Shown here: piece by piece, positions 1 through 64,000 of the stretch
Layout: the number at the start of each line of letters is the position of its first letter
Numbering within the stretch: the stretch's first letter is position 1
DNA from: Planctomycetota bacterium
Lineage (GTDB): Bacteria; Planctomycetota; OFTM77
Assembly (NCBI GenBank): GCA_040219065.1
Contig: JAVJTD010000031.1
Span: 32,236 to 96,235 of the forward strand
DNA: 64,000 bases
Direction of reading: 5' to 3'
Made by a program: the position numbers and the translations under genes
Notes under the pieces: generated by a model
The model's input: the letters and a program-made list of their open reading frames with translations, nothing else
The model's database searches: none
Told to the model about the DNA's origin: nothing

Positions 1-58
1 ACGGACGCCTCATTTATCAAATGAAGGACTTCACCCTGAGCGCCCGGCCGAATCTGTC

Positions 59-1108
59 ATGACCTACACCCGCGTCCGGCTAGGAGCGATCGGCTACGAG
101 CTCCCCCCGATCGTCGTCAGCTCAGCGGAGCTCGAAGCGCGCCTGGCGCCCGTCTACCAGGCGCTGCACCTACCCCTCGGCCAGCTCGAGCAGCTCACCG
201 GCATCCACGAGCGCCGCTATTGGGAGGAAGGCTACCCGTTGTCCTTGGGTGCCGCCGCCGCGGCGCGCCGCGCGCTCGAACGAAGCGGCGTCGAGGCCCA
301 GGACATCGAGGTCTTGATCTATGCGGGCGTCTGCCGCGAGCAGTTCGAGCCGGCGACGGCCTGCCGCGTTGCGCACGAGCTCGGCGTCTCGCGCTCGGCC
401 GCGATCTTCGATTTGAGCAACGCGTGCCTCGGTGTGATGAACGGCATCCTCGACGTCGCCAACCGCATCGAGCTCGGCCAGATTCGTGCCGGGCTGGTCG
501 TCTCCTGTGAGGCGTCCCGTGACATCATCGAGCTCTCCATCGAGAGGATGCTCGAAAGCGGCAAGGACCTCGGCCTGTTCACACGCTCGATCGCGACCCT
601 GACGGGCGGCTCGGGCGCCGTCGCGGTACTGCTCACCGACGGGAGCTTCGGCGAGGAGGATCGTCCGCGCCTCGTCGGCGGCGTCACCGAGAATGCGCCG
701 GAGCACCACGAGCTCTGCCGCTGGGGCGTGCATCCGACGGAGACGCGCGGCTTGCGCCGCGAAGAGATGGCCACCGACTCGGTCGCGGTCCTGAAGAACG
801 GCGTCGAGCTGGGCGTGCGCACTTTCGGAGCATTGCTGGCCAAGCTCGGCTGGAGTGGCCAATCGATCGACCGCGTCATCTGCCACCAGGTCGGGTCGGC
901 CCACCAGAGCACGATCCTTCAATCGCTCGGGATTTCCGTCGAGAAGGACTTCGCGACCTACCCCTTCTTGGGCAACATCGGTACGGTGTCCCTGCCCCTG
1001 ACGGCCGCCATCGCAGCCGAGCGGCGAGTGCTGAAGCACGGCGACCGCGTGGCGTGGCTGGGGATCGGGAGCGGACTCAATTGCCTGATGCTGGGCTGGG
1101 AGTGGTGA
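59..1108 (+). CDS. oleA: OleA-type thiolase / 3-oxoacyl-ACP synthase III-like condensing enzyme
   Basis: 349 aa FabH-like fold with Cys in SNACLG, His in ICHQVGSAHQ and Asn in GNIGTVS. It is the first gene of a thiolase, alpha/beta hydrolase, AMP-ligase and NAD-reductase series typical of oleABCD. Confidence 0.75.
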   Translation: MTYTRVRLGAIGYELPPIVVSSAELEARLAPVYQALHLPLGQLEQLTGIHERRYWEEGYPLSLGAAAAARRALERSGVEAQDIEVLIYAGVCREQFEPATACRVAHELGVSRSAAIFDLSNACLGVMNGILDVANRIELGQIRAGLVVSCEASRDIIELSIERMLESGKDLGLFTRSIATLTGGSGAVAVLLTDGSFGEEDRPRLVGGVTENAPEHHELCRWGVHPTETRGLRREEMATDSVAVLKNGVELGVRTFGALLAKLGWSGQSIDRVICHQVGSAHQSTILQSLGISVEKDFATYPFLGNIGTVSLPLTAAIAAERRVLKHGDRVAWLGIGSGLNCLMLGWEW

Positions 1109-2007
1109 TGGAAGCGCAGTCTCCTTTTCCCGAGCACTACTTCGAGCGGGACGGGCTGAAGCGGCACTACGTCGACGAAGGCCACGGCGATCCGGTGGTG
1201 ATGGTGCACGGCAACCCGAGCTGGTCGTTTGCATTTCGGCATCTCGTCACCGAGCTGAGCCGCGATCACCGGACGATCGTGCCCGATCACATCGGCTGCG
1301 GGTTGTCCGACAAGCCCGGCGATGACCGTTACCGATACACCGCCGAGAGCCGCGTCGCCGACCTGACCGCGCTCCTCGATCACCTGGGCATCGACTCGAA
1401 CGTCACGCTCATCGTGCACGACTGGGGCGGCATGATCGGCATGGGCTGGGCCGTGCGTCACATCGAGCGCATCGCTCGCCTCGTCGTCCTGAACACCGCC
1501 GCCTTCCGTTTGCCGAAGGCGAAGCGTCTCCCGTTCGCGCTCTGGCTCACGCGCAACACGCCCCTGGGCACGTTTCTCGTGCGCGGCTTCAATGCCTTCG
1601 CCCGCGGCACCGCTCGCATCGGGACGAAGCGCGCGCCCATGCCCCAGGGCGTGCAGGAGCAATACGTCGCGCCGTACGACTCGTGGGCGCACCGCATCGC
1701 CACCTTGCGCTTCGTGCAGGACATCCCCCTGAAGCCGGGCGATCCGTCGTGGCCGCTGCTCGAGGAAGTCGAGGCCGGTCTCGAGAAGCTCCACGATAAG
1801 CCCATGTGGATCGGCTGGGGCGAGCGCGACTTCGTCTTCGATCGCCACTTCCTCGAAGAGTGGATGCGCCGCTTCCCACGCGCCGAGGTCCATCGGTTCC
1901 CCGACTGCGGACACTATGTCTTCGAGGATGCCCGCGAGGAGATCGTGCGGGGTATTCGCGCGTTCGTCGATGCTCACCCGCTGACGGCCACGAGCATCGC
2001 GCAGTGA
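1108..2007 (+). CDS. oleB: OleB-type alpha/beta hydrolase (haloalkane dehalogenase-like)
   Basis: Nucleophile elbow VHDWGG with an Asp nucleophile and an HGNPSWSF motif. The ATG at 1108 overlaps the oleA stop (ATGA), so the ORF-track N-terminal extension from 1054 is rejected. Confidence 0.75.
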   Translation: MEAQSPFPEHYFERDGLKRHYVDEGHGDPVVMVHGNPSWSFAFRHLVTELSRDHRTIVPDHIGCGLSDKPGDDRYRYTAESRVADLTALLDHLGIDSNVTLIVHDWGGMIGMGWAVRHIERIARLVVLNTAAFRLPKAKRLPFALWLTRNTPLGTFLVRGFNAFARGTARIGTKRAPMPQGVQEQYVAPYDSWAHRIATLRFVQDIPLKPGDPSWPLLEEVEAGLEKLHDKPMWIGWGERDFVFDRHFLEEWMRRFPRAEVHRFPDCGHYVFEDAREEIVRGIRAFVDAHPLTATSIAQ

Positions 2008-3677
2008 AGGGTACCGAGCGAGCCCCGAGGGTCGATGCGCCGCCGGACGCGCCCGGCTCGGTCAACGTCGCTCAGTACCTACCCGAGCAGGCTGCCCGGC
2101 AGCCCGGCGGCATCGCGCTGCGCTTCGAGGCATTGAGAGGACCGCGCGCCGAATGGAGCTTTCGAGCGCTCGATCAGGAGTGCGACCGGCTCGCCCACGG
2201 CCTCGAAGGCATCGGCATTCGCCGCGGCGTGCGCACCGTCCTCATGGTGCCGCCCTCGCCCGAGCTCTTCGCGTTGACGTTCGCGCTCTTCAAGATCGGC
2301 GCCGTCCCGGTGCTCGTCGACCCGGGCATGGGCGTGAGGAGCCTCGGGAAATGCCTCGATGAGGCCGCGCCTCAGGCGTTCATCGGCATTCCCAAGGCCC
2401 ATGTCGCCAGGCGCCTCTTGGGTTGGGCGAAGCGCACCGTCACGATCTCGGTGACGACGGGTAGGTTGGGCGGTCAGCCGCTGAGTCGCGTGCGCCGTGA
2501 CACCGGGCGCTCCTTCGAGATGGCAGACACCACCGCGGACGACATCGCCGCGATCCTGTTCACGAGCGGCAGCACGGGCGTGCCGAAGGGAGCCGTCTAC
2601 ACCCATGGCATCTTCACGGCGCAGATCGAGATGCTGCGGGAAGCCTACGGCATCGAGCCCGGTGAGGTGGACCTGCCGACGTTTCCCTTGTTCGCGCTCT
2701 TCGATCCGGCGCTCGGCATGACGGCCGTGATTCCCAAGATGGACTTCACGCGCCCGGGACACGTCCATCCGCCGAACATCATCGGGCCGATCCAAGAGCA
2801 CGCGATCACGAACATGTTCGGCTCGCCGGCTCTGCTGGACCGCGTCGGACGCTTCGGAGTGAAGGAAGGTGTGAAGCTTCCCTCATTGCGCCGCGTGCTC
2901 TCGGCCGGAGCCCCCGCCTCACCCGCCAACCTGGCGAGGTTCCAGAGCCTGCTCGAGGAAGGCGCCGAGATCTTCACGCCTTATGGGGCGACCGAGGCCT
3001 TGCCCGTCGCCTCGATCGGCAGCCGGGCGATCCTGGAGGAGACGCGGGAGGCGACCGAGCAAGGCGCGGGCATCTGCGTCGGCCGACCGGTGAGCGGCGT
3101 CGACGTCGCGATCATCGCCATCGACGACGGTCCGATCGAGGAGTGGTCGGAGACGATGCGCCTGCCGGCCAGGGAGGTCGGTGAGATCGTCGTCCACGGC
3201 CCGATCGTGACGCAGTCCTATCATTCGCGGCTCGAGGCGGATCGACTTTCCAAGATCGAGGATCTCGGCACGGGGCGCCGGCGCCATCGCCATCGCATGG
3301 GCGACCTGGGATACCTCGACGACGCAGGTCAGCTCTGGTTCTGCGGACGCAAAGCGCATCGCGTCGAGACCGAGAGCGGTCGCCTGTACACGATCTGCCT
3401 CGAGCGGATCTTCGATGCGCACCCGGCCGTGCGTCGCTCGGCCCTGGTCGGGGTCGGGAAGCGGGGCGAGCAGAGGCCGGTCCTCTGCGTCGAGCTGGAG
3501 AAGGACGGGAGTGAGGAAGCCGTGCGACGCGAGCTGCTCGAGATGGCTCGAATGCACGAGACGACCCGCGAGGTGAAAGACATCCTCTTCCACAAAGGGT
3601 TCCCCGTCGACATCCGCCACAACGCCAAGATATTCCGCGAGAAGCTCGCGGTGTGGGCCAGGGGGAAGCTGCGTTGA
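2004..3677 (+). CDS. oleC: OleC-type AMP-dependent synthetase/ligase
   Basis: AMP-binding motif LFTSGSTGVPKGAVYTH and adenylate-forming family signatures. The likely GTG start at 2004 overlaps the oleB stop. The ORF-track extension from 1806 overlaps oleB and is unlikely to be coding. Confidence 0.75.
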   Translation: MKGTERAPRVDAPPDAPGSVNVAQYLPEQAARQPGGIALRFEALRGPRAEWSFRALDQECDRLAHGLEGIGIRRGVRTVLMVPPSPELFALTFALFKIGAVPVLVDPGMGVRSLGKCLDEAAPQAFIGIPKAHVARRLLGWAKRTVTISVTTGRLGGQPLSRVRRDTGRSFEMADTTADDIAAILFTSGSTGVPKGAVYTHGIFTAQIEMLREAYGIEPGEVDLPTFPLFALFDPALGMTAVIPKMDFTRPGHVHPPNIIGPIQEHAITNMFGSPALLDRVGRFGVKEGVKLPSLRRVLSAGAPASPANLARFQSLLEEGAEIFTPYGATEALPVASIGSRAILEETREATEQGAGICVGRPVSGVDVAIIAIDDGPIEEWSETMRLPAREVGEIVVHGPIVTQSYHSRLEADRLSKIEDLGTGRRRHRHRMGDLGYLDDAGQLWFCGRKAHRVETESGRLYTICLERIFDAHPAVRRSALVGVGKRGEQRPVLCVELEKDGSEEAVRRELLEMARMHETTREVKDILFHKGFPVDIRHNAKIFREKLAVWARGKLR

Positions 3678-4684
3678 GGGCGCTCGTCACCGGGGCCGGC
3701 GGCTTTCTCGGCGGCGCGATCACGAGGCAGCTACTCGAGCGCTCGGACGAGGTCAGAAGCTTGGCCCGCGGCGCTTATCCCGAGCTGGAGGCGCTCGGCG
3801 TCGAGACTCGGCGCGGCAGCGTGGCCGATGTCGATGACGTCTTCGAGGCGGCCGAAGGCTGCGACATCGTCTTCCATGTCGCGGCCAAAGCCGGGATCTG
3901 GGGACCAAAGGTCGACTACTTTCGCACCAATGTCGTCGGCACCCGCAACGTCCTCGCCGTGTGTCAGAAGCTGGGCATCGAGCGCCTCGTCTACACGAGC
4001 TCGCCGAGCGTCGTGTTCTCAGGCGGTGACATCGAAGGTCGCGACGAGTCCCTGCCGTATCCCGAACGCTACTTGGCCGCCTACCCCGAGACCAAGGCCC
4101 GCGCCGAGCAAGAGGTGTTGGCAGCGAATGGTCCGTCCCTGCGAACGGTGGCACTGCGCCCGCACTTGATCTGGGGCCCCGGTGACAATCACCTCGTGCC
4201 GAGACTGATCGCCCGCGCGAAGGCCGGTCAGCTCCGTCTCGTCGCCGGCGGCCGCGGCCGCGTCGACTCGGTCTACATCGACGACGCCGCTCGAGCACAC
4301 CTGCTGGCGGCCGATGCGATCGCGGCAGTGGACTCCCCTGCCGCCGGCCAAGCCTACTTTATCTCCCAAGGCGAGCCCTGGACGATGCGCGATCTCCTGA
4401 ACGGCATCCTCGAAGCGGCCGGCCTACCGCCCGAGTCCCGCTCGATCCCGGGCCCCGTCGCCTACTTCGCAGGCGCCCTGATGGAGCTGTCGTATCGGGC
4501 GCGAGGCAAGACCGAAGAGCCCCGCATGACCCGCTTCCTCGCCCACCAGCTCGCCAGGGCCCACTGGTTCGACATCACTGCCGCCCGCCGTGACCTCGGC
4601 TATGAGCCATCGATGTCGATCCACGAAGGCCTCGAGAGATTGAGAGAGTCGTTGCGGGAAACCAGAGCCCACACGGGTCCCTGA
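3653..4684 (+). CDS. oleD: OleD-type NAD(P)-dependent reductase (3-beta-hydroxysteroid dehydrogenase/epimerase family)
   Basis: Rossmann motif LVTGAGGFLGG, a YxxxK (YPETK) active site and an extended SDR/3b-HSD fold. The start may instead be TTG 3674, which overlaps the oleC stop. Confidence 0.75.
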   Translation: MGQGEAALRALVTGAGGFLGGAITRQLLERSDEVRSLARGAYPELEALGVETRRGSVADVDDVFEAAEGCDIVFHVAAKAGIWGPKVDYFRTNVVGTRNVLAVCQKLGIERLVYTSSPSVVFSGGDIEGRDESLPYPERYLAAYPETKARAEQEVLAANGPSLRTVALRPHLIWGPGDNHLVPRLIARAKAGQLRLVAGGRGRVDSVYIDDAARAHLLAADAIAAVDSPAAGQAYFISQGEPWTMRDLLNGILEAAGLPPESRSIPGPVAYFAGALMELSYRARGKTEEPRMTRFLAHQLARAHWFDITAARRDLGYEPSMSIHEGLERLRESLRETRAHTGP

Positions 4685-4924
4685 CATGGAGCCGTAGCCG
4701 GTGGGATGGCGAGGTTCACGGCGTGGACCTCATCCGGCTGGCGATGAGTAAGGGACGATCCGACCTGCCCGTCAGTCAGGTCGTCAGAACGTTCCCTCGC
4801 CTTCGCTTGCGGGATCCGGTCCCGTCGTCCCTCACGAGGCCCCTCTGAATCGGTGGCGAGCTCTGTGCGCGCCGGCGTGTTGCCAACCCCGCGCCAGGGA
4901 CCTGTTCGGGCTCCGATCGTCTGT

Positions 4925-4956
4925 CTCAGCGCCGCCGGTCCGCCGGCGGCGCTGAG
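4925..4956. terminator. perfect 14-bp stem / 4-nt loop GC hairpin between convergent oleD and transporter genes
   Basis: CTCAGCGCCGCCGG-TCCG-CCGGCGGCGCTGAG is read directly in the sequence. There is no U-tract, so any terminator function is inferred. Confidence 0.25.
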
Positions 4957-5304
4957 TTGAAGCTAATGGGAACGCCGCATTCGGACCGCCGGCTTCAGCC
5001 GGTCTCCGTGTCCTCCATCCCAGCGCCTCGGAGAGGACCCAGACCTAAGATCCGAAACTCCGTGGCCCGATGCCGCCGGGGCGATCGGAACGCCATCTTC
5101 AAAGTTGAGAGTTGGAAGTCGAGCCGTTGGACGTTCGGGAGAGCCGGGCTCGACGGGTTTCACCATCTGCATGCTCCGGAGGTCCTCCGCCAGAGCCCGC
5201 GCAACCGAAAACAGAGTCCGCGCGACCGAAACGGGAAGCGGTCACGGAAAGGTGCCGAGCAAGGGGCCGTTCGGAGCGCCGCACCTGATCACACGATCAC
5301 CTGA

Positions 5305-6681
5305 TCACACGACCTCCGCCCCTTGTACGATCTCTTTCTTCTCGTGGAAGACGAACACGAACAGCAGCATGATCACCGCGGCAAAGATGGCCGGGAACAT
5401 CCAGATGGACTTCCAATCGAGGGCGGCCCGCTCGAGGAGATCGTCTCGCCGGGCGGTGAGGTCGTCGATCTCTTCCTTCGTATCGGTGGCCTCACTGCCC
5501 CTTTGTACCTCGTACTCTTCGGCCAACGAGTCGATCGTCTGGGTCAGCTCTTCTGCTTGCGTCGAAAGCTCTTCAGCGTTTTCCGGGGTGTTCTGGGCCT
5601 CGACGACTCCGGCCACCTGTGCCCCGATCAGCATCCCGAGGCCGAGCGTGAAGAAGACGAGCATGCCCTGCGCTTGGCCACGAATCGCCTTCGTCGCGAC
5701 CTTGTCCGTGTAGATCTGGCCGGTGACGAAGAAGAAGTCGTAGCAGATGCCGTGCAGTACGATGCCGCCGATGATCATCCAGGCGACCTCGTCCGGCGCT
5801 CCGAACGCGAACAAGGCGTAGCGCACGACCCAGGCGAGCATTCCGACGAAGAGCATCCACTTCACGCCGAGGCGAGCGAAGAAGAACGGCATCACCAGCA
5901 TGAAGAAGACTTCGGACATCTGGCCGTAGGACATCGTCGCACCAGAAGTCTCTTCGAAGCCAGACTGCGACACATAGGCACCGGCGAGCTGATAGTAGAA
6001 GGCAAGCGGGATGCAGATCAGGAAAGAGCTGACCATGAACGCGAGGTAGGCGGGTCGCTTCAGGAGGATCAACGCATCCAGTCCGAGCACTTCACGCGCC
6101 GTGATCTTCTCTCCGGCCGCCGGGGGGGGCGTGTGAGGCAGGCTGAAGCTGTAGATCCCCATCACGGCAGCCGCCGCGGTCGCGACGTAGAACATTTCGA
6201 TCGTGCCGTTCCAGCTGCAGAGACTGATGAGCAGTCCCGCCGCGATCCAGCCGATCGTCCCGAACACGCGGATCACCGGGAACTGCTTCTCGGCGTCGTC
6301 CATGTTGTGGAGCGCGAGCGTGTTAGTGAGCGAGAGCGTCGGATAGTAGGTGAGCATGTACCCGAGAAAGACCAGGTTGATCAGGCCTGGAGACGGCACG
6401 TCCGCCTTCATCAGGGTCACCGCCCCGAACATGATGGCGGCGCCCGCGAGGTGCAGCACCCCCATGATCCGCTCGGTCGAGAAGAAGCGGTCGGCGATCA
6501 TGCCGACGAAGAACGGCGAGAGCATGCCCGCAATGGGCCCGACCGAGTAGGTGATGGCGATCTCGCTCGGTCCGAATCCGATCTGGCCGAGGTACACGTA
6601 CGCCAAGACGTACCAGGACCCCCACATGAAGAACTGGAAGAACATCATCACGCAGAGGCGAGCGGTCAGCGTCGGATTCAT
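5305..6681 (-). CDS. nucleoside:H+ symporter family MFS transporter (NupG/XapB-like)
   Basis: The N-terminal FFQFFMWGSWY signature and overall NupG-like topology support the call. It carries an unusual roughly 55-aa acidic helical insertion (ENAEELSTQAEELTQTIDSLAEEY...) before the last TM helix. Confidence 0.7.
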   Translation of the reverse strand: MNPTLTARLCVMMFFQFFMWGSWYVLAYVYLGQIGFGPSEIAITYSVGPIAGMLSPFFVGMIADRFFSTERIMGVLHLAGAAIMFGAVTLMKADVPSPGLINLVFLGYMLTYYPTLSLTNTLALHNMDDAEKQFPVIRVFGTIGWIAAGLLISLCSWNGTIEMFYVATAAAAVMGIYSFSLPHTPPPAAGEKITAREVLGLDALILLKRPAYLAFMVSSFLICIPLAFYYQLAGAYVSQSGFEETSGATMSYGQMSEVFFMLVMPFFFARLGVKWMLFVGMLAWVVRYALFAFGAPDEVAWMIIGGIVLHGICYDFFFVTGQIYTDKVATKAIRGQAQGMLVFFTLGLGMLIGAQVAGVVEAQNTPENAEELSTQAEELTQTIDSLAEEYEVQRGSEATDTKEEIDDLTARRDDLLERAALDWKSIWMFPAIFAAVIMLLFVFVFHEKKEIVQGAEVV

Positions 6682-6855
6682 GTGCGCTCTCGTTCGGAAG
6701 ACGGGTCGAACGGGTCAGGTGTCCCAGGAAGGTCGGGGCATTCTACGGGCGGCGCCCGGTTCAGAAAAGGCGGCTCCGGCTCAGGTTCCGGCACTCGACC
6801 CGGCCGGGAAGGCCGAAGGCGCGGACGGGGAGTCCTCCACTTGGCCGCGAGTTCT

Positions 6856-6886
6856 GGAAATAAAAAAAACTCCGTAACAAAACGCA
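6856..6886. promoter_or_regulatory. A-tract / AT-rich island in the divergent intergenic region
   Basis: GGAAATAAAAAAAACTCCGTAACAAAAC sits in a 68% GC background, upstream of both the minus-strand transporter and the plus-strand gene at 6987. A UP-element-like role is inferred. Confidence 0.2.
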
Positions 6887-6986
6887 CCTCCGCGGCGAGC
6901 CTAGGGGAATCCCCCTCGCCGTTCCGGGAAGGTGTGCACTCATCGACTCGGTGTGTCATTCCATCAACAACTGATTCAGGCGAGTC

Positions 6987-7485
6987 GATGAAGCTGAGCC
7001 GAGAACGCATTGCGGAGCTCCCCACAAAGAGTCGGGTGGCTTTTGCCGCGGCTTGTGCCAGGCGATCACTCGAGGCACTGATCCAACAGCTCGCCGATCA
7101 GGAGCAGCAAAGGGCCTTCGACAACCTGCAGACGGCCCTCTCCGTGGTCGAGAGCTACGTGACCACGAGGGAGCATCCTCAAGACCCCTTTCGCGCCAAC
7201 GGTCTCGTGACGAACATCCTCGTCAAGCTTCGCGCGGAAGAAGAGCTCGCCGGGCACGTCTGCAGTGTCATCTCCGAAGCCCTCCTGGCGCAGTCCGCCG
7301 CCATGGCGGGCCGAGACGAGGCCATCACCCAGGCCGTCTCTCAGGCCGCCCACATCGCCGCCGACACGATCCTCGGCCGCGAGGTGGTCATCGAGCTGCT
7401 CGGGCGGTGCCTCGAGATCGCTCGTGCCCGCGACTGGGCCGACGACTCCCTCGTCGATCCGGACATCCTCGACGACGCAGGGTGA
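6987..7485 (+). CDS. hypothetical protein (helical, 166 aa)
   Basis: ATG 6987 opens a coherent non-low-complexity ORF. The long ORF-track entry 5323..7485 is otherwise antisense to the transporter. Confidence 0.35.
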
Positions 7486-7526
7486 GTGCTTCTCGGCGCG
7501 GCAACCGCTCGGTAGACTCCCGGTCA

Positions 7527-7684
7527 TGAAGCTCACCACCGGTCAGACCCTCTACCTCATTGGCGCAATCGTCGTGGCGGCCCTGATCACCATTCCGTCG
7601 TGGACGGCGCGCCTCCTGATCGTCCTCGCCGTCGTGATGGGCGTCGTCTCGTGGTGGCTGCGAAGGATGTCGTCCAGGCCGTAG
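7527..7684 (+). CDS. small membrane protein (52 aa, two TM segments)
   Basis: MKLTTGQTLYLIGAIVVAALITIPSWTARLLIVLAVVMGVVSWWL. The hydrophobic pattern is the only support. Confidence 0.3.
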
Positions 7685-7863
7685 GAAGTGCTCCGATTCG
7701 CCCGCGCGGCCAAGTTGTGTCATACTGATCGCAGCCAAGAGATCAAAAGCACCATTTCCAGCCCGCCTGGCTCCGCACCGATCGCGGTCGCCTCATCCGG
7801 CAAACCGCTCGATGCCTGCTTCGCAAAGCCGCCGAAGCGACCGGGCGCGAGACCTTCCGCCAG

Positions 7864-9861
7864 ATGGACATGCGACTGCCCTCCTCGAGCCTCCTTCACA
7901 CCCGCGCGCGCGGCGAGACTCCGACCCACGGCGCGGCACCACCGATTCGAGTGCGGCCCGGGCCCGCCGTCGCTCTAGCCTTCCTTCTCCTCGTCGCGGC
8001 CTGTGGAGATGGCTCAGCGGACCAAGGTCTGGCCCGGATCCCGACGCTGACGACGGGGTCCCTTCATTTGATGTCCGCCGAGCTCCTACAGCCGATCGAG
8101 TCGTCACCGATGCGGCTGGGGCAAGAGACTCGTCAAGCTTGGGTCGATTCGGCTCCCCATCGGCACGCCGTGGACTTGATGCTCGAAGGAGACTACCGGC
8201 TGAGCCTCGCCGTGGGTGTCCCCGAGGGCCTGGAGACGGGCGCGACGTTTCGTGTGCTGTGGAAGGGCGAGGACGGACAGACGGTCGAGGTCCTGGAGAA
8301 GACGCTGGATCCGGCGGCCGGTGGCGCATGGTGCCCGGTGCGGGCGGCGTGGACGGCCAGTGGCCGAGGGCAGCTCCACTTCGAGGCCACCTCGGAGTCC
8401 GAGGAAAGTATCGCCATTTGGGGCAGTCCGGTCTTGTCGGCCGTGTCCCGCCTGAATCGGCCGAGCGTGATTCTGGTGCTCCTCGACACGCTGCGAGCCG
8501 ACCACCTGGGCTGCTACGGCTACCAGGCGCCCACCTCCCCGCGCCTCGACGCCCTCGCCGAGACGGGCGTCCGCTTCGAGCGCGTCCTGGCCCAGGCGCC
8601 GTGGACTCTGCCGGCGACGATGTCGATCCTGACGTCGAGGACACCGACCGCGCACGGCATGATCTCGGCGGAGCGGATTCTGGATCCGTCGATCGAGACG
8701 CTGGCGAGCCGATTTGCCGCGGCGGGGTATCGGACGGCCGCCATCACCGAAGGGGGCATGGTCGACGCACAGTTCGGATTCGATCGCGGCTTCGAGCTGT
8801 ATCTCGGGGACATCCTGGGCCGCAGCGCTCGAGAGACCTTCGAGGCAGCCCGCGAGTGGATCGACTCGGTGGGTGATGAGACCTTCTTCCTCGTCGTCCA
8901 CACCTATGAGATCCACGAGCCCTATGAGCCTCCCGCGGAGTACCTCGAGGTGATCTCGCCGTCCGAGTCACGAGGGCACGTCCATCCGCGACTGAAGGAC
9001 GGATTCGTGGCCGCCGAGCTGTACCGGGGCGCGCTGGCCGCGAAGTCACCGAGCGAGTTCCGGCTAGAAGAGCCGCTGACGCCGGCCGACCTCGAGCACA
9101 TCGTGAGCCTGTACGATGCCGAGATCCGCTTCACCGACGCGTGCCTCGGTGAGCTGGTGGATCACCTGAAGGCGCGCGGACGATACGAAGACACGCTGTG
9201 GGCGATCACCTCCGACCACGGCGAGGACTTCTACGACCACTTCGGCTTCGGGATCCACGCGCACTCGCTCTTCGACGAGCTGTTGCACGTCCCGTGGATC
9301 CTGACGGGACCGGGCGTCGTATCGGGTCATGTCGCGTCCACGCCGGTCGCGCAGATCGACATCGCCCCGACGCTGCTCGAGCTCGTCGGACTCGACATCC
9401 CGGCTCCGTTCATGGGGAGATCGCTCGTTCCCCTGACTCGCGGAATGCCCCTGAAGGCGATCCCGATAGCGAGCGAGCGCTCGCCGGACCTCTCTTGCGT
9501 CGAAGCCGGATCCTACAAGTTGATCGAGGCGACAGCGAGCTACGTCGAGAAGGTCAACAAGAGGAAGAAGACCCAAACCCGCGTGATGTCCAAGACGCTC
9601 GGGCTCGACGTCACGCCGTACTTCCAAGGGCTAGAGGGTGTCCCGGCGGAGACGATGCTGTTCGACCTCGAGAAGGACCCGGGTGAGCGCCGGAACATCG
9701 CCACCAGCGAGCCTGAGAGGATCCGAGACCTCACCGAAGCGCTCGAGCGGCTCCGGCGTCTGAGCGCCGAGCATGCGCCGCAATCGAATTCGACCATTCG
9801 AATGCGCCCGGAGCTCGAGCGCCGGTTGAGGAATCTCGGCTACCTCGGAGACGACGACTGA
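7864..9861 (+). CDS. sulfatase-family (alkaline phosphatase superfamily) lipoprotein
   Basis: Lipobox LLLVAAC. Sulfatase N-terminal metal-binding block VILVLLDTLRADHLGCYGY and later ITSDHGEDF / HAHS motifs. Confidence 0.75.
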   Translation: MDMRLPSSSLLHTRARGETPTHGAAPPIRVRPGPAVALAFLLLVAACGDGSADQGLARIPTLTTGSLHLMSAELLQPIESSPMRLGQETRQAWVDSAPHRHAVDLMLEGDYRLSLAVGVPEGLETGATFRVLWKGEDGQTVEVLEKTLDPAAGGAWCPVRAAWTASGRGQLHFEATSESEESIAIWGSPVLSAVSRLNRPSVILVLLDTLRADHLGCYGYQAPTSPRLDALAETGVRFERVLAQAPWTLPATMSILTSRTPTAHGMISAERILDPSIETLASRFAAAGYRTAAITEGGMVDAQFGFDRGFELYLGDILGRSARETFEAAREWIDSVGDETFFLVVHTYEIHEPYEPPAEYLEVISPSESRGHVHPRLKDGFVAAELYRGALAAKSPSEFRLEEPLTPADLEHIVSLYDAEIRFTDACLGELVDHLKARGRYEDTLWAITSDHGEDFYDHFGFGIHAHSLFDELLHVPWILTGPGVVSGHVASTPVAQIDIAPTLLELVGLDIPAPFMGRSLVPLTRGMPLKAIPIASERSPDLSCVEAGSYKLIEATASYVEKVNKRKKTQTRVMSKTLGLDVTPYFQGLEGVPAETMLFDLEKDPGERRNIATSEPERIRDLTEALERLRRLSAEHAPQSNSTIRMRPELERRLRNLGYLGDDD

Positions 9862-10061
9862 CGCACCCTGCAAATCGAGCGCGCCGCCGCAAGGAGTGCC
9901 CAAGCCGAAGCGAGCGGAAGACGACCTGGTCGAGAAGGCAACACCGAGCGAGCTTGGGCCAAGGCAGCGCAGAACGCGTCGAGCAAGGAGTGCTCACGAA
10001 CCTTCGAGCTCCCATCCTTGCGCCCGGAAAGCCCCTCTGCCTATAATCCGGCCCTCGACGT

Positions 10062-10139
10062 CGGGGCGTAGCTCAGCCTGGTTAGAGTGCCTGCTTTGGG
10101 AGCAGGAAGTCGGTGGTTCGAATCCACTCGCCCCGACCA
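10062..10139 (+). tRNA. tRNA-Pro (anticodon UGG)
   Basis: 78-nt cloverleaf. Acceptor stem CGGGGCG/CGCCCCG, anticodon stem CCTGC/GCAGG with loop TTTGGGA, T-arm GGTGG-TTCGAAT-CCACT, discriminator A and encoded CCA. Confidence 0.85.
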
Positions 10140-10258
10140 CCTTCAAGTCTTGCCGGGATCGCTGCTTGGCGTGGTGCGGCTTGGAGTCGTTCGAGAGCGC
10201 CTCGAAGCAACAGCCCGTTCGCGTCGCCTGAGGTCAGGACGACGAACCCGTCCGGAGA

Positions 10259-11032
10259 GTGAGACGGATGGAGACGGCACGGATGGATGAGAGTCCGAAC
10301 CTGCGAGGCCGGGGCGCGAGCCTGCCAAAGATGCTCTTGCTGAGCCTGCTTCCGATCGCGCATGTCTGCTTCTACGTCTCGGTCTATGGTGCCGGCCTGC
10401 GCTTTCTCTCCCTCCACGATGAGATGCCGAGAGCCCATCTCGATGAGCACTTCATTTATGAGGACTCGGCGTTGAGCTTTCTGCACTCAGTCTTCGAATG
10501 GGCAGCGACGATTTGCCTGCTCACGCTGCCCATTCTGTTTGCTCAAGGCTTCTTGATGGCGATGCCGCTTCAAGCCTCACCAGGAGCGGGACGGCGTCGA
10601 TTCGGACGGCTTCTGATCGGGATCAGCCTGGCCATTCCGCTCGCAGGCGTCTTGGGGCTCCGGCTTCCGGCCTTCGGGCCGAGCTTCCTTCACCCGATCT
10701 ACCTGTCAGCTCTGATCTTCCTGGCTGGCGTCGCTGCCACCTTCTCCCTGCCTGCGCTTGGAAGATTGGCTCGAGCTGCCGGGATCCTCCTGACGACGGC
10801 TTCCTTCTACGTTGCCTATCTCCTCATTGCTCCTCTGCCTCTTCCTCCGAGTCGATACCTCGTCATCCTGATTGCTCTCTTTCTCGTGGCCGGTCTGTTG
10901 GCCTTGGAAGGCCTCGGTCTTCAGCCAGAGCGCCGCCGGAGTGCTCTCGGCTATTTGCTCGTTTTCTTCGCGATCGCGTTTCCAGTCATGCTCCGCTCCG
11001 AAGATCCCATCATGGCATGGATGCTGGATTGA
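10259..11032 (+). CDS. integral membrane protein, function unknown
   Basis: Multiple hydrophobic helices with no recognisable catalytic motif. Confidence 0.5.
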   Translation: MRRMETARMDESPNLRGRGASLPKMLLLSLLPIAHVCFYVSVYGAGLRFLSLHDEMPRAHLDEHFIYEDSALSFLHSVFEWAATICLLTLPILFAQGFLMAMPLQASPGAGRRRFGRLLIGISLAIPLAGVLGLRLPAFGPSFLHPIYLSALIFLAGVAATFSLPALGRLARAAGILLTTASFYVAYLLIAPLPLPPSRYLVILIALFLVAGLLALEGLGLQPERRRSALGYLLVFFAIAFPVMLRSEDPIMAWMLD

Positions 11033-11393
11033 GCCCGCTCTGGCGACGTGCGTGCCGACGCAGCCTCGCTGGGAAGCGATGAGAGACCGCGATAGGCAGC
11101 GACGAAGGCGCGTCGACTGAGAGTCGATCCGTGCCGACTCTATACCGGGTCACTTCTTGGCGAAGGACGGCTGGGTGATCCCGCCGGTCTGGAGCGCTCT
11201 GTAACACGCAGGCAAAACCGTCGGCCGGACCTGCGAGACGTCGGCTCGAGCCCGTAAGTTGTCGCGTCCTCCTCACGGACTCGGAGTGAATCGGACTGCG
11301 ATCGAGCTGGCGATCCTGGGCATCTCGAGCTCGAGGCTCCGAGCACGTGCGTCGTCTTCACCCTACCGCCGGACCAATGTGAGAGCTTGCCCC

Positions 11394-12581
11394 ATGAGAA
11401 TCCCATTTGCCTTTCGCAGACGCTCGTCGAGCAGAAGGCCATTGCTTGGCAAGGGCTCGGGCCTGCCCGTCACAGCGCTGCTGTGCGTATGGACGGCTGC
11501 TTGTTCAGGTGGACAGAGAGGTGCCGACCTGGCGCGGGCCTCCTCGGCTCCCCGCGCCGATGCGAGCGTCGCGACCGGCGAGGTCGTCTCCGACATCGGC
11601 GCGAGCTGCTGGATCGTGTTCCAGGATGCCGACGACAACTACTGGTTCGGGTCCGATGGCAACGGTGTCTGCCGCTATGACGGCAAGACGATCACGCGCT
11701 TCACGACCCGGGACGGCCTGACCGGCGACCGTGTGCGCGGAATCGATCAACACGGTCCCTCGGGCGACATCCTCGTCACCTCGCTGAGCGGCATCAGCCG
11801 GTTCGACGGCGAGCGATTCCAGGAGCTGCCCAAGAAGGAGATGACTTCCCCCGACTCGCTCAACGAGCAGGGGTGGCGCCTCGATCCCGACGACGTGTGG
11901 CTTCGTGGTCCGCTGGGGCCGTGTCGGTACGACGGTCAGACGCTCTACGCACTGAGGCTCCCGAAGAGCCCGCGCGAGGACGAATACCTCGCGAGGAATC
12001 CGAATCGGCCTTGGAGTCCCTACGACGTGTGGTGCGTGTACAGGGACCGCAGTGGCCACCTGTGGCTCGGAACGGGATACGTCGGCGTCTGTCGCTACGA
12101 CGGCAAGACGTGGAATTGGATGTACGAGTCGCACATGACCGAGGTGGGCGACGCGTGGTTCGGCTTTCGCTCGGTCATCGAGGACGAGGACGGCGCGTTC
12201 TGGATCTGCAATACGAAGCATCGCTATCGTTTGACGCTGCCCGTCGGTCCCTTGGCCGAGGTAGAAAACCGCTTCGAACAGCTTGCCTACACGCGCGAGC
12301 CCGGAGTCGATCCGGCAGCGCTGGCACCCGGAGAGAGCCCGATCTACTTCCAGTCCGTCGTCGCCGATCCGGCCGGTGAACTGTGGATGGTGACCTACCA
12401 CAAGGGTGTGTGGCGCTACGACGGCCGGAACATGACGCACTATCCGATCATGGACGGCACCGAGGTCGTCCTGCTCTACTCGATCTACCGGGATCGGCAC
12501 GACGGGCTGTGGCTGGGAACGCACGAGCACGGCGTGTACAAGTTCAATGGTGAGTCGTTCGAGCGCTTCGCGCCGAGGTGA
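11394..12581 (+). CDS. lipoprotein with two-component-regulator-propeller-like (Reg_prop/Y_Y_Y-type) beta-propeller repeats
   Basis: Lipobox LLCVWTAACSG. Repeated W/Y-rich blades (GVCRYDGKT, VWRYDGRNMT, HGVYKFNGESF). ATG 11394 was chosen over the ORF-track start 11259. Confidence 0.55.
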   Translation: MRIPFAFRRRSSSRRPLLGKGSGLPVTALLCVWTAACSGGQRGADLARASSAPRADASVATGEVVSDIGASCWIVFQDADDNYWFGSDGNGVCRYDGKTITRFTTRDGLTGDRVRGIDQHGPSGDILVTSLSGISRFDGERFQELPKKEMTSPDSLNEQGWRLDPDDVWLRGPLGPCRYDGQTLYALRLPKSPREDEYLARNPNRPWSPYDVWCVYRDRSGHLWLGTGYVGVCRYDGKTWNWMYESHMTEVGDAWFGFRSVIEDEDGAFWICNTKHRYRLTLPVGPLAEVENRFEQLAYTREPGVDPAALAPGESPIYFQSVVADPAGELWMVTYHKGVWRYDGRNMTHYPIMDGTEVVLLYSIYRDRHDGLWLGTHEHGVYKFNGESFERFAPR

Positions 12582-12705
12582 GCTCGAGCAGAGGGAGGTC
12601 AGCACCGCACGACCCGACCTGGCCCTTCCGCGGGATTGCGGTGACCAGCGACTCTCGCGCACCTGAAAGGCTGACATGCTCTCCCTCCGCTGCGGCCGAG
12701 AAACC

Positions 12706-12776
12706 GGAGTCCTACCGCAGAGGAACGCAGAGAATTGGGAGCTTGCCTAATTCCGGTGGAGCGATGGAGGACCCGG
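12706..12776 (+). repeat. conserved leader element copy 1 (about 75 nt)
   Basis: GGAGTCCTACCGCAGAGG...GGGAGCTTGCCTAATTCCGGTGGAGCGATGGAGG. A second copy lies at 14696..14776 with about 90% identity. It ends with an SD-like GGTGGAG plus ATG. Confidence 0.6.
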
Positions 12777-12919
12777 TGCGGAGGAACACCTCGATGATCG
12801 AGAGAGGCAAAGACACCTCTGCGCTCTCCGCGTCCTCTGCGGTGAAGGAGAGCCCGCGCAATCGCTGTCGCGGGTACGCAACTGCCAGCCCCTCCGGTAC
12901 CGACGCGCACAGTACATGA
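12764..12919 (+). CDS. 51-aa ORF initiated by the ATG embedded in leader element copy 1
   Basis: It uses the same ATG context as the cassette A3 start but does not resemble the A proteins. It may be a leader peptide or non-coding. Confidence 0.2.
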   Translation: MEDPVRRNTSMIERGKDTSALSASSAVKESPRNRCRGYATASPSGTDAHST

Positions 12920-13123
12920 TCGGCTCGAGAGGCACCACCACGGCAGCCTCCGAGCCCGAGCCATGACGCTCCGCCCACCGGGCCCAGGTATCCTGGATCG
13001 ATCACGTGCTTGACGTCGGCGAATGTCTTCGGCACGATTCAATCTCCAAGAACCCTATTGACCACGAGCCCAACGCGTCACGAGGTGTAACGTCCTTCCA
13101 GGAGATTGACCGGAGGTTACCTG

Positions 13124-13552
13124 ATGTCCTGGTTCAAGAAACCAGTCGAGTACCGCTCCTACTCGGACGGCAGCTACGAGATCATCGAGCGCCGCTCCCT
13201 GCTCCGCATCGGCGCCGCCGCCTTGGGGCTGTCGTCTGTGATCGCAGGTGGCGCGTTCGTGGTGCCGAGGATCGTAGCACCTGAAACCGTAGACACCCCT
13301 CAGGCTTCGATCGCCGTCGAAATCATCAAGCGCCGCGATACCAAGGCTGTTTATCAGGTCCTGTCGCAGTACGACCGCCTCGATCGTATTGCCAAGACGG
13401 ATTTCTGGGGTGCCGTGCTCCTGCTCCGGATGACTGACCTCATTCCCTTCGCCAAGAGCCGATTGGAAATCGAGAACGACCGTGCAGTTCGGGATTCCAT
13501 CCAAACGGCGATCAAGGGTCTCGAGCAGCTCTCGACGAACGAAAAGCGCTGA
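13124..13552 (+). CDS. cassette protein A1 (N-terminal TM anchor plus helical domain; paralog family A)
   Basis: GGAGG lies 7 nt upstream. Shares A(V/I)Y(Q/R)(V/L)L(S/T)(Q/H)Y(D/E)(R/H)L(D/E)(R/P)I...(T/S)(D/E)FWG with the ORFs at 13950 and 14763. Confidence 0.55.
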   Translation: MSWFKKPVEYRSYSDGSYEIIERRSLLRIGAAALGLSSVIAGGAFVVPRIVAPETVDTPQASIAVEIIKRRDTKAVYQVLSQYDRLDRIAKTDFWGAVLLLRMTDLIPFAKSRLEIENDRAVRDSIQTAIKGLEQLSTNEKR

Positions 13553-13570
13553 TGGCCTGGAGGTCGAACG

Positions 13571-13879
13571 GTGACACAGTCAAGCGGTTCCGGCCAGGAT
13601 GCGGTCTCCGTCAAGACGATTGGTGATGCAACCGAAGGAGCTGAGTTTTGTGTGCTGGTTTCCGGACCACCCAACGCCCAGCTCCAGATCAGCGTGCTCA
13701 TGACGGCTCCGGGACAATCCGACAACGAGATCAAGGAGCCGGTCAGCGCTGGGGAGTACTGCTTCGACATCCCCGCGGGTTACGGTGGTGGTTCCATGTT
13801 GATCTCCGCCACTTTGCTACCGAAGTCCGAACCTCCGGTGCGGTCACCGTCGAAGACCGTGTTGATCGGCACCTCTTGA
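13571..13879 (+). CDS. cassette protein B1 (about 100 aa, two Cys; paralog family B)
   Basis: GTG start with GGAGG upstream, 19 nt after the A1 stop. Shares CVL(V/I)S.P and E(Y/I)CF motifs with the ORF at 15134. Confidence 0.45.
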   Translation: MTQSSGSGQDAVSVKTIGDATEGAEFCVLVSGPPNAQLQISVLMTAPGQSDNEIKEPVSAGEYCFDIPAGYGGGSMLISATLLPKSEPPVRSPSKTVLIGTS

Positions 13880-13949
13880 GCTTTCAAGAGTGCCTAATCA
13901 TGTCTCAAGGCCACGACGCTGAGGTCCGATCGAGCCAGGCGATAACGCG

Positions 13950-14315
13950 ATGAGCAGAAGCCATATTGCGATCTCCCTAATTGGCCTGGTTGCAGTTGTA
14001 GCCGGTAGCACCTTTGTGCTTCCCAAGATTCCTACAAAGGAGGACTGGAAGCGCGGAGCCCCTCCAGCGATCGCTGTTTTGGCCATCATCGAGAATGGCG
14101 ACCGGGCAGCGATCTACCGACTCCTGACGCAGTACGAGCACCTTGAACGAATCGGTCGCTCCGACTTTTGGGCAGCTGTCACTGCCCTGGGAATGGTTGA
14201 TCTGCTTTCCTTTGCCGAACATCAGCAACTTCACGAGAGCGATTCTATCGTTCTGGAGAATCTGGAACTCGCCATCACTACGCTGAGTGCCATGCAGCGG
14301 ATCGAGGAACGCTGA
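13950..14315 (+). CDS. cassette protein A2 (paralog of A1 and A3)
   Basis: N-terminal TM helix, then the AIYRLLTQYEHLERIGRSDFWAAV motif. Confidence 0.5.
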   Translation: MSRSHIAISLIGLVAVVAGSTFVLPKIPTKEDWKRGAPPAIAVLAIIENGDRAAIYRLLTQYEHLERIGRSDFWAAVTALGMVDLLSFAEHQQLHESDSIVLENLELAITTLSAMQRIEER

Positions 14316-14371
14316 TACGACTGGAGGACACTCGATGCTCCCGAGTGTACCGCCATCGTCAGCCTCTCGCC

Positions 14372-14398
14372 GTCGAAGTCGAAGTCGAAGTCGAAGTC
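14372..14398. repeat. (GTCGAA)4.5 hexanucleotide microsatellite
   Basis: Direct tandem repeat read in the sequence. It occupies the position where a B-type gene would follow A2. Confidence 0.8.
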
Positions 14399-14695
14399 AT
14401 TCGGTGCCGACGGGGCCGCGGATTGCCGAAGAAGCCGAGTATCACGGACATAGGATTCGGAGACGCCTTTCCCGTAGAAGCTCGTTGAATGGGCGATTCG
14501 AGGCACTCGCTCGATTGAGGAGTCGTCGGTGCAAGGAAATGGCTAGGTTTCGGTGCCTCTCCTCATTCACGGCAGGGCCTCGAGGTATGGGCGCATGACT
14601 CTCTCGACTCGGCACACGATCATGCAGTCGCTCCTTTGGCAAGCGCCCGTTCGCCTCGGCGCTCATGGAGTCCCGGCAAGCTGTGCCAGAGGTAC

Positions 14696-14776
14696 GGAGT
14701 CCTACCGCAGAGGTCGCGGAGGAACGCAGAGACATGGGAGCTTGCCTAATTCCGGTGGAGCGATGGAGGGCCCGGG
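14696..14776 (+). repeat. conserved leader element copy 2 (with an 8-nt insertion)
   Basis: Aligns with 12706..12776. It supplies the SD and ATG (14763) of cassette gene A3. Confidence 0.6.
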
Positions 14777-15107
14777 GCTGTTGGGAGTCGCCGCCGGCAC
14801 GGCAGCGGTCGTGAAGACCAAGAGCCCGATGGCGCAATCACCCCAGAATCAAGAAGACCTCAATCGAGCGCCTGGGCTCACTCAGGAGATCGCGACCAAG
14901 ATCCTGGTCGAGCAAGACAGAGACGCCGTGTACCGGATTCTCGGCCACTACGACCGACTTGATCCCATCGAGCGGAGCGAGTTCTGGGGCCTAGCACTCG
15001 CCTTCGAGCTGAAGGACCTCAGGACCTTCGCCGAGATCCCTGCTCGTGACGAGACGAATCCTCTGGTGAAAGCTCGGCTCGAGACGTTTTTCCAGCTGAG
15101 TCGGTAA
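14763..15107 (+). CDS. cassette protein A3 (paralog of A1 and A2)
   Basis: DAVYRILGHYDRLDPIERSEFWGLALAF motif. The start at the leader ATG is a guess; the ORF-track start 14553 is less likely. Confidence 0.5.
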   Translation: MEGPGLLGVAAGTAAVVKTKSPMAQSPQNQEDLNRAPGLTQEIATKILVEQDRDAVYRILGHYDRLDPIERSEFWGLALAFELKDLRTFAEIPARDETNPLVKARLETFFQLSR

Positions 15108-15133
15108 CGAGCCCTTGAGCTGGAGCCAGCACG

Positions 15134-15424
15134 ATGCAACCAGCGAACGGAATCCACTTGATCAGGGTAGAAATCTACCCGGGATCCCCTGAAGCCGGAG
15201 AGGAAGTTTGCGTCCTGATCTCTTCGCCACTCCCAGGTGGATCATTGACCGTACGCGTCACGATCGGAAGCAATCTCGTCCATAATGGCCCACCTCCTCC
15301 AAACAACGAGATTTGCTTCAACACTTCCCCAGACGATCAGGGAAAGGCCTTGGTAGTCTCAGTGAGCGGCTCACCCAGCTCCGGCCTCACGGCCTACGGA
15401 GGAGCCGTCGCGATCCTTCAGTAG
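15134..15424 (+). CDS. cassette protein B3 (paralog of B1)
   Basis: Begins 27 nt after the A3 stop with GGAG upstream. Shares CVLIS.P...EICF motifs with B1. Confidence 0.45.
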   Translation: MQPANGIHLIRVEIYPGSPEAGEEVCVLISSPLPGGSLTVRVTIGSNLVHNGPPPPNNEICFNTSPDDQGKALVVSVSGSPSSGLTAYGGAVAILQ

Positions 15425-15480
15425 CGATTCAAGTCTTCCTGAGGGGTCAACCGGAGTTCGATCCTTGCACGGTGACCCAC

Positions 15481-18021
15481 TCAGCGTCGACTCTGATTGA
15501 AGAGGATCGAGAGGTCATCCGAGTCGACGTTCGGGACGACGAGGTCGGGCAATCCGTCGAGATTGATATCTGAGACAGCGACCGCCGAGCAGCCACGTCC
15601 AGTCGCGAAGACCCGTGCCGAGTTGAAGCTGGCGTCTCCGCGGCCCTTCAAGAAGTTTACGCCGTCCTTCTCTTCGCCGGCCGCAGCGACATCCAAGAAC
15701 CCGTCGGAGTCGAAATCCGCGACGACGACCTGCCCACGCCCTCCGCGATAATGAACGGCGTTACTGAACGTGCCGTCCGCGCGTCCTTTAAGGATCGAGA
15801 GCCAGTCGCTGGACCAGCAGCAGACGGCCAGGTCCAGAATTCCATCGGAATTCAAGTCGGCGACCGCGAGCGCGCGCGGTCCGGTTTGGGTCCAGAAGAA
15901 TCCCTTAGACTTGAAGTTGCCATCTCCCTCACTCAAGAGGATGGATACGCTGGAACGACCCGAATTGACGACAGCCAGATCAGGATGACCATCGCGGTTG
16001 AAGTCGGCGATGGCGACGGCACGCGGGCCCGTTTCGACACTGTATCTCCGCTCGGGCTCGAAAGTCCCATCGCCCAGCCCCAGGAGGACCGCCACTTCGT
16101 CCGACTCCCAAAGCGGTGTCACCAAGTCCGGAATCTGATCTCCATTCAGGTCCTCGGCGGCAATTGCAGACGGGCCACCGCTGAGAGGAATTACCTTCTG
16201 TGGCTCGAACGTCCCGTCACCTCTTCCCAGCAAGAGCGAGATGTTCTCCGTCCACTGATTGGAGACCGCGATGTCGAGAACCCCGTCGCCACTGAAGTCC
16301 GCGAACGCCGCAGCTTTCGGGTCGCCGCCAACCCGATAGGGAACTGACTCACCGAAGGTCCCCTTCTCGAGACCCAAAGAGACCGCGATCTCGTTGGAAT
16401 CCTCGTGAGTGGTGATCAAGTCCGAGAAGCCGTCTCCATCGAGATCCGCGATCGAAAGCCCGGTCGGATTAAGGTGGGCCAGAAGGCGATCCTCAGCCAC
16501 GCAAGTGCCATCCCCGATCCCGATGGAGACCATCATGGATACACCCGAAGTGGTCTGAGAGCAGAGAATGACGAGGTCGGGCGACTCGTCGCCGTTCAGG
16601 TCCGTGCTCGCAACGAAGTGCGGGTTCGGCTTGGCGGAGATCCGCTGCCGAAGAGCGAAGGAGCGATTTCCTTTCGCGAGTAGGATGAACACCTCCTCCT
16701 GGCCCTGCATGGCGACTACGAGGTCGAGCTTGCCATCGCCATTCATGTCCGCCACGGTCAATGACCGTGGACCGTTTCCGACCAGGTAGCGTCTTTGGCT
16801 CTCGAACTCGCCATGACCCAGCCCGTACAGGACGCTGACGCTTTGGGACAAGCGGTTGGCGACCGCTATGTCAGGGAAGCCATCACCGTCCAGATCGCTG
16901 ACGACGACGAAGCTGGGCAGCACCTCGGTCGGTAGGCGGCGCTCCCTCTCGAAGGTGCCGTCTCCGCGGTTCATCAAGACGGACACGTCGTCGGAGTCTT
17001 CATTGGCCGTCACGATGTCGGGAGCCCCATCGGCATCGAGGTCCGCAACGGCGAGGGACAGCGGGTCTACGCCGACGGCATACCGCTGCTGCTCTTCGAA
17101 GCTGCCATCCCCTCGGCCGAACAGGATGGAGACGTCGTCCGAGCCCAGATTGCCGACGGCGAGGTCGGGAACACCGTCGGCGTCGAAGTCCGAGATCGCC
17201 ACGGCGCGAGGGCTTCCGCCAGTCGTGTACCGCACTTCGGGCGCGAAGGTCCGGTCACCGCGACTGAGAAGAATGGACACACTCTTGGAGAGCGCATTGG
17301 CGACGGCGAGGTCGGGATGATGATCACCGTTCAGATCACCTATGGCGACCGAGTAAGGAGCGTATCCGACGTCGTAGAATACTGGATCGGCGAGTGTGCC
17401 ATCGCCCAGACCATAGTAGACAGCGACCTCGTGGGCGGTCTCCAAGGCAACGGCCAAGTCCAAGCGGCCGTCCAGGTCGAGGTCGGCACTCGCCGCGGCG
17501 CGTGGCTGCCCCTTGGTGTAGTACTGTGCTCCAGGGAACAATGGCGCTCCGCCCAATGGCACTGGCCCCACCTCCAGACGGTGACCCGGCGTGAAGGCCA
17601 CTTGCCCTTGCGCACTGGGATCTTGAATGATGGCCTGAATGATAAGGCGCTTACCGCAATGCTTCGGGTCGAGAGCCTCGAAGGAGACGAGGGTGCGCTC
17701 TCCGACCACATTCAGGCGAAACGGTATGCGCTTCTTCGGGCCACTGGGATACAGCATCGCTCCGAAGCGGGGTAGCCAAACGGGATCGACGTCATACCCG
17801 ATCAGGAGCTCGCCTTTTGCGGCCGGAAGATTGTGTCGCACGGTGACCGACAGGAAGCCGTGAATGGCCGGCGTGCCGCCGACGACGATCCGCGGAACAC
17901 CCGAGACGCCGGGAGTTCCCTTGCCGAAGCTCTCTTGCACGGGCTTGCCGGGGCAATCCGCGCGGAGCTCGGTCGTGAGTCCACTCAGGATCGACAAGCC
18001 AAGAAGAAAGAAGCCTCTCAC
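15481..18021 (-). CDS. secreted FG-GAP / VCBS-type repeat beta-propeller protein
   Basis: More than ten DxNGDGxxDL FG-GAP-like calcium-binding repeats. The chosen GTG start (18021) has an AAGGAG RBS and gives a signal peptide RGFFLLGLSILSGLTTELRA. Confidence 0.7.
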   Translation of the reverse strand: MRGFFLLGLSILSGLTTELRADCPGKPVQESFGKGTPGVSGVPRIVVGGTPAIHGFLSVTVRHNLPAAKGELLIGYDVDPVWLPRFGAMLYPSGPKKRIPFRLNVVGERTLVSFEALDPKHCGKRLIIQAIIQDPSAQGQVAFTPGHRLEVGPVPLGGAPLFPGAQYYTKGQPRAAASADLDLDGRLDLAVALETAHEVAVYYGLGDGTLADPVFYDVGYAPYSVAIGDLNGDHHPDLAVANALSKSVSILLSRGDRTFAPEVRYTTGGSPRAVAISDFDADGVPDLAVGNLGSDDVSILFGRGDGSFEEQQRYAVGVDPLSLAVADLDADGAPDIVTANEDSDDVSVLMNRGDGTFERERRLPTEVLPSFVVVSDLDGDGFPDIAVANRLSQSVSVLYGLGHGEFESQRRYLVGNGPRSLTVADMNGDGKLDLVVAMQGQEEVFILLAKGNRSFALRQRISAKPNPHFVASTDLNGDESPDLVILCSQTTSGVSMMVSIGIGDGTCVAEDRLLAHLNPTGLSIADLDGDGFSDLITTHEDSNEIAVSLGLEKGTFGESVPYRVGGDPKAAAFADFSGDGVLDIAVSNQWTENISLLLGRGDGTFEPQKVIPLSGGPSAIAAEDLNGDQIPDLVTPLWESDEVAVLLGLGDGTFEPERRYSVETGPRAVAIADFNRDGHPDLAVVNSGRSSVSILLSEGDGNFKSKGFFWTQTGPRALAVADLNSDGILDLAVCCWSSDWLSILKGRADGTFSNAVHYRGGRGQVVVADFDSDGFLDVAAAGEEKDGVNFLKGRGDASFNSARVFATGRGCSAVAVSDINLDGLPDLVVPNVDSDDLSILFNQSRR

Positions 18022-18328
18022 GATGATCTCCTTCGACGTTCCACCGGCCAGAGTGCCTGGCCTGGCGGAGACTCCCCCACCCGGTCGCGGCTGTCTTCCG
18101 AGGCGAGGTCGAAACAAGGAGACTCAGCCTCGCACAGCCTGCCCTCGGCCGGCAAGGGGGCTCAACGTCGTCCTTCGCTCTCACCTCAGCGCCTTGAACC
18201 GGCTGGCCCCTTCGCGGTGCGGCGGATAGAATGCCCGGTCTTCGACGGCCCCCCTGACCGGGTGCCTCCTGACCGCGCGCGGCGGACGGGGTGCGCCTCC
18301 AACCGAGAGATAACGAGGAGATTGCCGC

Positions 18329-19525
18329 ATGGCCCGGCGGATGGATACCTACCTGGCCTCACTCGTCGACGAGGATCGCCTGACCTTCTACGAGGCCGCT
18401 TGTGACTTCGCCGGCTCCGAGATCGCGCCCCACCTCCTGGGCTGGGAGCGTGAGCACATCCACGTACCCGACGACGCGATTCGCGCGATGGCCGGGCTGG
18501 GGCTCTTCGGCTTGACCGTCGAGGACGAGTACGGCGGTCAAGGCGGCGGCCTGACCGACCTGGTGATCATGGGTCTCGCCCTCGGGTACCACAGCCAGAG
18601 CGTCGCGATCACGCCCGGCGCGGCAGCCAGCCTGGGCACCAAGCCTCTCCAGCTCTTCGGCAATGACGCCCAGAAGAAGGCCCACCTCCCCGACCTCGCC
18701 GAAGGCAAGCGCATGTTCGTCTTCGGGCTGTCCGAGCCCGGACGCGGCTCCGATGCCGCCAACCCCGAGGTCACGGCGACGCCCGACGGTGATGGCGGAT
18801 GGACGATCAAGGGCGAGAAGTGCTGGTCGACGAATGCGAAGTGGGCGAGTCATGTGATCGTGCACGCGCTCACGGATCCGAGCGGACGACCCGGTCACCG
18901 CTCGACCTGCTTCATCGTTCCGATGGACGCCGAGGGCGTGCACTACCAGGAGATGGCGGGCAAGGAGGTCTGGCACCAATCCTCGACGGGCTCGATCGCC
19001 TTCGAGAACGTGAAGGTCGGTGACGACGCAATCCTCGGCGAGCGCAACGAGGGCTTCAAGGTGATGGTGACGACCCTCAACGGCGGTCGCCTCTTCATCG
19101 CGGGCCTGTCGCTGGCGTCTCTGGCGTTCGCGCTCGACAAGTGCCGCATCTATGCGCAGGAGCGGATCCAGTTCGACGAGCTGCCCATCGGCCGATTCCA
19201 GCGTGTCCAGGACGTCATCTTGGACATGGACATCGCGCTGCATCAGAACCTCACTTGGCTGTTCAAGTCCCTCGAGCAGTACGAGGCCGGCACGATGCTG
19301 CGCGAGACGGCTGCCAAGGTGAAGATCGAGTGCTCCCGTCGCGCCTCCGACCTGTTGACGATGGCGATGGAGATCTGCGGCGGTGTCGCCTGCTTCGACG
19401 AGTTCGAGCTCATCCGTCACCACCGCGACCTCTTCGTCTGCCGCGTCGGTGAAGGCAGCAACTTCGCGCTCAAGACCATGTCGGTGCGACCGCTCATGCC
19501 CGACATCGGCAACGTGCTCCAATGA
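18329..19525 (+). CDS. acyl-CoA dehydrogenase family protein
   Basis: ACAD N-terminal, middle and C-terminal domain pattern (LFGLTVEDEYGGQGG, GLSEPGRGSDAANPEVTA, C-terminal catalytic-base region). Confidence 0.8.
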   Translation: MARRMDTYLASLVDEDRLTFYEAACDFAGSEIAPHLLGWEREHIHVPDDAIRAMAGLGLFGLTVEDEYGGQGGGLTDLVIMGLALGYHSQSVAITPGAAASLGTKPLQLFGNDAQKKAHLPDLAEGKRMFVFGLSEPGRGSDAANPEVTATPDGDGGWTIKGEKCWSTNAKWASHVIVHALTDPSGRPGHRSTCFIVPMDAEGVHYQEMAGKEVWHQSSTGSIAFENVKVGDDAILGERNEGFKVMVTTLNGGRLFIAGLSLASLAFALDKCRIYAQERIQFDELPIGRFQRVQDVILDMDIALHQNLTWLFKSLEQYEAGTMLRETAAKVKIECSRRASDLLTMAMEICGGVACFDEFELIRHHRDLFVCRVGEGSNFALKTMSVRPLMPDIGNVLQ

Positions 19526-19592
19526 GGGCGTCTCGGCGAGTCGGCACCGTCCGGGTCGCCGCTGAGCTCGATCGACCGGCTGGGGAGAGATC

Positions 19593-20795
19593 ATGACCGC
19601 GTCCCGCGTCGCCGCGACCAGCGAGCACGCTGCTCACTGGCAGCTCGAAGAGGGCATCGAGTTCCTCAACCACGGCTCCTTCGGTGCCTGCCCCACCAAG
19701 ATCCTCGAGGCACAGGACCGGTGGCGAAAGCGCATCGAGCTCGAGCCCGTCCGCTTCTTCGTCCATGAGCTCGAGCCGGCACTCGACGAGACGCGCCGAG
19801 AGCTCGGGAGCTTCCTCGGTGCGAGTCCCGACTGCCTCGCCTTCGTGCCGAACGCGACCTACGGCGTCAACTCGATCCTGCGCTCCCTCGAGCTCGGACC
19901 GCAGGACGAGCTGCTGGTGAGCAACCACGAGTACAATGCGAGCCGCAACGCTCTCGACTTCGTCGCGGCGCGGACCGGCGCCCGTGTGCAGGTCGTCGAG
20001 ATCCCCTTCCCACTGAAGAGCGCCGATGAGGTCGTCGAGCGCGTGCTGGGCGCGGTCAACGCGCGGACGCGCCTGCTCCTGATCGACCACGTCACCAGCC
20101 AGACCGGGTTGGTCTTGCCGATCGAGCCGATCGTCCAAGAGCTCAACCGCCGCGGCATCGACACGTTGATCGACGGCGCCCATGCGCCAGGCATGGTGCC
20201 CCTCGAGCTCGACCGACTGGGAGCCACCTACTACACCGGCAACTGCCACAAGTGGCTGTGCACGCCGAAGGGCTCCGCCTTGCTCTACGTGCGCGAGGAC
20301 CGCCAAGCGCGCATTCGCCCCCTCGCCATCAGCCACGGCGCGAACTCGCCGCGCAGCGATCGCTCGAAGTACCTGATCGAGTTCGATTGGACGGGCACCA
20401 TCGATCCGACACCCTGGCTGGTCATCCCCGAATCGATCCGATTCCTGGGATCCCTCCTGCCCGGTGGATTCGAGGCGCTTCGCAAGCACAACCGCGACCT
20501 CGCCCTCGCCGCGCGCCCGATCGTCGCCGACGCGCTCGGGATCGAGCTGCCCTGTCCCGACACGATGATCGGCCACCTCGCCTCGTTCCCGCTGCCGCCG
20601 GGCAAGGACGAAGCGCCCAAGTCCTCTCTGTACGTCGACCCGCTCCAAGACGACCTGATGTCGCGCTGGGGCATCGAGATCCCGATCATGCCGTGGCCCG
20701 CTCCGCCGAAGCGGATCATCCGCTTCTCGGCGCAGCTCTACAACTCGCTCGAGCAATACAAGCGCCTCGCCGGGGCACTCAAAGAGCTGCTCTGA
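19593..20795 (+). CDS. class V aminotransferase-fold PLP enzyme (isopenicillin-N epimerase-like)
   Basis: EFLNHGSFGACP N-terminus and TGNCHKWLCTPKG lysine region typical of class V PLP enzymes. Confidence 0.7.
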   Translation: MTASRVAATSEHAAHWQLEEGIEFLNHGSFGACPTKILEAQDRWRKRIELEPVRFFVHELEPALDETRRELGSFLGASPDCLAFVPNATYGVNSILRSLELGPQDELLVSNHEYNASRNALDFVAARTGARVQVVEIPFPLKSADEVVERVLGAVNARTRLLLIDHVTSQTGLVLPIEPIVQELNRRGIDTLIDGAHAPGMVPLELDRLGATYYTGNCHKWLCTPKGSALLYVREDRQARIRPLAISHGANSPRSDRSKYLIEFDWTGTIDPTPWLVIPESIRFLGSLLPGGFEALRKHNRDLALAARPIVADALGIELPCPDTMIGHLASFPLPPGKDEAPKSSLYVDPLQDDLMSRWGIEIPIMPWPAPPKRIIRFSAQLYNSLEQYKRLAGALKELL

Positions 20796-21328
20796 TGGCG
20801 AAGAACATCGAGATCAAGGCGAAGGCGCGCGATTGGGACGCGCAGCTCGAGGCGGCGCGCCGGCGCGGCGATCACGAGGAGATCCTCGAGCAGAAGGACG
20901 TCTTCTTTCGTTGTCCGGAGTCTGCCGGAAGCGAGAGCCCGGCACGACTGAAGCTGCGCCGCGTCAATGGACGCTCCGAGCTGATCGCTTACCACCGTCC
21001 GGACCACGCGACGGCCAAGACGAGTGACTATGAGCGTTGTGCCGTGGAAGACCCTGAGGCGCTGGGCCGGGCGTTGACCAAGGCGCTCGGCGCGATCGGT
21101 GTCGTCCAGAAGACTCGGACGCTGGTGATGGTCGGACAGACGCGCATCCACTTCGACGAGGTCGAAGGGCTCGGCCGCTACCTCGAGCTCGAGGTCGTGC
21201 TCCGAGAGGGACAGTCCGAGGCAGAAGGCCAAGCCATCGCCGATGAGCTCTGTGAGTATTTGAGCATCACCGGCGACGACCTCGTCGAAGGCGCCTACCT
21301 CGACCACCTCACTTGCAGCACGAAGTGA
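20795..21328 (+). CDS. CYTH-domain protein (class IV adenylate cyclase / CyaB-like)
   Basis: MAKNIEIKAKARDW opening typical of CYTH triphosphate tunnel proteins. The ATG overlaps the upstream stop (ATGA). Confidence 0.6.
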   Translation: MAKNIEIKAKARDWDAQLEAARRRGDHEEILEQKDVFFRCPESAGSESPARLKLRRVNGRSELIAYHRPDHATAKTSDYERCAVEDPEALGRALTKALGAIGVVQKTRTLVMVGQTRIHFDEVEGLGRYLELEVVLREGQSEAEGQAIADELCEYLSITGDDLVEGAYLDHLTCSTK

Positions 21329-21350
21329 GTCTCGACGGGCCGTGGCCCCG

Positions 21351-21995
21351 TCACACCTTCAGCTCGGCCAAGCTGCCGATCGGCGCTCGCCCCGGCAGGC
21401 CTTCGAAGTGCTCCGGTGGCGTGACGCCCGTCAGGACGGGCTGAAAGTGAGTGCCTGCACCCTGGGCCGTCTCGGCGTCGATGCGGCTGTCGCCGACGTA
21501 GAGCGTCGCGCTCGGCGCCACGGACAATCGATCGAGGCACAAGAGCAACCCCTCGGGATCGGGCTTGTGGGTCATCACGTCCTCGCCGCCGATCACCGTC
21601 TCGAAGAATGCTGACAGCTCATCGCGCTCGAGGACGTCCTCGATGCGGCGCCGCGTCTTGGTCGAGACGATGGCGCACTTCGATCCCCCATCACGTAACC
21701 TCTCGAGACACGGGACCACCGTCTCGAAGACCCGGGTCTTCGCGAGCATTACCGCGCTCGCCTGCGCGTGATAAATGTCCATGAAGCGTTGGGCCGCATC
21801 AGGATCCCCGACGCCGGAGAGCTCGCGGAAGGCGTGCGGCAGGCTCATGCCGATCGTGCGGCGGACCCGGTCCGGCTCGGGCGCGACAAGCTTCATCACT
21901 TCAAATGTAGCCCGGAAGGAATGCACGATACCGGGCGATGCATCGGCGAGGGTGTAGTCGAAGTCGAAGACGACGGCTTGAATCGTCGGTGTCAT
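21351..21995 (-). CDS. HAD-superfamily hydrolase (phosphoglycolate phosphatase-like)
   Basis: DFDYTLAD motif I, a VSTKT-type motif II, K...GD motif III/IV (YVGDSRID). The start is set at MTPTIQ rather than the longer ORF. Confidence 0.7.
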   Translation of the reverse strand: MTPTIQAVVFDFDYTLADASPGIVHSFRATFEVMKLVAPEPDRVRRTIGMSLPHAFRELSGVGDPDAAQRFMDIYHAQASAVMLAKTRVFETVVPCLERLRDGGSKCAIVSTKTRRRIEDVLERDELSAFFETVIGGEDVMTHKPDPEGLLLCLDRLSVAPSATLYVGDSRIDAETAQGAGTHFQPVLTGVTPPEHFEGLPGRAPIGSLAELKV

Positions 21996-22052
21996 CGAAG
22001 TGAAGATGCCGGCGTTGACGACGATTGTCCACTGAAGGATCGGGTAGGCACC

Positions 22053-22607
22053 ATGACGTTCGAGGCGCGCTCCCTCACTCGAGACACCCTCTCGGACTTC
22101 TTCGAGCTGCACTCGGCCGCGAACGGCGGCGGGTGGTGCCATTGCGTCGCTTGGGCCGTGCCGACCTGGGACGGCTGGGGTGATCGGACCGCCGAGGAGA
22201 ACCGCGCCTTGCGCGAGGAGCGCTTCCGAGACGGCGACCTCGACCAGATCCTGCTGTACGAGGACGAGCGGCCCGTCGCGTCTTGCCAGATCGGGCCGCG
22301 AGACCGCTTTCCCAAGATCCTGGCGCAGTTCGGCCTGGAAAAGGACGCCAATTGCTGGGCCATCACGTGCTTCTTCGTCGCTCCCGATCGCAGGGGCCGC
22401 GGAGCAGCGCGCGCGCTCCTCGAAGCGGCGATCGAGAAGGCGAAGTCCGCGTCGGCGACGCGCCTCCAAGCCTTCCCGCGGCGCGGCGAGGGCCTCGACG
22501 CGGGCGAGGTGTGGAACGGGCCGGAGGCGATGTTCGCCGCGGCGAGGTTTCGTGTGTATCGGGACGACCCGGTCCGGCCCGTCCTCCAGCTCGACCTCGG
22601 CGCATGA
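22053..22607 (+). CDS. GNAT-family N-acetyltransferase
   Basis: Acetyl-CoA-binding-like segment APDRRGRGAARALLEAAIEKA. Size and position fit a GNAT. Confidence 0.6.
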   Translation: MTFEARSLTRDTLSDFFELHSAANGGGWCHCVAWAVPTWDGWGDRTAEENRALREERFRDGDLDQILLYEDERPVASCQIGPRDRFPKILAQFGLEKDANCWAITCFFVAPDRRGRGAARALLEAAIEKAKSASATRLQAFPRRGEGLDAGEVWNGPEAMFAAARFRVYRDDPVRPVLQLDLGA

Positions 22608-23377
22608 GGGTGACGGTCTCGCCCAGTCGGCTCTGGCCGATCGGTGTCTTGCTGGGGATCACGGTGATGGCACTTTGGATCGTGGGCCCGATCGAGCAAT
22701 CTGCGGAGTACCACGACTTCGCCGATCAGCGCCCTCTCGGCAGCCTCCCTCACGCGCAGAACGTGCTCTCGAATCTCCCGTTCCTGCTCGTCGGCGTCTT
22801 CGGCTTTCTGACATTGGCCCGGCGAAGGCGAGATGCGAGCACGCTCGACGACGCCCCGATCGCCGCTGCCTTGTTCATGGGCATCTTCCTGACGGGCTCA
22901 GGCTCGGCCTACTACCATGGGTCCCCGGCTCACGCGACGCTCGTCTGGGATCGGCTCCCGATGACGATCACCTTCATGGCCACGGTGGCTCTCGTCCTGC
23001 AAGACCACTTCGGGGACCGCACCGGGCGCCGCGCACTCCTGCCTCTCCTCGCGATCGGCCTGTCGAGCGCCTTGATCTGGGCCGGGACCGGCGATCTGCG
23101 GCTGTACGCTCTGGTGCAGTTCTTTCCGCTAGTCGCGATCCCTTTGCTCTGGTGGCGAGTGCCCCGGCTGACCGCCGGGCTGGAGCCGCTCATCGCGGCC
23201 CTGGTGCTCTACGGACTGGCCAAGGGCCTCGAGAGCCTGGACGATCCGATCTACCGGGCGAGCGGGCATTGGGTGAGCGGTCATGCGCTCAAGCATCTGG
23301 TCGCGGCGTGGGCTTCCTTCGAGCTGCTTCGCTACTGGCGCGACCGCCGGCGGCTCGGAATCTCGGGTTCGACTTGA
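22604..23377 (+). CDS. polytopic membrane protein, ceramidase-like (uncertain)
   Basis: Seven hydrophobic helices with conserved His residues (YYHGS, SGHALKH) reminiscent of alkaline ceramidase/CREST-type hydrolases. The ATG overlaps the GNAT stop. Confidence 0.4.
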   Translation: MRVTVSPSRLWPIGVLLGITVMALWIVGPIEQSAEYHDFADQRPLGSLPHAQNVLSNLPFLLVGVFGFLTLARRRRDASTLDDAPIAAALFMGIFLTGSGSAYYHGSPAHATLVWDRLPMTITFMATVALVLQDHFGDRTGRRALLPLLAIGLSSALIWAGTGDLRLYALVQFFPLVAIPLLWWRVPRLTAGLEPLIAALVLYGLAKGLESLDDPIYRASGHWVSGHALKHLVAAWASFELLRYWRDRRRLGISGST

Positions 23378-23446
23378 TGTCGAGCCTCCGAGGCGGAATG
23401 CTGGTGGTCGAATCGACCTCCCAACGTCCCACCCTGGAGCCCACCC

Positions 23447-24691
23447 GTGATCGAGCCGCAGCCCGCGCCTCTCGTGGATCGAGATGCCATCCGAAGCCTG
23501 TTTCCCGCGCTGCAAGGTGCGGACGTCTTCCTGGACAATGCGGGCGGCTCGCAGGTTCCCGAGACCGTGGTGAACCGGATCCGGGACTATCTCCTCTGCA
23601 GCTACGCCCAGCTCGGCGCGGACTACGAGACCTCGAAGCGAGCGACCGAGACCGTCGCGCAAGCGCACCGCTTCCTCAAGGCCTTCATGAATGCCGACGG
23701 CGTCGGCGAAGTGGTGATCGGTCCGTCGACCTCGGCCTTGTGCTCGATGCTCGCCGATTGCCTGGCTCGCTCCTTCGACCCGCAAAGGGACGAGATCATC
23801 GTCTGCGAGCTCGGACACGAGGCCAACATCGGCCCTTGGCGGCGGCTCGAGGGCAGCTACACGATCCGCACCTGGAAGCTCGACCGCGAGAGCGGGACGC
23901 TCAGGATGCCGGACCTCGAGTCGCTGCTCAGCTCGCGAACCCGCCTGGTCGCCATCCCCCATGTCTCCAACCTGCTCGGTCGGATCGAGGACATCGAGAC
24001 GGTGACCCACCTCGTCCATGGCAACGGCGCACGCGTCGTGGTCGACGGCGTCGCCTTTGCCCCGCACCGGGCGATGGACGTGACTGCCTGGAAGGCGGAC
24101 TGGTACGTGTTCTCGACCTACAAGGCTTACGGTCCCCATCAAGCCGCGCTCTTCGGAACGCACGAGGCCTTCGCCGAGCTCGAGGGACCGAATCATTTCT
24201 TCATTCCCCCATATGAGGTTCCCTACAAGTTCGAGCTGGGCGGCGTGAATCACGAGGCCTGCGCCGGGATCCTCGGGATCTGGGACTACCTGTGCCAGCT
24301 CACCGGTCAGGAGCCGCCAAAAGACTTCGAGCGCAACGTGGTCACGAAGGCCTTCGAGGTCATGACCTCCTGTGAGGCGCCTCTGCAGGAAGCGCTCCTG
24401 AGCTACTTGGCGAAAAAGCCTCAGGTGAAGATCTTGGGGCCCCAGTCCGCCGACCCGGCCACCCGAGTCAGCACGATCAGCTTCGTGCACGAGTCCAAGC
24501 CTTCCAAGGCGATCGCACAGTCGGCCAACCGCCATCACTTGGGGATCCGCTACGGACACTTCTACGCCTGGTCGCTCTGCGAAGCGCTCGGGCTAGACCC
24601 CGAGGACGGCGTCGTCCGCGTCAGCCTGGTCCATTACAACGACCTCCAGGAGGTCGAGCGGCTGATCGACTGCTTCGAGCACATCCTGTAG
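23447..24691 (+). CDS. class V aminotransferase / cysteine-desulfurase-like PLP enzyme
   Basis: LDNAGGSQVPETV N-terminus, VFSTYKAYGPH lysine region and SufS/CsdA-like length. Confidence 0.7.
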   Translation: MIEPQPAPLVDRDAIRSLFPALQGADVFLDNAGGSQVPETVVNRIRDYLLCSYAQLGADYETSKRATETVAQAHRFLKAFMNADGVGEVVIGPSTSALCSMLADCLARSFDPQRDEIIVCELGHEANIGPWRRLEGSYTIRTWKLDRESGTLRMPDLESLLSSRTRLVAIPHVSNLLGRIEDIETVTHLVHGNGARVVVDGVAFAPHRAMDVTAWKADWYVFSTYKAYGPHQAALFGTHEAFAELEGPNHFFIPPYEVPYKFELGGVNHEACAGILGIWDYLCQLTGQEPPKDFERNVVTKAFEVMTSCEAPLQEALLSYLAKKPQVKILGPQSADPATRVSTISFVHESKPSKAIAQSANRHHLGIRYGHFYAWSLCEALGLDPEDGVVRVSLVHYNDLQEVERLIDCFEHIL

Positions 24692-24710
24692 TCTCCGCGA
24701 GGTCACGGTC

Positions 24711-25547
24711 ATGCCCGGCGATTGGAATCCGGATCAGTACCATCGCTTTCGGGACGAGCGGAGCCGGCCCTTCTTCGACCTGATGGAATGCGTCGGCGAA
24801 GGCCGGGGCCGGACCTGCCTGGATCTCGGCTGCGGGACGGGCGAGCTGACGGCGGAGCTGCACCGCGAGAAGTCGTTCGAGCTCACCCTCGGCATCGACC
24901 GATCGCCTGCCATGCTCGGTCGAGCGCGGGAGCATGAAGAGGCGGGGCTTCGTTTCGAGGCCGGGGACATCGCCACCTACGAGCCGCGCTCCACGGTCGA
25001 CGTCGTCTTCTCGAACGCGGCGCTGCATTGGGTCGATGATCACCCGGCACTCTTGACGCGGCTGCGCACCTGGCTGCATCCCGGCGGTGAGATCGCGGTC
25101 CAGGTGCCGGCCAACCACGACACCGCGACTCACGAGGTGGCGAACGAGGTCGCTGGCGAGGAGCCGTTTCGGAGCGAGCTGAAGGGCCACGTGCGCGAGT
25201 CCCCGGTCCTGAAGCCGGACGAGTACGCCCGGCTGCTGCATCGACTCGGCTTTCGGCAGCCGACCGTGCGACTCGAGGTGTATCCCCATGTGCTCGACCG
25301 GCGCGACGACGTCATCGAGTGGGTCCGAGGCACGCTCCTGACCGCCTACCAAGTGCGCCTCTCGGGTCCGACCTACGAGCGATTCCTCGAGCGCTACCAA
25401 GAGAGGCTCTTCGAGGTCCTGCCCGATGAAGAGCCGTTCTTCTACCCCTTCAAGCGCATCCTGATGTGGGGGAAGCTGATTCAGGGGACGACGACGGTCC
25501 ACACCGTCCGGGGCGAAATCGAAGACGACGGACCCGGCCGCTCTTGA
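24711..25547 (+). CDS. tam: trans-aconitate 2-methyltransferase
   Basis: WNPDQYHRFRDERSRP N-terminus and SAM motif LDLGCGTGELT co-linear with Tam. Confidence 0.8.
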   Translation: MPGDWNPDQYHRFRDERSRPFFDLMECVGEGRGRTCLDLGCGTGELTAELHREKSFELTLGIDRSPAMLGRAREHEEAGLRFEAGDIATYEPRSTVDVVFSNAALHWVDDHPALLTRLRTWLHPGGEIAVQVPANHDTATHEVANEVAGEEPFRSELKGHVRESPVLKPDEYARLLHRLGFRQPTVRLEVYPHVLDRRDDVIEWVRGTLLTAYQVRLSGPTYERFLERYQERLFEVLPDEEPFFYPFKRILMWGKLIQGTTTVHTVRGEIEDDGPGRS

Positions 25548-25558
25548 CCGTCTCGAAT

Positions 25559-25800
25559 GGAGTGCCCAAGCCGAGCGAGTCAGTGACCGAGTCTGCCGGT
25601 GAGCGCTTTGCGCAAGCGAGCTTGGACCCTCCAGTTGCGCCGGGCCACGACGTTGCAGCGAGAGCGTCTACTCAAAAGGCACCCTTGCTCGGAGCCTCAC
25701 AGCTCGGTCGTCAGCGCTGTCGAGGAAGCGACATCCAGCTCGGTGACCGCTCCCCGTTTCGGTCGCGCGGGCTCTGGTTTTGGTCGCCCGCGCTCCCAGT
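25559..25800. repeat. about 240-nt repeated intergenic element, copy 1 (candidate structured sRNA or MITE-like repeat)
   Basis: Shares GGAGTGCCCAAGCCGAGCGAG.C.GTGACCG, GCGAGCTTGG.CCC and GTCGAGGAAGC..CCAGCTCGGTGAC.GCT.CCCGTTTCGGTCG.GCGGGCTCTGGTTT blocks with 48596..48815. The central part is variable. Confidence 0.6.
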
Positions 25801-25808
25801 GGCTCCGA

Positions 25809-26900
25809 TCACACGGGGGGCCGCCCCTTTTGGCGATGGCTGGCGCCGAGCTGGGTGGCGAGCTCGATGACGCGGGAGCGGATGGCCTGACCCAGGTCGT
25901 CGAGCGGGTGGACCTCATCGGCGACACCGTTGTCGATCACGGCCTGTGGCATCGACGTCGCCACGCAGGTCGCAGGATCCTGCACGAGGATTCGGCCCCC
26001 GCTCCTCTTGATCGAGACGGCTCCACTCGCCCCGTCGCGCCCCATCCCGGTCAGGACGACTCCGATCCCGAAGCTGCCCCAGGTGTCGGCCACGCTTCGG
26101 AAGAGAGGGTCGGCGGCGGGCCGCACGAAGTTCTCCGTCGGACCGTCGTTCAGTGCCAGCTTGGGGCTCTTGCTGGATTCGAGCACGAGGTGTCGATCTC
26201 CCGGAGCGAGGTAGAGCTTGCCCGGCGCGCACTCTTCGCCCTTCTCGGCCAAGCGGACCTCGAGCTCGGTGTCCCTCTGGAGCCGCTCGGCGAAGTTCGA
26301 GAGCATCCAAGCCGGGCCGTGCTGGACCAAGAAGAAGGCGGCAGGGAGGTTGCCACTGAGGCGCGGCAGGATTGCCGAGAGAGCGCCTGGGCCCCCCGTG
26401 CTCGATGCGATGCAGACACCGAGGAAGCTCGGAACGTCGGCGCGTGGAAGACCCGAGGCCGCGTTCTCGAGGCGGCGGCCTGACGAGGGAGGCCGGTCCT
26501 CGAAGGAAGCCGCAGTCGGTTGCGGCAGGCCGAGCTGGTCGGCCAATCGGCGAGCGATCTGATCGGGGGAGCAAGGCTTGGCGATGAAGTCGTTGGCGCC
26601 GGCATCGAGCGCGTGGGTCCTGGCCTCGGCCGAGTCCAAGGACGTCAGCACGGTGAGCCACGGGACCGGATCGATCTCGGCGCGGATGCGCCGGAGCAAC
26701 CGCATGCCGTTGACGCGAGGTAGGATCCAGTCGGTGAGCACGGCGTCGAATCGACCGCGGCGGAGGATCTCCCAGGCCTCGACTCCGTCTTCGGCGACGG
26801 ACACATCGAACCCGGCCCGGCCCAGTCCTCGCTCCAGGATCAAGGCGACGGTGCGATCATCCTCGACGATCAAGATGCGAGCTCTTGAAGACGCCTTCAC
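25809..26900 (-). CDS. cheB: chemotaxis response regulator protein-glutamate methylesterase CheB (copy 1)
   Basis: N-terminal receiver (ILIVEDD...D...K) and C-terminal methylesterase with the GMGRDG motif. Confidence 0.85.
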   Translation of the reverse strand: MKASSRARILIVEDDRTVALILERGLGRAGFDVSVAEDGVEAWEILRRGRFDAVLTDWILPRVNGMRLLRRIRAEIDPVPWLTVLTSLDSAEARTHALDAGANDFIAKPCSPDQIARRLADQLGLPQPTAASFEDRPPSSGRRLENAASGLPRADVPSFLGVCIASSTGGPGALSAILPRLSGNLPAAFFLVQHGPAWMLSNFAERLQRDTELEVRLAEKGEECAPGKLYLAPGDRHLVLESSKSPKLALNDGPTENFVRPAADPLFRSVADTWGSFGIGVVLTGMGRDGASGAVSIKRSGGRILVQDPATCVATSMPQAVIDNGVADEVHPLDDLGQAIRSRVIELATQLGASHRQKGRPPV

Positions 26901-27046
26901 TTTTGCCTTCCGAATCTTCGAATCGGGGACTTCGAGCCGTGAGCGGCCCTGCCGGAACGGTCACTGTCACCGAGTGCCCGGGCCGCCGCCGCCCGGTCGT
27001 CTTGCTCGAGGGCAAGACCTCCAACAAAGAGGGAGGGAGGAGCCGA

Positions 27047-27547
27047 TCACCCGTTGTAGCTTTGTCGAATGATGTGGAGCTGAGCATCCACCGGACCCAG
27101 GCTCATCTGGGTGACCGAATGCTCGTAGGAGCCGTTGAGCTCGATGCGACCGTGCAGGAACACGGGCAGACCTAGCCGGATGCTCGGCTCGCGCTCGATC
27201 AGGCGACCCTTGACGACGCCGGCGAGGATGTTGACGATCTCACCCAAGGCATCGACCATGTCGCTCGGATCGAGCTCGCCGTCCTCGGGCTCCATGCACA
27301 GGAGCGCCCTTGCGATCTCCTCGCAACCCTGGCTTCGAGCGATCACGCCGATCTGGACGGAGACGCCCTCACTGACCATCGGGATGTAGGCACCCGAGAC
27401 CCCATCGGGGAGCTGGTCCTGGTCGTAGACGCGGAACTCCACGTCGGAGTAGCCGAGAGCCGTCGTGGCGAACTCCTCGACGGCCGCCCGAGTGGCATCG
27501 GTCCAGTCCTGGATGGTGACTGGTGTCAGTTCCTGGGGCTCACTCAT
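27047..27547 (-). CDS. cheX: CheX/CheC-family chemotaxis phosphatase
   Basis: CheC-like consensus DALGEIVNILAG. Its 167-aa size and position next to cheY support the call. Its start overlaps the cheY stop. Confidence 0.6.
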   Translation of the reverse strand: MSEPQELTPVTIQDWTDATRAAVEEFATTALGYSDVEFRVYDQDQLPDGVSGAYIPMVSEGVSVQIGVIARSQGCEEIARALLCMEPEDGELDPSDMVDALGEIVNILAGVVKGRLIEREPSIRLGLPVFLHGRIELNGSYEHSVTQMSLGPVDAQLHIIRQSYNG

Positions 27548-27906
27548 GACATCACCGAGTTGAGAGCTTCCTGGAAGGTCTCGACCGTGAACGGCTTGGT
27601 GATGAAGAACATCGCCCCATTGTCGGACGCCAGCTTGTGCATCGCGGGCGTGCCCTCGGAGGTGACGAAGCCGAACTTCACGGTCGTGCCGGCCTCGTTG
27701 AGGTTGCGCAGGAGATCGATGCCGTTCATCTCCGGCATGTTCCAGTCGCACAGGATGAGATCCGGCGTACCATTCTGCACCAGGCCGAGCGCCTCCTTGC
27801 CGTTGGCAGCCTCTTCGACCGAGTGCTCGCCGAAGCCCGCCTGACGCAGGGTCCGCCTGACGATCATTCGCATGGCCTTGCTGTCGTCGACGATCAGGAT
27901 CTTCAT
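27544..27906 (-). CDS. cheY: chemotaxis response regulator CheY
   Basis: 120-aa single receiver domain: MKILIVDDS, phospho-acceptor D in LILCDWNMPEMNG and a conserved K in TKP. Confidence 0.85.
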   Translation of the reverse strand: MKILIVDDSKAMRMIVRRTLRQAGFGEHSVEEAANGKEALGLVQNGTPDLILCDWNMPEMNGIDLLRNLNEAGTTVKFGFVTSEGTPAMHKLASDNGAMFFITKPFTVETFQEALNSVMS

Positions 27907-28039
27907 CGTTCTTCCCCTCGATGATGGGTCTTGGATGTTCGGGCCGAAGCTCGGCCCCGGCGTAGAAGGCCGCCCGAAGGGCGGACCGTGGCATTTTCGA
28001 GTGATCGGATCGCACCTCGGGTGGCGACCCGCGCAATGA

Positions 28040-28864
28040 TCATTCCTTCAAACGAAAACAGGCCGTCTTGACCTCCGGGACGGTCTCGAAGGCCTCTCCC
28101 GCCGCCAGCGTCATCTCTGGTGCCCCCAGGAACAAGAACCCGTCCGGCCGGAGCCGGGGTCGAATGGCCTGCAGGACGTTCCTCTTGGTCTCCGGGCTGA
28201 AGTAGATGAGCACGTTGCGCAAGAAGATGAGATCGAAGGGCTCACCCCGCACCGGGAGATTCAACAGGTTCAAGGACCGGAACGTGACGAGCTCGGTGAC
28301 CTCCGGGTGCAGCGCCCAATCGTTGCCGTCCTTGACGAAATACTTCTGCAGGTACATCGACGGCAGACCACGCCCCACCTCGAGGCTGGAGAAGCGACCG
28401 CGACGAGCACGCTCGATGACCAGCTCCGAGATGTCGGTGGCCAGGATCGAGATGTCCCAGCTCGCAAGGTCATTGAACTTCTCGAGGATCGTCATCGCGA
28501 TGCTGAAGGGCTCTTGTCCCGTCGAGCAGGCCGCGCTCCAGATGCGGATCCTCTTGTCCTCCCGGCGCGACCTTCGCAGCATCGGGAGGATGACCTCGTT
28601 CAAGGCATCGAAGGGCGTTTGGTCGCGAAAGAACGACGTCTCGTGCGTCGCCATCGCATGAACGATGCGATCGGTGACCGGCGAGCTCGGCGTCGATTCG
28701 GCGGCACTCAGCAGCGCATGGGCCGAGTCTTGTCCCGAGGCTCTCGCCAGCTCCGAGAGTCGGAACTCGATCAGGTAGTTCTTCCCCTCGTCGAGCACGA
28801 TTCCCGAGCGCTTTCGAACCAGATCGCGAACGAACTGGTACTGTTGAGCGGACAAAGAGCTCAT
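28040..28864 (-). CDS. cheR: chemotaxis protein methyltransferase CheR (copy 1)
   Basis: CheR N-terminal helical domain plus SAM-MTase core (IWSAACSTGQEPFSIAM, LRNVLIYF). The start is set at MSSLSAQQ; upstream extensions in the ORF track are rejected. Confidence 0.85.
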   Translation of the reverse strand: MSSLSAQQYQFVRDLVRKRSGIVLDEGKNYLIEFRLSELARASGQDSAHALLSAAESTPSSPVTDRIVHAMATHETSFFRDQTPFDALNEVILPMLRRSRREDKRIRIWSAACSTGQEPFSIAMTILEKFNDLASWDISILATDISELVIERARRGRFSSLEVGRGLPSMYLQKYFVKDGNDWALHPEVTELVTFRSLNLLNLPVRGEPFDLIFLRNVLIYFSPETKRNVLQAIRPRLRPDGFLFLGAPEMTLAAGEAFETVPEVKTACFRLKE

Positions 28865-29967
28865 GTGACGGGTCTCGAGGTCGGGTCGATGCGGGGCGCG
28901 GGGCTCGCTCCTCGTCCGGCCTGCGCCGCCCGTGTGAGGCGCGGGGCAACCTGGCCGAGGGGCACGACGTCGTCGGCGAGGCCGGCTTGGGCAACGGCGC
29001 CTGGCATCCCCCACACGATCGAGGTCGCCCGGTCTTGCACGAGGACTCTCGCTCCGGCGGCCTTGAGCGTTTGCGCTCCGAGGAGACCATCCTGTCCCAT
29101 GCCCGTGAGCACGACGCCCAGGACACGGTTTCCGAACACCTCCACCGCCGACTGGAAGAGCACGTCGGCCGCCGGGCGGCAGGAGTTCACCGGCTCGGTG
29201 TCGGTGAGAGCCGTCTCGATCTGGATTCCTTGACGCCGCACCGTCAGGTGCCGTCCGCCGGGCGCGATCCAGATCTGGTTCGGTCCCAGCACCTCGCCGC
29301 CTTGGGACTCCCGCACCTCGAGCGGCGTCTGGGCATCGAGCCTCTGCGCCAGGAGTTGAGTAAAGGTCGGCGGCATGTGCTGCACGATCAGGATCGGGAT
29401 CGGCAGCGTGGCCGGGAATTGGGAGACGATGTCCGCCAGAGCGTTCGGGCCACCGGTGGACACGGCGACGACGATCGCGTCGACCTTCTGCGACGGTGCT
29501 GCCGCCGGGGAAGTCGCATTGAGCGTGGTAGCGGCAACCGCGAGGCCCACTGGACGCAGTCGTCCGCACAGCGCCTTGATCTTGGGAATCAGGTCTTGGC
29601 GGATGCGGTCCATCGCCGTGCTCACGCTGCCGACGTTGGCGGGTTTGGCGACGTAGTCGGAGGCACCGCGCGAGAGCGCCTCGAGCGTGGCAGCGGCACC
29701 GCGCTCGGTGCGCGTGCTGAACATGATCACGGGAAGCCGCGGCCATTTCTTGCGGATCTCGGAGACCGTCTCGAGACCGTCGAGCACCGGCATCTCGACA
29801 TCGAGGATCACGACGTCCGGCTGCACCTGCTCGATACGGGTCAAGCCGACTCTTCCGTTCGGTGCGGTTCCCGCGACCAACAGCTCTGGATCATCCGAGA
29901 GCACGTTGGTCAGCATGCGCCGCACGACGATCGCGTCATCGACGATGAGGACACGCAGCTTGTTCAT
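28861..29967 (-). CDS. cheB: CheB methylesterase (copy 2)
   Basis: Receiver domain (VLIVDDA...VILDVEMPVLDG) plus methylesterase with GMGQDG. Confidence 0.85.
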   Translation of the reverse strand: MNKLRVLIVDDAIVVRRMLTNVLSDDPELLVAGTAPNGRVGLTRIEQVQPDVVILDVEMPVLDGLETVSEIRKKWPRLPVIMFSTRTERGAAATLEALSRGASDYVAKPANVGSVSTAMDRIRQDLIPKIKALCGRLRPVGLAVAATTLNATSPAAAPSQKVDAIVVAVSTGGPNALADIVSQFPATLPIPILIVQHMPPTFTQLLAQRLDAQTPLEVRESQGGEVLGPNQIWIAPGGRHLTVRRQGIQIETALTDTEPVNSCRPAADVLFQSAVEVFGNRVLGVVLTGMGQDGLLGAQTLKAAGARVLVQDRATSIVWGMPGAVAQAGLADDVVPLGQVAPRLTRAAQAGRGASPAPRIDPTSRPVT

Positions 29968-30115
29968 GTCGGATCCTTGCCTGGCTGCACTCGATCTCGC
30001 GCCGCCGGCTGGGCGGTCGCCCCCAGAGACACTGGCGCCGAACCGCGAAGACGACTCGGCACCTGGACCAGCTCCTGGTCTCGAAGAGCCGGCCGGAGCA
30101 GAGCCCTTTTCGCGA

Positions 30116-30598
30116 TCACTTCAAGTAGAGCGAGATCCGACCATCGCTGTATCCGGGCACCGACACCCGGAAGTGGTCGTTGACCTCGGAATCGTCGCAG
30201 AAGTCGACGGTGCGCTCATCGGCCGGATTGCCCGGCGACAGCACCTTCGAGAGGCGGATGCGGGACGGGCCGTGGAACAGGTTCACGCACACGTTGAGCA
30301 CTTCGCTCACGTTCTCGAAGATGTTCTCGGGGATCTGCGAAGTGCGAATGCAGTCTTCCGCCACGCCCGGCGGGATGAGCGCCAGGGCGGCGCCCATGCT
30401 GCTGCTGAGCGGCAGATCGATGACGCAAACGGCCACCGTGTTCTCTTCCGCATCCTGATAGACGGCGACGGTCAGCGGCTGCGCGCAGTCGGGCTCGAGG
30501 GCCGAGCCGCCCGCGTTGACCGTGACCTCCTTGCCCAGGAGGCTGGTCAGCGTCTTACGGACGTCATCCTGATCCGGCAAGCTGTACGAGTCGGACAT
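30116..30598 (-). CDS. hypothetical 160-aa protein within the che operon (weak CheC/CheX-like E-x2-N signature)
   Basis: ENIFENVSEVLNVCVNLF resembles the CheC-family E..N motif. It is not a CheD or CheW match, so function is unassigned. Confidence 0.35.
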   Translation of the reverse strand: MSDSYSLPDQDDVRKTLTSLLGKEVTVNAGGSALEPDCAQPLTVAVYQDAEENTVAVCVIDLPLSSSMGAALALIPPGVAEDCIRTSQIPENIFENVSEVLNVCVNLFHGPSRIRLSKVLSPGNPADERTVDFCDDSEVNDHFRVSVPGYSDGRISLYLK

Positions 30599-30724
30599 GT
30601 TCTGTGTTGCTCCGTTCTCATTCCTGTGCCGAGCAGCCTGAGAGAGGCAGTCTCTGTCCCCCGTCTCGCGCGAGGGGGCGTTCGTCCAAGCTGATCCCTA
30701 CATCGGCCAAGCCAGAAGCCCGGC

Positions 30725-31579
30725 TCAAAGTGGAATCGTCTTCCGTCCTCCGGGAGGTGGCGTCGGCCCCGAGCGCTGGAAGTACCCGGCCTTTCCCAAT
30801 CCGCGCCGCTCGATGGTCGTGTCGAAGCCCTGCAAGCTCTCTCCGTTTCCCAGGAAGAGGGCTCCGTCGGGCCGCAGCACGCTCTCGACCTCGCTCACGA
30901 CTCGGCGCTTCGTATCGATGTCGAAGTAGATCAGCACATTGCGAATGAAGACGATGTCGAACGGTTCGAGCGGAGGAAGCTTCTGCACGAGGTTCATCTG
31001 TCGAAACTCCACCGCCTGGCGCAGGCTCGGCTCGATGCGGAAGCCCCGTCCATCCGGGTGGAAGTACTGTTCCACTTGTTTCTGAGTCAGCCCGCGATGG
31101 ACCTCGACCGCGGTGTACCAGCCTTCGCGCGCCCGCTCGAGGGCACGCTGCGACAGGTCGGTCGCCAGGACCTCGAGCTCCCATCCGAGTAGCTCGGGGC
31201 AGCTCTCGCGAATCGCGATCACCAGGCTGTAGGGCTCCTGTCCCGTCGAGCAGGCCGCGCTCCAGATCCGCAAGCGCCGACGATCCTGACGAGCGCGGAT
31301 CAGGGCGGGAAGCACTTCGTGAGTGAGGACCTGGAAAGGGAACACGTCGCGAAAGAAGAAGGTCTCGTTCGTCGTCATCGCGTCGACGACCCGGCTCTGC
31401 ATGGCGGCCCAGCCGGCATGCAGCCCGTCGAGGATCTCCTCGAGTGAGCGCCCCTCGTCTCGTGCCAAGCGCTCCAGGCGCATCTCGACGAGGTAACTCT
31501 TGTCGGTCGGCAGGAGGATCCCTGAATCCGACTCGACGAGGCGACGGATCACCTCGAAATCGCGTGGCTGGATCGGCAT
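30725..31579 (-). CDS. cheR: CheR methyltransferase (copy 2)
   Basis: IWSAACSTGQEPYSLVIA and IRNVLIYF motifs. The start is set at MPIQPRDFE. Confidence 0.85.
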   Translation of the reverse strand: MPIQPRDFEVIRRLVESDSGILLPTDKSYLVEMRLERLARDEGRSLEEILDGLHAGWAAMQSRVVDAMTTNETFFFRDVFPFQVLTHEVLPALIRARQDRRRLRIWSAACSTGQEPYSLVIAIRESCPELLGWELEVLATDLSQRALERAREGWYTAVEVHRGLTQKQVEQYFHPDGRGFRIEPSLRQAVEFRQMNLVQKLPPLEPFDIVFIRNVLIYFDIDTKRRVVSEVESVLRPDGALFLGNGESLQGFDTTIERRGLGKAGYFQRSGPTPPPGGRKTIPL

Positions 31580-31640
31580 GGTAGACTCCCCTCGGGCACG
31601 CATCCGGCTCGGACGCAGGCCCTCCCCAAGGACACCCGGC

Positions 31641-34217
31641 TCAGATTCGGAACTGATCGACCAGCATTTGCAGCTCGCCGGCGAGGCGTGACAGCTCGGA
31701 GGCGGCTGTCCGATTGGACTCGACTCCCGCGCTCGTGCTCTGCGCCACCCGCGCGACCGCCGTGACGTTCTGCGCGATCTCACCACTTCCGGAAGCCGCC
31801 TCGGAGATGTTGCGGCTGATCTCGTTGGTCGTGGCCGTCTGCTCCTCGACCGCGCTGGCGATCGTGTTGGAGATGTCGTTGATGCGATCGATGACCGAGC
31901 TGATCTCCTCGATCGCCTCGACGGCGCTCTTGGTATCGCCCTGGATCGTCTCGATCTTCTGGCTGATGTCCTCGGTCGCCTTGGCCGTCTCCTTGGCGAG
32001 CTCCTTGACCTCGTTCGCGACGACGGCGAACCCCTTGCCGGCTTCACCGGCGCGGGCGGCCTCGATCGTCGCGTTGAGGGCGAGCAGGTTGGTCTGCTCC
32101 GCGATCGAAGTGATCACCTTGATGACGTTGCCGATCTCGGTGCTGCTCTCGCCCAGCTTGGCCACGGTCATGTTGGTGGTCTGGGCGACGCGCACGGCGG
32201 CCGTCGCGACGCGAGCGGCCTCGTTCGAGTTCTCGGCGATCTCGCGGATGCTCGCCGACATCTCCTCGACACCGGTCGCCACCGACTGCACGTTGTGCGA
32301 CACCTGGCTCGCCGCGCCCGAGACGAGCTCGGCCTGGCTGCAGGTCTCGTTCGCGTTGTCGCCGATCTGAGCGCTCACCTGCTCGAGGGAGCTTCCCGCC
32401 GCCGCCAAGGCGCCCGAGTTCTGAGCGATGGAGCCCAGGCTGGCGCGCAGCCTTTGGAAGAAGCGTCCGAGCGCCGCCCCGATCTGACCGATCGCATCGT
32501 CGCCATCCATCGGCACGGTCTGGGTCAAGTCACCCGACTCGGCCGCATTGACGACATCGAGGATGCTGTCGACTCGTCGGTGCAACGCCTCGGCCGCTAT
32601 GCGCTCACGCTCGCTGGCCGTGCGCAGCTCTTCTTGGCGGCGCAGCTCGTCAGTGACCTCCTGCCAGATCAACATCCGGCCAAGGTCGCGACCCTCCCGG
32701 TCGGTGACCGTCGAACCGAAGACACGGAAGGCATCGTGGTCGAGCTGAATGACGGTGTCCAAGCTGTCGTCGCCGTCGCCCGCGACCCAGGCCTCGAGGC
32801 TTCCGGCGCGATGGCAGAAGTCGTCGAAGCTCGCCCGCCCCGACTGCAGCGCGCTCGCGGTGAACATCGATCCGTGAGCATCGGCGAGCTGACGGAGTGC
32901 CCGGTTCGAGAAGCGAATGCGTCCCGAGGAGTCGAGCAGCAGAGTCGGCGTCGGCGAGAACTGCACCATCGCCGAGACGCGCTCGACCTCTTGGCGCTGG
33001 CCGGCGAGCTCGGACCAGTCGACCCGCTCGGAGCCGAGGGCCGAGCGAATATCGGTGAGCGCCTCGTCCAGCGCGCTCGCCATCGAGCCGATCTCGTTCG
33101 AGCTCTTCTTCGAGAGGCGGCTGCTCAGGTCACCGCCCCGGAGGCGGTCGACGGCCTCGCGAATCTCGCGCACCGGCTGGGTGATTCCGTTCGAGACGAA
33201 TACACCGGCGCCGACGAGCAAGACGAGCAGGACAAGGCCCACCGTGGCGAGCGACGACCGCAGGGAAGAGATGGAGGCGAAGGCCTCCTCGGCGTCCTGC
33301 CGGACGAGGACCGACCAGCCGAGGCCATCGAAGTCGCCGAAGCCCTCGGAGTGGGCAAAGCCGACGATGTGCTGCGATCCTCCCGGTGCGTCCTCGAGCT
33401 TGAAGCCGGCCTTGCCCTGCACCGCGAGCTGGGCCGCTTCGATGCCGAGACGGGTCGGGTTCACGTCACCGAGGATCATCGCGGCATCGAGATCATCGAC
33501 GACGAAGCCCTCGCGATTCAGCACTTGAGTGTGCGCCGACCCGAATCCGTGCGAGGCGAGCTGCTTGCGGAAGTCGGCCGCGATGTCGCGCACGACAACC
33601 GCCTGTGAGGCGCAGGCGAGCCAGACGCGCGAGACGGCGCCACCGGGGGCGTAGACCGGAGCGGCGATCTGGACCACCAGGCCCCGACCACCCGTCGCTC
33701 GCGCGACCGCCTTGTCGGCGACCAGATCCGACATCCACCAGCCAGCGCTTCGCGGCAAGCGAAGCCCTTTCTCGAACCACTCTTGGCCTTGGACGCTCGT
33801 GCCGACCAAAGAGGCCGCATCGAGCGGACGGCCATCGTGGTCGAGCTCGCTGGTCGCGAGGACCTTGCCGTCGCGGTCGGCGACCAGCACGAGGTCATAG
33901 CTCGGATCGAGGAGCGACAGCTCTGCCGCGGCCGCGGACAGCTCCTGCGGAGTCTCCAGGCCGGTAGAATGGGCCGCCAAGGACTCGACGAGCCGGGCGC
34001 GGTCCCTGAGCCCGCGATCCATCAGATCGAGCATTGAGACCGCCAATCCCTCGAGGCGCTCGCCCGAGTCCTCGATCAGCGCCTCCCGGGCCCGGCCCAT
34101 GGAGAGCACGGCGACGACGACCGCCGGCACCATCCCCAGGACCAGGAACGAGAAGATCAGCCTCGAGCGCAAGCTCGTCAGGATCGACCCGGAAACACCT
34201 TCACTCGACTTGATCAT
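31641..34217 (-). CDS. methyl-accepting chemotaxis protein with a large periplasmic sensor, HAMP and additional cytoplasmic modules
   Basis: N-terminal TM, a roughly 300-aa extracytoplasmic region and a second TM. HAMP ([18 protein letters not shown]) and a canonical MCP signalling domain ([31 protein letters not shown]). Confidence 0.85.
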
Positions 34218-34309
34218 TGCCCTCGCGACCTTCCTCGCTACTTCGTTCCCGCACCCATGGGGGGCAACTCGTGAATCGTGTCTTCTTCTCTTCGTCCGAT
34301 GGACTGCTG

Positions 34310-34756
34310 TCACCCGAGAAACGAGCCGGCACCGCAGAGGATCGCCCGCTCGACATCGAGGATCAGGAGTAGTCGACCGTCGAGCTTGTAAGCTCCTCGG
34401 ATCAGGTCCCTCGCCTCGCCTTGCAGGGTCTCCGGCGGCCTCTCGAAGGCCTCCTCCTCGACCTCGAGCACGTCGCCGATCTCATCGACGAGAAAGCTCA
34501 CGGCGCTGTCGCCGGTTCGGATCACGACGTTCATCGGAAGCTGGCCTTGGGGGCGGGGCGACAGGCCGAGGCGTCTCCGAAGATCGATCGCGGTCACGAT
34601 CTGGCCCCGCAGGTTGATCAGCCCCTCGACGACCCCGGGTGCCAAGGGCACGTGAGTCATCTGCTGGTAGCGGATCACCTCCTGGACCTTCAGCACCTCG
34701 ACGCCAAAGAACAGGCCGTCGAGGCAGAACGTGCAGAACTGCTGGGCTTCGGTCAT
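34310..34756 (-). CDS. cheW: CheW coupling protein
   Basis: 148-aa single CheW-like domain ([21 protein letters not shown]). Confidence 0.85.
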
Positions 34757-34757
34757 C

Positions 34758-37205
34758 TCAGAGCTCCATTGGGGCGGTGTCGAGGAGGCCCGGATCGACG
34801 CAGCGAATCACCGTCTCGAGGTCGAGGATGTCGGTGACCGTCCCGTGGATCACGGCCGCGCCTCCCACTCCCGGTCGGCCCGATCGCTTCTCGATGCGGA
34901 TACGCTCGTCGACGATGTCATCGATCTGATCCACGATGAGCCCGATGCACTGCTCGTCGCGGGAGTACACGATGATCTGGACCACGTCCTGCTCGGCTTC
35001 GATCGGTGCGCCGTAGCCACCGCCCACGGCATGCGCCAATGAGATCAGAGGCATGATGCGGCCGCGATACTGCACGACGAGGCGATCGCCGCTGTTCTCG
35101 ACCCGCGAGGCGTCGAACTCCTCGAGCCGGTTGACCAGTCCGAGCGGGATCGCGAAGCGGCCTTGCTCTCCGACCGTGACCAGAAGCAACGTGTGGCGCT
35201 CGAGCGCCTCCTCCTCGGCCGGTGGCTTGGCGACGACCAAACGCTTGTCGCCGACCTCGGAGACGACCTTGCCTTGCTGAGCGACACCGAGCACATCGAG
35301 GATGAGCGAGACCGAGCCATCCCCGAGGATCGTCGCGCCTGCGAAGACCGGGATGTCCTTGAGCGTCTTGTCGAGCGGCTTGACGACGATCTCCTGCGTG
35401 TCATTGATCGTGTCGACGATCATGCCGAACTGCCGATCGTCCGCCCGCAAGACCACCATGTTGATGGAAGTCGACTCCTTATCTTCGGGCAGCCTGAGGA
35501 GCTGGTTCAGGTAGACGAGCGGCAAGAGCGTGCCGCGGAGCCGGTAGACCGGCGTGCCGTGAATGCGCTCGATCGCGGTGCGCGCTTGCTCGCCGTCGAG
35601 ACGAACGAGCTCGAGGAGACTCACCTGCGGGATCGCGAAGCGCTCGCCGCCACTGGTCACCATCAAGGCCGGGATGATGGCCAGGGTCAGTGGGATCTTG
35701 ATCTTGAGCGTCGTGCCGCGGCCCACCTCCGAAGAGATGTCGAGCGAGCCACCGATCTTCTCGATGTTCGTGCGGACGACGTCCATGCCGACGCCGCGCC
35801 CGGAGACCTTCGTCACCGCCTCGGCGGTCGAGAAGCCGGGACGGAAGATCAGGTGGATCAGCTCGCGATCGGTCATCGTGCTGGCCTGATCCGGAGTGAT
35901 CAGCCCCTTCGAGAGCCCCTTCTCCCGCATCTTCGCCGGATTGATGCCGCCGCCGTCGTCGACGATCTCGATGTTGACCTGGCCTCCCTCGTGGAAGGCG
36001 TTCAGGCGAAGCACGCCCTCGGCGGGCTTGCTGTTCTCGACCCTTACCTCGGGCTTCTCGATGCCGTGGTCCACCGAGTTCCGCACGATGTGCGTCAGGG
36101 GGTCCTTGATCGCCTCGATGATCGTTCGGTCGAGCTCGGTCTCCTTGCCCTCCATCTCGACGCGCACTTGCTTGCCGCACATCACCGCGAGGTCGCGGAC
36201 GACGCGCGGAAACTTGCCCCAGACATTGCCGATCGGCTGCATGCGCGTCTTCATCACGCCCTCTTGCAGCTCGGTGGTGATCAGGTTCAATCGCTGCGAC
36301 GTGGCGAGCAGCTCCGGCTCGCTGGTGTCGCTCGCGTACTGGAGGACCTGGTTGCGGGCGAGCACGAGCTCCCCGACCTGGTTCATGAGCTTGTCGAGCA
36401 ACCCGACGTCGACGCGGATGCTGGCCTCGGACATTCCCGGGCCGCCGGCCTTGGTCGGCTTGACGGGAGCGGGCTCTGCAGCGGCCGGCTTTACCGGCGG
36501 CGGTGGCGTCGGCGCATCGGGCACCGAAGCTTCTCTGGCGGGCGCACTCGAAGAGGTACCAGCGGTGGATGCCGCGGGCTTGTTCTGGTTGAACATCACC
36601 AAAGAGCTCGCCGGGCCGCCAGCCGTCGCGGCCGGCTCCGCTTGTGGCTTCGGCTTGTTCTGATGGAACATCACCAAGGAGCTCGAAGGCGCAGAGCTCG
36701 GGGCCGGCTCGTCGGTGGGGGTGACCTCGGCGACGGGCTCCGGCTCGGCCGCAGGAAGAGCGGACGCCGCGGGCTCGGGCGAAGCCTCCGCAGCAGGAAC
36801 GGGAGCAGCCGGTTGATCGGCGTTGAGACGCGTGAGCTCGGTGACGAGCTCGGCATACTCGGCGTCACCGTCGGTGCTGGTCTCCTCGATGTTGCCGAGC
36901 ATCTCTCGTACGGCATCGACCATGCCGAGCAGCGCGGTCGTGATCTCGGGAGTCAAGGTCAGCTCGCCGTCGCGCAGCTTGCTCAGCAAGTTCTCTCCGA
37001 CATGGGTCACCCGCTCGAGGTTCTCGAAGGCGAGGAAGCCGGCAGTTCCCTTGATCGTGTGGATCGTCCGGAAGACGGCCGCCAGCGTGTCCCGATGAGT
37101 CGGATCCTGCTCCAACGCGACGAAGTCGGCGTCGAGCTGATCGAGGTTCTCGTAGCTCTCGACCAGGAACTCCTTGAGGACATCATCCATGTCGCTCAGG
37201 CTCAT
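34758..37205 (-). CDS. cheA: CheA histidine kinase (Hpt, P/A-rich linker, dimerisation, HATPase, two C-terminal CheW-like domains)
   Basis: Hpt His in FRTIHTIKGTAGFL. HATPase G-boxes (DDGGGI, GRGVGMDVV). Two CheW-like P5 modules. Confidence 0.9.
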   Translation of the reverse strand: MSLSDMDDVLKEFLVESYENLDQLDADFVALEQDPTHRDTLAAVFRTIHTIKGTAGFLAFENLERVTHVGENLLSKLRDGELTLTPEITTALLGMVDAVREMLGNIEETSTDGDAEYAELVTELTRLNADQPAAPVPAAEASPEPAASALPAAEPEPVAEVTPTDEPAPSSAPSSSLVMFHQNKPKPQAEPAATAGGPASSLVMFNQNKPAASTAGTSSSAPAREASVPDAPTPPPPVKPAAAEPAPVKPTKAGGPGMSEASIRVDVGLLDKLMNQVGELVLARNQVLQYASDTSEPELLATSQRLNLITTELQEGVMKTRMQPIGNVWGKFPRVVRDLAVMCGKQVRVEMEGKETELDRTIIEAIKDPLTHIVRNSVDHGIEKPEVRVENSKPAEGVLRLNAFHEGGQVNIEIVDDGGGINPAKMREKGLSKGLITPDQASTMTDRELIHLIFRPGFSTAEAVTKVSGRGVGMDVVRTNIEKIGGSLDISSEVGRGTTLKIKIPLTLAIIPALMVTSGGERFAIPQVSLLELVRLDGEQARTAIERIHGTPVYRLRGTLLPLVYLNQLLRLPEDKESTSINMVVLRADDRQFGMIVDTINDTQEIVVKPLDKTLKDIPVFAGATILGDGSVSLILDVLGVAQQGKVVSEVGDKRLVVAKPPAEEEALERHTLLLVTVGEQGRFAIPLGLVNRLEEFDASRVENSGDRLVVQYRGRIMPLISLAHAVGGGYGAPIEAEQDVVQIIVYSRDEQCIGLIVDQIDDIVDERIRIEKRSGRPGVGGAAVIHGTVTDILDLETVIRCVDPGLLDTAPMEL

Positions 37206-37632
37206 CGGTGCTCTCTCTCCGTCAAAGCTGGGCGCGACGCAACGCGACCCAGGCCTTCCTCACCCGCGGTGACCACCTCGGCTCGTTTCGACTCGAGACG
37301 TGGGAAGAAGAGAGACCACCCCCTCCAGGGAGAGTTTCCCGGCTGCCCACACCCTTGGCCTTATCGGCCAAACTCGCCGCGGACTTTGCCCTTTGTTCGC
37401 AACCTGTCGAAACCCTGCGGCAACCACGGACGACGGTGCCTGCGGATCTTCTGCGACCTCCGAGAGCTTCTCGCCGAGAGCACGGCGCGGGTGTGGAGTG
37501 CACGGTTGAGGTTTTGGGGTTTTGAAGTTCTTGGAGATTGTCTGTCGCAACTCCGCGAGTCGGGTCGTTCTCTCCAGTGGGTAAACGGAATGGCGGCGAG
37601 AGCCGCCGGGAAATCAGATTGGAGAGAGTCTG

Positions 37633-37974
37633 ATGAACTGGATCGCATTCTGTCTGTTGTCCCTGCTGCCCCTGTCGGCGCCGACGCCTCGGCCGGTGGA
37701 CAATCAGCCCTGCATTCTGAAGCTGAACCTGACCACTGGCGCGTTCATGTGCTTCGATGCCGACTGCACGCCGTGCGACGAGCTCGAGGTGACGATGGAG
37801 GGCACGACGATCACACGCTGCTCGTGTAGCGGCGGCGGCTCCTACGACGGGACCTGCTGGGGCAAAGGTGAGACGGTCGCCGGACAGTCGACGCTCATCT
37901 GCATCGCAGGCACGAGCTGCAACGACTGTGACTTCGACGCGGATGGCACTTGGAAGTGGTGCATCTGCCAATGA
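37633..37974 (+). CDS. secreted Cys-rich mini-protein (113 aa, 13 Cys)
   Basis: Signal peptide MNWIAFCLLSLLPLSAPTP followed by a Cys-dense mature region (CSCSGGGSYDGTCWG...CNDCDFDADGTWKWCICQ). Confidence 0.45.
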   Translation: MNWIAFCLLSLLPLSAPTPRPVDNQPCILKLNLTTGAFMCFDADCTPCDELEVTMEGTTITRCSCSGGGSYDGTCWGKGETVAGQSTLICIAGTSCNDCDFDADGTWKWCICQ

Positions 37975-37999
37975 CTTTGGGAAGAAGGAGAGAGCAACG

Positions 38000-38653
38000 A
38001 TGACCAAGTTGATGATCGTGACGGCGGCAATGTTGGCCGCTCTCGGATCGAGTGGACCACTCTTCATCGAAGAAGAGCCGCCCGCTCCCGACCCTTCGGA
38101 GTTCGTCGAGTTTCGCTACGACGCCGACCCGAGCCTTGGCTTCCTCGGAGAGTGGCAAGGTGAGGACCTTCGCGAGGTGACTTCGGTCGAAGAGGAACCG
38201 GGACGAGTTCGGGTCCATTGGATTCAACTCGACCGAGCCCGATTCGTGGTCGACTCGGCGTTGGTCGGAGAGCGATTTCAGCGTGGACAGAGAGTCGAAG
38301 TCGACGTTCCCTCATCACTCCGTCTCGCGTTGACAGTGAATCCCGAGGGCGAGGTCGCGCCGAGGATCGACTACCGGGCGGAAGCGGACCTCGCGTCTCC
38401 GGAAGGTCATCCCGCCGCCCTCGGGACGCGGAAGTCGAGGCAGGTCGACGGGAGCACCCATCGAATCTCGAAGGCGGTCTACATCTCCGATCGGGAGAAG
38501 GTGGTCGGCTACCAAGCCTCGCCCGGCACCCTGACCATCGAGGAGAACGCCGTGCGCTTTGGGGTCGAGCTCGAGGTGACCGAGCCCTACGGCCTATTGA
38601 TGGCACGCCGGGCCAACGGTGACCTCTACTTCTGGCTCGTGCCTGGCAACTGA
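38000..38653 (+). CDS. secreted hypothetical protein (217 aa)
   Basis: GAAGGAG RBS upstream and signal peptide MTKLMIVTAAMLAALGSSG. No recognisable domain. Confidence 0.45.
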   Translation: MTKLMIVTAAMLAALGSSGPLFIEEEPPAPDPSEFVEFRYDADPSLGFLGEWQGEDLREVTSVEEEPGRVRVHWIQLDRARFVVDSALVGERFQRGQRVEVDVPSSLRLALTVNPEGEVAPRIDYRAEADLASPEGHPAALGTRKSRQVDGSTHRISKAVYISDREKVVGYQASPGTLTIEENAVRFGVELEVTEPYGLLMARRANGDLYFWLVPGN

Positions 38654-38737
38654 GCTTTCGCTTCCAGGGAAGAAGGAAAAGGGCCCGAGTGCCTCAGCAC
38701 TCGGGCCCTCGCTTTCCTGGTTCCGAGCCCGACCGAT

Positions 38738-41074
38738 TCAGAACGGCAGGCTGACCTCGATGTCGTCCGAGCCGACGCCGAGCGGTTGCTCTTGAACCTC
38801 TCCGTTCGATTCCCAACGAAGCAGGTACGAGCCCGCGGCGAGAGTCCGAGCGACCGTATGGAGCTTGTTCCTCGGAATGAACGGGACCGACGCACAGACG
38901 ACGTCGTCCGAAGATCGGACGATGAAGAGCCGGCCCGGCTCCGCGGAGACCGGGAGGTCTGCCACGAACTTCACCGTGTGGAACTGACTGGGGATCTCGA
39001 GATCGATCGCCGCTGGCAAGGGTCCCCCCTCGAGCTTGCCGACGGGCATGGCGAGGTGATCGGCTCCAGCCTCGGCCGGAGAAGGTGCCCAGTAAAGAGT
39101 CCCCAAGGCGTTCTGCTCGAGTGCCAGCTTACCTCCGGACTCCGCAACGATTCGCTGCGGGTTATTGCTCCGCTCGAAGTACACCGAGCCATCGGAGACA
39201 GGGATACCGGCCATGCGCTTGGTGATTGGAACCGAAAGCATCTGAGCCTGCAGCGAGATCGTCCCGAGATCCTGGCCCAAGGAGCTTTCCAAATTCAAGG
39301 CGCACGTGGTGACCTCGTATCCGGGAGCTCGGATCTCCAGCTTGCTCTCTCCGAGCGGGACATCGGACAGAGTGAAGAGACCGTTGCTGACGCCGAGGAG
39401 CTCGCTCACCTCTCGGCCCCGATTGCGGTCCCAGATCAGCTCAACCTCGGGTACCGTCGTGATCGGAGTATTGGATTCGGAGTCGATGAGCTCGAAGGTC
39501 ACCGGACCGAAGCCATCGGTGAGGTATTGAGTCGGAAGGACGAAGCTCAGCGTGGCCCCCGGCAACGAGCTCAGCGGCTGTGAGCGAACGATCCGGCTCT
39601 TGAACATCGCGAATAGCGTGATCGGCGGAAGCTGATGAAGCTCCAGCACCCGTCCGCCAGCCGTCGGTGAATACGTGTATCGACTGGAATCGCCGACGAT
39701 GAGGCTCTCCGCAGAGGATTCCATCGAGGAGCGCCAAGTCCCGGGCTGCGGCTCCGCCGGCGAGGCGAGGAAGCCGATGCTCGCGATGTGGTCCCGGAGA
39801 TACGGACTCGCTCCGATCTGGTCCAGGTAGCTGGTCCAGAGCTGACCGGACTCGGTCACGAGCTGCACCGAGAATGAATGGATCGCATCGAATCGGATTC
39901 GAATTCGGCCGGGATCCGCGGGATCCGAAACGGTCCACTGGACGCTCGATTGCAGGTAACCAGCGCTCGTCTCGAGCGTCCCCGTGGTACCCACGACATT
40001 CTCGAAGACCACGACGCCGGACTTGTCGGTCACACCCGACATCGATTCCCCTTCCGGCGACTCGAGCTGAACCTGCAGTCCCGCCACCCGGCGCCGAGTA
40101 TTCGCCCGATCGACCAAGATGAACTCCAGGCGCATCGGATCATGACTCGCAGCCATGGTGCCACCGCCCGGAAGATCGCTACGACCCGGCACCGAGGCGG
40201 CATCCGTGGAGGAGACGGAGGGAGCGCTCGGCTCGGGCACCAGTGTCGCGCTCGAGAAGGGCCCAGAGCTCGTCACGTCGGGCTCGGGGGCTAGAGTATC
40301 GCGAGAGGAGCCACTTCCGAGCTCAATGGGCTCGCCCGGCTGTTCGAGGACCTTCGAACTGATCGCGACGATCGAAACGATGCCCAAGACGCTCGCCGCG
40401 ACCCAGCCCACGATCTTCGGGATCGAAGTCGAGGTCGAGCTGGCGACGCCCAGCCCTTTGGAGATCCTTCGGATCGCGACCAGATCGCCCGGCGCGAGCA
40501 GCGGCACCAGGGCCGACAACCAGACCTGCCGGTCTCCATTCGATCGATCGTCCAACCGCCGACGGAATTCCTTGAGTCCTCGATCGAGCCGAGACTTGAT
40601 CGCCTCTCGGCCGACTCCCTCCCGATTCGCGATCTCTTGGAGCGAGAGTCCTTCGAAGAAGCGGGCGACCAAGGTCCGCTGATAGATCTCCCCCATGGCG
40701 TCGAGCTGATCGAGCAGCAACCGATGCGTCTCGAGCTGCTCCTGCGCCGAGACGACTCGATCCTCCTCTTCGGACCTCTCGGCCACCAACAGGAATTGGG
40801 ACCGATGCTTCTTGGCACGCATCTGGTCCCGAAGGTGTCTCAAGAAGACTCGATACAGCACCTTGCGCAACCAGGCCCGCAACTGACTCTGGTTCTCGAT
40901 CGATGGCGGCGACTTCAGTGCCCGCAGGTACGTGTCTTGAAGGATCTCCTCAGCACTTTCCACGTCCCCCACGAGATGGATCGCGAATCGACGCAGGGCC
41001 TCCTGATGATCCTCGAGCATTTGGGCTTCGAAGCCGACTGCTCTGGCCAGCCCGGCCTTTCGACTGTGCACCAT
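38738..41074 (-). CDS. ECF sigma-70 factor fused to a TM segment and a roughly 500-aa extracytoplasmic domain (sigma/anti-sigma-like fusion)
   Basis: The N-terminal roughly 190 aa carry sigma-70 region 2 (AEEILQDTYLRAL) and region 4 (LSLQEIANREGVGREAIKSRLDRG). A single TM (IVGWVAASVLGIVSIVAI) is followed by a large beta-rich C-terminal domain. Confidence 0.6.
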   Translation of the reverse strand: MVHSRKAGLARAVGFEAQMLEDHQEALRRFAIHLVGDVESAEEILQDTYLRALKSPPSIENQSQLRAWLRKVLYRVFLRHLRDQMRAKKHRSQFLLVAERSEEEDRVVSAQEQLETHRLLLDQLDAMGEIYQRTLVARFFEGLSLQEIANREGVGREAIKSRLDRGLKEFRRRLDDRSNGDRQVWLSALVPLLAPGDLVAIRRISKGLGVASSTSTSIPKIVGWVAASVLGIVSIVAISSKVLEQPGEPIELGSGSSRDTLAPEPDVTSSGPFSSATLVPEPSAPSVSSTDAASVPGRSDLPGGGTMAASHDPMRLEFILVDRANTRRRVAGLQVQLESPEGESMSGVTDKSGVVVFENVVGTTGTLETSAGYLQSSVQWTVSDPADPGRIRIRFDAIHSFSVQLVTESGQLWTSYLDQIGASPYLRDHIASIGFLASPAEPQPGTWRSSMESSAESLIVGDSSRYTYSPTAGGRVLELHQLPPITLFAMFKSRIVRSQPLSSLPGATLSFVLPTQYLTDGFGPVTFELIDSESNTPITTVPEVELIWDRNRGREVSELLGVSNGLFTLSDVPLGESKLEIRAPGYEVTTCALNLESSLGQDLGTISLQAQMLSVPITKRMAGIPVSDGSVYFERSNNPQRIVAESGGKLALEQNALGTLYWAPSPAEAGADHLAMPVGKLEGGPLPAAIDLEIPSQFHTVKFVADLPVSAEPGRLFIVRSSDDVVCASVPFIPRNKLHTVARTLAAGSYLLRWESNGEVQEQPLGVGSDDIEVSLPF

Positions 41075-41300
41075 GTGTCTCCTCCTCCTCGATGGACAGG
41101 AGCCAACGACTCTCCAACTTCCCCCTCTCGGTGAAGCTCTCCCATACTCCCTGGAATCCCGATGGCGAGGAAACGGGGGCAGAGAATCGAGCGGGGGCGA
41201 TCGTCCCGTCTCTGAAGTCTACTCAAAGGCCCGGACCGAGGAGCTCCCTTTTCCCTCCACCCGCGGTCGCACGGGCGCCGAAGAGAGAAAAACTTCTCTC

Positions 41301-41786
41301 ATGAGAAAATTTTCTCTCGCGCTCTCGCCCGTTCCCACGTCTCATCGAGCGACGGAAGCGAATGGACCGAGACCACAGGAGCCTCTCGTGACCGATCCTC
41401 AAAACCTCAGTCGCCGCGAGCGACAGATCATGGACATCGTCTACGAGCTCGGCCAGGCGACCTCCGCCGAGATCCTCGAGCGCCTCCCCGATCCCCCCAG
41501 CGCCGCTTCCGTCCGGACGCTGCTCCGCATCCTCGAAGAGCGCGGGCACCTCCGCCACACCCCGGACGGACCGCGCTACGTCTATCACCCCACCGTCCCG
41601 CGCAACCGCGCCAGCCGCTCCGCGCTGCGCCACGTCTTGCGGACATTCTTCGAGAATCGCGTCACGGGCGTCGTCGAGACCCTCCTCGACATCGAGGGCA
41701 AGAACCTCTCTCAAGAGGAGGTCGCCCGGCTCGCCGAGCTCATCGAGCACATCCAGGAGACCGAGGAGCAGGAGGACGATCGATGA
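41301..41786 (+). CDS. BlaI/MecI/CopY-family transcriptional repressor
   Basis: Winged-helix LSRRERQIMDIVYELGQATSAEILERL...SVRTLLRILEERGHL. The start is uncertain, with an alternative GTG at 41388. Its stop overlaps the downstream BlaR1-like gene. Confidence 0.7.
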   Translation: MRKFSLALSPVPTSHRATEANGPRPQEPLVTDPQNLSRRERQIMDIVYELGQATSAEILERLPDPPSAASVRTLLRILEERGHLRHTPDGPRYVYHPTVPRNRASRSALRHVLRTFFENRVTGVVETLLDIEGKNLSQEEVARLAELIEHIQETEEQEDDR

Positions 41787-44242
41787 CCTTCGATGGCGCC
41801 CTTGCTTGGACACCGCTCGTTCTTGCCCTGAAGGTCAGCCTCCTCGTCTCGGTCCTGTGGCTCCTTCACCCTTGGCTTCGCCGCAGCACCGCCCGCACCC
41901 GCGCCCTCGCGACCACGGCCACCCTCGCCGGTGCCCTCCTCGTCCCCATGACCGGTTGGCTGCCTCGCTGGGAGCTCCCCCTCGTCACGCTCGAGAGCCC
42001 GGCTCCTGACCCGCTCCCCATCGCGATACTTCCTGAGGAGGTCTTCACGGAGGGCGCCATCGAGCCGATCGGGCCACAGGTCGCGCCGCAAGTCTCGTCA
42101 GAAGGCCCTGCCTCGAGCCTCTCACTCGGCGTCGGCCTCGAGACCATCTGGTGGCTCGGCTCCAGCCTCTCACTCCTGCTCATCGCTTCGGGGCTGCTGC
42201 TCGCGACGCGTTGGAAACACCGAGCGACTCCGGTCCGCTGCCCGCTCTGGCTCGCGGACCTCGAGCGGCTGCGCCTCCGGCTGGGAGTCCGCCGGGCGGT
42301 CGACCTGCGGTCCGGCACTCACGTTCCCGGACCGCTCACGTTCGGTCACCTCCGCCCGACGATCCTCGTTCCGACTGACCATCACGAGTGGTCGCCCGAG
42401 CGCCGGGAGATCGTCCTCCTCCACGAGCTCGCTCACGTGCGTCACGGTGACTGGCTCGCCCAGCTCATCGCCCGCGCCGCCCGCGCTCTCTACTGGTTCC
42501 ACCCGCTCGTCCGACGTGCCGCTGCGCAGTGGCAAGTCGATCGCGAGCTCGCCTGCGACGCCGCCGTCGTCGCCGCCGGCATCCGACCCTCGCGCTACGC
42601 CTCCGAGCTCCTCGCGTTGGCTCAAATCGAGCCGCCGCGAGCGAACGCCCGAACACTGGGCCTGTGGATGGCCCATCCTCGAAAGCTGGAAGGAAGAATC
42701 ATGGCACTCCGACACGCAGTCGGTGCACCGCGCCGCTCGCGAGCGCTCTACTGGCTCGCCTTCACGGGTCTCTTCGCCATCGGCATCGGAACGCTCCAGC
42801 CGTGGGCGGCCGCCCAGGACGATGACCACCGCGTCGTCTGGGAAAGCGCCTCCGGTGAGCAGGTCGTCCTGGATACCTCGGACGGGAACACCGTCATCTT
42901 GATCCGCCGTGACGGGGAGGACCTGCGGCGCATCGAGCTGAAGGGAGACCCTGCCGAGATCGAAGGGGACGCGAGATACGCCATGCGCACTCGCAAGAGT
43001 GACGACGGGCACACCGTCCACGAATGGATCGTCCCCGAAGCCGACGACGGCCGAGCCGTCCGAGAGTGGCTCGTTCCCGACTCCGAGGACGGTCAGACGG
43101 TCTGGCGTTTGGCGAGGCCAAGAGCCGTTGGCGAGCAGGATCGATTCCCGTCCTCCGGCGAGGTGCAAATCGATGGAGAGACCATGCGCTACCGGAGTCG
43201 CCCGACTGAGTGGCCCTCGGGGCAAGTTCGCTCCGACCAAGAGGTCATCGAGTATCGCTCGGTTCCCCGGCCTTCGAGCCCCGACGGGTCCAACGACGTC
43301 TACTGGTACGACGACCAGTGGCGGACGATGCAAGACTCCGAGCGATACGAGGTGATCATCGAGAGCTCTGGTGAGTCGGGCCGGACCCGTCGCTACGTCG
43401 TCGACGAGAAGGGGCGCCCCGTACCCGCGCCGAAAGCCGCCCCCCGCGCTCGCCGCGCCATTCGCGACTCCGACGGGCCCTCCTCGAATGAGCCACAGCC
43501 GCGGAGCCGCGTGCGCTTCCAGGATCGCGATGAGGCCTGGCGGCCCCGTTTGCGAACGGATCTCTGGGAAGAGGCCCCGCAACCCAACCCCCAAGAGTCT
43601 CCGCGCATCGAGCGAGCCCCGCGGATAAACAGAGCTCCGCGTGTCGAAAGGGCCCCGCGTATCGAGCGTGCCCCGCGGATAAATAGAGCGCCTCGCATCG
43701 AGCGAGCCCCGCGTGTCGAGCGTGCCCCGCAGATCAATAGAGCGCCTCGCATCGAGCGAGCCCCGCGTCGTGCCCCGTCTCGCGAGGCCGTTCGGTCGTC
43801 GCAGCAGGACATGGGCATCAATAGGCGTCAGCCGAGCGCGATCCGTCGACCGGCGATCATTCCGGACACCGAGCCCGAGCCACGCGCTCTGCGCCTTCCA
43901 TCTTCTGCTCCTCGCGCCCGCTCAATCTACCGCACCCAGCCTCCGCAGCCATCACCCTCGCCTCGCCCGCAAGTCTACTTCCGTAGTCCGGCACCCTCGA
44001 TTGACACGGCTCCTGCGCCACCTCGCGTCATGCGCTTTCAAGCGCCGCCGGTCGAGACGCCCTCGGCGCCTCGGAGCCGCTACTTCCGCAACTCGGAGAC
44101 GCTTCCCGAGCCGGCTCCGGTCCAGCCCCGCGCATTGCGCCGCGGTGTGCCGGGCGCTCCTGAGCGCATTCGCGAGGATCGCCCCGAGCCGACTCCAGTA
44201 AAGCCGAAGGGCAAGATCGTTCGCGCCAACACGATGCGCTGA
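41783..44242 (+). CDS. BlaR1/MecR1-like M56 peptidase-domain membrane sensor with a long repetitive C-terminal region
   Basis: HEXXH in LLHELAHVRHGDW within a polytopic N-terminal region. The C-terminal half is low-complexity, with about 10 tandem RAPR(I/V)(E/N) hexapeptides. Confidence 0.7.
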   Translation: MTFDGALAWTPLVLALKVSLLVSVLWLLHPWLRRSTARTRALATTATLAGALLVPMTGWLPRWELPLVTLESPAPDPLPIAILPEEVFTEGAIEPIGPQVAPQVSSEGPASSLSLGVGLETIWWLGSSLSLLLIASGLLLATRWKHRATPVRCPLWLADLERLRLRLGVRRAVDLRSGTHVPGPLTFGHLRPTILVPTDHHEWSPERREIVLLHELAHVRHGDWLAQLIARAARALYWFHPLVRRAAAQWQVDRELACDAAVVAAGIRPSRYASELLALAQIEPPRANARTLGLWMAHPRKLEGRIMALRHAVGAPRRSRALYWLAFTGLFAIGIGTLQPWAAAQDDDHRVVWESASGEQVVLDTSDGNTVILIRRDGEDLRRIELKGDPAEIEGDARYAMRTRKSDDGHTVHEWIVPEADDGRAVREWLVPDSEDGQTVWRLARPRAVGEQDRFPSSGEVQIDGETMRYRSRPTEWPSGQVRSDQEVIEYRSVPRPSSPDGSNDVYWYDDQWRTMQDSERYEVIIESSGESGRTRRYVVDEKGRPVPAPKAAPRARRAIRDSDGPSSNEPQPRSRVRFQDRDEAWRPRLRTDLWEEAPQPNPQESPRIERAPRINRAPRVERAPRIERAPRINRAPRIERAPRVERAPQINRAPRIERAPRRAPSREAVRSSQQDMGINRRQPSAIRRPAIIPDTEPEPRALRLPSSAPRARSIYRTQPPQPSPSPRPQVYFRSPAPSIDTAPAPPRVMRFQAPPVETPSAPRSRYFRNSETLPEPAPVQPRALRRGVPGAPERIREDRPEPTPVKPKGKIVRANTMR
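43601..43785 (+). repeat. tandem 18-bp in-frame repeats encoding (E/N)RAPR(I/V) units
   Basis: ATCGAGCGAGCCCCGCGG-like units are reiterated about 10 times in the nucleotide sequence. Confidence 0.75.
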
Positions 44243-44340
44243 TCACCTCTTTCCACTCACCTCCGAGCGTCTGACAGAGGCGGAGCACCCGCAAGAGTGC
44301 TCCGCTTTCTCTTTGGCTCCGCTTCAACTGGGAGAGCGCA

Positions 44341-45348
44341 ATGAACTGGCTCCTCGCAATGAGCCTCACCTGGATCCCCGTCCCACAAGAACACATTCGC
44401 CACATCGACCTCTACGGACGCCGCACGGTGGAGGCTTCCGCGGTGAACGCAGCCCTCGGAGTGATGCCGGGCGTCCCGGCCGACTTCGATCGAGATGCGG
44501 CTCGCGAGCGTTTGTGCGCGATCGACGGAATCGAAGACGCCAAGCTGATCCTGATGCTGATTCCTGGGAACGAGATCTTGCTCGTCGGTTTGAAAGAGAC
44601 GGGAGCGCCCGAGGCGAGCTACCGAACCGAGCCGAGCGGAGAGGCCCGGCTGCCCGAGGACATCATTCGACTGTATGACGAGATCCAGGCCGAATCCCTG
44701 AATGGCATCCGCAAAGGCATCTCCGCCGAGGATCGAACGGATGGCTACGCGCTGTCCCGCTACGAGCCCGCTCGAAAAAGGGAGCAGGAGCTCCGCGATC
44801 GATCGCGGGCGATGGGCCCGTTGCTTCATGAAGTCCTGCGCGACTCGGGCGACGCACGGCATCGCGCCGTCGCGGCCAAGGCAATCGCGTACCTGCCCAA
44901 CAAGGCCGAGACCGTGCCTTCGCTTGCGGCTGCTATTCGAGACTCCGACGCGACCGTCCGCAACAACGCGATTCGATCGCTCATGGTCCTCGCCGATTGG
45001 GCGAACGGACGAGAGGACTTCGCGGTGGAGCTCGACTTCGCGCCCCTGATCACCCTGCTCGAGTCCTTGGAATGGACCGACCGCAACAAGGCAGCCGCCC
45101 TGCTCCATGCTTTGACCCTCTCCCGAGACTCGAAGCTATTGAGCGCCTTGAGATCCCGGTCGATTCCCGCGCTGACGGAGATGGCGCGTTGGCATTCTTC
45201 CGGACACGCCTTCACCTCCACGATGATCCTCGGCCGCCTGGCCGGCCTCGAAGACGAGCAGATCCAGAAAGAGCTGCGCGAGGTCAAGTCGGATGATACG
45301 GCGCGTCAGCGCTGGATCACCGAGCTTGCCAGACGGGCGCACGGGTAA
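44341..45348 (+). CDS. HEAT/PBS-lyase-like repeat protein
   Basis: Repeated helical units (ARHRAVAAKAIAYL, DATVRNNAIRSLMVLA, DRNKAAALLHAL). Function unknown. Confidence 0.5.
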   Translation: MNWLLAMSLTWIPVPQEHIRHIDLYGRRTVEASAVNAALGVMPGVPADFDRDAARERLCAIDGIEDAKLILMLIPGNEILLVGLKETGAPEASYRTEPSGEARLPEDIIRLYDEIQAESLNGIRKGISAEDRTDGYALSRYEPARKREQELRDRSRAMGPLLHEVLRDSGDARHRAVAAKAIAYLPNKAETVPSLAAAIRDSDATVRNNAIRSLMVLADWANGREDFAVELDFAPLITLLESLEWTDRNKAAALLHALTLSRDSKLLSALRSRSIPALTEMARWHSSGHAFTSTMILGRLAGLEDEQIQKELREVKSDDTARQRWITELARRAHG

Positions 45349-45505
45349 GCTCATTTGAAACAATGATTCCACTCGCGTTCTCGCGGCTCCCGTTCGAGAG
45401 TCGACTCAGGAGATGAAGCGCCCTAACGATGGACGCTGGCTGGGTCGACAGGACCGGTACAAGTGACCGGTTCCCGAACCGACCGGCAAGAATGGGAGAC
45501 GTTCA

Positions 45506-46308
45506 ATGATGGCGATCCAAAATACTGTTCGCCTGGCGAGCATGCTCCTCGCGATGACGGGATGGGCGGCGGCCGGCACCCTCCACGTCGATGCGAATTA
45601 CCCTGGCTGTCCGGGCACCGGGGTACCCGGAGACTCCTTCTGTCTCATTCAAGACGCGATCAATGTCGCCAGTAACGGGGACGTGATCCTCGTTCGGCCG
45701 GGCACGTACTTCGAGTCCTCGGACTATCTCGGGAAGACGATCGAGGTCCGGAGCACGCTCGGGGCCACGATGACGCGCATCCAAGGCAACCCGGGCGGCG
45801 CGGTCGTCAGCATCATCATCAGTGGCGAAGGACCCCAGACGCTCCTCCAAGGCTTCGAGATCACCGGAGGCCGCTCCGGGATCGTGATCCTGGGCAGCTC
45901 CCCGAGGATCCGACTCAACTGGATCCACGGAAACAGTCCTTCATAGGCAACCCTGTTCCGGGCGGTGCCCCCGTTTACTTCGAGGCCTCGGCTCTGGGCC
46001 AAACCGGTTGCGCTTCCGAGGTCGTCGTGAGCCTCGGCAACGGAGGATCCGGTGGGATTCTCGTCCCGGGCTCGGCCGGTCGCCGGCTGGACCTCGACGC
46101 CGATGTCGTCGCAGGCATTTGGCTGGGCCTTCCCCAACCCGTGCGTCGCGCAACGCTATCGGGCTGCATGCCCGCCTCGACGAGCGCGTTCGCGATCCCG
46201 GCGAGCGTGCCGGTCGGGGTGACGATTCACTACGCCGGCTTCAGTTGGGATCCGTTCACCACGACCATCTACTCCCTGTCGGAGACGCGCGCGATCACGA
46301 CACGCTGA
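45506..46308 (+). pseudogene. possible frameshifted right-handed beta-helix (pectate-lyase-like) secreted protein
   Basis: ORF 45506..45946 has a signal peptide and beta-helix N-terminus and stops abruptly. A plausible continuation (GNGGSGGILVPGSAG...) is in another frame at 46027..46308. Confidence 0.3.
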
Positions 46309-46366
46309 GAATGACGGCCGGCTCGAGAGATCGCTCTCCCGAGCCGGCCGCCTTCCGTTCGAGGAT

Positions 46367-47680
46367 CTAGTTCTCGAAGACGACGTTCGTGACGATGGCC
46401 TGGCCGATGCAACGGCCCTGATCCACGCCCAGCTCGCAAGCGGGCCGATAATGGATACCGCCATAGAGCCTCGAGATGGCCGCCTCGTTCGCGGCTTGCT
46501 CGAAGGACACGTAGGTCTCGGGATCGAAGCCGCGGTCGACGTGCGTGTCATCCTCGAAAGGGAGGAACGCCCCGAACTGATCGGTCAGCACGGTCGACGC
46601 GGCGCCCGATTGCACCGAGTGCCCGGAGGTGTATTCGGGGAACGGCGGCGTACCGACCGGAGACACCCAGGCGCCATCGATGAAGTTCTGAATGTAGGTG
46701 ACCGGACGCAGCAGGTTGATGTCGTACTTCGAGTACCAGCACGCGACGAACGCGTCATGGACCGCGAGACCGACGCGTGCGTAAGCTTCCGCAGCGACGG
46801 CAAGCGAATAGTCGTACTGCGTGACGACGTCGTCGACGATCGCCATCCAATGCCCCGGCGGCGTACCGGTCTGGCCCGGATTGTCCGCCCAATATTCGGC
46901 GATCAACATTTGCTCCGGCGTCGCATTGTTGACGGTCTCGTACACCTCGAGCGAGTCCTGATAGAAGCGAGACGACGGCGACTCGGAGTACAGGCTGGGG
47001 ATGGGAGCCTCGCAGGCATTGGCCGCGCCGAGCACGAAGGTTCGGATCTGTCCCCAGCACGGCTGGAGGGCCGGCGCGAATGCGGGTGGCGTGGGCTCCC
47101 AGAGGCCCGGTCCGACGGGCGGCGTATAGTCACAGTTGTTGAACTCGTCGTAACCGTCGGTGGCCGCCCAGGCGAGGATCGCGTCGCCGAGGGCGCGGCC
47201 GTACTCCCGGGACCGATCCGCGACACCCGCATCGACGTCGTCACGGTCGGACTCGATCTGCGTCTCGAGCGCAGCGATGGAGTCCGACGAAGTGGCCGGG
47301 AAGAGACCCGAGAGGATGCGAGCCAGAGCCGCGTTGGCGACCAGCTCCCATTGGTAGGTCTGACCGTCCTCGGGACGCGGAAGCGACGTCAGCTCGTTGA
47401 GCTGCCCGACCAGCGAGCGATGCTTGGGCATTCCTGCAACGACGGCTTCGTAGAGCCCCACGCCTGCGTAGCCGAAGATGCGCGCCGCGACCGGAGGCGT
47501 GAGCCCCTCTTCGCGAACACGATCGTACTGAAGGTTGCCCCAAGCCGTGGCCACGACTCCGTTATACTCGCTGGTACGCGTGGAGCTGGCCGGAACGAAG
47601 GAGCTCGAAGACGAGCCCGAGCACGCTTGGAAGAGAACAACAGCCAGGACGAGCCCGGCGAGTCGGATGCTGCGATGCAT
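46367..47680 (-). CDS. PAP2-superfamily / vanadium-haloperoxidase-like lipoprotein
   Basis: Lipobox VLFQACSGS. PAP2 motifs KYDINLLRP, PEYTSGHS and SRLYGGIHYR. Confidence 0.65.
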   Translation of the reverse strand: MHRSIRLAGLVLAVVLFQACSGSSSSSFVPASSTRTSEYNGVVATAWGNLQYDRVREEGLTPPVAARIFGYAGVGLYEAVVAGMPKHRSLVGQLNELTSLPRPEDGQTYQWELVANAALARILSGLFPATSSDSIAALETQIESDRDDVDAGVADRSREYGRALGDAILAWAATDGYDEFNNCDYTPPVGPGLWEPTPPAFAPALQPCWGQIRTFVLGAANACEAPIPSLYSESPSSRFYQDSLEVYETVNNATPEQMLIAEYWADNPGQTGTPPGHWMAIVDDVVTQYDYSLAVAAEAYARVGLAVHDAFVACWYSKYDINLLRPVTYIQNFIDGAWVSPVGTPPFPEYTSGHSVQSGAASTVLTDQFGAFLPFEDDTHVDRGFDPETYVSFEQAANEAAISRLYGGIHYRPACELGVDQGRCIGQAIVTNVVFEN

Positions 47681-47942
47681 GTGTGAGTGATCCTCGAATA
47701 ACTGGAGACCTTTTCGCCGGGCACACGCCTAGGGGGGACGGCTGGTGTTTCCTGGACCCGGCCGGACGGCAAGCAGCGCCCGGTGGCAACCGACACCTCA
47801 AACGGAGGACCATTCGCTCGAGCGCGTGTAAGTCGAAGAAAACCGAAGGGTGAGAGGCGGCCCGCTCGCAAGAGTCACGACCGGTGTCGTTCCCGCCATG
47901 AGCCGAGGAGCACTTCCAGACTGAGGAATCGGGAGTCGAACT

Positions 47943-48545
47943 TCAGCCGCCATCTTGGGCGAGTCGCCCCTCCAAACGCCGCTTCGCCTCTGGCCACTCG
48001 TCGTCGAGGAGGCTGTAGTAGACGGTGTCTCGCATGCGGCCTCTCTCAGTGAGCATGTGCTTTCGGAGGATGCCTTCCTCTTTCGCACCCAGCCGCTGGA
48101 TGGCGCGGCGAGACTTGTCATTGAGGGCGTCGGTCTTGAGCTCGACGCGGGTGCAGCCGAGCACTTCGATGGCATGAGTGAGCATCAGGAGCTTGGCCTC
48201 GGTGTTCACCGCGGTGCGTTGCCAAGGCGGCGCGATCCAGGTCCAGCCGATCTCGACGCGGCGATGCTCGAGGGCGATCGCCCCGAATCGCGTGGAGCCG
48301 ACGACCTGGCCGGTCTCTGTGAGAGTCGTCGCGAACGGCAAGGCACTGCCAGCGGCGCGGCTCCGCAAGGCTTCAGCGACATAGGCCTGCATGTCCTCGC
48401 GCGTTCGCAGGGTCTTGCCCGTCCAGCGCCAGATCTCGGGATCACTCCCGACCTCCCACAAGGCGTCCACATGACCTTCGGTCAATGGCACCAGGGTCAC
48501 GATCCGGCCGGCGAGGGTGACGGGCTCTGGGGTGGTCCCTTTCAT
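47943..48545 (-). CDS. GNAT-family N-acetyltransferase (RimJ/RimL-like)
   Basis: EIGWTWIAPPWQRTAVNTEAKLLMLTHAIEVLGCTRVELKTDALNDKSRRAIQRLGA. Confidence 0.7.
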   Translation of the reverse strand: MKGTTPEPVTLAGRIVTLVPLTEGHVDALWEVGSDPEIWRWTGKTLRTREDMQAYVAEALRSRAAGSALPFATTLTETGQVVGSTRFGAIALEHRRVEIGWTWIAPPWQRTAVNTEAKLLMLTHAIEVLGCTRVELKTDALNDKSRRAIQRLGAKEEGILRKHMLTERGRMRDTVYYSLLDDEWPEAKRRLEGRLAQDGG

Positions 48546-48595
48546 GTCAACAGCGCCCCCGGCGCGGCTGGTGGTGAAACGTGCTCGATTGCATC

Positions 48596-48815
48596 GGAGT
48601 GCCCAAGCCGAGCGAGCCGGTGACCGCGTCCGAGCGAGCTTGGGCCCGGGCGCACCGAGCCGGCAAGAAGTGCATTCCGAATGGCCCCTCGCTCGGCACC
48701 TTTCCGCTCGATCGGTGGCACCGTCGAGGAAGCCGCTCCCAGCTCGGTGACTGCTACCCGTTTCGGTCGTGCGGGCTCTGGTTTCGTTCGCGCGGGATTT
48801 GGTCTCATCTCAGCT
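48596..48815. repeat. about 240-nt repeated intergenic element, copy 2
   Basis: Aligns block-wise with 25559..25800 in the same orientation. Its 3' end abuts or overlaps the decarboxylase stop. Confidence 0.6.
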
Positions 48816-50312
48816 CTTCTCCTGCTCGAGCTCGGTCGCGATCCGATCTCCGGTCTCTTCGAGGGCGTCTGTGAACACGTCGAAGTCCTCGAGCCGGCTC
48901 CGGTGATTGCAGATGCAGATACGGATCGTGAACCGGCCGTGCAGCTTCGTCGACGACGGAATTGCGAGACCACTCTCCTGGATCCTCATCAGCAGCTCCA
49001 GGTTGATCGCATCCGATCGCTCGCCGTCGAGATTCCCCGGATCGTAACGGAACGCCACGACGTTCAGCCCCACTGGCGCCACTCGCCGCAGCTTCCTTGA
49101 TCGATCGACGCGGTCCGCGAAGTACCTCGCCTGACGCGAGTTCTGGGTGACGATTCGGCCCAGCGTCTCGAAGCCCTGCTCCTTGATGAGGAGCCACACC
49201 TTGAGCGCCTTGAACGCACGCGAGAGCTGAAGCCCCCGCTCGTGGGCGACCTCCGACCAGGCCCCCGTGCCGCGCGTGAGTATTTGAAGATAGTTGGCAT
49301 CGGTCGCAAATGAGTGGACGTGCGCGGCGCGATCGCGTATCAGCACGCAGCCCGCCTCGTAGGGGATGTTCATCCACTTGTGGAAATCGAAGGCCAAGGA
49401 ATCGGCCCGCTCCATCCCCGAGACCGCGTCCTTCAGCTCGGGCGAGAGCGCGGCCATCGCACCGAAGGCCCCGTCGACATGCAGCCAGAGGCGCTCTGAC
49501 CTGGCGTGGTCGGCGAGGGCGTTCAGGTCGTCGACGGCACCGGTGTTGATGGTGCCGGCATTGCCGACGATGGCCACCGGGCGCATTCCCGCCGCTCGGT
49601 CCGCGGCCAGGCGATCCCTCAGATCCCGAAGGTCGATCCGAAACTGCTCGTCGACCGCGATCCACCGCAAGGCCTCTCGCCCCATCCCCAGCATTCGCAC
49701 GGCCTTCATCACGGACGAGTGCGTCTCCCTCGAGGCGTAGACCGTCAAGAGGCCCGGCTCGGCGCCGATCCCGTGCTCGGCGACGTCGTAACCGGCCATC
49801 TGATCGCGCGCGCAGGTCAGCCCCACGAGGTTCGCGACCGACCCGCCGCTCGTCAACGTGCCCGAGACCTCCGCGGGGAAGCCAAAGGCATCCTTCATCC
49901 AATCGACGACCTGACGGTCGACCCGAGAAGAAGCGTCATTGAAGTGGCCGGTCATCGCGTTGAGCCCGCCCGAGAGCATCTCGGCGACGAGCGTGAGCGG
50001 CGTGCCGGCGCCTCCGGCCCAACCCCAGAATCGCGGATGGCGATTGCCGGTCGGGTAAGGCCACACCCATTCGAGAAAGTCCTCGTAAGCGGCTTCGGCG
50101 CCCTGGCCTTTCATCGGCCGCTCGGTGCGGAGCGCCGCCTCGACGCTCTTCGGAATCGGCCGCCAGGCCGGTTGGTCCCGAACGAATTGCTGCCCGTCGA
50201 TCATCTGGTCGAGGGCCCGATGGGCGAGGGCTCGGAAGGCATCCCAGTCCTTCGGGTCGAGATCGACCTCGTCACAGGACGGCTCAGGGACTCGGGGCGG
50301 AAGGATCGACAT
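48810..50312 (-). CDS. group II pyridoxal-dependent decarboxylase (aromatic amino acid / diaminobutyrate decarboxylase family)
   Basis: PLP-lysine region SLAFDFHKWMNIPYEAGCV and N-terminal DDC-type domain. The start is set at MSILPP, rejecting the 42-aa upstream extension. Confidence 0.8.
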   Translation of the reverse strand: MSILPPRVPEPSCDEVDLDPKDWDAFRALAHRALDQMIDGQQFVRDQPAWRPIPKSVEAALRTERPMKGQGAEAAYEDFLEWVWPYPTGNRHPRFWGWAGGAGTPLTLVAEMLSGGLNAMTGHFNDASSRVDRQVVDWMKDAFGFPAEVSGTLTSGGSVANLVGLTCARDQMAGYDVAEHGIGAEPGLLTVYASRETHSSVMKAVRMLGMGREALRWIAVDEQFRIDLRDLRDRLAADRAAGMRPVAIVGNAGTINTGAVDDLNALADHARSERLWLHVDGAFGAMAALSPELKDAVSGMERADSLAFDFHKWMNIPYEAGCVLIRDRAAHVHSFATDANYLQILTRGTGAWSEVAHERGLQLSRAFKALKVWLLIKEQGFETLGRIVTQNSRQARYFADRVDRSRKLRRVAPVGLNVVAFRYDPGNLDGERSDAINLELLMRIQESGLAIPSSTKLHGRFTIRICICNHRSRLEDFDVFTDALEETGDRIATELEQEKS

Positions 50313-50437
50313 GGGAAAGCTCCTGGCGAGGCTCGATTGAGTTGCTACAATCCGAGCGATTGAGAGAGGTCGGAAGTGATCAATGCCACTTCTATCGCTT
50401 GATCTCACGCCGTCAACAGAAACATTGGATCGATACA

Positions 50438-51832
50438 ATGTGGACCCCTGATCTCGAATCCTCTGCTGGACCTCGGTACCTCGCCTTGGCCGATGCCATC
50501 GCCCGCGACATCGCCTCCGGTACGCTTCGCCACGGTGAGCGGCTGCCGACCCACCGAGAGCTCGCCGACCGGCTGGGTATCACCGTCGGCACCGTGACCC
50601 GCGGCTTCGCCGAGGCCGAGCGCCGAGGTCTGACCGTCGGTGAGGTCGGACGAGGTACCTTCGTTCGCGAGGCCGAGGAGAGCATCGCCTGGTTCGGGTC
50701 CGACGAGTCCCGGCGCGAGGGCTTGCTGGAGATGAGCCTGGCAATGCCCTGGCGGCTAGAGGGCGGCGCCGAAGATCGGGCGCTCGCCGAGTCCCTGGCG
50801 ACATTGTCTCGGTGCCGGGATCTCGGACGGCTGCTCCAATACGACCCGGATACCGCGAATCTCGAGCAACGGCGCCGGGCCAGCGAGTGGCTGCGTGGGA
50901 TGCAGGTGCCGGCGAGCCCAGAGAGCCTGATCGTGACGAGCGGCGTGCAGCACGGATTGACCGTCCTCCTCTGCACCATTCTCCGCCCCGGCGACACGCT
51001 CCTGGCCGAAGAGGTGACCTACCCGGCGGTGAAGTCCTTGTCCCAAGCACTGGGCCTGTCGATCCGAGGCGTTGCGATGGACGAGGGCGGGATGATTCCG
51101 GATGCGCTGGATCGGGCCTGCCGCGAGGGCTCTCCGCGTGCGGTCTACCTGATGCCCAACCTGCAGAACCCGACCGGGATCCGCCTCGGCGAGGAGCGTC
51201 GCGAAGCGATCGCCGACATCGCGCGCGAGCATGGTATTTGGATCATCGAGGACGAGGTGCATCGCACGGCCGCGGGTCCGAAGGAAGTGCCGATCGCGGC
51301 CCGCGCGCCGGAGCGGACGTTTCACCTGACCAGCCTCTCGAAGTCGGTCGCCTTCGGCCTGCGAGTCGGGTTCCTCGTCGCGCCCGAGTCGATGGTCGAT
51401 CGCCTGCGCGCCGGTGTGCGCACGACGCTCTGGATGCCGCCGCCGCTGATGGTCGAGATCGCGACGCGCTGGCTGGCCGACGGAACGGCCCTGTCGCTCG
51501 GCGAGCGGCGGGATGAGGAGATGGCGGCGCGGCACGAGATTCTCAGGCGAGAGCTGGGAGAGATCGCGAGCACACCCACAGGTGAGCCGTCGATCTACGT
51601 GTGGATGCGCCTCCCCGAGCCCTGGCGCGGCGAGGAGTTCGTCGCACAGGCGAAGCAGCGAGGCGTCCGGCTGGCCGGCTCCGAGACGTTCGCGGTCGGC
51701 CAAAGGAACGTGCCCCACGCCGTGCGCATCAGCGTCTCGTCGATCGAGAAGCGCGACGACTTCGAGCGCGCCGTCTCGGTCATCGCCGAGCTACTCCAAG
51801 GCCGCGCCGACGCCTGCCTCGACATCGTGTGA
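50438..51832 (+). CDS. MocR/GabR-family regulator (GntR wHTH fused to aminotransferase-like domain)
   Basis: GERLPTHRELADRLGITVGTVTRGF wHTH followed by a class I aminotransferase fold with the PLP-lysine region SLSKSV. It lies divergent from the decarboxylase. Confidence 0.8.
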   Translation: MWTPDLESSAGPRYLALADAIARDIASGTLRHGERLPTHRELADRLGITVGTVTRGFAEAERRGLTVGEVGRGTFVREAEESIAWFGSDESRREGLLEMSLAMPWRLEGGAEDRALAESLATLSRCRDLGRLLQYDPDTANLEQRRRASEWLRGMQVPASPESLIVTSGVQHGLTVLLCTILRPGDTLLAEEVTYPAVKSLSQALGLSIRGVAMDEGGMIPDALDRACREGSPRAVYLMPNLQNPTGIRLGEERREAIADIAREHGIWIIEDEVHRTAAGPKEVPIAARAPERTFHLTSLSKSVAFGLRVGFLVAPESMVDRLRAGVRTTLWMPPPLMVEIATRWLADGTALSLGERRDEEMAARHEILRRELGEIASTPTGEPSIYVWMRLPEPWRGEEFVAQAKQRGVRLAGSETFAVGQRNVPHAVRISVSSIEKRDDFERAVSVIAELLQGRADACLDIV

Positions 51833-51834
51833 GT

Positions 51835-52135
51835 TGGCAATCCGTTCCCGGCACAAATGGCCCACTTTGGCGATCGAGCGCCTGCAATGTTGGCAATCCG
51901 TTCCCGGCACAAATGGCCCACTTTGGCGATCGAGCGCCACCATTGCCCCTGCCTGACCACTTGGCATTTGCGAGAACAAAGGCACCAAGGACCCTCCTCG
52001 ATGTCCCACTCTGTCCAGCAAAGTGGGCCATTCGTGCCGGGAACAAAGTGCTCACTTTAAAAAGTGGGCCATTCGTGCCGGGAACAAAGTGCTCACTTTC
52101 AAAAGTGGGCCATTCGTGCCGGGAACAGAGTGCTC
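51835..52135. repeat. intergenic repeat array: 2 direct 50-nt units plus 3 inverted 41-nt units sharing a roughly 25-nt core
   Basis: GTTGGCAATCCGTTCCCGGCACAAATGGCCCACTTTGGCGATCGAGCGCC twice (51835..51884 and 51891..51940), then AAAGTGGGCCATTCGTGCCGGGAACAAAGTGCTCACTTT three times (52019..52135). The cores are reverse complements. Confidence 0.8.
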
Positions 52136-55100
52136 ACTCGCCGCCGGTGGCGCCTAGCTCGTGAAGGGCGACGTAGTCGAGGCCGAACATGTAGGCCTTC
52201 ACGGCGTCGGGGTGCGCGCCGGTGATCTCGACCACCAGGCGGTGCTCGCCTTCAGTCAGCTCGATCCCCTTGAAGGTCAGGACGCCAGTCGTGATGACAT
52301 CGGGGTCGTTGTACAGATCGATCGGGCCGCCTAGCCTTTGATCGTCGATCGCGAGCTGCACGATGCCGTAATCGCGCGCCCGCGTCATGACCAGGTCGAC
52401 GTCGTACGTGCCGCTCTTCGAGACGGGCACCGCCAGCTCGAGACGATCGCCCGGCTTCGCGCCCGTCCACCACAGATGATCGGCATGGCTCCACTTGTCG
52501 GCCGGGAACCCACCCATCGCCTGGCTCGTGGCCTTGCCCGCCGACTTCGAAAGCACCTTCATCGACTCGCCTTCGATCGCTCCCTTCACGATGCCCGTCT
52601 TCGGGTCGATCGGTGACCGCGCGCCTCGGACGGGCACTTGGACGGGCCTGCGGAGGTAGGCGACCAGGTCAACGACGTCGCGGTCGGAGAGGGGCTCGAG
52701 CAATCCTTCGGGCATGACCGAGATGTTCTGGAGCTGCCGATCCTCGATCTCGCTCTTCGGCACGACGACGGTGTCATTGAGCGTTCGCAGCGTCAACGCG
52801 CTGTCGGTCTCCTTGCGGAGCAAGCCCGAGACGATGCGGCCGTCCTCCAGCCAAGCGACGGTCGAGCGATAGTCATTGCCGAGCACCGCGCTCGGATCGA
52901 ACACGTTCTCGAGCAGGTAATCGAGGTCCGAGCGGTTCGAGCCCGTGATGTCGGGGCCGACGTCCTCGCCCTCCCCGAACAGCATGTGGCAAGTCGAGCA
53001 TGTCTCCTGGAAGAGCATCCGGCCGTGGCTCGGATCGGCGTCCTTCGCCTTCGCGACCAGCGCCTTCACCCGCTCGATGCCCGCCTTCTTCTCCTCCGAC
53101 GTCTCACGCACCTCGCCCCAGACCTTCGTGATGCGCTGATCGAGCTTCGCGTCGTTGAAGCTGCGGAGCTGACGCACATGATAGGCATGCAGATCACGGC
53201 TCGGGATCGTGCCCGCCTGAACAGCATCCAGCAGTGCGCCCGCATAGGCCGGGCGAGTCGTCAGGGCCGAGATCGCGTCGCGCTTTTCCGTCTGCGAGAG
53301 ATTGGCGTAATTGTCCAAGATCGCCTGCGGCGTCCCTGGATCCGACAATTGCGCGAGCGCCTTGAGCGCCGAGCCCCGCAATTGCCCGTTCCCCAGCACC
53401 TGCTGGAACGCCTTCGCCGCCTCGGGATCGCGCGCCTGCACCAGGAACTCGAGCGCCTGCTGACGCTTCTTCATGCCGGCCGACGCATCGGTCAAGACCG
53501 AGCGCAACCGCGGCAGGATCCTCTTGTCGCCGAAGGCGATCGCCACCTGATCGGCACGGTCCCGCACTTCGGCATCGGGATTGGCGAGGAGCGCCGCATA
53601 CGCCTTCTCCCAAGCTGGCGGCATCTCGAGATCCGCTCGTCCTTCGAACGCTTGCAGCATCTCGCCGAGGATCATCTTCCGCCGCGCATCATCCTTAGCC
53701 TCACCGAGGATCGCGACCACCGCATCGATCGCCCTGGGATCGGCTGCCGCCCGGCGAGTGATGAAGCGCGTCAGCAAAGGAATCTCGGAGCGCGTCGCCA
53801 GGCGCATCGCCCGGGCCGTGTCCTTCAAGACCAAAGGCTCGATGCCGTACCAGATCATCAGGGGAAGGTTGTGGTCCTCGGCGTCCTCGCCGTGCCCCGA
53901 CAGTGCCTCCGCGATCGTCCACCGCTGCTCGAGCGGCAAGCGCTGCAGCGCGCTGGTCAGCGCCAAGCGCACGACGGGAGAAGCGTCCTGAGCGGCCATC
54001 TTCTCGAGCTGCGCGAGGCCCTTCTCGTCGATTGTCCGATCCTCGAGATCGAGCTGGATCGCCCAAGCCCGCACGTCGGGCTCTGTGTCACCCCGCAGCT
54101 TTGCAAAGTCGCCGGCCGTCAGCTTCCCGATCGTATGCAGCGTCCAGATGGCCCGCAGTCTCAGCGGTACCGCGTTCGACGCATCGGCGATCTTCCAGAG
54201 CGCCGCCACGACCTCACCCGACAAGTTGCCCTGAGCCGCGCGCTGCTGCAGCTCCTTACGGCTCATGCGCGCGTGCCACTCGTTGGTGTGCTTCTGCAGC
54301 TCGGCGAGGGCGATGTCGTCCATCTTGGCGAGGTCGACCCTGCGCCTTTTCACGTCGCCATAGGTGACGTTGTAGACGCGCCCATTGGAGCGATCCCAGA
54401 TCTCGGGCGAGTTCCGGTGGCAGGCGTTCTTGTCGTACCAGTCGATCAGGTACACGCTGCCATCGGGTCCCGCTCGCAGGTTGATGCCGCGGAACCAGTG
54501 GTCATTGGCCATGAGGAAGTCCGGCGAATGCGTGCCGACGTAGCCGGATCCTTCGGGCACGAGCGCATCGCAGTTGATGCGATTGCCATGGATGTTCGAG
54601 AAGTAGAGCTGATTGCGATACTTCTCCGGCCAATTGTCGCCGAGGTAGATCATGGCGCCGCAATGCGCGTGACCACCGCCCGCGTCCGAGGTATTGGTCG
54701 GAATGCTTTCGGGCTCCTGCCCCCACCACGCGTGGTCGCCGATGTTGCCGGCGTAGTGTGCGTGATCGGCGATCGTCTTGATGTCGTCGAAGACGTACTG
54801 GTTGAAGTGCGTGCCGCCCTGCCTCTGATACCGCGCGCCTTGGATCACGTGGAAGAGGTGCGGAATCACGCAGGCCGTGATGAAGGCGTGCCCGCGGTCG
54901 TTGAAGTCGACGCCCCACGGATTGCTCGAGCCCCAGGCGAAGACCTCGAACTCATGTTTGATGGGATGATAACGCCACACTGCGGCATTCATCGGCGTGC
55001 GATCGGCGTCCTTCGTGCCCGGCTTACCCACCTTCGAATGCGTGAACACCCCGTGGCAGCCGTACAGCCAGCCGTCGGGGCCCCAATTGAACGCGTTCAG

Positions 55101-56768
55101 CGTCTCGTGCGTGTCCTGGTACCCGAAGCCGTCGAGTAGGATCTGCGGCTCACCATCGGGACGGTCATCGCCGTCGGCGTCGGGAATGAACAGGAAGTAC
55201 GGCGCCGCGCCGACCCAAACACCGCCGAACCCGACCTCGAGCCCGCTGACCAGGTTGAGGCCCTCGATGAAGACCTTCCTCTGATCGAGAGCGCCATCAC
55301 CGGTCGTGTCCTCGAGGATCACGATCTTGTCGCGCCCTTTTCCTTCCGGCGCGCGCTGCGGATAGGTGTACGCCTCGGCGACCCAGACACGGCCTTTGCC
55401 GTCGATCGCCATCGCGATCGGCTGATGCACCTGCGGCTCGCCCGCCGCCAGCTTCACGTCGAAGCCCGCCGGCACGGTCATGTGCGCCGCGGCTTCTTCG
55501 GGCAAGAGGCCCGATCGCATCTCGGCCGGCACCTTGGGCTGCGCGTCCTGCCACTCCTCGGCGCTGACCTTCTTCCGCGTATGCGTGATGACGTGGCAGC
55601 CCTTCATCCCGCCCAAGATGATGTCCGGCTGTCCGTTCCCCGTCACGTCGGCGACGTTGACCTGTCGCCCGATGCCCGAGTCGTCGTCCGCCTGATACGG
55701 GATCCACTGCACACCCGCCTCGCCGCGCACCAGCTTGAACCAGTACACGACCGCGCCGGCGTCCCACATCGGGCTCTGCTCGTGGTGGGACCAATACGTC
55801 TTGCCCGTGACGATGTCCTTCAGGCCGTCACCGTCCATGTCGGCGAGGGCGACGCTGTGCAGCTCGGTGAAGAGGACGCCGTAGGGATTGTCCTCGGGCT
55901 TCCAGCCCATGATGACGTGCCGCTCGAAGTCGGTGCCGTCGCCCTTGTTCTCGAACCAGGCCAGCCCGTACTCGTGCGCCTCGAGGCTGGTGATGACGTC
56001 CTGGTCGCCGTCCCCGTCGACATCGTAGGCGTACATCTCCGCGCCGCCCTTGGGCGCGAACACGTACTGGTGCAGCGTCCACATCGGGTCGCCGTCCAGG
56101 CTCTTCGGCTGCTCGAACCAGCCGTGCTGCATCAGGACGTCGTGGCGCCCGTCCCCATTGACATCGCCCACGCCCAGCCCGTGCCCGAACTGCCTCGCCG
56201 CAATCGGCTCCGACAAGGGATGGAACGTCCAACGCTCGAACGGCTGCTTCGGATCCCAGGTCGCGTAGCCGAACCGACCGCCGCGCGTGCACACCAGCTC
56301 CGGCCGCTCGTCGCCGGCGATCTGCGTGAAGTGCGGCGACTCGTTCGAGACCGAGTTGAACACCTCGTGCTTCGGCCAGTGCTCGCCCTGCCCGTCCTTC
56401 CCCGGGTTCTCGTACACGTACGCCGGCTTCGACGGGAAGCCCACCACGAAGACGTCTCGCCAGCCATCCCCGTCGAAGTCGTACACCCACGCGAAGAAGT
56501 TATCGGCGTAGGCGTGGACGTTCTGCGCGACGGGCTCGTAGATCTCGTGAGCCGTCTTCCAGTCGGGCCCCTCGTACCAGTACGGCCCGTAGACGACATC
56601 GACGTGCCCGTCGTTGTTCAAATCTCCATAGCCGGCCCCTTCGGAGAAGTAGGTCCCGGTGAGCTCATGTCTCTCGAACTCGTGGAGGAAGTGGTCGTCG
56701 TCAGCGAAGCCCAGAGGAGACAGAACGGCGGCGAAGGACAGGCCGAGGAGAGTGCGAGTGATCAACAC
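52134..56768 (-). CDS. giant secreted multidomain protein: FG-GAP repeats, SGL-like beta-propeller dehydrogenase-like region, HEAT repeats, c-type cytochrome module, C-terminal beta domain
   Basis: Signal peptide, DxDGDG repeats, a GFGYQDTHETLNAFNWGPDGWLYGCHG propeller region, a HEAT-like ARM array, CSTCH heme-binding motif with downstream Met, and a C-terminal beta-sandwich-like domain. Confidence 0.7.
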   Translation of the reverse strand: MLITRTLLGLSFAAVLSPLGFADDDHFLHEFERHELTGTYFSEGAGYGDLNNDGHVDVVYGPYWYEGPDWKTAHEIYEPVAQNVHAYADNFFAWVYDFDGDGWRDVFVVGFPSKPAYVYENPGKDGQGEHWPKHEVFNSVSNESPHFTQIAGDERPELVCTRGGRFGYATWDPKQPFERWTFHPLSEPIAARQFGHGLGVGDVNGDGRHDVLMQHGWFEQPKSLDGDPMWTLHQYVFAPKGGAEMYAYDVDGDGDQDVITSLEAHEYGLAWFENKGDGTDFERHVIMGWKPEDNPYGVLFTELHSVALADMDGDGLKDIVTGKTYWSHHEQSPMWDAGAVVYWFKLVRGEAGVQWIPYQADDDSGIGRQVNVADVTGNGQPDIILGGMKGCHVITHTRKKVSAEEWQDAQPKVPAEMRSGLLPEEAAAHMTVPAGFDVKLAAGEPQVHQPIAMAIDGKGRVWVAEAYTYPQRAPEGKGRDKIVILEDTTGDGALDQRKVFIEGLNLVSGLEVGFGGVWVGAAPYFLFIPDADGDDRPDGEPQILLDGFGYQDTHETLNAFNWGPDGWLYGCHGVFTHSKVGKPGTKDADRTPMNAAVWRYHPIKHEFEVFAWGSSNPWGVDFNDRGHAFITACVIPHLFHVIQGARYQRQGGTHFNQYVFDDIKTIADHAHYAGNIGDHAWWGQEPESIPTNTSDAGGGHAHCGAMIYLGDNWPEKYRNQLYFSNIHGNRINCDALVPEGSGYVGTHSPDFLMANDHWFRGINLRAGPDGSVYLIDWYDKNACHRNSPEIWDRSNGRVYNVTYGDVKRRRVDLAKMDDIALAELQKHTNEWHARMSRKELQQRAAQGNLSGEVVAALWKIADASNAVPLRLRAIWTLHTIGKLTAGDFAKLRGDTEPDVRAWAIQLDLEDRTIDEKGLAQLEKMAAQDASPVVRLALTSALQRLPLEQRWTIAEALSGHGEDAEDHNLPLMIWYGIEPLVLKDTARAMRLATRSEIPLLTRFITRRAAADPRAIDAVVAILGEAKDDARRKMILGEMLQAFEGRADLEMPPAWEKAYAALLANPDAEVRDRADQVAIAFGDKRILPRLRSVLTDASAGMKKRQQALEFLVQARDPEAAKAFQQVLGNGQLRGSALKALAQLSDPGTPQAILDNYANLSQTEKRDAISALTTRPAYAGALLDAVQAGTIPSRDLHAYHVRQLRSFNDAKLDQRITKVWGEVRETSEEKKAGIERVKALVAKAKDADPSHGRMLFQETCSTCHMLFGEGEDVGPDITGSNRSDLDYLLENVFDPSAVLGNDYRSTVAWLEDGRIVSGLLRKETDSALTLRTLNDTVVVPKSEIEDRQLQNISVMPEGLLEPLSDRDVVDLVAYLRRPVQVPVRGARSPIDPKTGIVKGAIEGESMKVLSKSAGKATSQAMGGFPADKWSHADHLWWTGAKPGDRLELAVPVSKSGTYDVDLVMTRARDYGIVQLAIDDQRLGGPIDLYNDPDVITTGVLTFKGIELTEGEHRLVVEITGAHPDAVKAYMFGLDYVALHELGATGGE

Positions 56769-56984
56769 GATAGGGCTCTTCCTGGAGAAATGGGCCGGGC
56801 TGGAAGTGGGGCGAGCTTCGTGCCGCTCAGGCTACGGCAGACGGCTGGAAGGGGCAAGCCTGGAGGGAGGGTTGGGCGCCAGGAGTGCCTGAGCCGAATG
56901 AGCCTGTGGCCGCGAATCGAAGCCGACGCCACCGAGCGAGCGAGCTGTCCGACTGCCGGAGCTGCTCGAGGATCTTCAGATTGA

Positions 56985-57150
56985 AGTCCTGCGAGGCGAC
57001 CATGTTCCTTCGCGCATACCACACCTCCACACCCGCCGCGTCGTAGTAGGGCGCGATGGTCTGCTCGACCAGGTCCTGGTCGACGTAGGAGCAGCTGACG
57101 AACAGACGCGGCACAGCATCACCCAGTGAAGGCGCGATTCCTCGGAACAC
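56985..57150 (-). pseudogene. 5' fragment of a TIR-domain gene
   Basis: MFRGIAPSLGDAVPRLFVSCSYVDQDLVEQTIAPYYDAAGVEVWYARRNMVASQDFNLKILEQLRQSD matches the first roughly 55 aa of bacterial TIR domains ((D/K)(V/L)F(V/I)S(Y/C)...). The reading frame then degenerates. Confidence 0.3.
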
Positions 57151-57255
57151 CCAGGGATCTTACTGCCGGCGTGCCAGCGCCGCCACCTCGCGGCGCGCGG
57201 CCTGGCAATCGAGACCGGCCTCCGATAAAAGCGGAGCAGATCAGGAGGATCCCCG

Positions 57256-58578
57256 ATGCTCAAACCGCTCTGTTTCGTGCTCATGCCTTTCGGTGTGAAG
57301 CCAGGTCCCGATGGCCGGGACATCGACTTCGACGAGGTGTATCGCGAGCTGCTGAAGCCCGCCATCGAGGAGGCGGACCTCGAGCCGATCCGCGCTGACG
57401 AGGAGAGTGTCGGCGGCGTCATCCACAAGCCGATGCTCGAGCGACTCGCGATGTGTGACTACGCGCTCGCCGATCTCACCGCGGCCAATGCCAACGTGTT
57501 CTACGAGCTCGGCGTGCGGCACGCGATCCGGCCGTCACGCACGCTGCTCGTGTTCGCCGAGGAGTACCCGCTCCCCTTCGACGTCAGCCTGCTGCGCGCC
57601 GTGCCCTATCACCTCGGGCAGAAGGGACTCATCAAGGTTCCCCAGACGATCCACGCGATCGCGAGACAGCTCGAAGAGGCGCGCCAAGCCAAGATCGACA
57701 GTCCCGTCTTCCAGTTCCTCGATGACCTGCAGCCGCAGTTCCTCCCTCACGAGAAGACCGACGTCTTTCAGGATCGCGTCGAGTATGCCGAAGACCGCAA
57801 GCGCGAGCTCGCCCGAGCCCGTGAGGACAAGAACCTCGCCGCGGTCCAGCAGATCGAGCGTGAGCTCGGCCCGGTCGAGGATGTCGAAGCCGGCATCGCG
57901 ATCGACCTGATGCTCACCTATCGCGCCATCAAGAATTGGGACGAGATGATCCGCTGGATCGAGTCGCTCCCCAGGCCCCTTCGAGAGCGCCGCATGGTCC
58001 AGGAGCAGCTCGGCTTCGCCTACAATCGCGCCGGGAAGAAGGGCGATGCGATCCGCACTCTCGAGGCCGTCGTCGAGCAGCACGGCCCGAGCAGCGAGAC
58101 GCTCGGCATCCTCGGCCGAGTCTACAAGGACAAGTGGGACGAATCCGACAAGGGCTCGGCAGAGGCGAACGGCCTTCTGGACAAGGCGATCGATGCCTAC
58201 CGCCGAGGCTTCGAAGCCGACTGGCGAGACGCCTATCCGGGTGTCAATGCCGTAACGCTGATGGAGCTGGCCGACCCACCGCGGAAAGAGCGCGATGAGC
58301 TGCTACCAGTCGTGACGTACGCCGTCGAGAGAAAGGTCGCCAAAGGCAGCCCCGACTATTGGGACTGGGCCACCCTCCTCGAGCTCGCCGTCATCGGCAA
58401 TGACAAGAACCTCGCCAAAGAGCTCCTCCCCCTGTGCCTAGCCAACGTCCGAGAGCCCTGGGAGCCCGAAACCACGGCTAACAACCTCGAGATGATTCGC
58501 CAGGCGAGGAAGAGGCGGGGCAAGAATCAAGGCTGGCTGAAGAAGATCATCGCGGGGTTGGTGGAGAAGGGGAATTGA
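57256..58578 (+). CDS. nucleoside 2-deoxyribosyltransferase-like (SLOG/flavodoxin-like) N-terminal domain fused to a TPR-like helical C-terminal domain
   Basis: CFVLMPFG and NVFYELGVRHA motifs mirror the NDT (L/I)AGPxF and FE(L/I)G(Y/F)A motifs. The C-terminal roughly 250 aa are alpha-helical repeats (YPGVNAVTLMELAD). Confidence 0.55.
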   Translation: MLKPLCFVLMPFGVKPGPDGRDIDFDEVYRELLKPAIEEADLEPIRADEESVGGVIHKPMLERLAMCDYALADLTAANANVFYELGVRHAIRPSRTLLVFAEEYPLPFDVSLLRAVPYHLGQKGLIKVPQTIHAIARQLEEARQAKIDSPVFQFLDDLQPQFLPHEKTDVFQDRVEYAEDRKRELARAREDKNLAAVQQIERELGPVEDVEAGIAIDLMLTYRAIKNWDEMIRWIESLPRPLRERRMVQEQLGFAYNRAGKKGDAIRTLEAVVEQHGPSSETLGILGRVYKDKWDESDKGSAEANGLLDKAIDAYRRGFEADWRDAYPGVNAVTLMELADPPRKERDELLPVVTYAVERKVAKGSPDYWDWATLLELAVIGNDKNLAKELLPLCLANVREPWEPETTANNLEMIRQARKRRGKNQGWLKKIIAGLVEKGN

Positions 58579-58627
58579 ACACGGAGGACACGGGGAGATT
58601 CATACGACAGGAGCACGGGGTCCTTCA

Positions 58628-61600
58628 TCACTGCTCACTGTCCTTCGGTGACGCGGCTTCGAGTAGGGTTTGGAGTTGGCCGACGTGGTTGCGGATGGTC
58701 GAGAGTCTCTTTGACCGGGTGGATTGGAGGATGTCGTTCACGGCTTTTTGGATAATCTCCTTCGCGGCGCTTTGCTGGGCGTCATCGAGGGTGATTTGGC
58801 CGCCTTGCAGCTTCAGTGCTTGGATGAGGGCTTCGAGTGATTCGCGCTCTTCTCGGAGGCTCTCGAGCTCGGTCTCGAGCCTCTCGAGGTCGGCACGGAG
58901 GGAGGCATCGCTGAGCTTCTCGACTTCCGCTTCTTGCTCGTGGATGTTCCCTTCGGCGGCAGTCACTTGTCCCTTCGCCTGTTCGAGACTCTCCTCCGCC
59001 GCCTCGATTGCCTGACGCCGGTCCTCGATGTCCTCGTTCAACGCCTCGAGATCCGCTTCTCTCTCCTGCAGCTCAGCGGTCACCTCATTCAGCTCTTGCT
59101 CGAGGGCCGCTCGCTCCTCTTCGTCCTCTGTCTCGGCGATCTGGTTCGTCAGCTCTCCTTGGCGCTGCCTCAATGCCGTGATCGCTTCCGCGAGGGGGTC
59201 GACCTTGCTCTCCTCTTCCAACAATTGAGTGCGGAGATCCGACAAGGCAGCTTCATGCCTCGTGACCTCCGTCTCCTTCTTGGCCTTCTCGTCCTGGAGC
59301 CCCTTCAGCGCGTCGCGGGCATCCTTCTGCCTAGCTTCTTGATCTTGCTCGAGCTGCTCCCTGTTCGACTCGATCGCCTCCTCGTGCTCAGCGATATCAC
59401 CTTCGACCTGCTCGAGGGTGGGTCCTGAAGCAAAGTCGTCTCCGGCCTCGTTCAGCTCATGATCGAGGGCGTCCTTCTCGGACAGGAAGTCGTAGGCGGC
59501 GTTCTTCACGACCGGCTCCGAGATGGCCCGGACGTACGCTTCGCCGCGACTCTTCAGCTCCTCCAATGCGGCTCGGAGCTTCTCGGGTGCCTCCTCGGCA
59601 GAGATCTCCTCGGGCAACGCCGTCACTTCGGCGGTGTCCAGTGCAGTCCGAAGCCAGGCCAAGTTGTCCGTCCTCTCGGCGGGTGTGTCGCCCAGCCGCT
59701 CGTCCTCGCGAAGCTTTGTGAGCAGCTCGGCTTCGAGCTTCGAGGCCTCCTCGCGAAGAGCGTCGTACGCTTGCTTTGCCGCCTTCTCGGACGTCGACCG
59801 CTCGTTCTTCAGCAAGGTCTGCATGAGCTGAACGTCTTCGACCTGATTCGACTGGAGCTCCGGCATCGGGTCGCCGGGCTGCATGGCGAGGATCTTCTGC
59901 GCGTCGACCAGCGCCACGGGACTGATCGAGCCAGCCGCAGCGAACATCGCCAGGTTCTTGGCGGTCTCGATGATCTTCTCGGTCGTGGCCTTGTAGCTCT
60001 TGACGTACCAGTTGCCGATGTCGTCCTTGACGACGACGTAGCTCGAGCTGCCGGGACCGCCCAGTTTGACCGTATTCACGGTCTGCCAGAACTGCTCGTC
60101 GATGTCCTCGAGTGTCCGAGCCTTCGCCTCGACCTCGGGATCCGGAATGCGCCCGCTGTGTGCCTGGGCCTCACCGATCGGCCGCAGGCCGACGCGGTCC
60201 CTGGGAGACTGATCCGATTCGTCGGCGCCGGTCGTGACGTAACTGTTACGCAAGAAGGCGACCGCAGGTCGGACGAAGATCATTCCGCTGCGCTCGGCGT
60301 AAGCGACATCGAGCGCCTCTCGGTACTTCTTGGCCTCCTGGGAGTCCTGCCCCTCTCTCTCGACGCAGCGGATGAACTCGTGCCGCAGGCGCGCAATGAC
60401 TGCGTCCATCACCTGACGTGGACTCTCGAAAGTCGGCTCACCTGCTTTGTCTACCTGATCGCAAACAAGGCACTTACAAGCCTGGTCCTGTCCGCTCCAC
60501 TCGAGGCGCGCCCGCTCCTTCTGCTGCTCGGCGAATCGATCGCTCGCCGCGATCGCATCCACCTGACTGAGGATCGAGTTCGCCACCGCGGACAGCACGT
60601 CGCTGTTCTTGGTCAGGATCTGGTCGGCGCTCTCATAGTCCTTCCACTCGTAGAGCAATGATTGGAAGCCGGCCAAGAAGCGCAGCTTCTCGGCGAAGCG
60701 CACCAACCCATCGAGCAAGCGCCGCTTCTCATTCAGGCTGGTCGGGTTGCCTGGAGACTCGTAGGCCGCATCGACATAGTTCTCGATCAGGGACTCGAGG
60801 CCGATGAGCAGACGACCACCGTCGAGACCTTGAAGTGCTGTGACGCTTCGATCCAGCTCTCGAAACGCTTCCTCCGAGAAACGGGAGGTGATTCGCTGCG
60901 CCTCTTCATCGTCGACGCTGGCCGGACCGATGACGGTACCGTACTGACGACGCGCTGCCCTCAGAGCCTCTGAGTCGCGCTTCGAGTATCCCTCGATCCG
61001 CTCGCTATCGAGGTACTCGTCATACTCCGACCTCATACCTTCCGGAAGGGCCAAGCCGTTCCGAAAGGCCTCGTCGATCACCAGGAGCCAGGTGCTGACA
61101 CGAACAGGAGCCTTCTCGAGCTCGAGCTCCATGTCATCGAAATAGGCGCGATACGTCGACTCCAGATCCTGCGCTCCCGGCGAGCCTTTTCCCTCGTCAG
61201 GGGCTGGCTCGCTCGTCTTGCCTGAGTCCTGGCGAGTATTCTGCACTTTCTGAAGCTGGTCGCTGACACGCCGGATGGCATCGGGCTGGTTGGCTTCCGT
61301 CTGACCGTCCGATGCAACGAGTCGAAGACTTTCGGGGAGGTTGCTGTTGTGAGCCGCAGCCCAGAGCAAGTCGGGCGAGGCCAGACGAGCGACCGCGCGC
61401 CGTGCCGCAAATCGCAATGCGGGTGCCTGAGGAATGTCGAGATCGGAATCCGTGGCGAGGAATAGTGCGGCGCTTCTCCAGACTTCGGCGAGGTCGGAGC
61501 GCGACTCACCGAAGGCCGCACTGATGGCCTCGACCCTGCTGACGAACCTCTCGGCGAGCGATCTCTGCCGGCCTTTCGGCTCGGCGAACAACAATCGGGC

Positions 61601-62458
61601 ATGGGCCGTGGCGACGGCCGGATCAGCCAATGCCTCGAAGATCACATTGGCGCCCAGCTCATCCACCGTCTTGGAGGCCATGATCGGAACTCCACTGACG
61701 ATGGGGATCTCTGGCTTGCTCAGCCGCCGCAGCACCTCGTCATTGGTCGCGGCTTCGAGGAGGGAGAGGTGAGCCTTCAGGAGTGCGTTCTGATCGCGGA
61801 AGGAGTACCGTCCGTCCTTCCTCTTGCCAGGAAGGAGGAAGCCCCGGTAGGCCTCTCGAAGCGCCCGCCGTTGCTGAGAGATGCCCGGGCTCTTTTCCGC
61901 CAACTCCTCGAAGTGACCCTCGGACTCTTCGTACGCGACAACGACTTCTCGCCAGAGCTCCGCGTCGATCTCGGGATCGACCAACACCAACGCCCGCGCC
62001 CTCTCGAATGACTCGAAGGCCGCAAGCCCCGTCACCACCGTCTCGGGAACTTCACCTTGATGTTGGTCCTCGTAGAGGCTCAGCAGCGAGTTCACACGCC
62101 GCGCATGCGGGTTCTTGAAGAACGGATAGCGGTCACTGGAGATCGTCTCCGGCGAATCACTCGGCTTCGGCACATAGTCATCCGCAAGCCAACCTTGCTC
62201 GCGAAGGAGCGCGCCGGAGTTGGCTCGTCCGGGAAATCGCTCTCGCCCCTCCAGCTCATCTCGCAGCTCGATCAGCAGTGGCTTGGCGCCGATGGCCATC
62301 GCGGCGATCTGCTCGATCTGGACGGTCTCGTCGTTGGCCAACGGCCCCTTGTAGACGTCGACATCGATGCGCAGCTTGGCACAGGAGGCGAGGAGGAGAG
62401 TCGGGACGAGGAGCCAGGGCGTGGCTTGTTGGATTCCGCTGGGTCGCTGGTGACGCAT
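58628..62458 (-). CDS. giant coiled-coil lipoprotein (1276 aa)
   Basis: The start is set at MRHQRP (lipobox LLLASC), overlapping the upstream gene stop (ATGA). The 181-aa Arg/Pro-rich extension in the ORF track is rejected. The C-terminal roughly 400 aa are E/A/L/Q-rich heptad coiled coil. Confidence 0.55.
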   Translation of the reverse strand: MRHQRPSGIQQATPWLLVPTLLLASCAKLRIDVDVYKGPLANDETVQIEQIAAMAIGAKPLLIELRDELEGRERFPGRANSGALLREQGWLADDYVPKPSDSPETISSDRYPFFKNPHARRVNSLLSLYEDQHQGEVPETVVTGLAAFESFERARALVLVDPEIDAELWREVVVAYEESEGHFEELAEKSPGISQQRRALREAYRGFLLPGKRKDGRYSFRDQNALLKAHLSLLEAATNDEVLRRLSKPEIPIVSGVPIMASKTVDELGANVIFEALADPAVATAHARLLFAEPKGRQRSLAERFVSRVEAISAAFGESRSDLAEVWRSAALFLATDSDLDIPQAPALRFAARRAVARLASPDLLWAAAHNSNLPESLRLVASDGQTEANQPDAIRRVSDQLQKVQNTRQDSGKTSEPAPDEGKGSPGAQDLESTYRAYFDDMELELEKAPVRVSTWLLVIDEAFRNGLALPEGMRSEYDEYLDSERIEGYSKRDSEALRAARRQYGTVIGPASVDDEEAQRITSRFSEEAFRELDRSVTALQGLDGGRLLIGLESLIENYVDAAYESPGNPTSLNEKRRLLDGLVRFAEKLRFLAGFQSLLYEWKDYESADQILTKNSDVLSAVANSILSQVDAIAASDRFAEQQKERARLEWSGQDQACKCLVCDQVDKAGEPTFESPRQVMDAVIARLRHEFIRCVEREGQDSQEAKKYREALDVAYAERSGMIFVRPAVAFLRNSYVTTGADESDQSPRDRVGLRPIGEAQAHSGRIPDPEVEAKARTLEDIDEQFWQTVNTVKLGGPGSSSYVVVKDDIGNWYVKSYKATTEKIIETAKNLAMFAAAGSISPVALVDAQKILAMQPGDPMPELQSNQVEDVQLMQTLLKNERSTSEKAAKQAYDALREEASKLEAELLTKLREDERLGDTPAERTDNLAWLRTALDTAEVTALPEEISAEEAPEKLRAALEELKSRGEAYVRAISEPVVKNAAYDFLSEKDALDHELNEAGDDFASGPTLEQVEGDIAEHEEAIESNREQLEQDQEARQKDARDALKGLQDEKAKKETEVTRHEAALSDLRTQLLEEESKVDPLAEAITALRQRQGELTNQIAETEDEEERAALEQELNEVTAELQEREADLEALNEDIEDRRQAIEAAEESLEQAKGQVTAAEGNIHEQEAEVEKLSDASLRADLERLETELESLREERESLEALIQALKLQGGQITLDDAQQSAAKEIIQKAVNDILQSTRSKRLSTIRNHVGQLQTLLEAASPKDSEQ

Positions 62459-63069
62459 CACTGTCCCTCCTCCTTCGAATCGTCCAAGAGATCGATCGAT
62501 TCGAGCTGCTCGGTCTCCTCGACGAGCTCGACGATACGCTCGAGGATCTTGCCGCTCTGGCTGCTGACGGTTTGCTCCTGGAGAGCCTTTGCGGCCGAGA
62601 GCTGTCCGAGCGCCGTGTCGATCGCTTCGAAGAAGGCCGAGGGGTCGGAGTCCATGATGATCGCCAGGCGATGATCTCGCGGCGCTTCGCGGAACCCTTC
62701 GGGTCCGAAGAGCATCAGGCCGCGGCCTGTCTTCAGACCGAAGTTCTGACTCTCTCCGTCGTGGCCGAACTGCAGCTCGCCCTTCTCCCGGTCGAACGTG
62801 ATCCGCGAGCCGAGCGAATCGATCAGGTCCGCCGGAACCCAGCCGGCGGCGTAATTGACCGTGCTGAAGAAGTCCGAGGTCCCGGTGACGCGCACGCGGT
62901 AGATCGTCGGCGGCACCTGCTCGATGGGATCGAACACCCCGAGGTAATACGTCTGCTCGATCTGGTGCGATCGGCAGCTCGCGGCGAGGAAGACCGTCCA
63001 CAACCCGGCAATCAGGAAAGCGCCCTGGCCAAAGCGTCCGACCCGCCGGCTCCGTCCACGATGAATCAT
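62458..63069 (-). CDS. small lipoprotein (203 aa)
   Basis: Signal peptide plus lipobox FLAASC. Translationally coupled to the giant coiled-coil gene. Confidence 0.45.
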   Translation of the reverse strand: MIHRGRSRRVGRFGQGAFLIAGLWTVFLAASCRSHQIEQTYYLGVFDPIEQVPPTIYRVRVTGTSDFFSTVNYAAGWVPADLIDSLGSRITFDREKGELQFGHDGESQNFGLKTGRGLMLFGPEGFREAPRDHRLAIIMDSDPSAFFEAIDTALGQLSAAKALQEQTVSSQSGKILERIVELVEETEQLESIDLLDDSKEEGQ

Positions 63070-63206
63070 GACGCGCGGTCTCCTCGCTGATGTCTGGGAC
63101 CTACCCGGGCGAAGCTTACCTCATCGCTTCATTCCGGGAGCCTCACTATACTGCCCGTCCATTGGAATGCACCGATCAGTTCGAATTCGCCCCCGGCAAT
63201 CGCCCA

Positions 63207-63863
63207 TCAAGTACGAGGCACGTCTCGCTCGCTCTTGCTCCCAGTATTCAACGGCGGGCGCTTCTCCAACGCGTCCGACTCTCGCTTCTCGCCGCCGCCA
63301 TTCGGCGGACGCTCACCGCTCGACTCCTCCTTCCACCAGCGGTCGATCTTGCCCCGCTTCAGGAACAACCGATCGAAGACCAGCAGATGTACGAGAGCCA
63401 AGATCCATCCGACGGTGGCGAGCCCGACTCCGAGGAGCACACGGCTGAGCAAGTTGCGGGGCCGTAGCAGTGCTTCGATGTACTTCGAGAACTGGCCGAA
63501 GAGCTTCATGCCGACGTAGGTGATCAGAGCGCCGCCCGCGATCGAGAGGATCAGCCAAAAGGCCCCGCCGTAAGTGAGGATCGCCCGCTCTCCCTCGCTG
63601 AACAGGAACCAGAGGGCAGCGCTGACAGCCAGGACGCACGCGGCCATGCCTGTCCACTTCAGCGCAGGAATGGCGTGCCAGATCTTGAACGCGCGCTTCT
63701 CACCGATGTCGAGGAGCTCGGTGACCTCGGCGTTGGCGGCGTCCTTTCCGATGAGGCGACGCATCCGCAGGAACGGCCAATCCGCTTCGGCGACGGGCTC
63801 CCGCGAGAGCTGCGCGACTCCCGCTCGAAGCTTCGCCTTGGTCATCTCGTAGCCGCTCAGCAT
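63207..63863 (-). CDS. membrane protein (four predicted TM helices), function unknown
   Basis: Hydrophobic segments ACVLAVSAALWFLF, GGAFWLILSIAGGALITYVG and LLGVGLATVGWILALVHLLV. The N-terminus may continue beyond the ORF-track start. Confidence 0.45.
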   Translation of the reverse strand: MLSGYEMTKAKLRAGVAQLSREPVAEADWPFLRMRRLIGKDAANAEVTELLDIGEKRAFKIWHAIPALKWTGMAACVLAVSAALWFLFSEGERAILTYGGAFWLILSIAGGALITYVGMKLFGQFSKYIEALLRPRNLLSRVLLGVGLATVGWILALVHLLVFDRLFLKRGKIDRWWKEESSGERPPNGGGEKRESDALEKRPPLNTGSKSERDVPRT

Positions 63864-64000
63864 CAGGCCGTAGCACTCGATCTCGCTGAACGAGTCGAGA
63901 TCCGTACGCAGCTTGGAGAGGCATTTCTGAATGCCCGGATCGATCTGGAAGCCGCCCTCGTCGCCTGACTCCGCCGCAAGCGGAATCGTCGACTTGCGTT

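Follow-up and report, generated by a model that had tools for sequence, protein, structure and literature searches.

A small cysteine-rich protein and a 217-aa partner are encoded by two adjacent genes that appear to constitute an ECF-driven operon whose products are secreted or belong to the envelope; this operon is probably the local regulon of a neighboring membrane-tethered sigma factor. We put the probability of this explanation as a whole, including the proposal that the two genes are a genuine bicistronic operon conserved in a narrow marine Planctomycetota lineage, at roughly 0.45. The analysis covered the 64,000 nucleotides of DNA around the pair (the window) and related sequences in protein, genome, and metagenome collections.

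RESULTS

The Cys-rich gene encodes a member of a new, very rare family

The first gene (RL885_01710 in the NCBI annotation; positions 37633 to 37974, forward strand) encodes a 113-aa protein with Cys at residues 7, 27, 40, 45, 48, 63, 65, 75, 90, 96, 99, 110, and 112. A preliminary description had assigned 13 Cys to the mature domain; that count is correct for the product, but residues 1 to 16 form a hydrophobic leader that includes Cys7, so the mature part has 12. This mature part, about 90 to 97 aa long, has a pI of 4.05, 13 acidic residues, and 12 conserved Cys. The Cys content of the open reading frame (ORF) is 11.5%, compared to 0.81% in 15 confident genes of the window (binomial P of 1e-11; P of 2e-5 against raw base composition). 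However, when all six frames of the window are considered, an out-of-frame ORF at 57356 to 57907 is equally dense in Cys, so codon usage and homologues are the decisive evidence for a gene. We found that GC3 is 0.84 for the Cys-rich ORF and 0.87 for cheA, that the annotated frame ranks best of six by codon log-likelihood, and that the synonymous-codon score of 0.43 lies between those of the nearby ECF sigma factor gene (0.32) and cheA (0.58).

With the Cys-rich protein, HMMER was run exhaustively against 1.84 billion representatives; this homologue search, which the preliminary description had suggested, identified three homologues (P0003, P0004, and P0005) with 31 to 45% identity and E values of 5e-14 to 9e-12; two further hits, P0006 and P0007, are repeat proteins and were discarded as false positives. 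The 12 mature Cys are near-identically spaced in all four family sequences, while Cys7 is not conserved; in a MAFFT alignment, 11 Cys occupy invariant columns and the twelfth is offset by one residue in P0004. Word-indexed protein searches with either protein of the pair returned only self matches, a profile search found no sequence besides the four members of the Cys-rich family, and scans of genome and metagenome contigs with the alignments of both proteins returned either the already known OFTM77 locus or nothing. The family is so far confined to these four marine Planctomycetota-type sequences among about 15 billion proteins.

Both proteins had been described as lacking a recognizable domain, and this was borne out by Pfam, NCBIfam, PHROGs, PADLOC, and PDB sequences, none of which gave a match for either. 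Pfam searches of the four Cys-family members at E ≤ 10 produced only two unrelated single-member noise hits, and no significant profile match was seen to knottin, Kazal, Bowman-Birk, EGF, TIL, granulin, or YTV domains. Sequence or profile matches in the PDB to an antibody CDR3, a prepilin-type protein (best profile E value, 0.62), and FadD23 were rejected as chance. The Cys-rich protein represents a new and very rare family.

That the ORF arose by chance in GC-rich DNA and is no functional gene would be in keeping with the comparably Cys-dense ORF in a noncoding frame and with a family of only four known members. This possibility is effectively refuted already by the codon statistics, by homologues from four independent assemblies that have the same length and keep every mature Cys, by the conserved partner gene downstream in each locus, and by a purine-rich, ribosome-binding-site-like stretch just 5' of the start codon in each locus. 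The preliminary claim of a real small Cys-rich gene is therefore upheld by codon usage and homologues, and the artifact of GC-rich frame statistics with atypical codon usage that it had named as its possible undoing is excluded on the same grounds.

A partner gene follows the Cys-rich gene in all known loci

The second gene (RL885_01715; 38000 to 38653, forward strand) encodes a 217-aa protein with 0 Cys and is preceded by a ribosome-binding site, GGAAGAAGGAGAGAG, that can be read from the sequence at 37980 to 37994. From its N-terminal signal or anchor (MTKLMIVTAAMLAAL), the protein continues through a linker rich in Pro and an acidic body to a conserved C terminus (YGLLMARRxNGDLYFWLVP), and it is 37% identical to its counterpart in OFTM77 (E value, 7e-37). 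No terminator was found in the 25-nt gap between the two genes, while a predicted 14-bp GC-rich hairpin at 38679 to 38710, between the pair and the convergent gene beyond it, is a probable bidirectional terminator. A partner homologue lies 20 to 57 nt downstream of the Cys-rich gene in 4 of 4 loci. The earlier view of a paired gene with a hydrophobic N terminus and a strong ribosome-binding site thus stands, with the operon mate conserved in each of the four.

Hydrophobic N termini are a feature of both families, with stretches of 9 to 13 residues in the Cys family and 12 to 17 in the partner family, Kyte-Doolittle 11-mer means of up to 2.1 to 2.4, and the character of a Sec-type h-region (7 to 15 residues, too short for a transmembrane [TM] helix). 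Lys or Arg is present in the n-region of all four partner-family members and of one of the four Cys-protein leaders (P0004, MKIGR); the window protein begins MNW. All four Cys-protein leaders end in [A/G]-P (LSA-P, VSA-P, PLA-P, and PFG-P), placing Pro directly after the likely Ala or Gly cleavage residue. Since this Pro and the lack of a positive n-region in three of the four disfavor signal peptidase I, the leader may remain as an anchor or be cleaved elsewhere. The N terminus of the Cys-rich protein is accordingly leader-like, as the preliminary description had claimed in proposing a signal peptide.

The Cys framework is compatible with six disulfides

The first paired-Cys motif is CTPC in the window protein and C-x3-C in its three homologues, and the second is C-x2-C in three members and C-x3-C in P0004. 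A CxxCH motif is absent from the Cys-rich protein, there is no His in the window protein, and neither His nor Met is conserved among the four sequences. The variation between x2 and x3, together with the lack of CxxCH and of a conserved His, favors disulfides over metal or heme sites, and an even number of mature Cys, all conserved and with variable CxxC/CxxxC spacing, fits disulfides in an exported protein. We infer that the protein is exported and that its mature part probably contains six disulfides.

The framework resembles two C-x12-14-C-x4-5-C-x2-3-C-x10-16-C-x-C modules, and a post hoc statistic on Cys spacing (P of about 0.0014) is suggestive of an internal duplication. This spacing is the sole support for a duplication: in a Smith-Waterman comparison, 409 of 2,000 shuffles scored at least as high, and hhalign of the two halves gave a probability of 0.4%. 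Secondary structure was predicted to be beta with low confidence. Structure prediction, which had been proposed as a check, gave single-sequence AlphaFold2 models too poor to provide a fold (pLDDT of 49 and 33), and Foldseek with a poor model of this kind returned only noise matches.

An ECF-type promoter-like motif precedes the Cys-rich gene

The 427-nt intergenic region between the pair and the divergent cheA gene (34758 to 37205, reverse strand) contains a bipartite, ECF-type promoter-like motif, TGTCGCA-N16-CGT (TGTC-N13-TCGGGTCGT), at 37543 to 37568 on the forward strand, followed by T (TGTCGCA-N16-CGTT, 37543 to 37569). Transcription from this motif would start near 37575. It is the sole exact match in the window, compared to about 0.015 matches expected per window and about 5e-5 in the intergenic region by our own estimate from base composition. 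The window, L002, and L006 (three of the four loci) all carry TGTCNNN-N16-CGT(T/C) 64 to 115 nt upstream of the Cys-rich ATG, with exact matches at 9894 to 9919 in L002 and at 71 to 96 in L006. The motif is degenerate in L005 (GCGGGACGC), with no TGTC at -35, and L006 has two tandem copies of the TCGGGACGT element, which could instead indicate a transcription factor site. The promoters of ECF41 sigma factors have the sequence TGTCACA-n16-CGTC (Wecke et al. 2012, PMC3426412), and the window motif has the same geometry, in both the -35/-10 spacer and the CGT-type -10 element. These features suggest that the operon is apparently turned on by a sigma factor of the stress-type (ECF) class.

A relaxed scan of the window, allowing up to 2 mismatches, found 10 matches, compared to 11.9 expected; given this lack of enrichment, we propose no further regulon members. 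Upstream of the ECF sigma factor gene, no conserved match to the motif was seen in the window or in L002, so there is no signature of autoregulation. Rfam gave only terminator-like noise in the region, no sigma-70-type promoter was found, and no BlaI-type dyad lies upstream of the Cys-rich gene. A 12-mer, GAGACGTGGGAA, that lies upstream of both the Cys-rich and ECF genes is not conserved in OFTM77 and was rejected as a regulatory element.

The predicted 5' leader includes a GC-rich 6-bp hairpin (GGCGGC GAGA GCCGCC, 37592 to 37607), and the three other loci each have, at a comparable position, a GC-rich hairpin unlike this one. Closer to the gene, RNA folding predicts an 8-bp stem at 37613 to 37634 that holds the Shine-Dalgarno sequence GGAGAG (37621 to 37626) in its loop and whose 3' arm runs into the AUG; the fold of 37576 to 37640 has a free energy of -23.9 kcal/mol (z = -4.7 versus shuffles). 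Analogous start-codon stems occur in the minimum-free-energy folds of L006 (z = -2.3) and L005 (z = -0.6), neither of which is a strong outlier, while the fold of L002 has no such stem, with a weak one that can be drawn by eye.

The pair lies next to genes for a membrane-tethered ECF sigma factor and a BlaI/BlaR1-like pair

Convergent with the pair is a gene for a 778-aa ECF sigma factor (38738 to 41074, reverse strand), the candidate regulator. Its sigma2 and sigma4 domains occupy residues 17 to 178 (Sigma70_r2, E value of 1.3e-11; Sigma70_r4, 1.5e-7; TIGR02937, 1.3e-20), so that regions 2 and 4 are present without region 3, and a single TM helix near residues 221 to 239 leads to a predicted extracytoplasmic extension of roughly 540 aa with a CarboxypepD_reg-like domain. 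About 40 residues separate sigma4 from the TM helix, leaving no canonical anti-sigma domain. This is the neighbor described earlier as an ECF fusion on the other strand, and it is indeed a sigma factor fused to a membrane-spanning extension.

On the far side of the ECF gene, a divergent intergenic region has two tandem dyads, GAGAAAAACTTCTC and GAGAAAATTTTCTC (41285 to 41316), that are probable BlaI operators; dyads of this type (GAGAAAATTTTCTC-like) were found only in this ECF/blaI region in both genomes. The dyads are followed by genes for a BlaI-type repressor (Penicillinase_R; 41388 to 41786, forward strand; 76% identity to OFTM77), whose GTG start was set by homology with L002, and for a BlaR1-like M56 membrane peptidase (41783 to 44242, forward strand) with no penicillin-binding sensor domain among its annotated domains.

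The metagenome-assembled genome OFTM77, represented by one long contig, repeats the order of Cys-rich gene, partner, convergent ECF gene (about 800 aa), BlaI, and BlaR1, and the ECF proteins of the two genomes can be aligned from end to end. Because the genomes behind the two long loci are related and share collinearity across more than 30 kb, this synteny is weak evidence for functional linkage. Between the window and its relative, identity is 35 to 37% for the pair and 56 to 76% for flanking genes; evolution in the neighborhood is fastest in the pair and the ECF extension (27 to 37% identity). A Pfam scan of the neighbors from about 27.5 to 63 kb identified che genes, ECF, BlaI/BlaR1, HEAT, PAP2, GNAT, and decarboxylase genes, and others. 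The partner protein was also compared with the ECF extension and rejected as a relative (hhalign probability, 0.2%).

DISCUSSION

We propose that a short hydrophobic leader takes the precursor of about 113 aa across the cytoplasmic membrane, where the acidic, presumably beta-rich mature part of roughly 90 aa would be locked by six disulfides from its 12 invariant Cys, and that the second gene supplies a partner, acidic and about 200 aa long, destined for export or for anchoring in the membrane. The operon would be transcribed from the ECF-type promoter TGTCNNN-N16-CGTT, most probably by the convergently encoded, membrane-tethered ECF sigma factor. As the gene for this sigma factor lies behind probable BlaI operators and adjoins the BlaI/BlaR1-like sensor pair, a cascade can be envisaged in which the BlaR1-like protease acts on BlaI, BlaI controls the ECF sigma factor, and the sigma factor controls the operon, making the pair the local output of an envelope signal. 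The site of action of the products would then be the periplasm or the cell surface, where they would serve as a disulfide-stabilized binding or protective protein and its partner.

Parts of this arrangement have known counterparts. ECF41 and its adjacent COE gene likewise combine a TGTC -35 element, a 16-nt spacer, and a CGT(T/C) -10 element with a neighboring target gene of unknown function and a sigma factor that has a fused C-terminal regulatory extension (Wecke et al. 2012, PMC3426412). In contrast to ECF41, the sigma factor here has a TM helix and a 540-aa predicted extracytoplasmic extension instead of a SnoaL-like cytoplasmic one; the targets are predicted exported proteins unrelated to COE, and the motif is absent upstream of the sigma gene. 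BlaR1/BlaI (MecR1/MecI) systems also have an M56 peptidase gene directly 3' of a Penicillinase_R gene and dyads in a divergent promoter region. However, the BlaR1-like protein here ends in a low-complexity repeat rather than a penicillin-binding sensor domain, the divergent gene encodes an ECF sigma factor rather than a beta-lactamase or PBP2a, and the Cys-rich operon has no BlaI-type dyad of its own. Eukaryotic disulfide-rich mini-proteins whose domains contain internal twofold repeats, such as Bowman-Birk inhibitors, Kazal, EGF, and TNFR-type Cys-rich domains, and granulins, share with the Cys-rich protein a small size, a dense and even number of Cys, a probable beta-hairpin character, and an apparent 2-by-6-Cys arrangement, yet there is no sequence or profile match to them, the Cys spacing differs from that of each, and the protein here is bacterial.

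The preliminary description had likened the Cys-rich product to toxins or bacteriocin-like peptides. A secreted antimicrobial mini-protein used in biofilm or mat competition, with the 217-aa protein as its immunity factor, chaperone, or second component, would be small, carry a leader, and be rich in disulfides, as predicted here; the fast evolution of the pair relative to its flanks, the extremely patchy distribution of the family, and the origin of both source organisms in dense marine biofilms or cyanobacterial consortia would also fit; the organism of the window is present in a nonaxenic culture of Coleofasciculus sp. WW12 (DSM 104231). We nevertheless consider such a function unlikely. 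The Pfam-scanned neighbors (about 27.5 to 63 kb) include no ABC or C39 exporter, C39 peptidase, maturation enzyme, or membrane immunity gene, and no double-glycine leader was found; given the absence of transporter, maturation, and immunity genes, the toxin idea is left without positive support. PADLOC, PHROGs, and Pfam matched no toxin family, nor was there a match to a cystine-knot or inhibitor family. An export signal on the partner would be unusual for an immunity protein, and the locus is chromosomal and syntenic with no signs of a mobile element. Known bacterial bacteriocins also differ from a mature protein of about 90 aa with six disulfides.

The pair could alternatively be the input of the system, as periplasmic accessories that bind the ECF extracytoplasmic domain or the BlaR1-like protease and either hold it inactive or present a signal, on the model of RseB for RseA and CpxP for CpxA. 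Adjacency of the pair to the ECF gene is conserved, a sigma factor with no canonical anti-sigma domain would need some other control, and the rapid divergence shared by the pair and the ECF extension would fit coevolving partners. Against this, the partner and the extension have no detectable similarity, and only two loci include the ECF gene. An input role strikes us as improbable as a separate account, and because it is compatible with an ECF-type promoter and feedback regulators are often members of their own regulon, it overlaps with the ECF-driven operon that we favor. CpxP, Spy, and RseB-type proteins, which are likewise small and exported and have genes beside an envelope signaling system that probably controls them, offer an analogy of logic only, as they are helical or otherwise Cys poor and have no homology to the Cys-rich family. 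Least probable of these functions is metal binding or redox activity in the periplasm, in the manner of metallothioneins or copper-storage proteins, with functional thiolates in place of disulfides. The 12 Cys and 13 acidic residues in a 97-aa mature protein and the presence of CxxC and CxC motifs could be read this way, and the BlaI family also includes the metal-responsive CopY. However, both paired-Cys spacings vary, no His or Met is conserved, the BlaI here lacks the CopY C-terminal Cys motif and is paired with an M56 protease, no metal transporter is among the Pfam-scanned neighbors (about 27.5 to 63 kb), and Pfam gave no match to DUF326/Csp or metallothionein families. Csp1-type copper storage proteins are similar in size and Cys count (13 Cys, about 120 aa, exported), but they are four-helix bundles (DUF326) with Tat signals and regular Cys spacing, whereas the Cys-rich protein has a low-confidence beta prediction and no RR motif.

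A bolder reading, in which a new six-disulfide bacterial mini-protein fold built of two 6-Cys modules, together with the partner, would be a specific extracytoplasmic ligand, inhibitor, or effector of a three-tier BlaR1-like/BlaI/membrane-tethered ECF cascade confined to a marine, biofilm-dwelling Planctomycetota lineage, seems to us quite unlikely. Were it so, the pair might, for example, neutralize a protease or antimicrobial from cyanobacterial or biofilm neighbors.

With a tiny family and no sign so far of a new mechanism, practical impact will be limited until a structure or activity is obtained, although a new bacterial disulfide-rich scaffold could be of possible interest to protein engineers. 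If the ECF-driven operon is as we propose, it would place a sigma factor downstream of a BlaR1/BlaI pair that is not of the beta-lactam type; to our knowledge, no such pair has been characterized in Planctomycetota. Membrane-tethered ECF sigma factors abound in this phylum and are poorly understood as a class, and the locus would provide a compact, testable example of how one of them is wired, with a defined promoter and a two-gene output.

The Cys-rich ORF is a genuine gene with rare homologues

The ORF at 37633-37974 (+) encodes a 113-aa protein with 13 Cys residues (NCBI RL885_01710, hypothetical protein, Planctomycetota MAG), and the peptide strings quoted for it in the preliminary description match the sequence. 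C7 lies within an N-terminal hydrophobic stretch (MNWIAFCLLSLLPLSA), and the remaining 12 Cys are in an acidic part of ~97 aa with a pI of 4.05. A Shine-Dalgarno sequence, GGAGAG, is found 6 nt 5' of the ATG, and no in-frame start exists upstream of this codon. Cys residues are 14 times as frequent in it as in confident genes of the window (P = 1e-11), and base composition also makes such a content unlikely (P = 2e-5). In DNA this rich in GC, a high Cys density does not by itself identify a gene, since a six-frame ORF at 57356-57907 (+) is equally dense (9 Cys in 60 aa) and is an artefact, out of frame with a real gene at 57256-58578 that encodes a MAP3K_TRAF_bd/TPR-S protein. We found that the annotated frame of the Cys-rich gene ranks first among the six frames by codon log-likelihood, with a GC3 of 0.84, comparable to that of cheA (0.87), and a synonymous-codon score typical for the genome. 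These codon statistics, together with the homologues described below, exclude the frame artefact with atypical codon usage that had been named as a refuting outcome. A 281-aa antisense ORF was rejected as an artefact because its GC content is flat across codon positions. Elsewhere in the window, a 1,457-aa ORF at 58628-63001 (-) has coding-like GC3 and no Pfam domain at E <= 0.001.

When 5.8 billion clusters were searched by word index, the Cys-rich protein and the product of the next gene (RL885_01715) each matched nothing but itself. Three true relatives of 111 to 117 aa (E 5e-14 to 9e-12) emerged when 1.84 billion representatives were scanned exhaustively with HMMER, so that the homologue search proposed earlier did yield members in other genomes' sequences; two further matches were repeat-protein false positives. 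A profile built from the four sequences retrieved no fifth member, GTDB species genomes and JGI metagenomes yielded none in targeted scans, and the four family clusters are all singletons. All four sequences have the 12 mature Cys residues in near-identical spacing. In a MAFFT alignment, 11 Cys columns are invariant and the twelfth Cys is one residue off in one homologue (P0004), while C7 of the window protein is not conserved. In the family leaders, the n-regions mostly lack positive charge and a Pro follows the likely cleavage residue in every member, because of which these leaders could be uncleaved anchors.

The Cys residues form two modules, C-x12-C-x4-C-x2/3-C-x14/16-C-x-C and, after x9, C-x14-C-x4/5-C-x2/3-C-x10/12-C-x-C. 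The similarity in Cys spacing between the halves has a P of ~0.0014 under random placement in a post hoc test, and residue-level similarity between the halves of the 113-aa protein is not significant; an internal duplication is thus a hypothesis. Single-sequence AlphaFold2 models predicted beta-hairpins and were poor (pLDDT of 49 and 33), and a Foldseek search with the first of these gave only noise.

A partner gene is conserved at all four loci

The partner ORF (38000-38653, +) begins 25 nt past the stop codon of the Cys-rich gene and encodes a 217-aa protein with no Cys. The preliminary description had called this protein secreted, with a strong ribosome-binding site. We did find GGAAGAAGGAGAGAG preceding the ORF and a classic n/h-region at the N terminus (MTK-LMIVTAAMLAAL), followed by a Pro-rich linker, from which we infer export. 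At all four loci, a gene whose product aligns to the 217-aa protein lies on the same strand, 20 to 57 nt 3' of the Cys-rich gene. The partner from MAG OFTM77 is 37% identical (E 7e-37), and the family's C terminus, YGLLMARRxNGDLYFWLVP, is almost invariant. As had been claimed, neither protein has a recognizable domain: Pfam, NCBIfam, PADLOC, and PHROGs gave no match, and PDB sequences and profiles gave no significant match, for either family. The two proteins represent a previously undescribed family of extreme rarity.

We compared the neighbourhoods in the window and in OFTM77. The window's organism comes from a metagenome (SRR26147846; PMC11785472) of Coleofasciculus sp. WW12, a marine mat cyanobacterium kept in non-axenic culture. 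OFTM77, the sole relative on a long contig, comes from a biofilm in an Oslofjord subsea tunnel (PMC10732223). Both have the order che genes, Cys gene, partner, convergent extracytoplasmic function (ECF) sigma gene, blaI, and a gene for a BlaR1-like M56 peptidase. In the window, cheA (34758-37205, -) is divergent from the Cys-rich gene and is the first gene of a che cluster that includes CheW, MCP, two CheR, CheY, and CheB genes. Both CheR paralogues (568 and 440 aa; 28040-29746 and 30725-32047, minus strand) have N-terminal extensions of ~160 to 300 residues with no Pfam match. A 14-bp GC-rich hairpin (38679-38710) separates the partner from the convergent ECF gene. Synteny alone is weak evidence for functional coupling, because the two genomes are collinear well past the operon/ECF/BlaI module. 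The identity between them is 71% for an aminotransferase, 56% for CheB, 76% for BlaI, and 42% for BlaR1, and the fastest-evolving genes of the region are the Cys gene/partner pair and the ECF extension (27 to 37%); such rates are typical of proteins on the surface or otherwise outside the cytoplasm.

An ECF-type promoter-like motif precedes the operon

The upstream regions share a bipartite element, TGTC-N13-TCGGGNCGT, which can also be written TGTCNNN-N16-CGT(T/C). The copy at 37543-37568 is the only exact match on either strand of the 64-kb window, and exact copies lie 5' of the Cys-rich homologue in OFTM77 (L002, 9894-9919) and at a second homologous locus (L006, 71-96), 64 to 115 nt from the start codon. 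The fourth locus (L005) has only a degenerate copy, GCGGGACGC. From base composition, ~0.015 exact matches are expected per window and ~5e-5 in the Cys-gene intergenic region. ECF promoters, for example that of ECF41, TGTCACA-n16-CGTC (PMC3426412), have this same layout. We detected no promoter of the sigma-70 type in the region, and the sequence 5' of the ECF gene lacks the bipartite motif. In OFTM77, a second exact copy (L002, 12092-12117, +) lies antisense within the coding region of the 804-aa ECF protein and has no counterpart in the window; chance predicts ~0.005 such matches in 20 kb, and the copy could be either a coincidence or a promoter on the antisense strand. A 12-mer, GAGACGTGGGAA, occurs 5' of both the Cys-rich and ECF genes (37295-37306 and ~41332-41343, minus strand), is not conserved in OFTM77, and is probably a coincidence.

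The predicted leader RNA in the window (37576-37640) folds into a GC hairpin and then a stem that surrounds the Shine-Dalgarno sequence and extends as far as the AUG, into which it runs (z = -4.7 against shuffles). The minimum-free-energy folds of L006 (97-193) and L005 (60-165) likewise show a GC-rich hairpin and, after it, a stem into the start codon, with z-scores of -2.3 and -0.6, neither a strong outlier. These stems are formed by different sequences at each locus, and the ribosome-binding site is in the loop in the window and L006. The L002 minimum-free-energy fold has no such stem, with only a weak one drawn by hand. The predicted stems may contribute to translational control.

The convergent gene encodes a membrane-tethered ECF sigma factor

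The convergent gene (38738-41074, -) encodes a 778-aa protein with ECF-type sigma-70 regions 2 and 4, one transmembrane helix near residues 221 to 239, and a long extension, in which a CarboxypepD_reg-like domain is found; the protein aligns end to end with its OFTM77 counterpart at 27% identity. It had been described as an ECF sigma/anti-sigma fusion. An ECF sigma factor with a membrane-spanning extension is what we found, but the linker between region 4 and the helix (about residues 180 to 215), with a segment conserved in OFTM77 (RxVWxxALxPLL), has only ~40 residues. A canonical anti-sigma domain would not fit there, so the protein is a sigma factor tethered directly to the membrane and not strictly a sigma/anti-sigma fusion.

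The divergent ECF/blaI region contains tandem A/T-rich dyads, GAGAAAAACTTCTC and GAGAAAATTTTCTC (41285-41316), whose position is conserved in OFTM77 (L002, 13734-13762); dyads of the GAGAAAATTTTCTC type are absent elsewhere in the window. These are probably BlaI operators, which would put the ECF gene under a BlaI/BlaR1-type switch. The BlaR1-like protein (41783-44242) has an M56 peptidase domain (aa 16 to 309) as its only domain and, unlike BlaR1 with a penicillin-binding sensor domain, has a C-terminal tandem peptide repeat instead (ERAPRINRAPRVERAPRIE..., ~aa 605 to 665).

A model for the locus

In the best-supported model, an ECF-type promoter would drive a bicistronic operon for two exported envelope proteins. 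The adjacent ECF sigma factor, tethered to the membrane, probably has this operon as its local regulon, and its own gene may be BlaI/BlaR1 controlled. The analysis shows the coding status, the conservation of the family, its partner gene, the shared motif and the gene neighbourhood; export, disulfide bonding, the choice of sigma factor, the cascade and an envelope role are inferred from these. The likeness to toxins or bacteriocins proposed in the preliminary description gained no support, as a Pfam scan of neighbouring genes (roughly 27.5 to 63 kb of the window) turned up no supporting machinery, and a bacteriocin-like toxin with its partner is an unlikely reading. A role for the pair as accessory proteins that regulate the sigma factor or BlaR1 fits most of the data; we consider it unlikely. 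It is very improbable that the 113-aa protein binds metal: family matches are absent, and the spacing in both paired-Cys motifs varies from x2 to x3 between members. This variable spacing, with no CxxCH and no conserved His in the four sequences, favours structural disulfides over metal or haem ligation.

Systems like that of the preferred model, in which an ECF sigma factor has a small set of exported proteins as its local regulon, are well known, and no new mechanism is shown here. The locus would be of greater interest with a structure that revealed a new disulfide-rich fold, or with confirmation that a signal passes from BlaR1 to BlaI, on to the ECF sigma factor and so to the operon.

Follow-up and report, generated by a model that had tools for sequence, protein, structure and literature searches.

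ECF sigma factors that carry a fused regulatory extension count as the one-component systems of the sigma world, and to our knowledge IutY of Pseudomonas putida is the only membrane-spanning sigma fusion to have been studied experimentally. Planctomycetota possess large and almost entirely uncharacterised ECF repertoires. Prc and RseP carry out the release of IutY, a sigma/anti-sigma hybrid of group ECF243 (PMC8999054, PMC10202637). The actinobacterial groups ECF48, ECF52 and ECF53 are predicted to be activated by proteolysis (PMC8999054), and in their extension one or two transmembrane (TM) helices are combined with a proline-rich stretch outside the cytoplasm and an outer domain that is beta-rich and of carbohydrate-binding type (PMC8999054, PMC5826349). 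Planctomycetal ECFs show diverse, unrelated C-terminal extensions (PMC7671368), and the planctomycetal group ECF57 (formerly ECF01-Gob) combines very long C-terminal extensions with the lack of an anti-sigma gene and about five copies per genome (PMC7826278), its hallmarks being WD40-like repeats and two conserved Cys that link sigma 2 and sigma 4 (PMC8999054). In pro-sigma K, an intramembrane protease acts on the sigma factor itself (PMC10202637). ECFs with membrane-spanning C-terminal extensions are an already described class, and the idea of such a protein is not new (PMC7671368, PMC7826278).

Here we analyze a fusion of this kind encoded in a 64,000-nucleotide stretch of planctomycetal DNA (the window). 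Like IutY, the window protein is one polypeptide in which an N-terminal ECF sigma is followed by a lone membrane span and a C-terminal domain located in the periplasm, with no separate anti-sigma gene; span and location are predictions in our case. IutY contains a fused FecR-type anti-sigma domain and works with a TonB-dependent siderophore receptor, whereas the window protein has no FecR match in Pfam or NCBIfam, no receptor gene nearby and an ectodomain of transthyretin-like sandwiches. It resembles ECF48/52/53 proteins, such as SCO4117 of Streptomyces coelicolor, in joining an ECF sigma to a long C-terminal extension, but it comes from a different phylum and its outer domain belongs to a different family. 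In those proteins, sigma 4 and the membrane are separated by an anti-sigma domain of the zinc-finger (ZAS) type; in the window protein, this interval is only 43 aa long, and aa 1-245 contain no Cys at all. With ECF57 it shares planctomycetal origin, a very long C-terminal extension and the lack of an anti-sigma gene (among the scanned neighbours), yet it has no WD40 match, its extension consisting instead of CarboxypepD_reg-like sandwiches, and it lacks the ECF57 Cys pair, whereas P0016, an ECF-plus-WD40 protein also retrieved by our profile search, has Cys in both sigma regions. As it stands, the window protein is a well-documented and unsurprising case of a known design; what is new in it is the lack of a recognisable anti-sigma domain together with the different ectodomain.

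Gene and domain organization of the fusion protein

The fusion is encoded by a complete CDS with an ATG start (38738..41074, reverse strand), delimited by ORF calling, GC3 and a second assembly. Its 778-aa product is the same as P0001, which bears the NCBI annotation "sigma-70 family RNA polymerase sigma factor" in the MAG Planctomycetota bacterium. The Shine-Dalgarno-like sequence GAGGAGGAGGAG (41079..41090, reverse strand), located 5-16 nt 5′ of the ATG, constitutes a strong ribosome-binding site (RBS). Directly 3′ of the stop codon, a hairpin with a 14-bp stem (38679..38710, reverse strand) is a probable terminator common to the fusion gene and to the convergent gene at 38000-38653. Because the fusion gene has this terminator of its own, we consider it monocistronic and take a co-transcribed separate anti-sigma factor to be absent. 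GC3 in the fusion frame lies between 0.68 and 0.90 in every 50-codon window, the sigma/TM junction included, and drops to about 0.6 5′ of the ATG; since it is high in frame throughout the ORF, it bears no frameshift signature. The identical 778-aa ORF is present on a separately assembled Logan contig. We also considered a separate C-terminal product arising from an internal start, which is unsupported, as no start codon equipped with an RBS was found ahead of the TM helix. Neither paralogs nor internal repeats of the fusion were detected in the window with phmmer and BLAST.

Judging from its profile matches, the N-terminus is a complete ECF (group 4) sigma domain composed of regions 2 and 4 only. 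Region 2 (aa 20-86; 40817..41017, reverse strand) is matched by PF04542 (Sigma70_r2) with an E-value of 1.3e-11 and 44.6 bits (cut-off 24), in agreement with AlphaFold and Foldseek, and region 4, including its helix-turn-helix (aa 118-171; 40562..40723, reverse strand), is matched by PF04545 (31.3 bits) and PF08281 (29.6 bits), each above its cut-off. The NCBIfam model TIGR02937 (sigma70-ECF) covers aa 17-174 with 73.7 bits, well above its cut-off of 42.9. The two regions, which the first-pass annotation had correctly placed in the first 190 aa or so, together span aa 17-178 and are separated by only about 30 aa, and no Pfam match to region 1 or region 3 was obtained in the fusion protein. With both regions matched, AlphaFold pLDDT values of 75-84 and Foldseek matches to ECF sigma structures, the sigma domain looks intact. 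Its closest PDB sequence match is SigL of M. tuberculosis; the sigma part reaches no NCBIfam equivalog or subfamily cut-off, and the closest sigma-only relative, the sole find of a word-indexed search with this part, is an ECF of 29% identity.

Between sigma 4 and the membrane lies a cytoplasmic juxtamembrane segment of about 43 aa (aa 179-220; 40415..40540, reverse strand), which carries the motif R-x2-W-x2-A-L-x-P-L and in which AlphaFold models two short helices. Trp185 of this motif is kept in seven of eight relatives. The segment contains no Cys or His motif, aa 176-245 have no Pfam match even at an E-value of 10, and a juxtamembrane profile built from seven relatives retrieved no PDB chain at the same threshold. 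For the fusion protein as a whole, neither Pfam, NCBIfam nor PDB-profile comparison returned an anti-sigma domain, and no recognisable FecR-type or zinc-finger ZAS domain was found between sigma 4 and the membrane. At its length, the segment is also too short for a class I anti-sigma domain, which counts against the inhibition of the tethered form proposed below.

The segment is followed by a single predicted TM helix, IVGWVAASVLGIVSIVAISSKV (aa 221-242; 40349..40414, reverse strand), delineated from hydropathy, AlphaFold, relatives and flanking charges. The Kyte-Doolittle 19-residue mean peaks at 2.32 over aa 221-239; within the tether region (aa 183-262), a weaker peak of 1.54 is found at aa 183-201, and beyond this region no peak exceeds 1.18. 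AlphaFold places a helix at aa 219-242, and its flanks obey the positive-inside rule, with four K+R and no D+E before the helix and one K+R and four D+E after it. The height of the peak is matched by 4.7% of composition shuffles and is alone only marginally unusual; the presence of one such hydrophobic helix at the equivalent place in all eight relatives is the stronger argument for a TM segment. On these grounds, the single TM helix of the first-pass annotation is retained. The flanking charges and P0007, an ectodomain homolog with no sigma part whose N-terminal signal anchor directly precedes the same modules, support a topology with the sigma domain inside and the C-terminal domain outside, in line with the periplasmic location presumed for the latter.

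The extracytoplasmic part begins with a Ser/Thr/Pro-rich linker (aa 243-313; 40136..40348, reverse strand), predicted to be disordered from composition and AlphaFold; Ser, Pro and Thr make up 18.7%, 14.7% and 6.7% of aa 246-320. The following 465 aa or so (aa 314-778) are beta-rich in the model, as had been proposed for this half of the protein, and can be divided into four modules. D1 (aa 314-395; 39890..40135, reverse strand) is a transthyretin-like/CarboxypepD_reg-like beta-sandwich, and D2 (aa 396-520; 39515..39889, reverse strand) contains helices as well as strands, features the conserved motif LVT-x-SG and has no family match. D3 (aa 521-608; 39251..39514, reverse strand), delimited by a weak Pfam match and by the relatives, is a second CarboxypepD_reg-like sandwich; it is separated by a stretch modelled at low confidence and lacking a family match (aa 609-697; 38984..39250, reverse strand) from D4 (aa 698-778; 38741..38983, reverse strand), a C-terminal beta-sandwich conserved in P0003 and P0008. 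The CarboxypepD_reg family PF13620 scores 30.0 bits on the whole fusion protein against a cut-off of 32.3, and modules scanned alone yield E-values of 7e-4 for D1 and a weak 2.4e-3 for D3. Several aligned relatives clearly exceed the cut-off (P0008 with 58.9 bits, P0007 with 53.8 and P0011-P0015 with 98-182), and in P0008 and P0007 these scores are reached by the regions aligned to D3. The structure models are of low confidence overall (mean pLDDT 50 and 59), and the ectodomain displays in them the seven-stranded beta-sandwich of the transthyretin-like fold. At least two of the four beta-rich modules have a transthyretin-like fold of the CarboxypepD_reg type.

Relatives and genomic neighbourhood

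The positional ortholog of the fusion, P0003, lies at a syntenic locus of a second Planctomycetota MAG, where an intact 804-codon frame encodes the same order of parts at 27% identity. The same layout, with one hydrophobic helix 25-60 aa past sigma 4, recurs in P0008 and P0011-P0015. No fewer than eight proteins thus keep the complete architecture at an identity of only 19-28%, and the covalent sigma-TM-ectodomain arrangement described in the first-pass annotation extends from the positional ortholog to more distant relatives. Sequence comparison across this set indicates that the architecture is maintained by selection. One of its members, P0014, additionally carries a PDZ domain at its C-terminus; peptide-binding modules of this type are common where envelope signalling works by proteolysis.

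Within the ortholog pair, identity amounts to 33% in the sigma domain and 23-32% in the ectodomain, versus 57-86% for neighbouring genes, a divergence that relaxed constraint could also explain. Searches for additional orthologs found very little. A word-indexed search with the C-terminal part returned only the fusion protein itself, an exhaustive HMMER search over 1.84 billion representatives yielded one full-length relative, and two GTDB genome scans and two JGI metagenome scans recovered the OFTM77 MAG only. A literature search returned no relevant paper on the combination of an ECF with a carboxypeptidase regulatory domain.

Two secreted proteins are encoded next to the fusion gene on the forward strand. 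One is a convergent 217-aa protein of no known family (38000..38653), with 37% identity in the ortholog locus and no match in a PDB sequence search; the other is a 113-aa protein with 12 conserved Cys (37633..37974), with 34% identity in the ortholog locus and four PDB matches at E-values of 0.09-0.9, none of them significant. The first-pass annotation had suggested looking upstream of both for a cognate ECF promoter. Being convergent and on the opposite strand, they form no operon with the sigma gene, and nothing above chance was found upstream of either. When the upstream regions of the sigma and 113-aa genes were aligned to their counterparts in the ortholog locus, no promoter motif emerged, and no bipartite 5-mer/4-mer motif was common to all four regions under a shuffle control, pairwise motif counts being near the shuffle means (21 versus 20 and 23 versus 17). 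GGAAC...CGT-type patterns were not detected 5′ of seven family members, a sigma-70 consensus scan found no promoter, and none of the searches run returned an autoregulatory or target promoter motif for the sigma fusion.

No gene is common to the neighbourhoods of six relatives, and no conserved partner gene was found across the wider family. Pfam, NCBIfam and PDB sequence searches of the scanned neighbouring genes returned no anti-sigma match, and no site-2 protease gene occurs among the scanned ORFs of the window. The proposal that the fusion bypasses a separate anti-sigma factor thus holds for this locus, where none is co-transcribed or found among the scanned neighbours and the gene ends at its own terminator; it does not extend to the genome at large, elsewhere in which such a gene might reside.

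Proposed mechanism and competing explanations

By analogy with described systems, the window protein is most likely a membrane-tethered sigma factor with a signal-sensing outside domain that would be freed by regulated proteolysis. We hold with moderate confidence the full form of this explanation, in which a single-chain transmembrane signalling protein has its cytoplasmic ECF sigma tethered to a four-module ectodomain and released by proteolysis. The release by proteolysis or conformational change put forward in the first-pass annotation draws on IutY and ECF48/52/53 (PMC8999054), and the regulated-proteolysis model that applies to IutY may be extended by analogy to the window protein (PMC8999054, PMC10202637). 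According to this model, confinement at the cytoplasmic membrane would keep the tethered sigma from productive use by RNA polymerase, and the conserved Trp-containing juxtamembrane helices might aid inhibition if they fold back onto sigma 2 and sigma 4. Once a signal acts on the ectodomain, a first cut (site 1) would be made in the stalk or in the ectodomain itself, an RseP-type site-2 protease would then cut the Gly/Ala/Ser-rich helix within the membrane, and the soluble sigma factor thus freed would redirect RNA polymerase to its regulon. In this scheme, the ligand and proteases are inferred, and so are the release step and the promoters to be targeted. As proposed, it parallels the canonical RseA/RsiW-type systems of membrane anti-sigma factors and pro-sigma K, in which an extracytoplasmic signal leads to sigma release by site-1/site-2 proteolysis; in RseA/RsiW systems, however, sigma and inhibitor are separate, and in pro-sigma K a short pro-sequence is removed, whereas here the sigma is covalently joined to a transmembrane sensor.

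Cleavage is not a logical necessity, since membrane-tethered transcription factors of the ToxR type act without release. The sigma could be controlled while tethered, in a ToxR/CadC-like manner, if ligand binding or oligomerisation of the ectodomain shifted the juxtamembrane helices, unmasked sigma 2 and sigma 4 and allowed RNA polymerase to be recruited at the membrane with no proteolysis. The nearly invariant Trp and the two modelled helices between sigma 4 and the membrane speak for such a switch, as does the lack of a conserved protease partner in the vicinity of the family members; for some planctomycetal ECF57, moreover, it has been suggested that protein interaction, and not proteolysis, brings about activation (PMC8999054). 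Nevertheless, the one experimentally studied sigma/anti-sigma hybrid, IutY, requires cleavage (PMC8999054), and a tether of about 40 aa would restrict the access of a membrane-anchored holoenzyme to promoters. We deem control in the tethered state unlikely, while granting it more weight than the alternatives that follow.

The extension might instead be an evolutionary by-product with no sensory role, generated when a duplicated sigma 2/sigma 4 cassette inserted ahead of the gene of a membrane-anchored surface protein and captured it, a scenario proposed for Planctomycetes by Pinto and da Fonseca; the protein would then perhaps be decaying or constitutively processed. Planctomycetal ECFs often bear unrelated C-terminal extensions of multiple origins (PMC7671368), P0007 represents a free-standing, signal-anchored version of the ectodomain, and just ahead of the TM helix of P0014 (MKTKTK) and P0015 (MTKK) stands a Met with Lys/Thr after it that resembles a relic protein start. 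The orthologs, moreover, share only 27-33% identity within an otherwise well conserved block. Set against this are the persistence of the complete architecture in at least eight proteins at 19-28% identity, including the ortholog with its intact frame, the conserved juxtamembrane Trp motif and the strong in-frame GC3 across the whole gene. An origin by capture is in any case compatible with a present sensory function; an extension devoid of such a function seems rather improbable.

Control could also be mainly transcriptional. Divergent from the fusion gene, a 132-aa BlaI-like repressor (41388..41786, forward strand) is encoded in an operon with an 819-aa BlaR1-like M56 membrane metalloprotease (41783..44242, forward strand), and the divergent intergenic region contains two adjacent dyad-symmetric elements, GAGAGAA-N4-TTCTCTC and GAGAAAATTTTCTC (41283..41316), that constitute a candidate BlaI-like operator. 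Inactivation of the repressor on these dyads by the sensor protease would turn on both the sigma fusion and blaI-blaR. In both loci, the divergent blaR-blaI/sigma arrangement is kept and a 7-N4-7 dyad lies 73-105 nt 5′ of blaI, whose two arms differ between the loci in a compensatory manner (GAGAGAA/TTCTCTC versus GAGCGAA/TTCGCTC). The two genomes are, however, syntenic over a much wider region, so that linkage alone says little, and this neighbourhood is conserved in the ortholog locus only, BlaI/BlaR genes not adjoining six more distant family members. The distance between the dyads and the start codon of the sigma gene also exceeds 200 nt, and the dyads are equally well explained as an autoregulatory operator of blaI-blaR alone. 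We doubt strongly that the putative link of the BlaI-like gene to the sigma gene provides the main control; BlaI-type regulation could act in addition to post-translational control by the proposed release.

We attach similarly little credence to a broader proposition, whereby the fusion and its relatives would form a distinct ECF class that has no anti-sigma domain and in which the tether of about 40 aa with its Trp would serve as a minimal intramolecular inhibitor, here within a private, fast-diversifying cassette whose 12-Cys and 217-aa secreted neighbours would act as ligand, partner or regulon. The three genes of this putative cassette show 27-37% identity to the ortholog locus versus 57-86% for the flanking genes. 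If a short Trp tether does suffice to silence a sigma factor, it would embody a minimal coupling of an outside signal to transcription and could serve as a compact scaffold for synthetic sensors.

Finally, the long ORF might be an artefact, a sequencing or assembly frameshift by which a normal ECF sigma gene became fused to an anti-sigma or surface-protein gene lying downstream, as the first-pass annotation had cautioned, but we found nothing in favour of this reading and reject it as having next to no probability, given a single continuous frame with uniform GC3 across the sigma/TM junction and no RBS-equipped internal start before the TM helix, the same ORF in a second assembly, and the same fusion in the ortholog of another MAG and in six further proteins from unrelated samples.

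Reading frame and domain organisation

The 778-codon ORF on the minus strand (41074 to 38738, ATG start) encodes an apparently intact ECF sigma factor tethered covalently, via 43 residues and one predicted membrane helix, to a multi-module extracytoplasmic domain. Such a single-ORF fusion of a sigma factor to a transmembrane segment and a large outer domain had been proposed in the first-pass annotation, and the ORF, its GC3 profile, a second assembly and the relatives of the protein all agree with it. A frameshift joining two genes is rejected, as GC3, a sensitive frame indicator in this genome (~64% GC), remains at 0.68-0.90 in the fusion frame across all 50-codon windows, the transition from sigma domain to hydrophobic segment included (falling to ~0.6 upstream of the ATG), and the identical protein is also encoded on a separately assembled Logan contig. 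NCBI lists the same protein as 'MAG: sigma-70 family RNA polymerase sigma factor [Planctomycetota bacterium]'. A Shine-Dalgarno-like GAGGAGGAGGAG is located 5-16 nt upstream of the ATG on the minus strand and a hairpin with a 14-bp stem (38679-38710) directly follows the stop codon, so the gene looks like a self-contained transcription unit, ending where the convergent gene at 38000-38653 also ends.

The ECF sigma domain (aa 17-178) is identified by Pfam (Sigma70_r2, aa 20-86; Sigma70_r4/r4_2, aa 118-171), by TIGR02937 (73.7 bits against a cut-off of 42.9) and by AlphaFold and Foldseek, with both sigma regions modelled at pLDDT 75-84 and the modelled domain retrieving the ECF sigma structures SigL, SigW, SigH, SigE and AlgU. 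Among solved structures, M. tuberculosis SigL is its closest relative. It reaches none of the NCBIfam subfamily cut-offs and the nearest sigma-only protein among 5.8 billion sequences searched is 29% identical, which on sequence similarity marks the domain itself as an outlier.

A short cytoplasmic segment (aa 179-220), modelled by AlphaFold as two helices, leads to the only strongly hydrophobic stretch (aa 221-242), a predicted transmembrane helix by Kyte-Doolittle analysis and in the AlphaFold model. Its 19-residue mean is 2.32; outside the tether region (aa 183-262) no peak exceeds 1.18, and a weaker one of 1.54 lies inside it (aa 183-201). Peak height alone is equalled or exceeded in 4.7% of composition shuffles. 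The flanks fit the positive-inside rule, with four Lys/Arg and no acidic residues on the N-terminal side of the helix, and one basic residue and four acidic ones on its C-terminal side. A Ser-, Pro- and Thr-rich linker, disordered in the AlphaFold model, follows (aa 243-313). Residues 1-245 contain no cysteine.

Relatives of the fusion

Nine of 1.84 billion representative proteins matched aa 181-778 at E < 1e-3 in an exhaustive HMMER search; by this measure the ectodomain is rare. One of them, P0003 (804 aa, E 3.6e-17), aligns over its entire length and keeps the order of parts: sigma region 2, sigma region 4, motif, helix, linker and modules. P0008 (730 aa) is more distant and has the same architecture. 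In P0007 (428 aa), modules collinear with D1-D3 of the query (aa 314-608) stand behind an N-terminal signal anchor and there is no sigma domain; this arrangement supports an extracytoplasmic location of the ectodomain and hints that capture of a membrane-anchored protein's gene gave rise to the family. Five further relatives from a profile search (P0011-P0015, 829-1138 aa) each combine ECF sigma regions, a single hydrophobic helix lying 25-60 residues beyond sigma region 4, and between two and five clear CarboxypepD_reg domains; P0014 has a PDZ domain at its C terminus. Directly preceding the helix, the residues of P0014 and P0015 (LVMKTKTKVAIAAALLL, LVMTKKLLLGAAALA) resemble a protein start, possibly a remnant of where a captured membrane-protein gene once began.

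Aligned at the junction, the relatives share a near-invariant Trp, part of an R-x2-W-x2-A-L-x-P-L motif that lies a few residues beyond sigma region 4, and a Lys/Thr-rich stretch immediately before the helix. No anti-sigma domain was matched in the tether, either in Pfam at E 10 or with a tether profile against all PDB chains.

Proposed release of the sigma domain and alternative readings

The proteolytic or conformational release put forward in the first-pass annotation is a reasonable interpretation of the confirmed architecture, though supported only in part, with the mechanism drawn by analogy with IutY and ECF48/52/53. The tethered form would be inactive; a signal at the ectodomain would lead to site-1 and then site-2 (RseP-type) cleavage, which would free the sigma domain. 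Release by such cleavage has been demonstrated for IutY and proposed for ECF48/52/53 (PMC8999054; PMC10202637). The Gly/Ala/Ser-rich helices of the family and the PDZ domain of P0014 fit this model without proving it.

A membrane-tethered one-chain ECF design is not a new idea. The closest known designs, IutY (ECF243) and the actinobacterial ECF48/52/53, are alike in outline, but the present protein does not contain their defining feature, a recognisable FecR-type or zinc-finger anti-sigma domain. ECF57 is likewise planctomycetal, but its WD40-type extension and two conserved cysteines (PMC8999054) are absent here. Many ECFs with diverse C-terminal extensions are already known in Planctomycetes (PMC7671368, PMC7826278); no paper describing the sigma-TM-CarboxypepD_reg combination was found in a literature coverage that is incomplete.

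Alternatively, the conserved Trp-containing helices of the junction could control the sigma domain without any cleavage. The extension could also have been captured and be non-sensory, a scenario described in PMC7671368; the proteins that keep the architecture do so at only 19-28% identity, which argues for function rather than accident. A target promoter, which the first-pass annotation had suggested searching for as an ECF motif, did not emerge: neither alignment with the ortholog nor motif enumeration yielded anything beyond the shuffle control.

Genomic neighbourhood

P0003 derives from another Planctomycetota MAG (isolate OFTM77), and its locus (L007) is syntenic with the window. Divergent and upstream of the sigma fusion (27% identity between loci) lie genes for a BlaI-like repressor (76%) and a BlaR1-like M56 protease (40%); convergent and downstream are those for two secreted proteins of 217/227 aa (37%) and 113/111 aa (34%, with 12 conserved Cys), beyond which chemotaxis genes follow. 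Synteny reaches much further (FG-GAP/DUF7133 protein, 73-86%; aminotransferase, 64-73%; CheB, 57%), so shared ancestry largely explains the linkage, leaving it weak as evidence of a functional link. Neither the window neighbours nor any other gene recurs beside six more distant family members, and no anti-sigma gene was seen at their loci, the window locus or the P0003 locus; the family thus looks like a set of stand-alone, one-protein units.

Transcriptional control through the BlaI-like repressor is a further alternative to release by cleavage. Dyad-symmetric elements (GAGAGAA-N4-TTCTCTC and GAGAAAATTTTCTC; 41283-41316), 73-105 nt upstream of the BlaI-like gene, are a probable candidate operator in a region shared with the sigma gene. 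The 7-N4-7 dyad is equally distant from blaI in both loci, and its counterpart, GAGCGAA-N4-TTCGCTC (L007 7737-7754), carries compensatory changes in both arms.

Fastest to diverge in the syntenic block are the genes for the sigma fusion and both small secreted proteins (37633-41074), at 27-37% identity against 57-86% for its other genes in the two MAGs; that they form a fast-diversifying cassette, with the tether alone acting as a mini anti-sigma, has a low probability. The 113-aa protein (37633-37974, plus strand) carries a signal peptide, and its mature part contains 12 Cys, all 12 kept in the ortholog (L007 11167-11502) despite 34% identity, with no Pfam match and no significant PDB sequence match (best E 0.09). 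The 217-aa protein (38000-38653, plus strand) belongs to a family without assignment, and one JGI metagenome scan returned no relatives; its C-terminal block YGLLMARRxNGDLYFWLVP equals that of the ortholog except at one position (x = A/D), the remainder being ~35% identical.

The long C-terminal part of the BlaR1-like protease (CDS 41783-44242) includes (R-A-P-R-I/V-E/N)n, encoded by an 18-nt tandem repeat (9.3 copies, 43601-43768); alignment with the ortholog is confined to the N-terminal ~600 aa of the protease. A large chemotaxis region (25809-37205) comprises two CheB genes (25809-26900, 28861-29967), two CheR-like matches and, as read from translations only, an apparent MCP-CheW-CheA operon (31641-37205, minus strand). 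The OFTM77 MAG lacks the MCP-CheW-CheA segment seen in the window, its CheR and CheB genes coming immediately after the small Cys-rich one. Giant FG-GAP repeat proteins are encoded at 15481-18117 and 52134-56768 (both minus strand), the latter also carrying DUF7133 and HEAT repeats and being 73-86% identical to its L007 ortholog. A 1457-aa ORF (58628-63001, minus strand) is coding-like in its GC3 (0.73) and matches nothing in Pfam at E 1e-5, and a 440-aa protein (57256-58578, plus strand) combines a MAP3K TRAFs-binding domain (E 1e-43) with a TPR-S (TPR sensor) domain (E 3e-29).

Follow-up and report, generated by a model that had tools for sequence, protein, structure and literature searches.

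The window, by which we mean the whole stretch of 64,000 nucleotides of DNA that was analysed, carries a repeat element between the 3′ ends of a plus-strand gene for a MocR-type regulator and a minus-strand gene for a protein of 1544 amino acids, so that the convergence of the flanking genes, on which the preliminary description of this locus was built, is confirmed. Both proteins are 100% identical to NCBI MAG proteins (P0121 for the MocR protein and P0001 for the 1544-aa protein), and these two lie on one 127-kb contig of a MAG labelled Planctomycetota bacterium. The 1544-aa protein, named "PVC-type heme-binding CxxCH" in the sources, has more than 1500 homologues in Planctomycetota. The features of the locus are as follows, with L and R denoting the repeat units of the left and right arrays.

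50438-51832, plus strand: gene for a MocR-type regulator, 464 aa, with the Pfam domains GntR HTH and Aminotran_1_2 (aminotransferase fold)
51833-51888, plus strand: unit L1, 56 nt, with its core GTTCCCGGCACAAATGGCCCACTTT at 51844-51868 and a short dyad, GGCGATCGAGCGCC, after the core
51889-51944, plus strand: unit L2, 56 nt, with its core at 51900-51924
51945-52019, no strand: unique middle of 75 nt, the loop of the predicted long hairpin, with no repeat family over it
51973-52003, minus strand: terminator-like hairpin of 9 pairs with a loop of 3 and the tail CCTTTGTTCT, a pattern match from a consensus scan only
52020-52060, minus strand: unit R1, 41 nt, with its core GTTCCCGGCACGAATGGCCCACTTT at 52020-52044 and the tail AAAGTGCTCACTTT
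52061-52101, minus strand: unit R2, 41 nt, 40/41 identical to R1, with its core at 52061-52085
52102-52138, minus strand: unit R3, the last and partly diverged copy, with its core at 52102-52126
52134-56768, minus strand: gene for the 1544-aa protein, with the Pfam domains FG-GAP, DUF7133, HEAT and cytochrome c

Both genes appear to end where their families end. The C-terminus of the MocR protein (..CLDIV*) aligns with the family end (..CVDIL*), which identifies its TGA (51830-51832) as the native stop codon, and the 1544-aa protein carries a tail of 9 residues beyond the conserved GLDYVxL motif, where members of its family have 2-15. The stop codon of the latter gene (TCA on the plus strand, 52134-52136) lies inside R3, as had been claimed for the last copy of the repeat, and its position is conserved in R1 and R2 too (GTGCTCACT). 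Since L1 starts at the very next base after the MocR stop and R3 holds the opposite stop, the element is the whole spacer; the 301 nt of convergent spacer are wholly occupied by it, and there is no ordinary intergenic DNA at either side. The reading frames that follow both TGA codons stay open, a feature that brought selenocysteine insertion or read-through recoding into consideration, and the element is open in two frames.

Anatomy and divergence of the repeat units

The element measures about 306 bp in total (51833-52138), and direct reading, a repeat finder and TRF are concordant on its anatomy, in which two direct L units face three tandem R units, the five-copy array of mixed orientation that had been reported. 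Common to all five units is a 25-nt core, GTTCCCGGCAC[A/G]AATGGCCCACTTT, which stands on the plus strand in the L units and on the minus strand in the R units (at 52020, 52061 and 52102), in agreement with the reverse-complemented core of roughly 25 nt first noticed in the right units. Five matches to the core with at most one mismatch are found, compared with none in 100 dinucleotide-preserving shuffles, and on these grounds the anatomy given in the preliminary description is correct, with one adjustment: the "two direct 50-nt units" on the left are indeed identical over their first 50 nt, but their last 6 nt differ and the period is 56 nt (TRF, 1.9 copies at 51833-51938, 100% matches). The gap of "about 80 nt" holds as 81 nt when counted from the end of the identical left part to the R array, and the three 41-nt units on the right were recovered as a period of 41 nt in 2.9 copies (52020-52138, 97% matches), the divergence of R3 being located at the outer end of the unit. 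The longest inverted arms pair 51831-51879 with 52091-52139, over 49 nt and with 80% complementarity. In composition the element has a lower G+C (0.57) than the intergenic DNA of the window (0.63; whole window 65%), and 10 of the 17 AAAGTG hexamers of the window fall within it.

When the five units are aligned in one orientation, the L and R cores are identical at 24 of 25 positions, compared with 15 of 30 positions in the flanks (15 nt on each side; Fisher p = 0.0002 for core vs flanks), and only one position of the core varies, both L units having A there and all three R units G. Near-identity within each array, drift of the flanks between L and R and the split between A and G together suggest that the arms diverged first and that amplification is recent. 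In the simplest history, the element would thus have begun as a single inverted repeat with arms of about 50 nt each and a 25-nt core that was strictly kept; the arms would then have diverged, and tandem duplication would later have expanded them independently of each other, the left twofold (56-nt unit) and the right threefold (41-nt unit). The sharp boundary between core and flanks would mean either that only the core is truly homologous or that the core has been held by selection or gene conversion, and the identity of 96% in the core vs 50% in the flanks is at least as compatible with sequence-specific recognition by a protein as with a structural role. An origin of the element from the ancestral 3′ flank was also considered and rejected, the downstream region of the nearest relative being not similar to it (143 of 300 shuffles reach the score).

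Predicted folding and the ends of transcripts

RNA covering 331 nt across the element is predicted to fold with -167.1 kcal/mol on the plus strand and -181.2 kcal/mol on the minus strand, with z-scores for the whole-region fold of -10.6 and -10.7, respectively, and no shuffle out of 100 as good. The long imperfect hairpin suggested for transcripts from either side is therefore strongly predicted on both strands, with a length of about 300 nt. In the predicted pairing L1 joins with R3 and L2 with R2, leaving R1 outside the long arms, and at the variable core base plus-strand RNA has an A·C mismatch and minus-strand RNA a G·U pair; with regard to covariation, the fold is predicted from one sequence only. 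The component parts behave differently from the whole. The R unit alone offers a 9-bp outer stem (AAAGTGGGC/GCTCACTTT) with a z-score of -0.3 as DNA and -1.3 as RNA, the L units alone score +0.6 to +1.2, and single units are thus not significantly structured compared with shuffles. As RNA the left array alone scores +0.9 and -0.7, the right array alone -3.6 and -2.3, and the unique middle +0.6 and -0.8, the last being not unusually structured.

The preliminary description proposed that these repeats could be a bidirectional terminator, an idea that has to be divided. Beyond the long L:R hairpin there is no U-tract, the next bases being AAAAGUGGG on the plus strand and AUUGCAGG on the minus strand, and it is therefore not a canonical intrinsic terminator in either direction; it is also an order of magnitude larger than the stem of a Rho-independent terminator, which it resembles in following right after the stop codons. 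What does stand is a separate site on the minus strand, in the unique middle, where the small hairpin (stem 52003->51983, tail CCUUUGUUCU) lies 3′ of the 1544-aa gene, past the three R units, and with its U-rich tail fits the consensus of Rho-independent terminators. In a 20-kb scan this hairpin had the longest stem, with 9 pairs vs 5-6 for the rest; terminator-like sites as a class were not enriched in that scan (6 found vs 10.3 in shuffles). On this model the transcript of the 1544-aa gene probably crosses R3 to R1 and ends in the unique middle, and the MocR transcript, which lacks a separate terminator, would fold into the L:R duplex just before continuing in antisense into the 1544-aa gene.

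Occurrence elsewhere and the surrounding block

Searches for other copies were extensive and returned no second locus. Within the 64-kb window none was found by a scan allowing 3 mismatches, by blastn-short or by an nhmmer profile of the five units. A 24-mer of the core had no match in 596 Gb of species-representative genomes, a collection to which the source genome does not belong, and a 19-mer had 10 single matches in JGI metagenomes and 18 in genomes, the flanks of which are unlike the repeat units and mark them as chance matches. A sequence from Bythopirellula (L031, the same sequence as L010/L012) agrees with the core at 23 of 25 positions and, judged from the sequence, probably does so in a coding stretch. 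The core had no match in IMG/VR, and blastn against PLSDB plasmids and GenBank phages likewise gave none. Since the element is open in two frames, mis-called ORFs lying over other copies were sought in protein collections by means of the read-through frame, in which five of the six reading frames of the core are represented; no match turned up among 5.8 billion proteins, and HMMER on 1.84 billion representatives returned one spurious chance match, a repeat protein. Rfam 15 gave only sub-threshold noise from miRNA models in the element and no family at gathering score, the only gathering-level match of the window being a tRNA-Pro at 10062. A genome-wide search for the core had been recommended in the preliminary description, which regarded uniqueness to this locus, combined with read-through transcription, as speaking against its interpretation. 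The search as run covered the window and the public collections, where the core occurs only at this locus, and the uniqueness therefore holds in all accessible data, the source genome lying outside these. Taken at sequence level, these results indicate that the element is a real, lineage-private composite inverted repeat and is neither a gene nor a known RNA.

The nearest relative (L001, GCA_029260795.1; 78% amino acid identity) places the element in a wider setting. DNA homology with this relative reaches the final sense codon (GAG) of the 1544-aa gene and goes no further. In both sequences the 1544-aa gene is followed in the same order by genes for a BlaR1-like M56 peptidase, BlaI, a sigma-factor-like protein and CheR/CheB; however, comparison of the window at about 43100-52134 with positions 5176-7650 of the relative reveals an extra block of about 8-9 kb between the 1544-aa gene and the M56 gene (about 44.2-52.1 kb), which is absent from the relative. 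The genes of this block encode a HEAT protein, a 146-aa ORF, PAP2, a GNAT acetyltransferase, a PLP-dependent decarboxylase and the MocR regulator. On three distant contigs (L016, L017 and L019) decarboxylase, MocR and GNAT genes are again found together as a trio, which suggests horizontal acquisition, and the best MocR homologues are only about 54% identical, the few that are named by the sources being from Gemmatimonadota MAGs. With the block absent in the relative, and the trio and the homologues found at a distance, the repeat sits exactly at one junction of a lineage-specific block that was probably acquired. The other junction of the block (about 44.24-44.34 kb) holds no copy of the core. 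Other tandem repeats occur in connection with these genes. On the distant contig L017 (3947-4044), a tandem array likewise comes after the MocR homologue; it consists of 5.8 copies of a 17-nt unit (TGAGCCACCCATGGATC), spans from the stop codon of the homologue to the start of the next gene and is unrelated in sequence to the repeat of the window. In the C-terminal half of the M56 ORF (41783-44242), an 18-nt tandem repeat (43583-43785; super-period of 54 nt, about 9 copies) would translate into a peptide repeat of 6 residues, and the M56 protein of the relative aligns only over its residues 156-464.

The adjacent MocR regulator was a natural candidate for binding the units, either as operator or as decoy, and this was rejected, its own upstream region resembling the units no more than expected by chance (a score attained by 127 of 500 shuffles). 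Homologues of this regulator (L016-L019) share the upstream box GATTGTAyCGGTACATTGTACCCC, of which GATTGTAyCGGTACATTGTA is absent from the element. Instead of the box of the homologues, the divergent spacer between MocR and the decarboxylase (50313-50437) contains CGATTGAG..TACAATCCGAGCGATTGAG and the inverted motif GGAAGTG-N8-CACTTC; such upstream sequences are likely the operator sites of this MocR family. A literature search linking MocR with AAAGTG gave unrelated matches only.

Comparison with known elements and possible roles

Among known bacterial repeats, the REP/BIME family has been defined by units that are imperfect palindromes of 20-40 bp with a stem-loop of their own and that carry the tetranucleotide GTAG or CGTC terminally (PMC3733652). 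Its copies are numerous and dispersed in extragenic DNA, and a RAYT (Y1/IS200-like) transposase gene is associated with them. Like REP, BIME and REPIN sequences, the present units are short (~25-40 nt), extragenic, clustered in both orientations and located between convergent gene ends, and like a REPIN the cluster is able to fold into a long hairpin; the roles proposed for REP/BIME, namely attenuation of transcription and protection of mRNA 3′ ends, are those proposed here as well. However, the core here has no dyad symmetry or palindrome and its single units lack significant structure, none of GTAG, CTAC, CGTC and GACG occurs anywhere in 51833-52138, the units form two facing blocks of direct repeats in place of alternating orientations, and neither a second locus nor a RAYT gene was found in what was searched. 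The REP/BIME-like identity offered in the preliminary description consequently does not stand beyond a likeness of architecture, there being no palindrome, no tag and no further copy in the searched data.

MITEs, including the BOX element of pneumococci, a modular MITE of the form boxA-(boxB)n-boxC, offer another comparison. The element resembles them in being about 300 bp long and non-coding, and in having terminal inverted arms, an internal module amplified in tandem, a stable predicted fold and a place in an intergenic spacer, and in terminal inverted repeats, small size and lack of coding capacity it agrees with what is expected of a MITE. It differs from MITEs in its single known copy, in having neither a target-site duplication nor a cognate transposase, and in its ends, which coincide with two native stop codons and leave zero residual spacer. 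At any boundary that respects the native gene ends, no direct repeat is shared by the flanks ..CATCGTG(TGA) and (TCA)CTCGCCGCC; the only candidate for a target duplication, TCG, would make the conserved final Val codon of MocR a part of the element, and this is contradicted by the family alignment. Because the neighbouring 8 kb or so is also absent in the relative, no clean empty site is available there. The ends of Tn7, Mu and Tn402 carry several direct sites of about 20-25 bp each, inverted between the two ends, and the present arrays resemble them in their asymmetry, with the sites set apart at one end and closely packed at the other, and in their outermost bases, TGAG...CTCA. Unlike those ends, the terminal TGA and TCA here are the stop codons of the flanking genes, that of MocR being at its family-native position, the two "ends" are only 75 nt apart, and a 5-bp duplication of the Tn7/Mu/Tn402 type is lacking (5-bp flanks TCGTG and CTCGC). 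Several further kinds of element were rejected: a Ter fork trap, as the cumulative GC skew falls nearly monotonically from about 0 to -0.67 in the window with no turn at 52 kb; an integron attC, as the R″/R′ core sites are in the wrong order; a CRISPR, as the "spacers" are identical; and a type III toxin-antitoxin locus, as no small toxin gene is adjacent.

REP/BIME and MITE hairpins are reported to act as barriers at 3′ ends. Our preferred reading, held tentatively and with a probability of roughly 0.4, is that the element is a lineage-private structured intergenic repeat, in the broad sense of REPIN, BIME or MITE, whose arms were amplified in place and whose hairpin acts as such a barrier. 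Its anatomy, predicted fold and order of duplication are read from the sequence, and its function is one that we infer. In a transcript from either side, the L and R arms would pair into one long imperfect hairpin, located just ahead of the point at which the polymerase would run antisense into the opposing gene, and this hairpin might serve as a transcriptional insulator, as a block to 3′-exonucleases or as a target of RNase III, the minus-strand gene having in addition the ordinary small hairpin with its U-rich tail in the middle. In favour of a barrier, two other convergent spacers in the window also carry repeats, although of a different family. Against it, some 190-300 nt of read-through would be needed before the arms can pair, and neither the single units nor the left array by itself exceed shuffles in stability. 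Should the hairpin indeed insulate the two genes, it would be one more repeat-derived 3′-end element, now in the little-studied Planctomycetota. By marking the exact junction of the inserted regulator, decarboxylase and acetyltransferase block, the element may record how this block joined the chromosome. Its history of tandem amplification, arm by arm, is clear in the sequence and would hold nothing surprising for a specialist in bacterial repeats; in practice it advises caution in the assembly of MAGs, for it breaks de Bruijn contigs, and it is a candidate for 3′-end mapping.

It is possible, yet rather doubtful, that the element is instead a non-autonomous mobile element of MITE- or REPIN-like type, with further copies in the source genome, in which the core would be the site of a transposase and any effect on transcription incidental. 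The terminal inverted arms, small non-coding body, reduced G+C and a core far better conserved than its flanks are all consistent with mobility, as are the position at the exact edge of a block of about 8 kb missing from the nearest relative and the presence in this genome of other dispersed intergenic repeats, one family of which (family B) has 3-4 copies in 64 kb. Mobility nevertheless predicts further copies, and the window yielded no second locus even by profile search, with only chance single matches in representative genomes, JGI metagenomes, IMG/VR, plasmids and phages; the want of a target-site duplication weighs in the same direction, and the 38 window ORFs scanned contained no Y1_Tnp/RAYT, transposase, integrase, recombinase, rve/DDE or AAA+ transposition protein. 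The conservation of an asymmetric 25-bp core at 24 of 25 positions in both orientations, next to flanks that have drifted, could also mean that a sequence-specific protein, be it a regulator, a nucleoid protein or a roadblock, binds the array and that this protein and not the RNA fold is what functions. The spacing of the R units (41 bp, or 3.9 helical turns, nearly in phase) and the concentration of AAAGTG in the element point the same way. We consider such a binding-site array, which the preliminary description had also offered as an identity, improbable, however, because the L units with their spacing of 56 bp (5.3 turns) would be out of phase, a place between two 3′ ends is unusual for operators, and the only adjacent regulator, MocR, is not supported as the binder by either the shuffles or the box of its homologues. 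It would be something of a long shot that the core is the site of a dedicated protein in a more novel setting, either a transposon in miniature that represents a new family and has arrays of transposase-binding sites as its ends, or a protein roadblock or invertible switch that controls collision between the two convergent transcription units; by analogy with Tn7, Mu and Tn402, the transposon version would have two spaced sites facing three packed ones, so far in this planctomycete lineage only.

Two other explanations are very improbable in our estimation. An invertible segment, comparable to an inverton or shufflon, would let a recombinase flip the DNA between the opposed cores and thereby, for example, reorient the terminator-like site in the middle. 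The opposed cores do bracket a short unique segment with such a strand-specific site, and the break of an independent Logan contig in the L1 core, about 3 nt before our own estimate for k=31, might be read in this light; but no recombinase gene is present in the window, no sequence in the alternative orientation was seen, and the stop codon precedes the first core, so that inversion could change neither protein. The same contig bears on the explanation that the array, or its copy numbers, is a product of mis-assembly. The source is a short-read MAG, from which the copy numbers of 2 + 3 are taken, and de Bruijn assemblers have difficulty with tandem units of 41 and 56 nt. The Logan contig (L015, SRR26147846, 3.1 kb) carries the MocR gene at 100% identity and, at 3071-3100, the end of MocR and the first 27 nt of L1 exactly, after which it breaks inside the L1 core. 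This break falls about 3 nt short of the graph break that we would expect, assuming k=31, and such an early end could stem from heterogeneity among strains or from the repeat being poorly covered. As the independent assembly matches the junction, the repeat is not an artefact of one assembler, and the element moreover lies inside the 127-kb contig between complete genes with native ends and shows differences between its arms at fixed positions, which chimeric joins would not produce.

Family B is an unrelated dispersed intergenic repeat of about 240 nt, with copies at 25559-25795 and 48596-48802 on the plus strand and 5190-5275 on the minus strand and a partial copy at 56882-56916; the copies are 80-90% identical, and each has two 21-nt tandem units (GTTTCGGTCGCGCGGGCTCTG) at its end. 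Two of them stand in convergent spacers, and their RNA fold is no better than that of shuffles (z about 0). As a relative of the element family B was rejected, since it has at most 10-12 nt in common with the element and is unstructured. On the minus strand at 58628-63001, an ORF of 1457 aa has a coding-like codon-position G+C and no Pfam domain at E <= 1e-5. At the other end of the window, the tRNA-Pro(TGG) at 10062-10139 is followed by a stretch of lower G+C (12000-16000; 0.59-0.61 vs 0.65) with few convincing ORFs and a direct pair of 64-nt repeats (12716-12779 and 14715-14778, 92% identical), which may be the remnant of an integrated element.

Follow-up and report, generated by a model that had tools for sequence, protein, structure and literature searches.

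The block of genes between positions 57,256 and 63,863 of the analysed DNA (a stretch of 64,000 nucleotides, referred to below as the window) probably combines two units with no relation to each other, a pair of TPR-S defence effectors and a lipoprotein cassette wedged between them (Table 1). A sequence-only reading had taken the block for one novel accessory module, in which a 440-aa protein faces an operon encoding a 4-TM membrane protein and two lipoproteins. The neighbourhood is a defence island, as that reading proposed, but it is built of known parts: the window contains a TPR-S-patatin gene as well as a TIR remnant, and past its end there are an intact TIR_2 gene and genes for bpMoxR AAA+ and WD40 proteins. 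By composition, which had been suggested as a possible mark of the block, its genes (GC3 of 0.77-0.84) are not set apart from the flanking gene (0.87).

Table 1. Features of the block and its immediate surroundings (window positions)
Feature	Position	Strand	Remarks
Truncated TIR-domain remnant: N-terminal half of TIR_2, then non-TIR sequence	56827..57150	-	divergent from 440-aa gene, 106 bp off
440-aa protein, N-terminal MilB/DNPH1-like N-glycosidase domain (NDT/'DRHyd' branch, TIR-like fold)	57256..57705	+	motif N78-A-N80...Y83-E84-L-G
440-aa protein, TPR-S/ASK1-CRR-like repeat domain; predicted ligand sensor	57754..58578	+
1276-aa lipoprotein, unannotated family; cassette's downstream gene	58628..62458	-	lipobox LLLASC
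203-aa lipoprotein, unannotated family; cassette's upstream gene	62458..63069	-	lipobox FLAASC
C-terminal end and TM segments of 892-aa TPR-S + patatin-like phospholipase + TM protein	63207..64000	-	full gene on near-identical Logan contig

The 440-aa open reading frame (57256-58578) is real and had been read correctly. A Pfam scan of its product returned PF13281 MAP3K_TRAF_bd (1e-43) and PF20308 TPR-S (3e-29). Residues 1-155 alone had no Pfam match and did not pass the PF05014 family threshold; a profile of the N-terminal 150 residues matched Rcl/DNPH1 (E=6e-5) and aligned the catalytic Glu of the 'YELG' motif, and the structure matches listed for this domain are MilB and a TIR-STING chain. 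N78, N80 and E84 are invariant among 28 homologues. By these comparisons the N-terminal domain is related to the nucleoside 2-deoxyribosyltransferase (NDT) family at the profile and fold level only. The proposed fusion of an NDT-like domain to TPR repeats is borne out, as are its kinship with the regulatory region of ASK1 (MAP3K5) and its conflict-system nature. The description of the pocket as 'SLOG-type' has to be dropped in favour of the NDT/MilB/DNPH1 and TIR branches, no SLOG family being matched by the protein in Pfam, NCBIfam and PADLOC scans.

Over both domains, the best match in sequence and in structure is the N-terminal region of human ASK1/MAP3K5 (TBD + TPR; PDB 8qgy and 5ulm). Unlike ASK1, the 440-aa protein has neither a PH domain nor a Ser/Thr kinase domain: no kinase or PH match was found in the Pfam scan, and the polypeptide stops at residue 440, past the TPR domain. 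Where the 440-aa protein carries FYELG with the catalytic Glu, ASK1 carries FYHLG. Since His replaces the catalytic residue, the aligned motifs indicate that the ASK1 domain is probably a non-catalytic binding module.

The architecture of the 440-aa protein is not new and equals that of the type VIII Thoeris effector ThsI (preprint, bioRxiv Dec 2025, 10.64898/2025.12.03.692087), and of BcTpr from Bacillus cereus (10.1101/2023.05.26.542521). ThsI and the 440-aa protein share a 'CMP hydrolase' (MilB-like) N-domain and a TPR domain predicted by Aravind, and the catalytic motif is kept in both. The systems validated as type VIII came from Yersinia enterocolitica Ye11102_2 and from a metagenomic scaffold of Pseudomonas (10.64898/2025.12.03.692087). 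Pseudomonas plasmid pA7J1 carries a gene for a ThsI-like TPR-S protein and, 6 bp behind it, a TIR gene, whose product matches PF08937 ThsB_TIR and is 76% identical to the TIR protein (ThsB) of a validated type VIII system. The whole of the 440-aa protein can be aligned with this ThsI-like protein (27% identity, E=2e-42), the catalytic motif aligning with NPNAIYELG of the plasmid protein, and the same pair of Pfam domains is present in both. A 50%-identical homologue on a Rhizobium plasmid lies inside an operon of TPR-S protein, SLATT and TIR genes, an arrangement that fits the ThsH+ThsI operons of 10.64898/2025.12.03.692087. BcTpr (about 415 aa) consists of a MilB-like glycosidase (residues 1-189; N80, P81, N82 and E86) and a C-terminal TPR domain (10.1101/2023.05.26.542521); here the likeness is one of described motif and architecture. 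TPR-containing assemblies beside TIR domains go back to Burroughs & Aravind 2020, as that work is cited in 10.1101/2023.05.26.542521. The claim of novelty thus does not hold, because the family was already defined computationally (Pfam TPR-S) and has members with demonstrated phage defence, ThsI (10.64898/2025.12.03.692087) and BcTpr (10.1101/2023.05.26.542521).

The 440-aa protein nevertheless differs from these relatives. At only 27% identity to the ThsI-like plasmid protein, it belongs to a distinct and unusually conserved subfamily, with 51-71% identity across loci from many different bacterial lineages. A ThsB-type TIR gene stands in the operon of type VIII Thoeris and a TIR gene adjoins that of BcTpr, whereas the window offers a divergent half-TIR only. 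The presence of this remnant had been noted correctly; it matches PF13676 TIR_2 below threshold (E=6e-5, 24 bits against a cutoff of 28) over profile positions 2-56 of 122. The rest of the domain was sought in the other two frames and not found, and the remnant is not significantly similar to either the intact TIR_2 gene or the TIRs beside homologues. No intact TIR gene adjacent to or co-oriented with the 440-aa gene is present within the window; the intact TIR_2 gene belongs to another transcription unit 7.3 kb off, beyond the window. Also past the window, a gene for a 972-aa protein lies between a bpMoxR AAA+ gene (34.6 bits against a cutoff of 27) and a WD40 gene. This row was compared with the MoxR-vWA-β-propeller ternary system, in which a bpMoxR ATPase, a vWA protein and a β-propeller protein are encoded one after the other, but the 972-aa protein had no Pfam match and no vWA domain was detected in it.

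The supposed 218-aa 4-TM protein (63207-63863) is an artefact of the window edge, being the C-terminal tail of an 892-aa protein whose gene extends 1885 bp past the window end. The full-length gene was found on a contig (L001, positions 7423-10101) that differs from the window by 2 mismatches in 8216 overlapping bases. Its product contains a TPR-S domain (9e-15, residues 27-147), a Patatin domain (PF01734, 7e-17, residues 286-541) and hydrophobic segments at residues 744-766, 769-789 and 812-839, and its N-terminus can be aligned to the TPR part of a plasmid-encoded ThsI-like protein (E=1e-14). The GGGxR oxyanion motif, the nucleophile Ser elbow and the Asp of DGG are all present; GGGFR, VSGGS and DGG are kept in 15/15 sequences, with C, T or S in place of the first Gly of the patatin GxSxG. 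It was therefore wrong to say that the three 'operon' products lack enzymatic motifs (the membrane-protein gene encodes a patatin with conserved GGGxR, xVSGG and DGG); what had been counted as a third 'operon member' is an effector with misdrawn limits, to be grouped with the 440-aa protein. CapV-type effectors of CBASS are nucleotide-triggered, membrane-destroying patatin-like phospholipases. The 892-aa protein shares the phospholipase domain with CapV and differs in having an N-terminal TPR-S sensor and 3-4 C-terminal TM helices; its ligand is presumably a TIR product, while that of CapV is a cyclic dinucleotide. The validated Thoeris effectors do not include a TPR-S-patatin-TM protein, although 'Patatin-Tpr' assemblies are listed in 10.1101/2023.05.26.542521.

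Of 73 loci of the 440-aa family, 46 carry a second TPR-S-fused effector, a TIR gene or both. TIR genes occur in 31 of the 73 (25 of them within two genes) and second TPR-S effectors, mostly adjacent, in 27 (patatin 14, trypsin 6, α/β-hydrolase 4, CHAT 3); 27 homologues have neither type of partner. The TPR-S-patatin-TM protein is thus a recurrent partner of the family. The glycosidase and patatin genes of the closest relative (71% identity) are convergent, 102 bp apart, with no cassette between them. Fusions were also found, one protein combining TIR, TPR-S and patatin domains and another TIR and TPR-S.

The lipoprotein pair is an autonomous, translationally coupled two-gene cassette without a detectable defence link. 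Both open reading frames exist and carry lipoboxes (LASC in the 1276-aa and AASC in the 203-aa protein), as originally described. By motif reading, a lipobox-like motif is present in 35/44 and 67/120 homologues of the large and small protein, respectively, and the lipid-bearing Cys (C26) is invariant in 44 sequences of the 1276-aa family. The large gene directly follows the small one in 62/62 loci with room for it. Their junction is an overlapping, coupled one, as claimed, but its sequence is TGATG with a 1-nt overlap and not ATGA. Conserved blocks of the large protein span residues 26-330, 500-650 and 675-860, and the motifs DVDVYKGPL and KDDIGNWYVK are invariant in its family; the small protein consists of a β-rich domain (35-140) and a long C-terminal helix (143-201). 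The C-terminal 400 residues of the large protein had been described as continuous coiled coil: the heptad signal is strong at about residues 1000-1250, but prolines break it between 860 and 1090. This tail (about 880-1250) is not conserved in most homologues and is lineage-specific.

No Pfam, NCBIfam or PDB family was matched by the cassette proteins, no Pfam domain was found among 44 homologues of the 1276-aa protein, and no match was found for the conserved motifs DVDVYKGPL, KDDIGNWYVK and FGPEGFR..P.DHRL. SMC, Rad50, LmuB and phage tail needle proteins gave generic coiled-coil matches only, which reflect composition. No ABC-type ATPase head of the SMC/Rad50/Lamassu LmuB kind was seen, the matches being coiled-coil segments far below cutoffs, and no P-loop family was matched in the Pfam scan. 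The cassette has no characterised relative and shares with known proteins only lipobox signal peptides and coiled coil.

Our preferred explanation is modelled on type VIII Thoeris. By homology, a phage-sensing TIR protein would make a cyclic ADP-ribose signal, to be bound by TPR-S, the predicted sensor domain that the 440-aa glycosidase and the 892-aa patatin share. Activation would lead to the destruction of nucleotides or NAD+ by the glycosidase and the breakdown of membrane phospholipid by the patatin, and the infected cell would be stopped (abortive infection). With the adjacent TIR decayed, the only candidate signal producer nearby would be the intact TIR_2 gene, at a distance of 7.3 kb. 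The two lipoproteins may form an envelope-anchored complex and are probably not part of the defence system. The low identity to the ThsI-like plasmid protein and the lack of an intact adjacent TIR gene in the window count against this explanation.

That all four proteins act together as one envelope-linked accessory signalling module is very improbable. In its favour, the four genes stand side by side, the lipoprotein pair lies 137 bp downstream of the patatin gene on the same strand and may be co-transcribed with it, a patatin gene follows two genes after the cassette in one other lineage (L162/L164), and a CHAT protein adjoins the cassette in L089. The linkage counts have nevertheless largely refuted the single-module reading: the 440-aa family is absent from 80/80 cassette loci and the cassette from 80/80 loci of the 440-aa family. 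In addition, the effectors adjoin without a cassette in the closest relative, the cassette was found on no plasmid as against 68 plasmids bearing the 440-aa family, and the genes around it lack conservation, with housekeeping types in several of five annotated contexts. The composite reading was also set against a TIR-independent system in which the 440-aa glycosidase turns NAD+ into a cADPR isomer and the TPR-S-patatin protein senses this product and executes the response. We regard this as unlikely, yet as less so than the single module. BcTpr, and not BcTir, was reported to make a cADPR isomer, via E86 and N82 (10.1101/2023.05.26.542521), and the catalytic motifs of both effectors are intact in the window despite the decay of the adjacent TIR. 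A TPR-S effector occurs without a TIR gene in 16/73 loci. Of the 14 loci with glycosidase and patatin, 9 lack a TIR in the retrieved flanks (several are co-directional pairs spaced 22-53 bp apart), so that a TIR-dependent trigger is not guaranteed for this subfamily. However, many loci are on short contigs and the TIR may simply fall outside the flank, and TIR genes are strongly enriched near the family (31/73). The identity of the signal maker is disputed between TIR (10.64898/2025.12.03.692087) and glycosidase (10.1101/2023.05.26.542521): in type VIII Thoeris, TIR alone makes cADPR on infection, the cADPR of the tested systems is canonical, and exogenous cADPR suffices for growth arrest of cells carrying the system (10.64898/2025.12.03.692087).

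One may also ask whether the island is decaying and non-functional, its effectors orphaned by TIR loss and by insertion and heading for loss. The TIR remnant is truncated and sub-threshold, and the cassette splits an effector pair that adjoins in the closest relative. We find this improbable, a little more so than a TIR-independent system: both effector reading frames are full length and keep all invariant catalytic residues, and an intact TIR_2 gene is still found 7.3 kb away. Solitary homologues are common, both here (27/73) and in 10.1101/2023.05.26.542521, where 'Tpr alone' is the commonest arrangement (29/78 operons); a lone copy is thus a normal state for the family.

The 440-aa protein matches PF13281 (MAP3K TRAFs-binding, 1e-43) and PF20308 (TPR-S, the ASK1-like repeat domain, 3e-29) in a Pfam scan, and a profile of its N-terminal 150 residues matches Rcl/DNPH1 (E=6e-5), with FYELG of the former aligned opposite GYELG of the latter. 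The Glu of this motif is the known nucleophile of Rcl/DNPH1. Residues N78, N80 and E84 do not vary among 28 homologues, whereas human ASK1 has a His at the position of the motif Glu (FYHLG). That the catalytic Glu is kept in the bacterial proteins and lost in ASK1 helps to interpret the thioredoxin-binding domain of ASK1 as a nucleotide glycosidase that has degenerated. Since Rcl/DNPH1 and TPR-S are both matched and no SLOG family is (Pfam, NCBIfam and PADLOC scans), the sequence-only reading of this protein, a nucleoside deoxyribosyltransferase-like domain fused to TPR, was right save for its "SLOG" label.

The block had also been presented as a novel candidate, which does not stand, as the family of the 440-aa protein is already known from preprints on type VIII Thoeris and BcTpr. 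In type VIII Thoeris, described as especially abundant in Pseudomonadota, infection leads the TIR protein ThsB to produce canonical cADPR, exogenous cADPR arrests the growth of cells carrying the system, and the effector ThsI is in some cases encoded in the same operon as ThsH (SLATT) (10.64898/2025.12.03.692087). BcTpr, a MilB-like glycosidase with TPR, defends jointly with BcTir; its predicted substrate contacts include N80, P81, N82 and E86, its activity is abolished by N82A and by E86A, and assemblies with "Tpr alone", "Tir-Tpr" and "Patatin-Tpr" were counted (10.1101/2023.05.26.542521). No mention of "TPR-S", PF13281 or PF20308 was found in the literature searched.

On the Pseudomonas plasmid pA7J1, a TIR gene starts 6 bp after the gene of a "TRAFs-binding domain-containing protein" (PF20308, 6e-26); the TIR product matches PF08937 (ThsB_TIR) and is 76% identical to the TIR listed for the validated Pseudomonas type VIII system. 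Residues 3-416 of the 440-aa protein align with the pA7J1 TPR-S protein (27% identity, E=2e-42), NANVFYELG standing opposite NPNAIYELG. A homologue 50% identical to the 440-aa protein is found in a Rhizobium plasmid operon that reads TPR-S protein, SLATT_3+SLATT_1, TIR. With the locus in the window, the ThsI/TPR-S family now reaches Planctomycetota; NCBI attributes the identical 440-aa and 203-aa proteins to a MAG of that phylum.

The last ORF of the window had been taken for a 218-aa protein with four transmembrane segments. A Logan contig nearly the same as the window (2 mismatches in 8216 overlapping bases) corrects this: the ORF covers just the C-terminal quarter of a gene of 892 aa, which extends 1885 bp past the window end. 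The practical lesson is that an ORF cut at a window edge may mimic a small membrane protein. In the complete protein, TPR-S covers residues 27-147 (9e-15) and patatin covers residues 286-541 (7e-17). The conserved GGGFR, VSGGS and DGG motifs are kept, the segments 744-766, 769-789 and 812-839 are hydrophobic, and the N-terminal end can be aligned (E=1e-14) to the TPR part of the ThsI-like protein from the plasmid. The genes of the 440-aa and 892-aa proteins are convergent and lie 4.6 kb apart because a pair of lipoprotein genes sits between them. A Planctomycetota MAG carries the closest relative (71% identity); there the glycosidase and patatin homologues are convergent with a gap of 102 bp, and the patatin protein is 66% identical to the 892-aa protein.

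Features of the 56.8-64.0 kb block and of the sequence past the window end (L171 1-6705, ~2.1-8.8 kb past the window end)
Feature	Position	Strand	Basis or match
107-aa ORF	56827-57150	-	ORF call
440-aa ORF	57256-58578	+	ORF call
1276-aa ORF	58628-62458	-	ORF call; ATG ahead of the signal peptide chosen as start
203-aa ORF	62458-63069	-	ORF call
C-terminal quarter of the 892-aa gene	end at 63207	-	ORF call
Intact TIR_2 protein, 426 aa	L171, beyond the patatin gene		TIR_2, 1e-14
bpMoxR-type AAA+ protein, 327 aa	L171, after TIR_2		34.6 bits
972-aa protein	L171, after bpMoxR		no Pfam match
WD40 β-propeller protein	L171, after the 972-aa protein		

A one-genome-per-species scan with the 440-aa protein retrieved 80 loci from many bacterial lineages, with 51-71% identity. 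ORFs were called and clustered for each locus and representatives annotated; the counts that follow use the 73 loci with a called homologue. A second TPR-S-fused effector is present in 27 of them, usually as the very next gene, the partner domain being patatin+TM (14), Trypsin_2 (6), α/β-hydrolase (4) or CHAT (3). An iterated profile search seeded with a Pfam-verified TIR detected TIR ORFs at 31/73 loci, no more than two genes away in 25 of the 31, with five or six TIRs at some; at least one of the two, TIR or TPR-S effector, occurs at 46/73. Two fusions serve as Rosetta stones: a single polypeptide with TIR_2, TM, TPR-S and patatin (locus L033, 11394-14597) and a TIR_2 + TPR-S paralogue adjoining the glycosidase-TPR-S gene (locus L068, 8259-9560). 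The ThsI-like plus TPR-S-patatin-TM arrangement recurs, often with no TIR nearby, and bears on the disagreement between the preprints as to whether the signal comes from the TIR or from the glycosidase.

Identity of 51-71% across loci L009-L088, from lineages that include Planctomycetota, Acidobacteriota, Nitrospirota, Campylobacterota, Cyanobacteria and Pelotomaculum, is unusually high for a defence gene and implies strong constraint on this subfamily together with horizontal spread. Of the 68 plasmids on which homologues also occur, 33 are conjugative. The glycosidase domain occurs alone, without TPR-S, in 43 Streptococcus and Staphylococcus phage records (for example, NC_004585.1, 3201-3836), where it is named "hypothetical protein"; phrog_3634 is matched as well.

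The two lipoprotein genes belong to unannotated families. Precomputed Pfam annotation is empty for 44/44 homologues of the 1276-aa protein; the 203-aa family, with 987 clusters at the 90% identity level and 245 representatives at the 50% level, likewise lacks any Pfam domain. The names displayed from its sources all read "hypothetical protein"; Engelhardtia mirabilis, Candidatus Brocadia and Desulfobacteraceae are among the sources named. Profile searches with both families against PDB sequences and Pfam returned nothing. In all five annotated contexts, the large gene is preceded by a gene of 167-214 aa whose product is 41-55% identical to the 203-aa protein, and in a metagenome scan the large gene directly follows the small one in 62/62 loci with room downstream. 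Other neighbours vary between loci and are of housekeeping type in several of the five annotated contexts (ribonucleotide reductase, NADH-dehydrogenase/antiporter subunits, MgtE). A plasmid search found no cassette on plasmids, and repeats flanking the cassette that could mark an insertion are short and at chance level. For the 137-bp spacer between the cassette and the patatin gene, promoter and terminator scans and RNA folding were uninformative, and Rfam had no match.

Conserved blocks of the 1276-aa family cover residues 26-330, 500-650 and 675-860 and include two invariant motifs, C26-x5-DVDVYKGPL, straight after the lipidation site, and W791-Q-x2-N ... K-D812-D-I-G-N-W-Y-V-K. A coiled coil is indeed present; its description as continuous over the C-terminal 400 aa was overstated, since it is strongest at ~1000-1250, and this tail is absent from most homologues. 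The description of the gene junction as an ATGA overlap was wrong. Identification of the protein as LmuB, SMC, Rad50, a tail needle or a tape measure was rejected, as the coiled-coil composition matches fell far below the PADLOC, NCBIfam and PHROG cutoffs. The 203-aa protein is predicted to fold into a β domain and a 60-residue helix (pLDDT 72), and this model had no fold match. We conclude that the pair is a free-standing envelope cassette and infer that both products may form one lipid-anchored complex. For PVC envelope biology, an unannotated family whose partner is strictly coupled and whose motifs are sharply conserved makes a reasonable target.

In one metagenomic lineage (L162, 12264-13711; L164, 6497-8368), the cassette is followed, two genes further on, by a patatin-like gene; the product of this gene lacks TPR-S and is 40-46% identical to the patatin region of the 892-aa protein. 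Apart from the window, no other proximity of patatin and cassette was seen, and this one is probably coincidental. A functional tie between the lipoproteins and patatin genes was dropped, given the single lineage and the patatin without TPR-S.

Starting from the observed domains, motifs, homology to the ThsI-like protein and linkage statistics, we consider it probable that the block combines Thoeris-type effectors with an unrelated lipoprotein cassette. TPR-S would be bound by a TIR-made ADPR isomer, upon which the glycosidase would attack nucleotides or NAD+ while the patatin would attack membrane lipid. That effectors and lipoproteins work together as a single module is very improbable: the 440-aa family was found at 0/80 cassette loci of the metagenome scan, and either lipoprotein at 0/80 loci of the 440-aa family. 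The lack of an adjacent intact TIR in the window and the many TIR-less glycosidase+patatin loci speak for a TIR-independent variant, where the signal would come from the glycosidase itself, though we judge it unlikely. The 107-aa ORF corresponds to the N-terminal half of a TIR_2 domain at a sub-threshold score, the remaining half is present in no frame, and the remnant has no significant similarity to the intact TIR_2 gene past the window end or to TIRs near the homologues. Decay of the whole island to a non-functional state is quite improbable. The genes past the window end resemble the MoxR-vWA-β-propeller systems (Kaur et al. 2020), although a vWA domain was not detected here. The sequence-only view of a defence island or conflict neighbourhood holds, without its single module and its novelty; the locus is a further member of a known defence kind.

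Beyond the combination of Thoeris-type effectors with an unrelated cassette, a wider reading is offered tentatively and is, taken as a whole, rather doubtful. TPR-S may be a portable receiver domain, through which a single nucleotide signal, whether from a TIR or from the glycosidase itself, could fire a battery of N-glycosidase, patatin-TM, trypsin, CHAT and α/β-hydrolase killers, with the highly conserved glycosidase-TPR-S protein as its constant hub. If so, the pair of glycosidase and TPR-S-patatin-TM proteins, often TIR-less, would constitute a Thoeris-like type of its own, possibly TIR-independent. Separately, the two lipoproteins would form an envelope complex that is new, has no known relative and belongs to Planctomycetota and further lineages.

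Base composition did not discriminate the block from its flanks. GC is high in the window (0.62-0.68); the block, at 0.62-0.64, is slightly below 0.65-0.68, and deeper dips occur elsewhere in the window. GC3 is 0.77-0.84 in block genes versus 0.87 in the flanking gene, and the block is not marked as foreign. Upstream of it lies a 1544-aa gene (52134-56768) with FG-GAP-like repeats in the N-terminal part scanned and a C-terminal CxxCH in the translation, presumably a typical Planctomycetota gene in what looks like ordinary chromosomal context. Just downstream of its stop, at 51830-52142, a 41-nt element (about AAAGTGGGCCATTCGTGCCGGGAACAAAGTGCTCACTTT) is repeated at least five times, in both orientations; the copies have no Rfam match and look like a REP-like intergenic repeat array.
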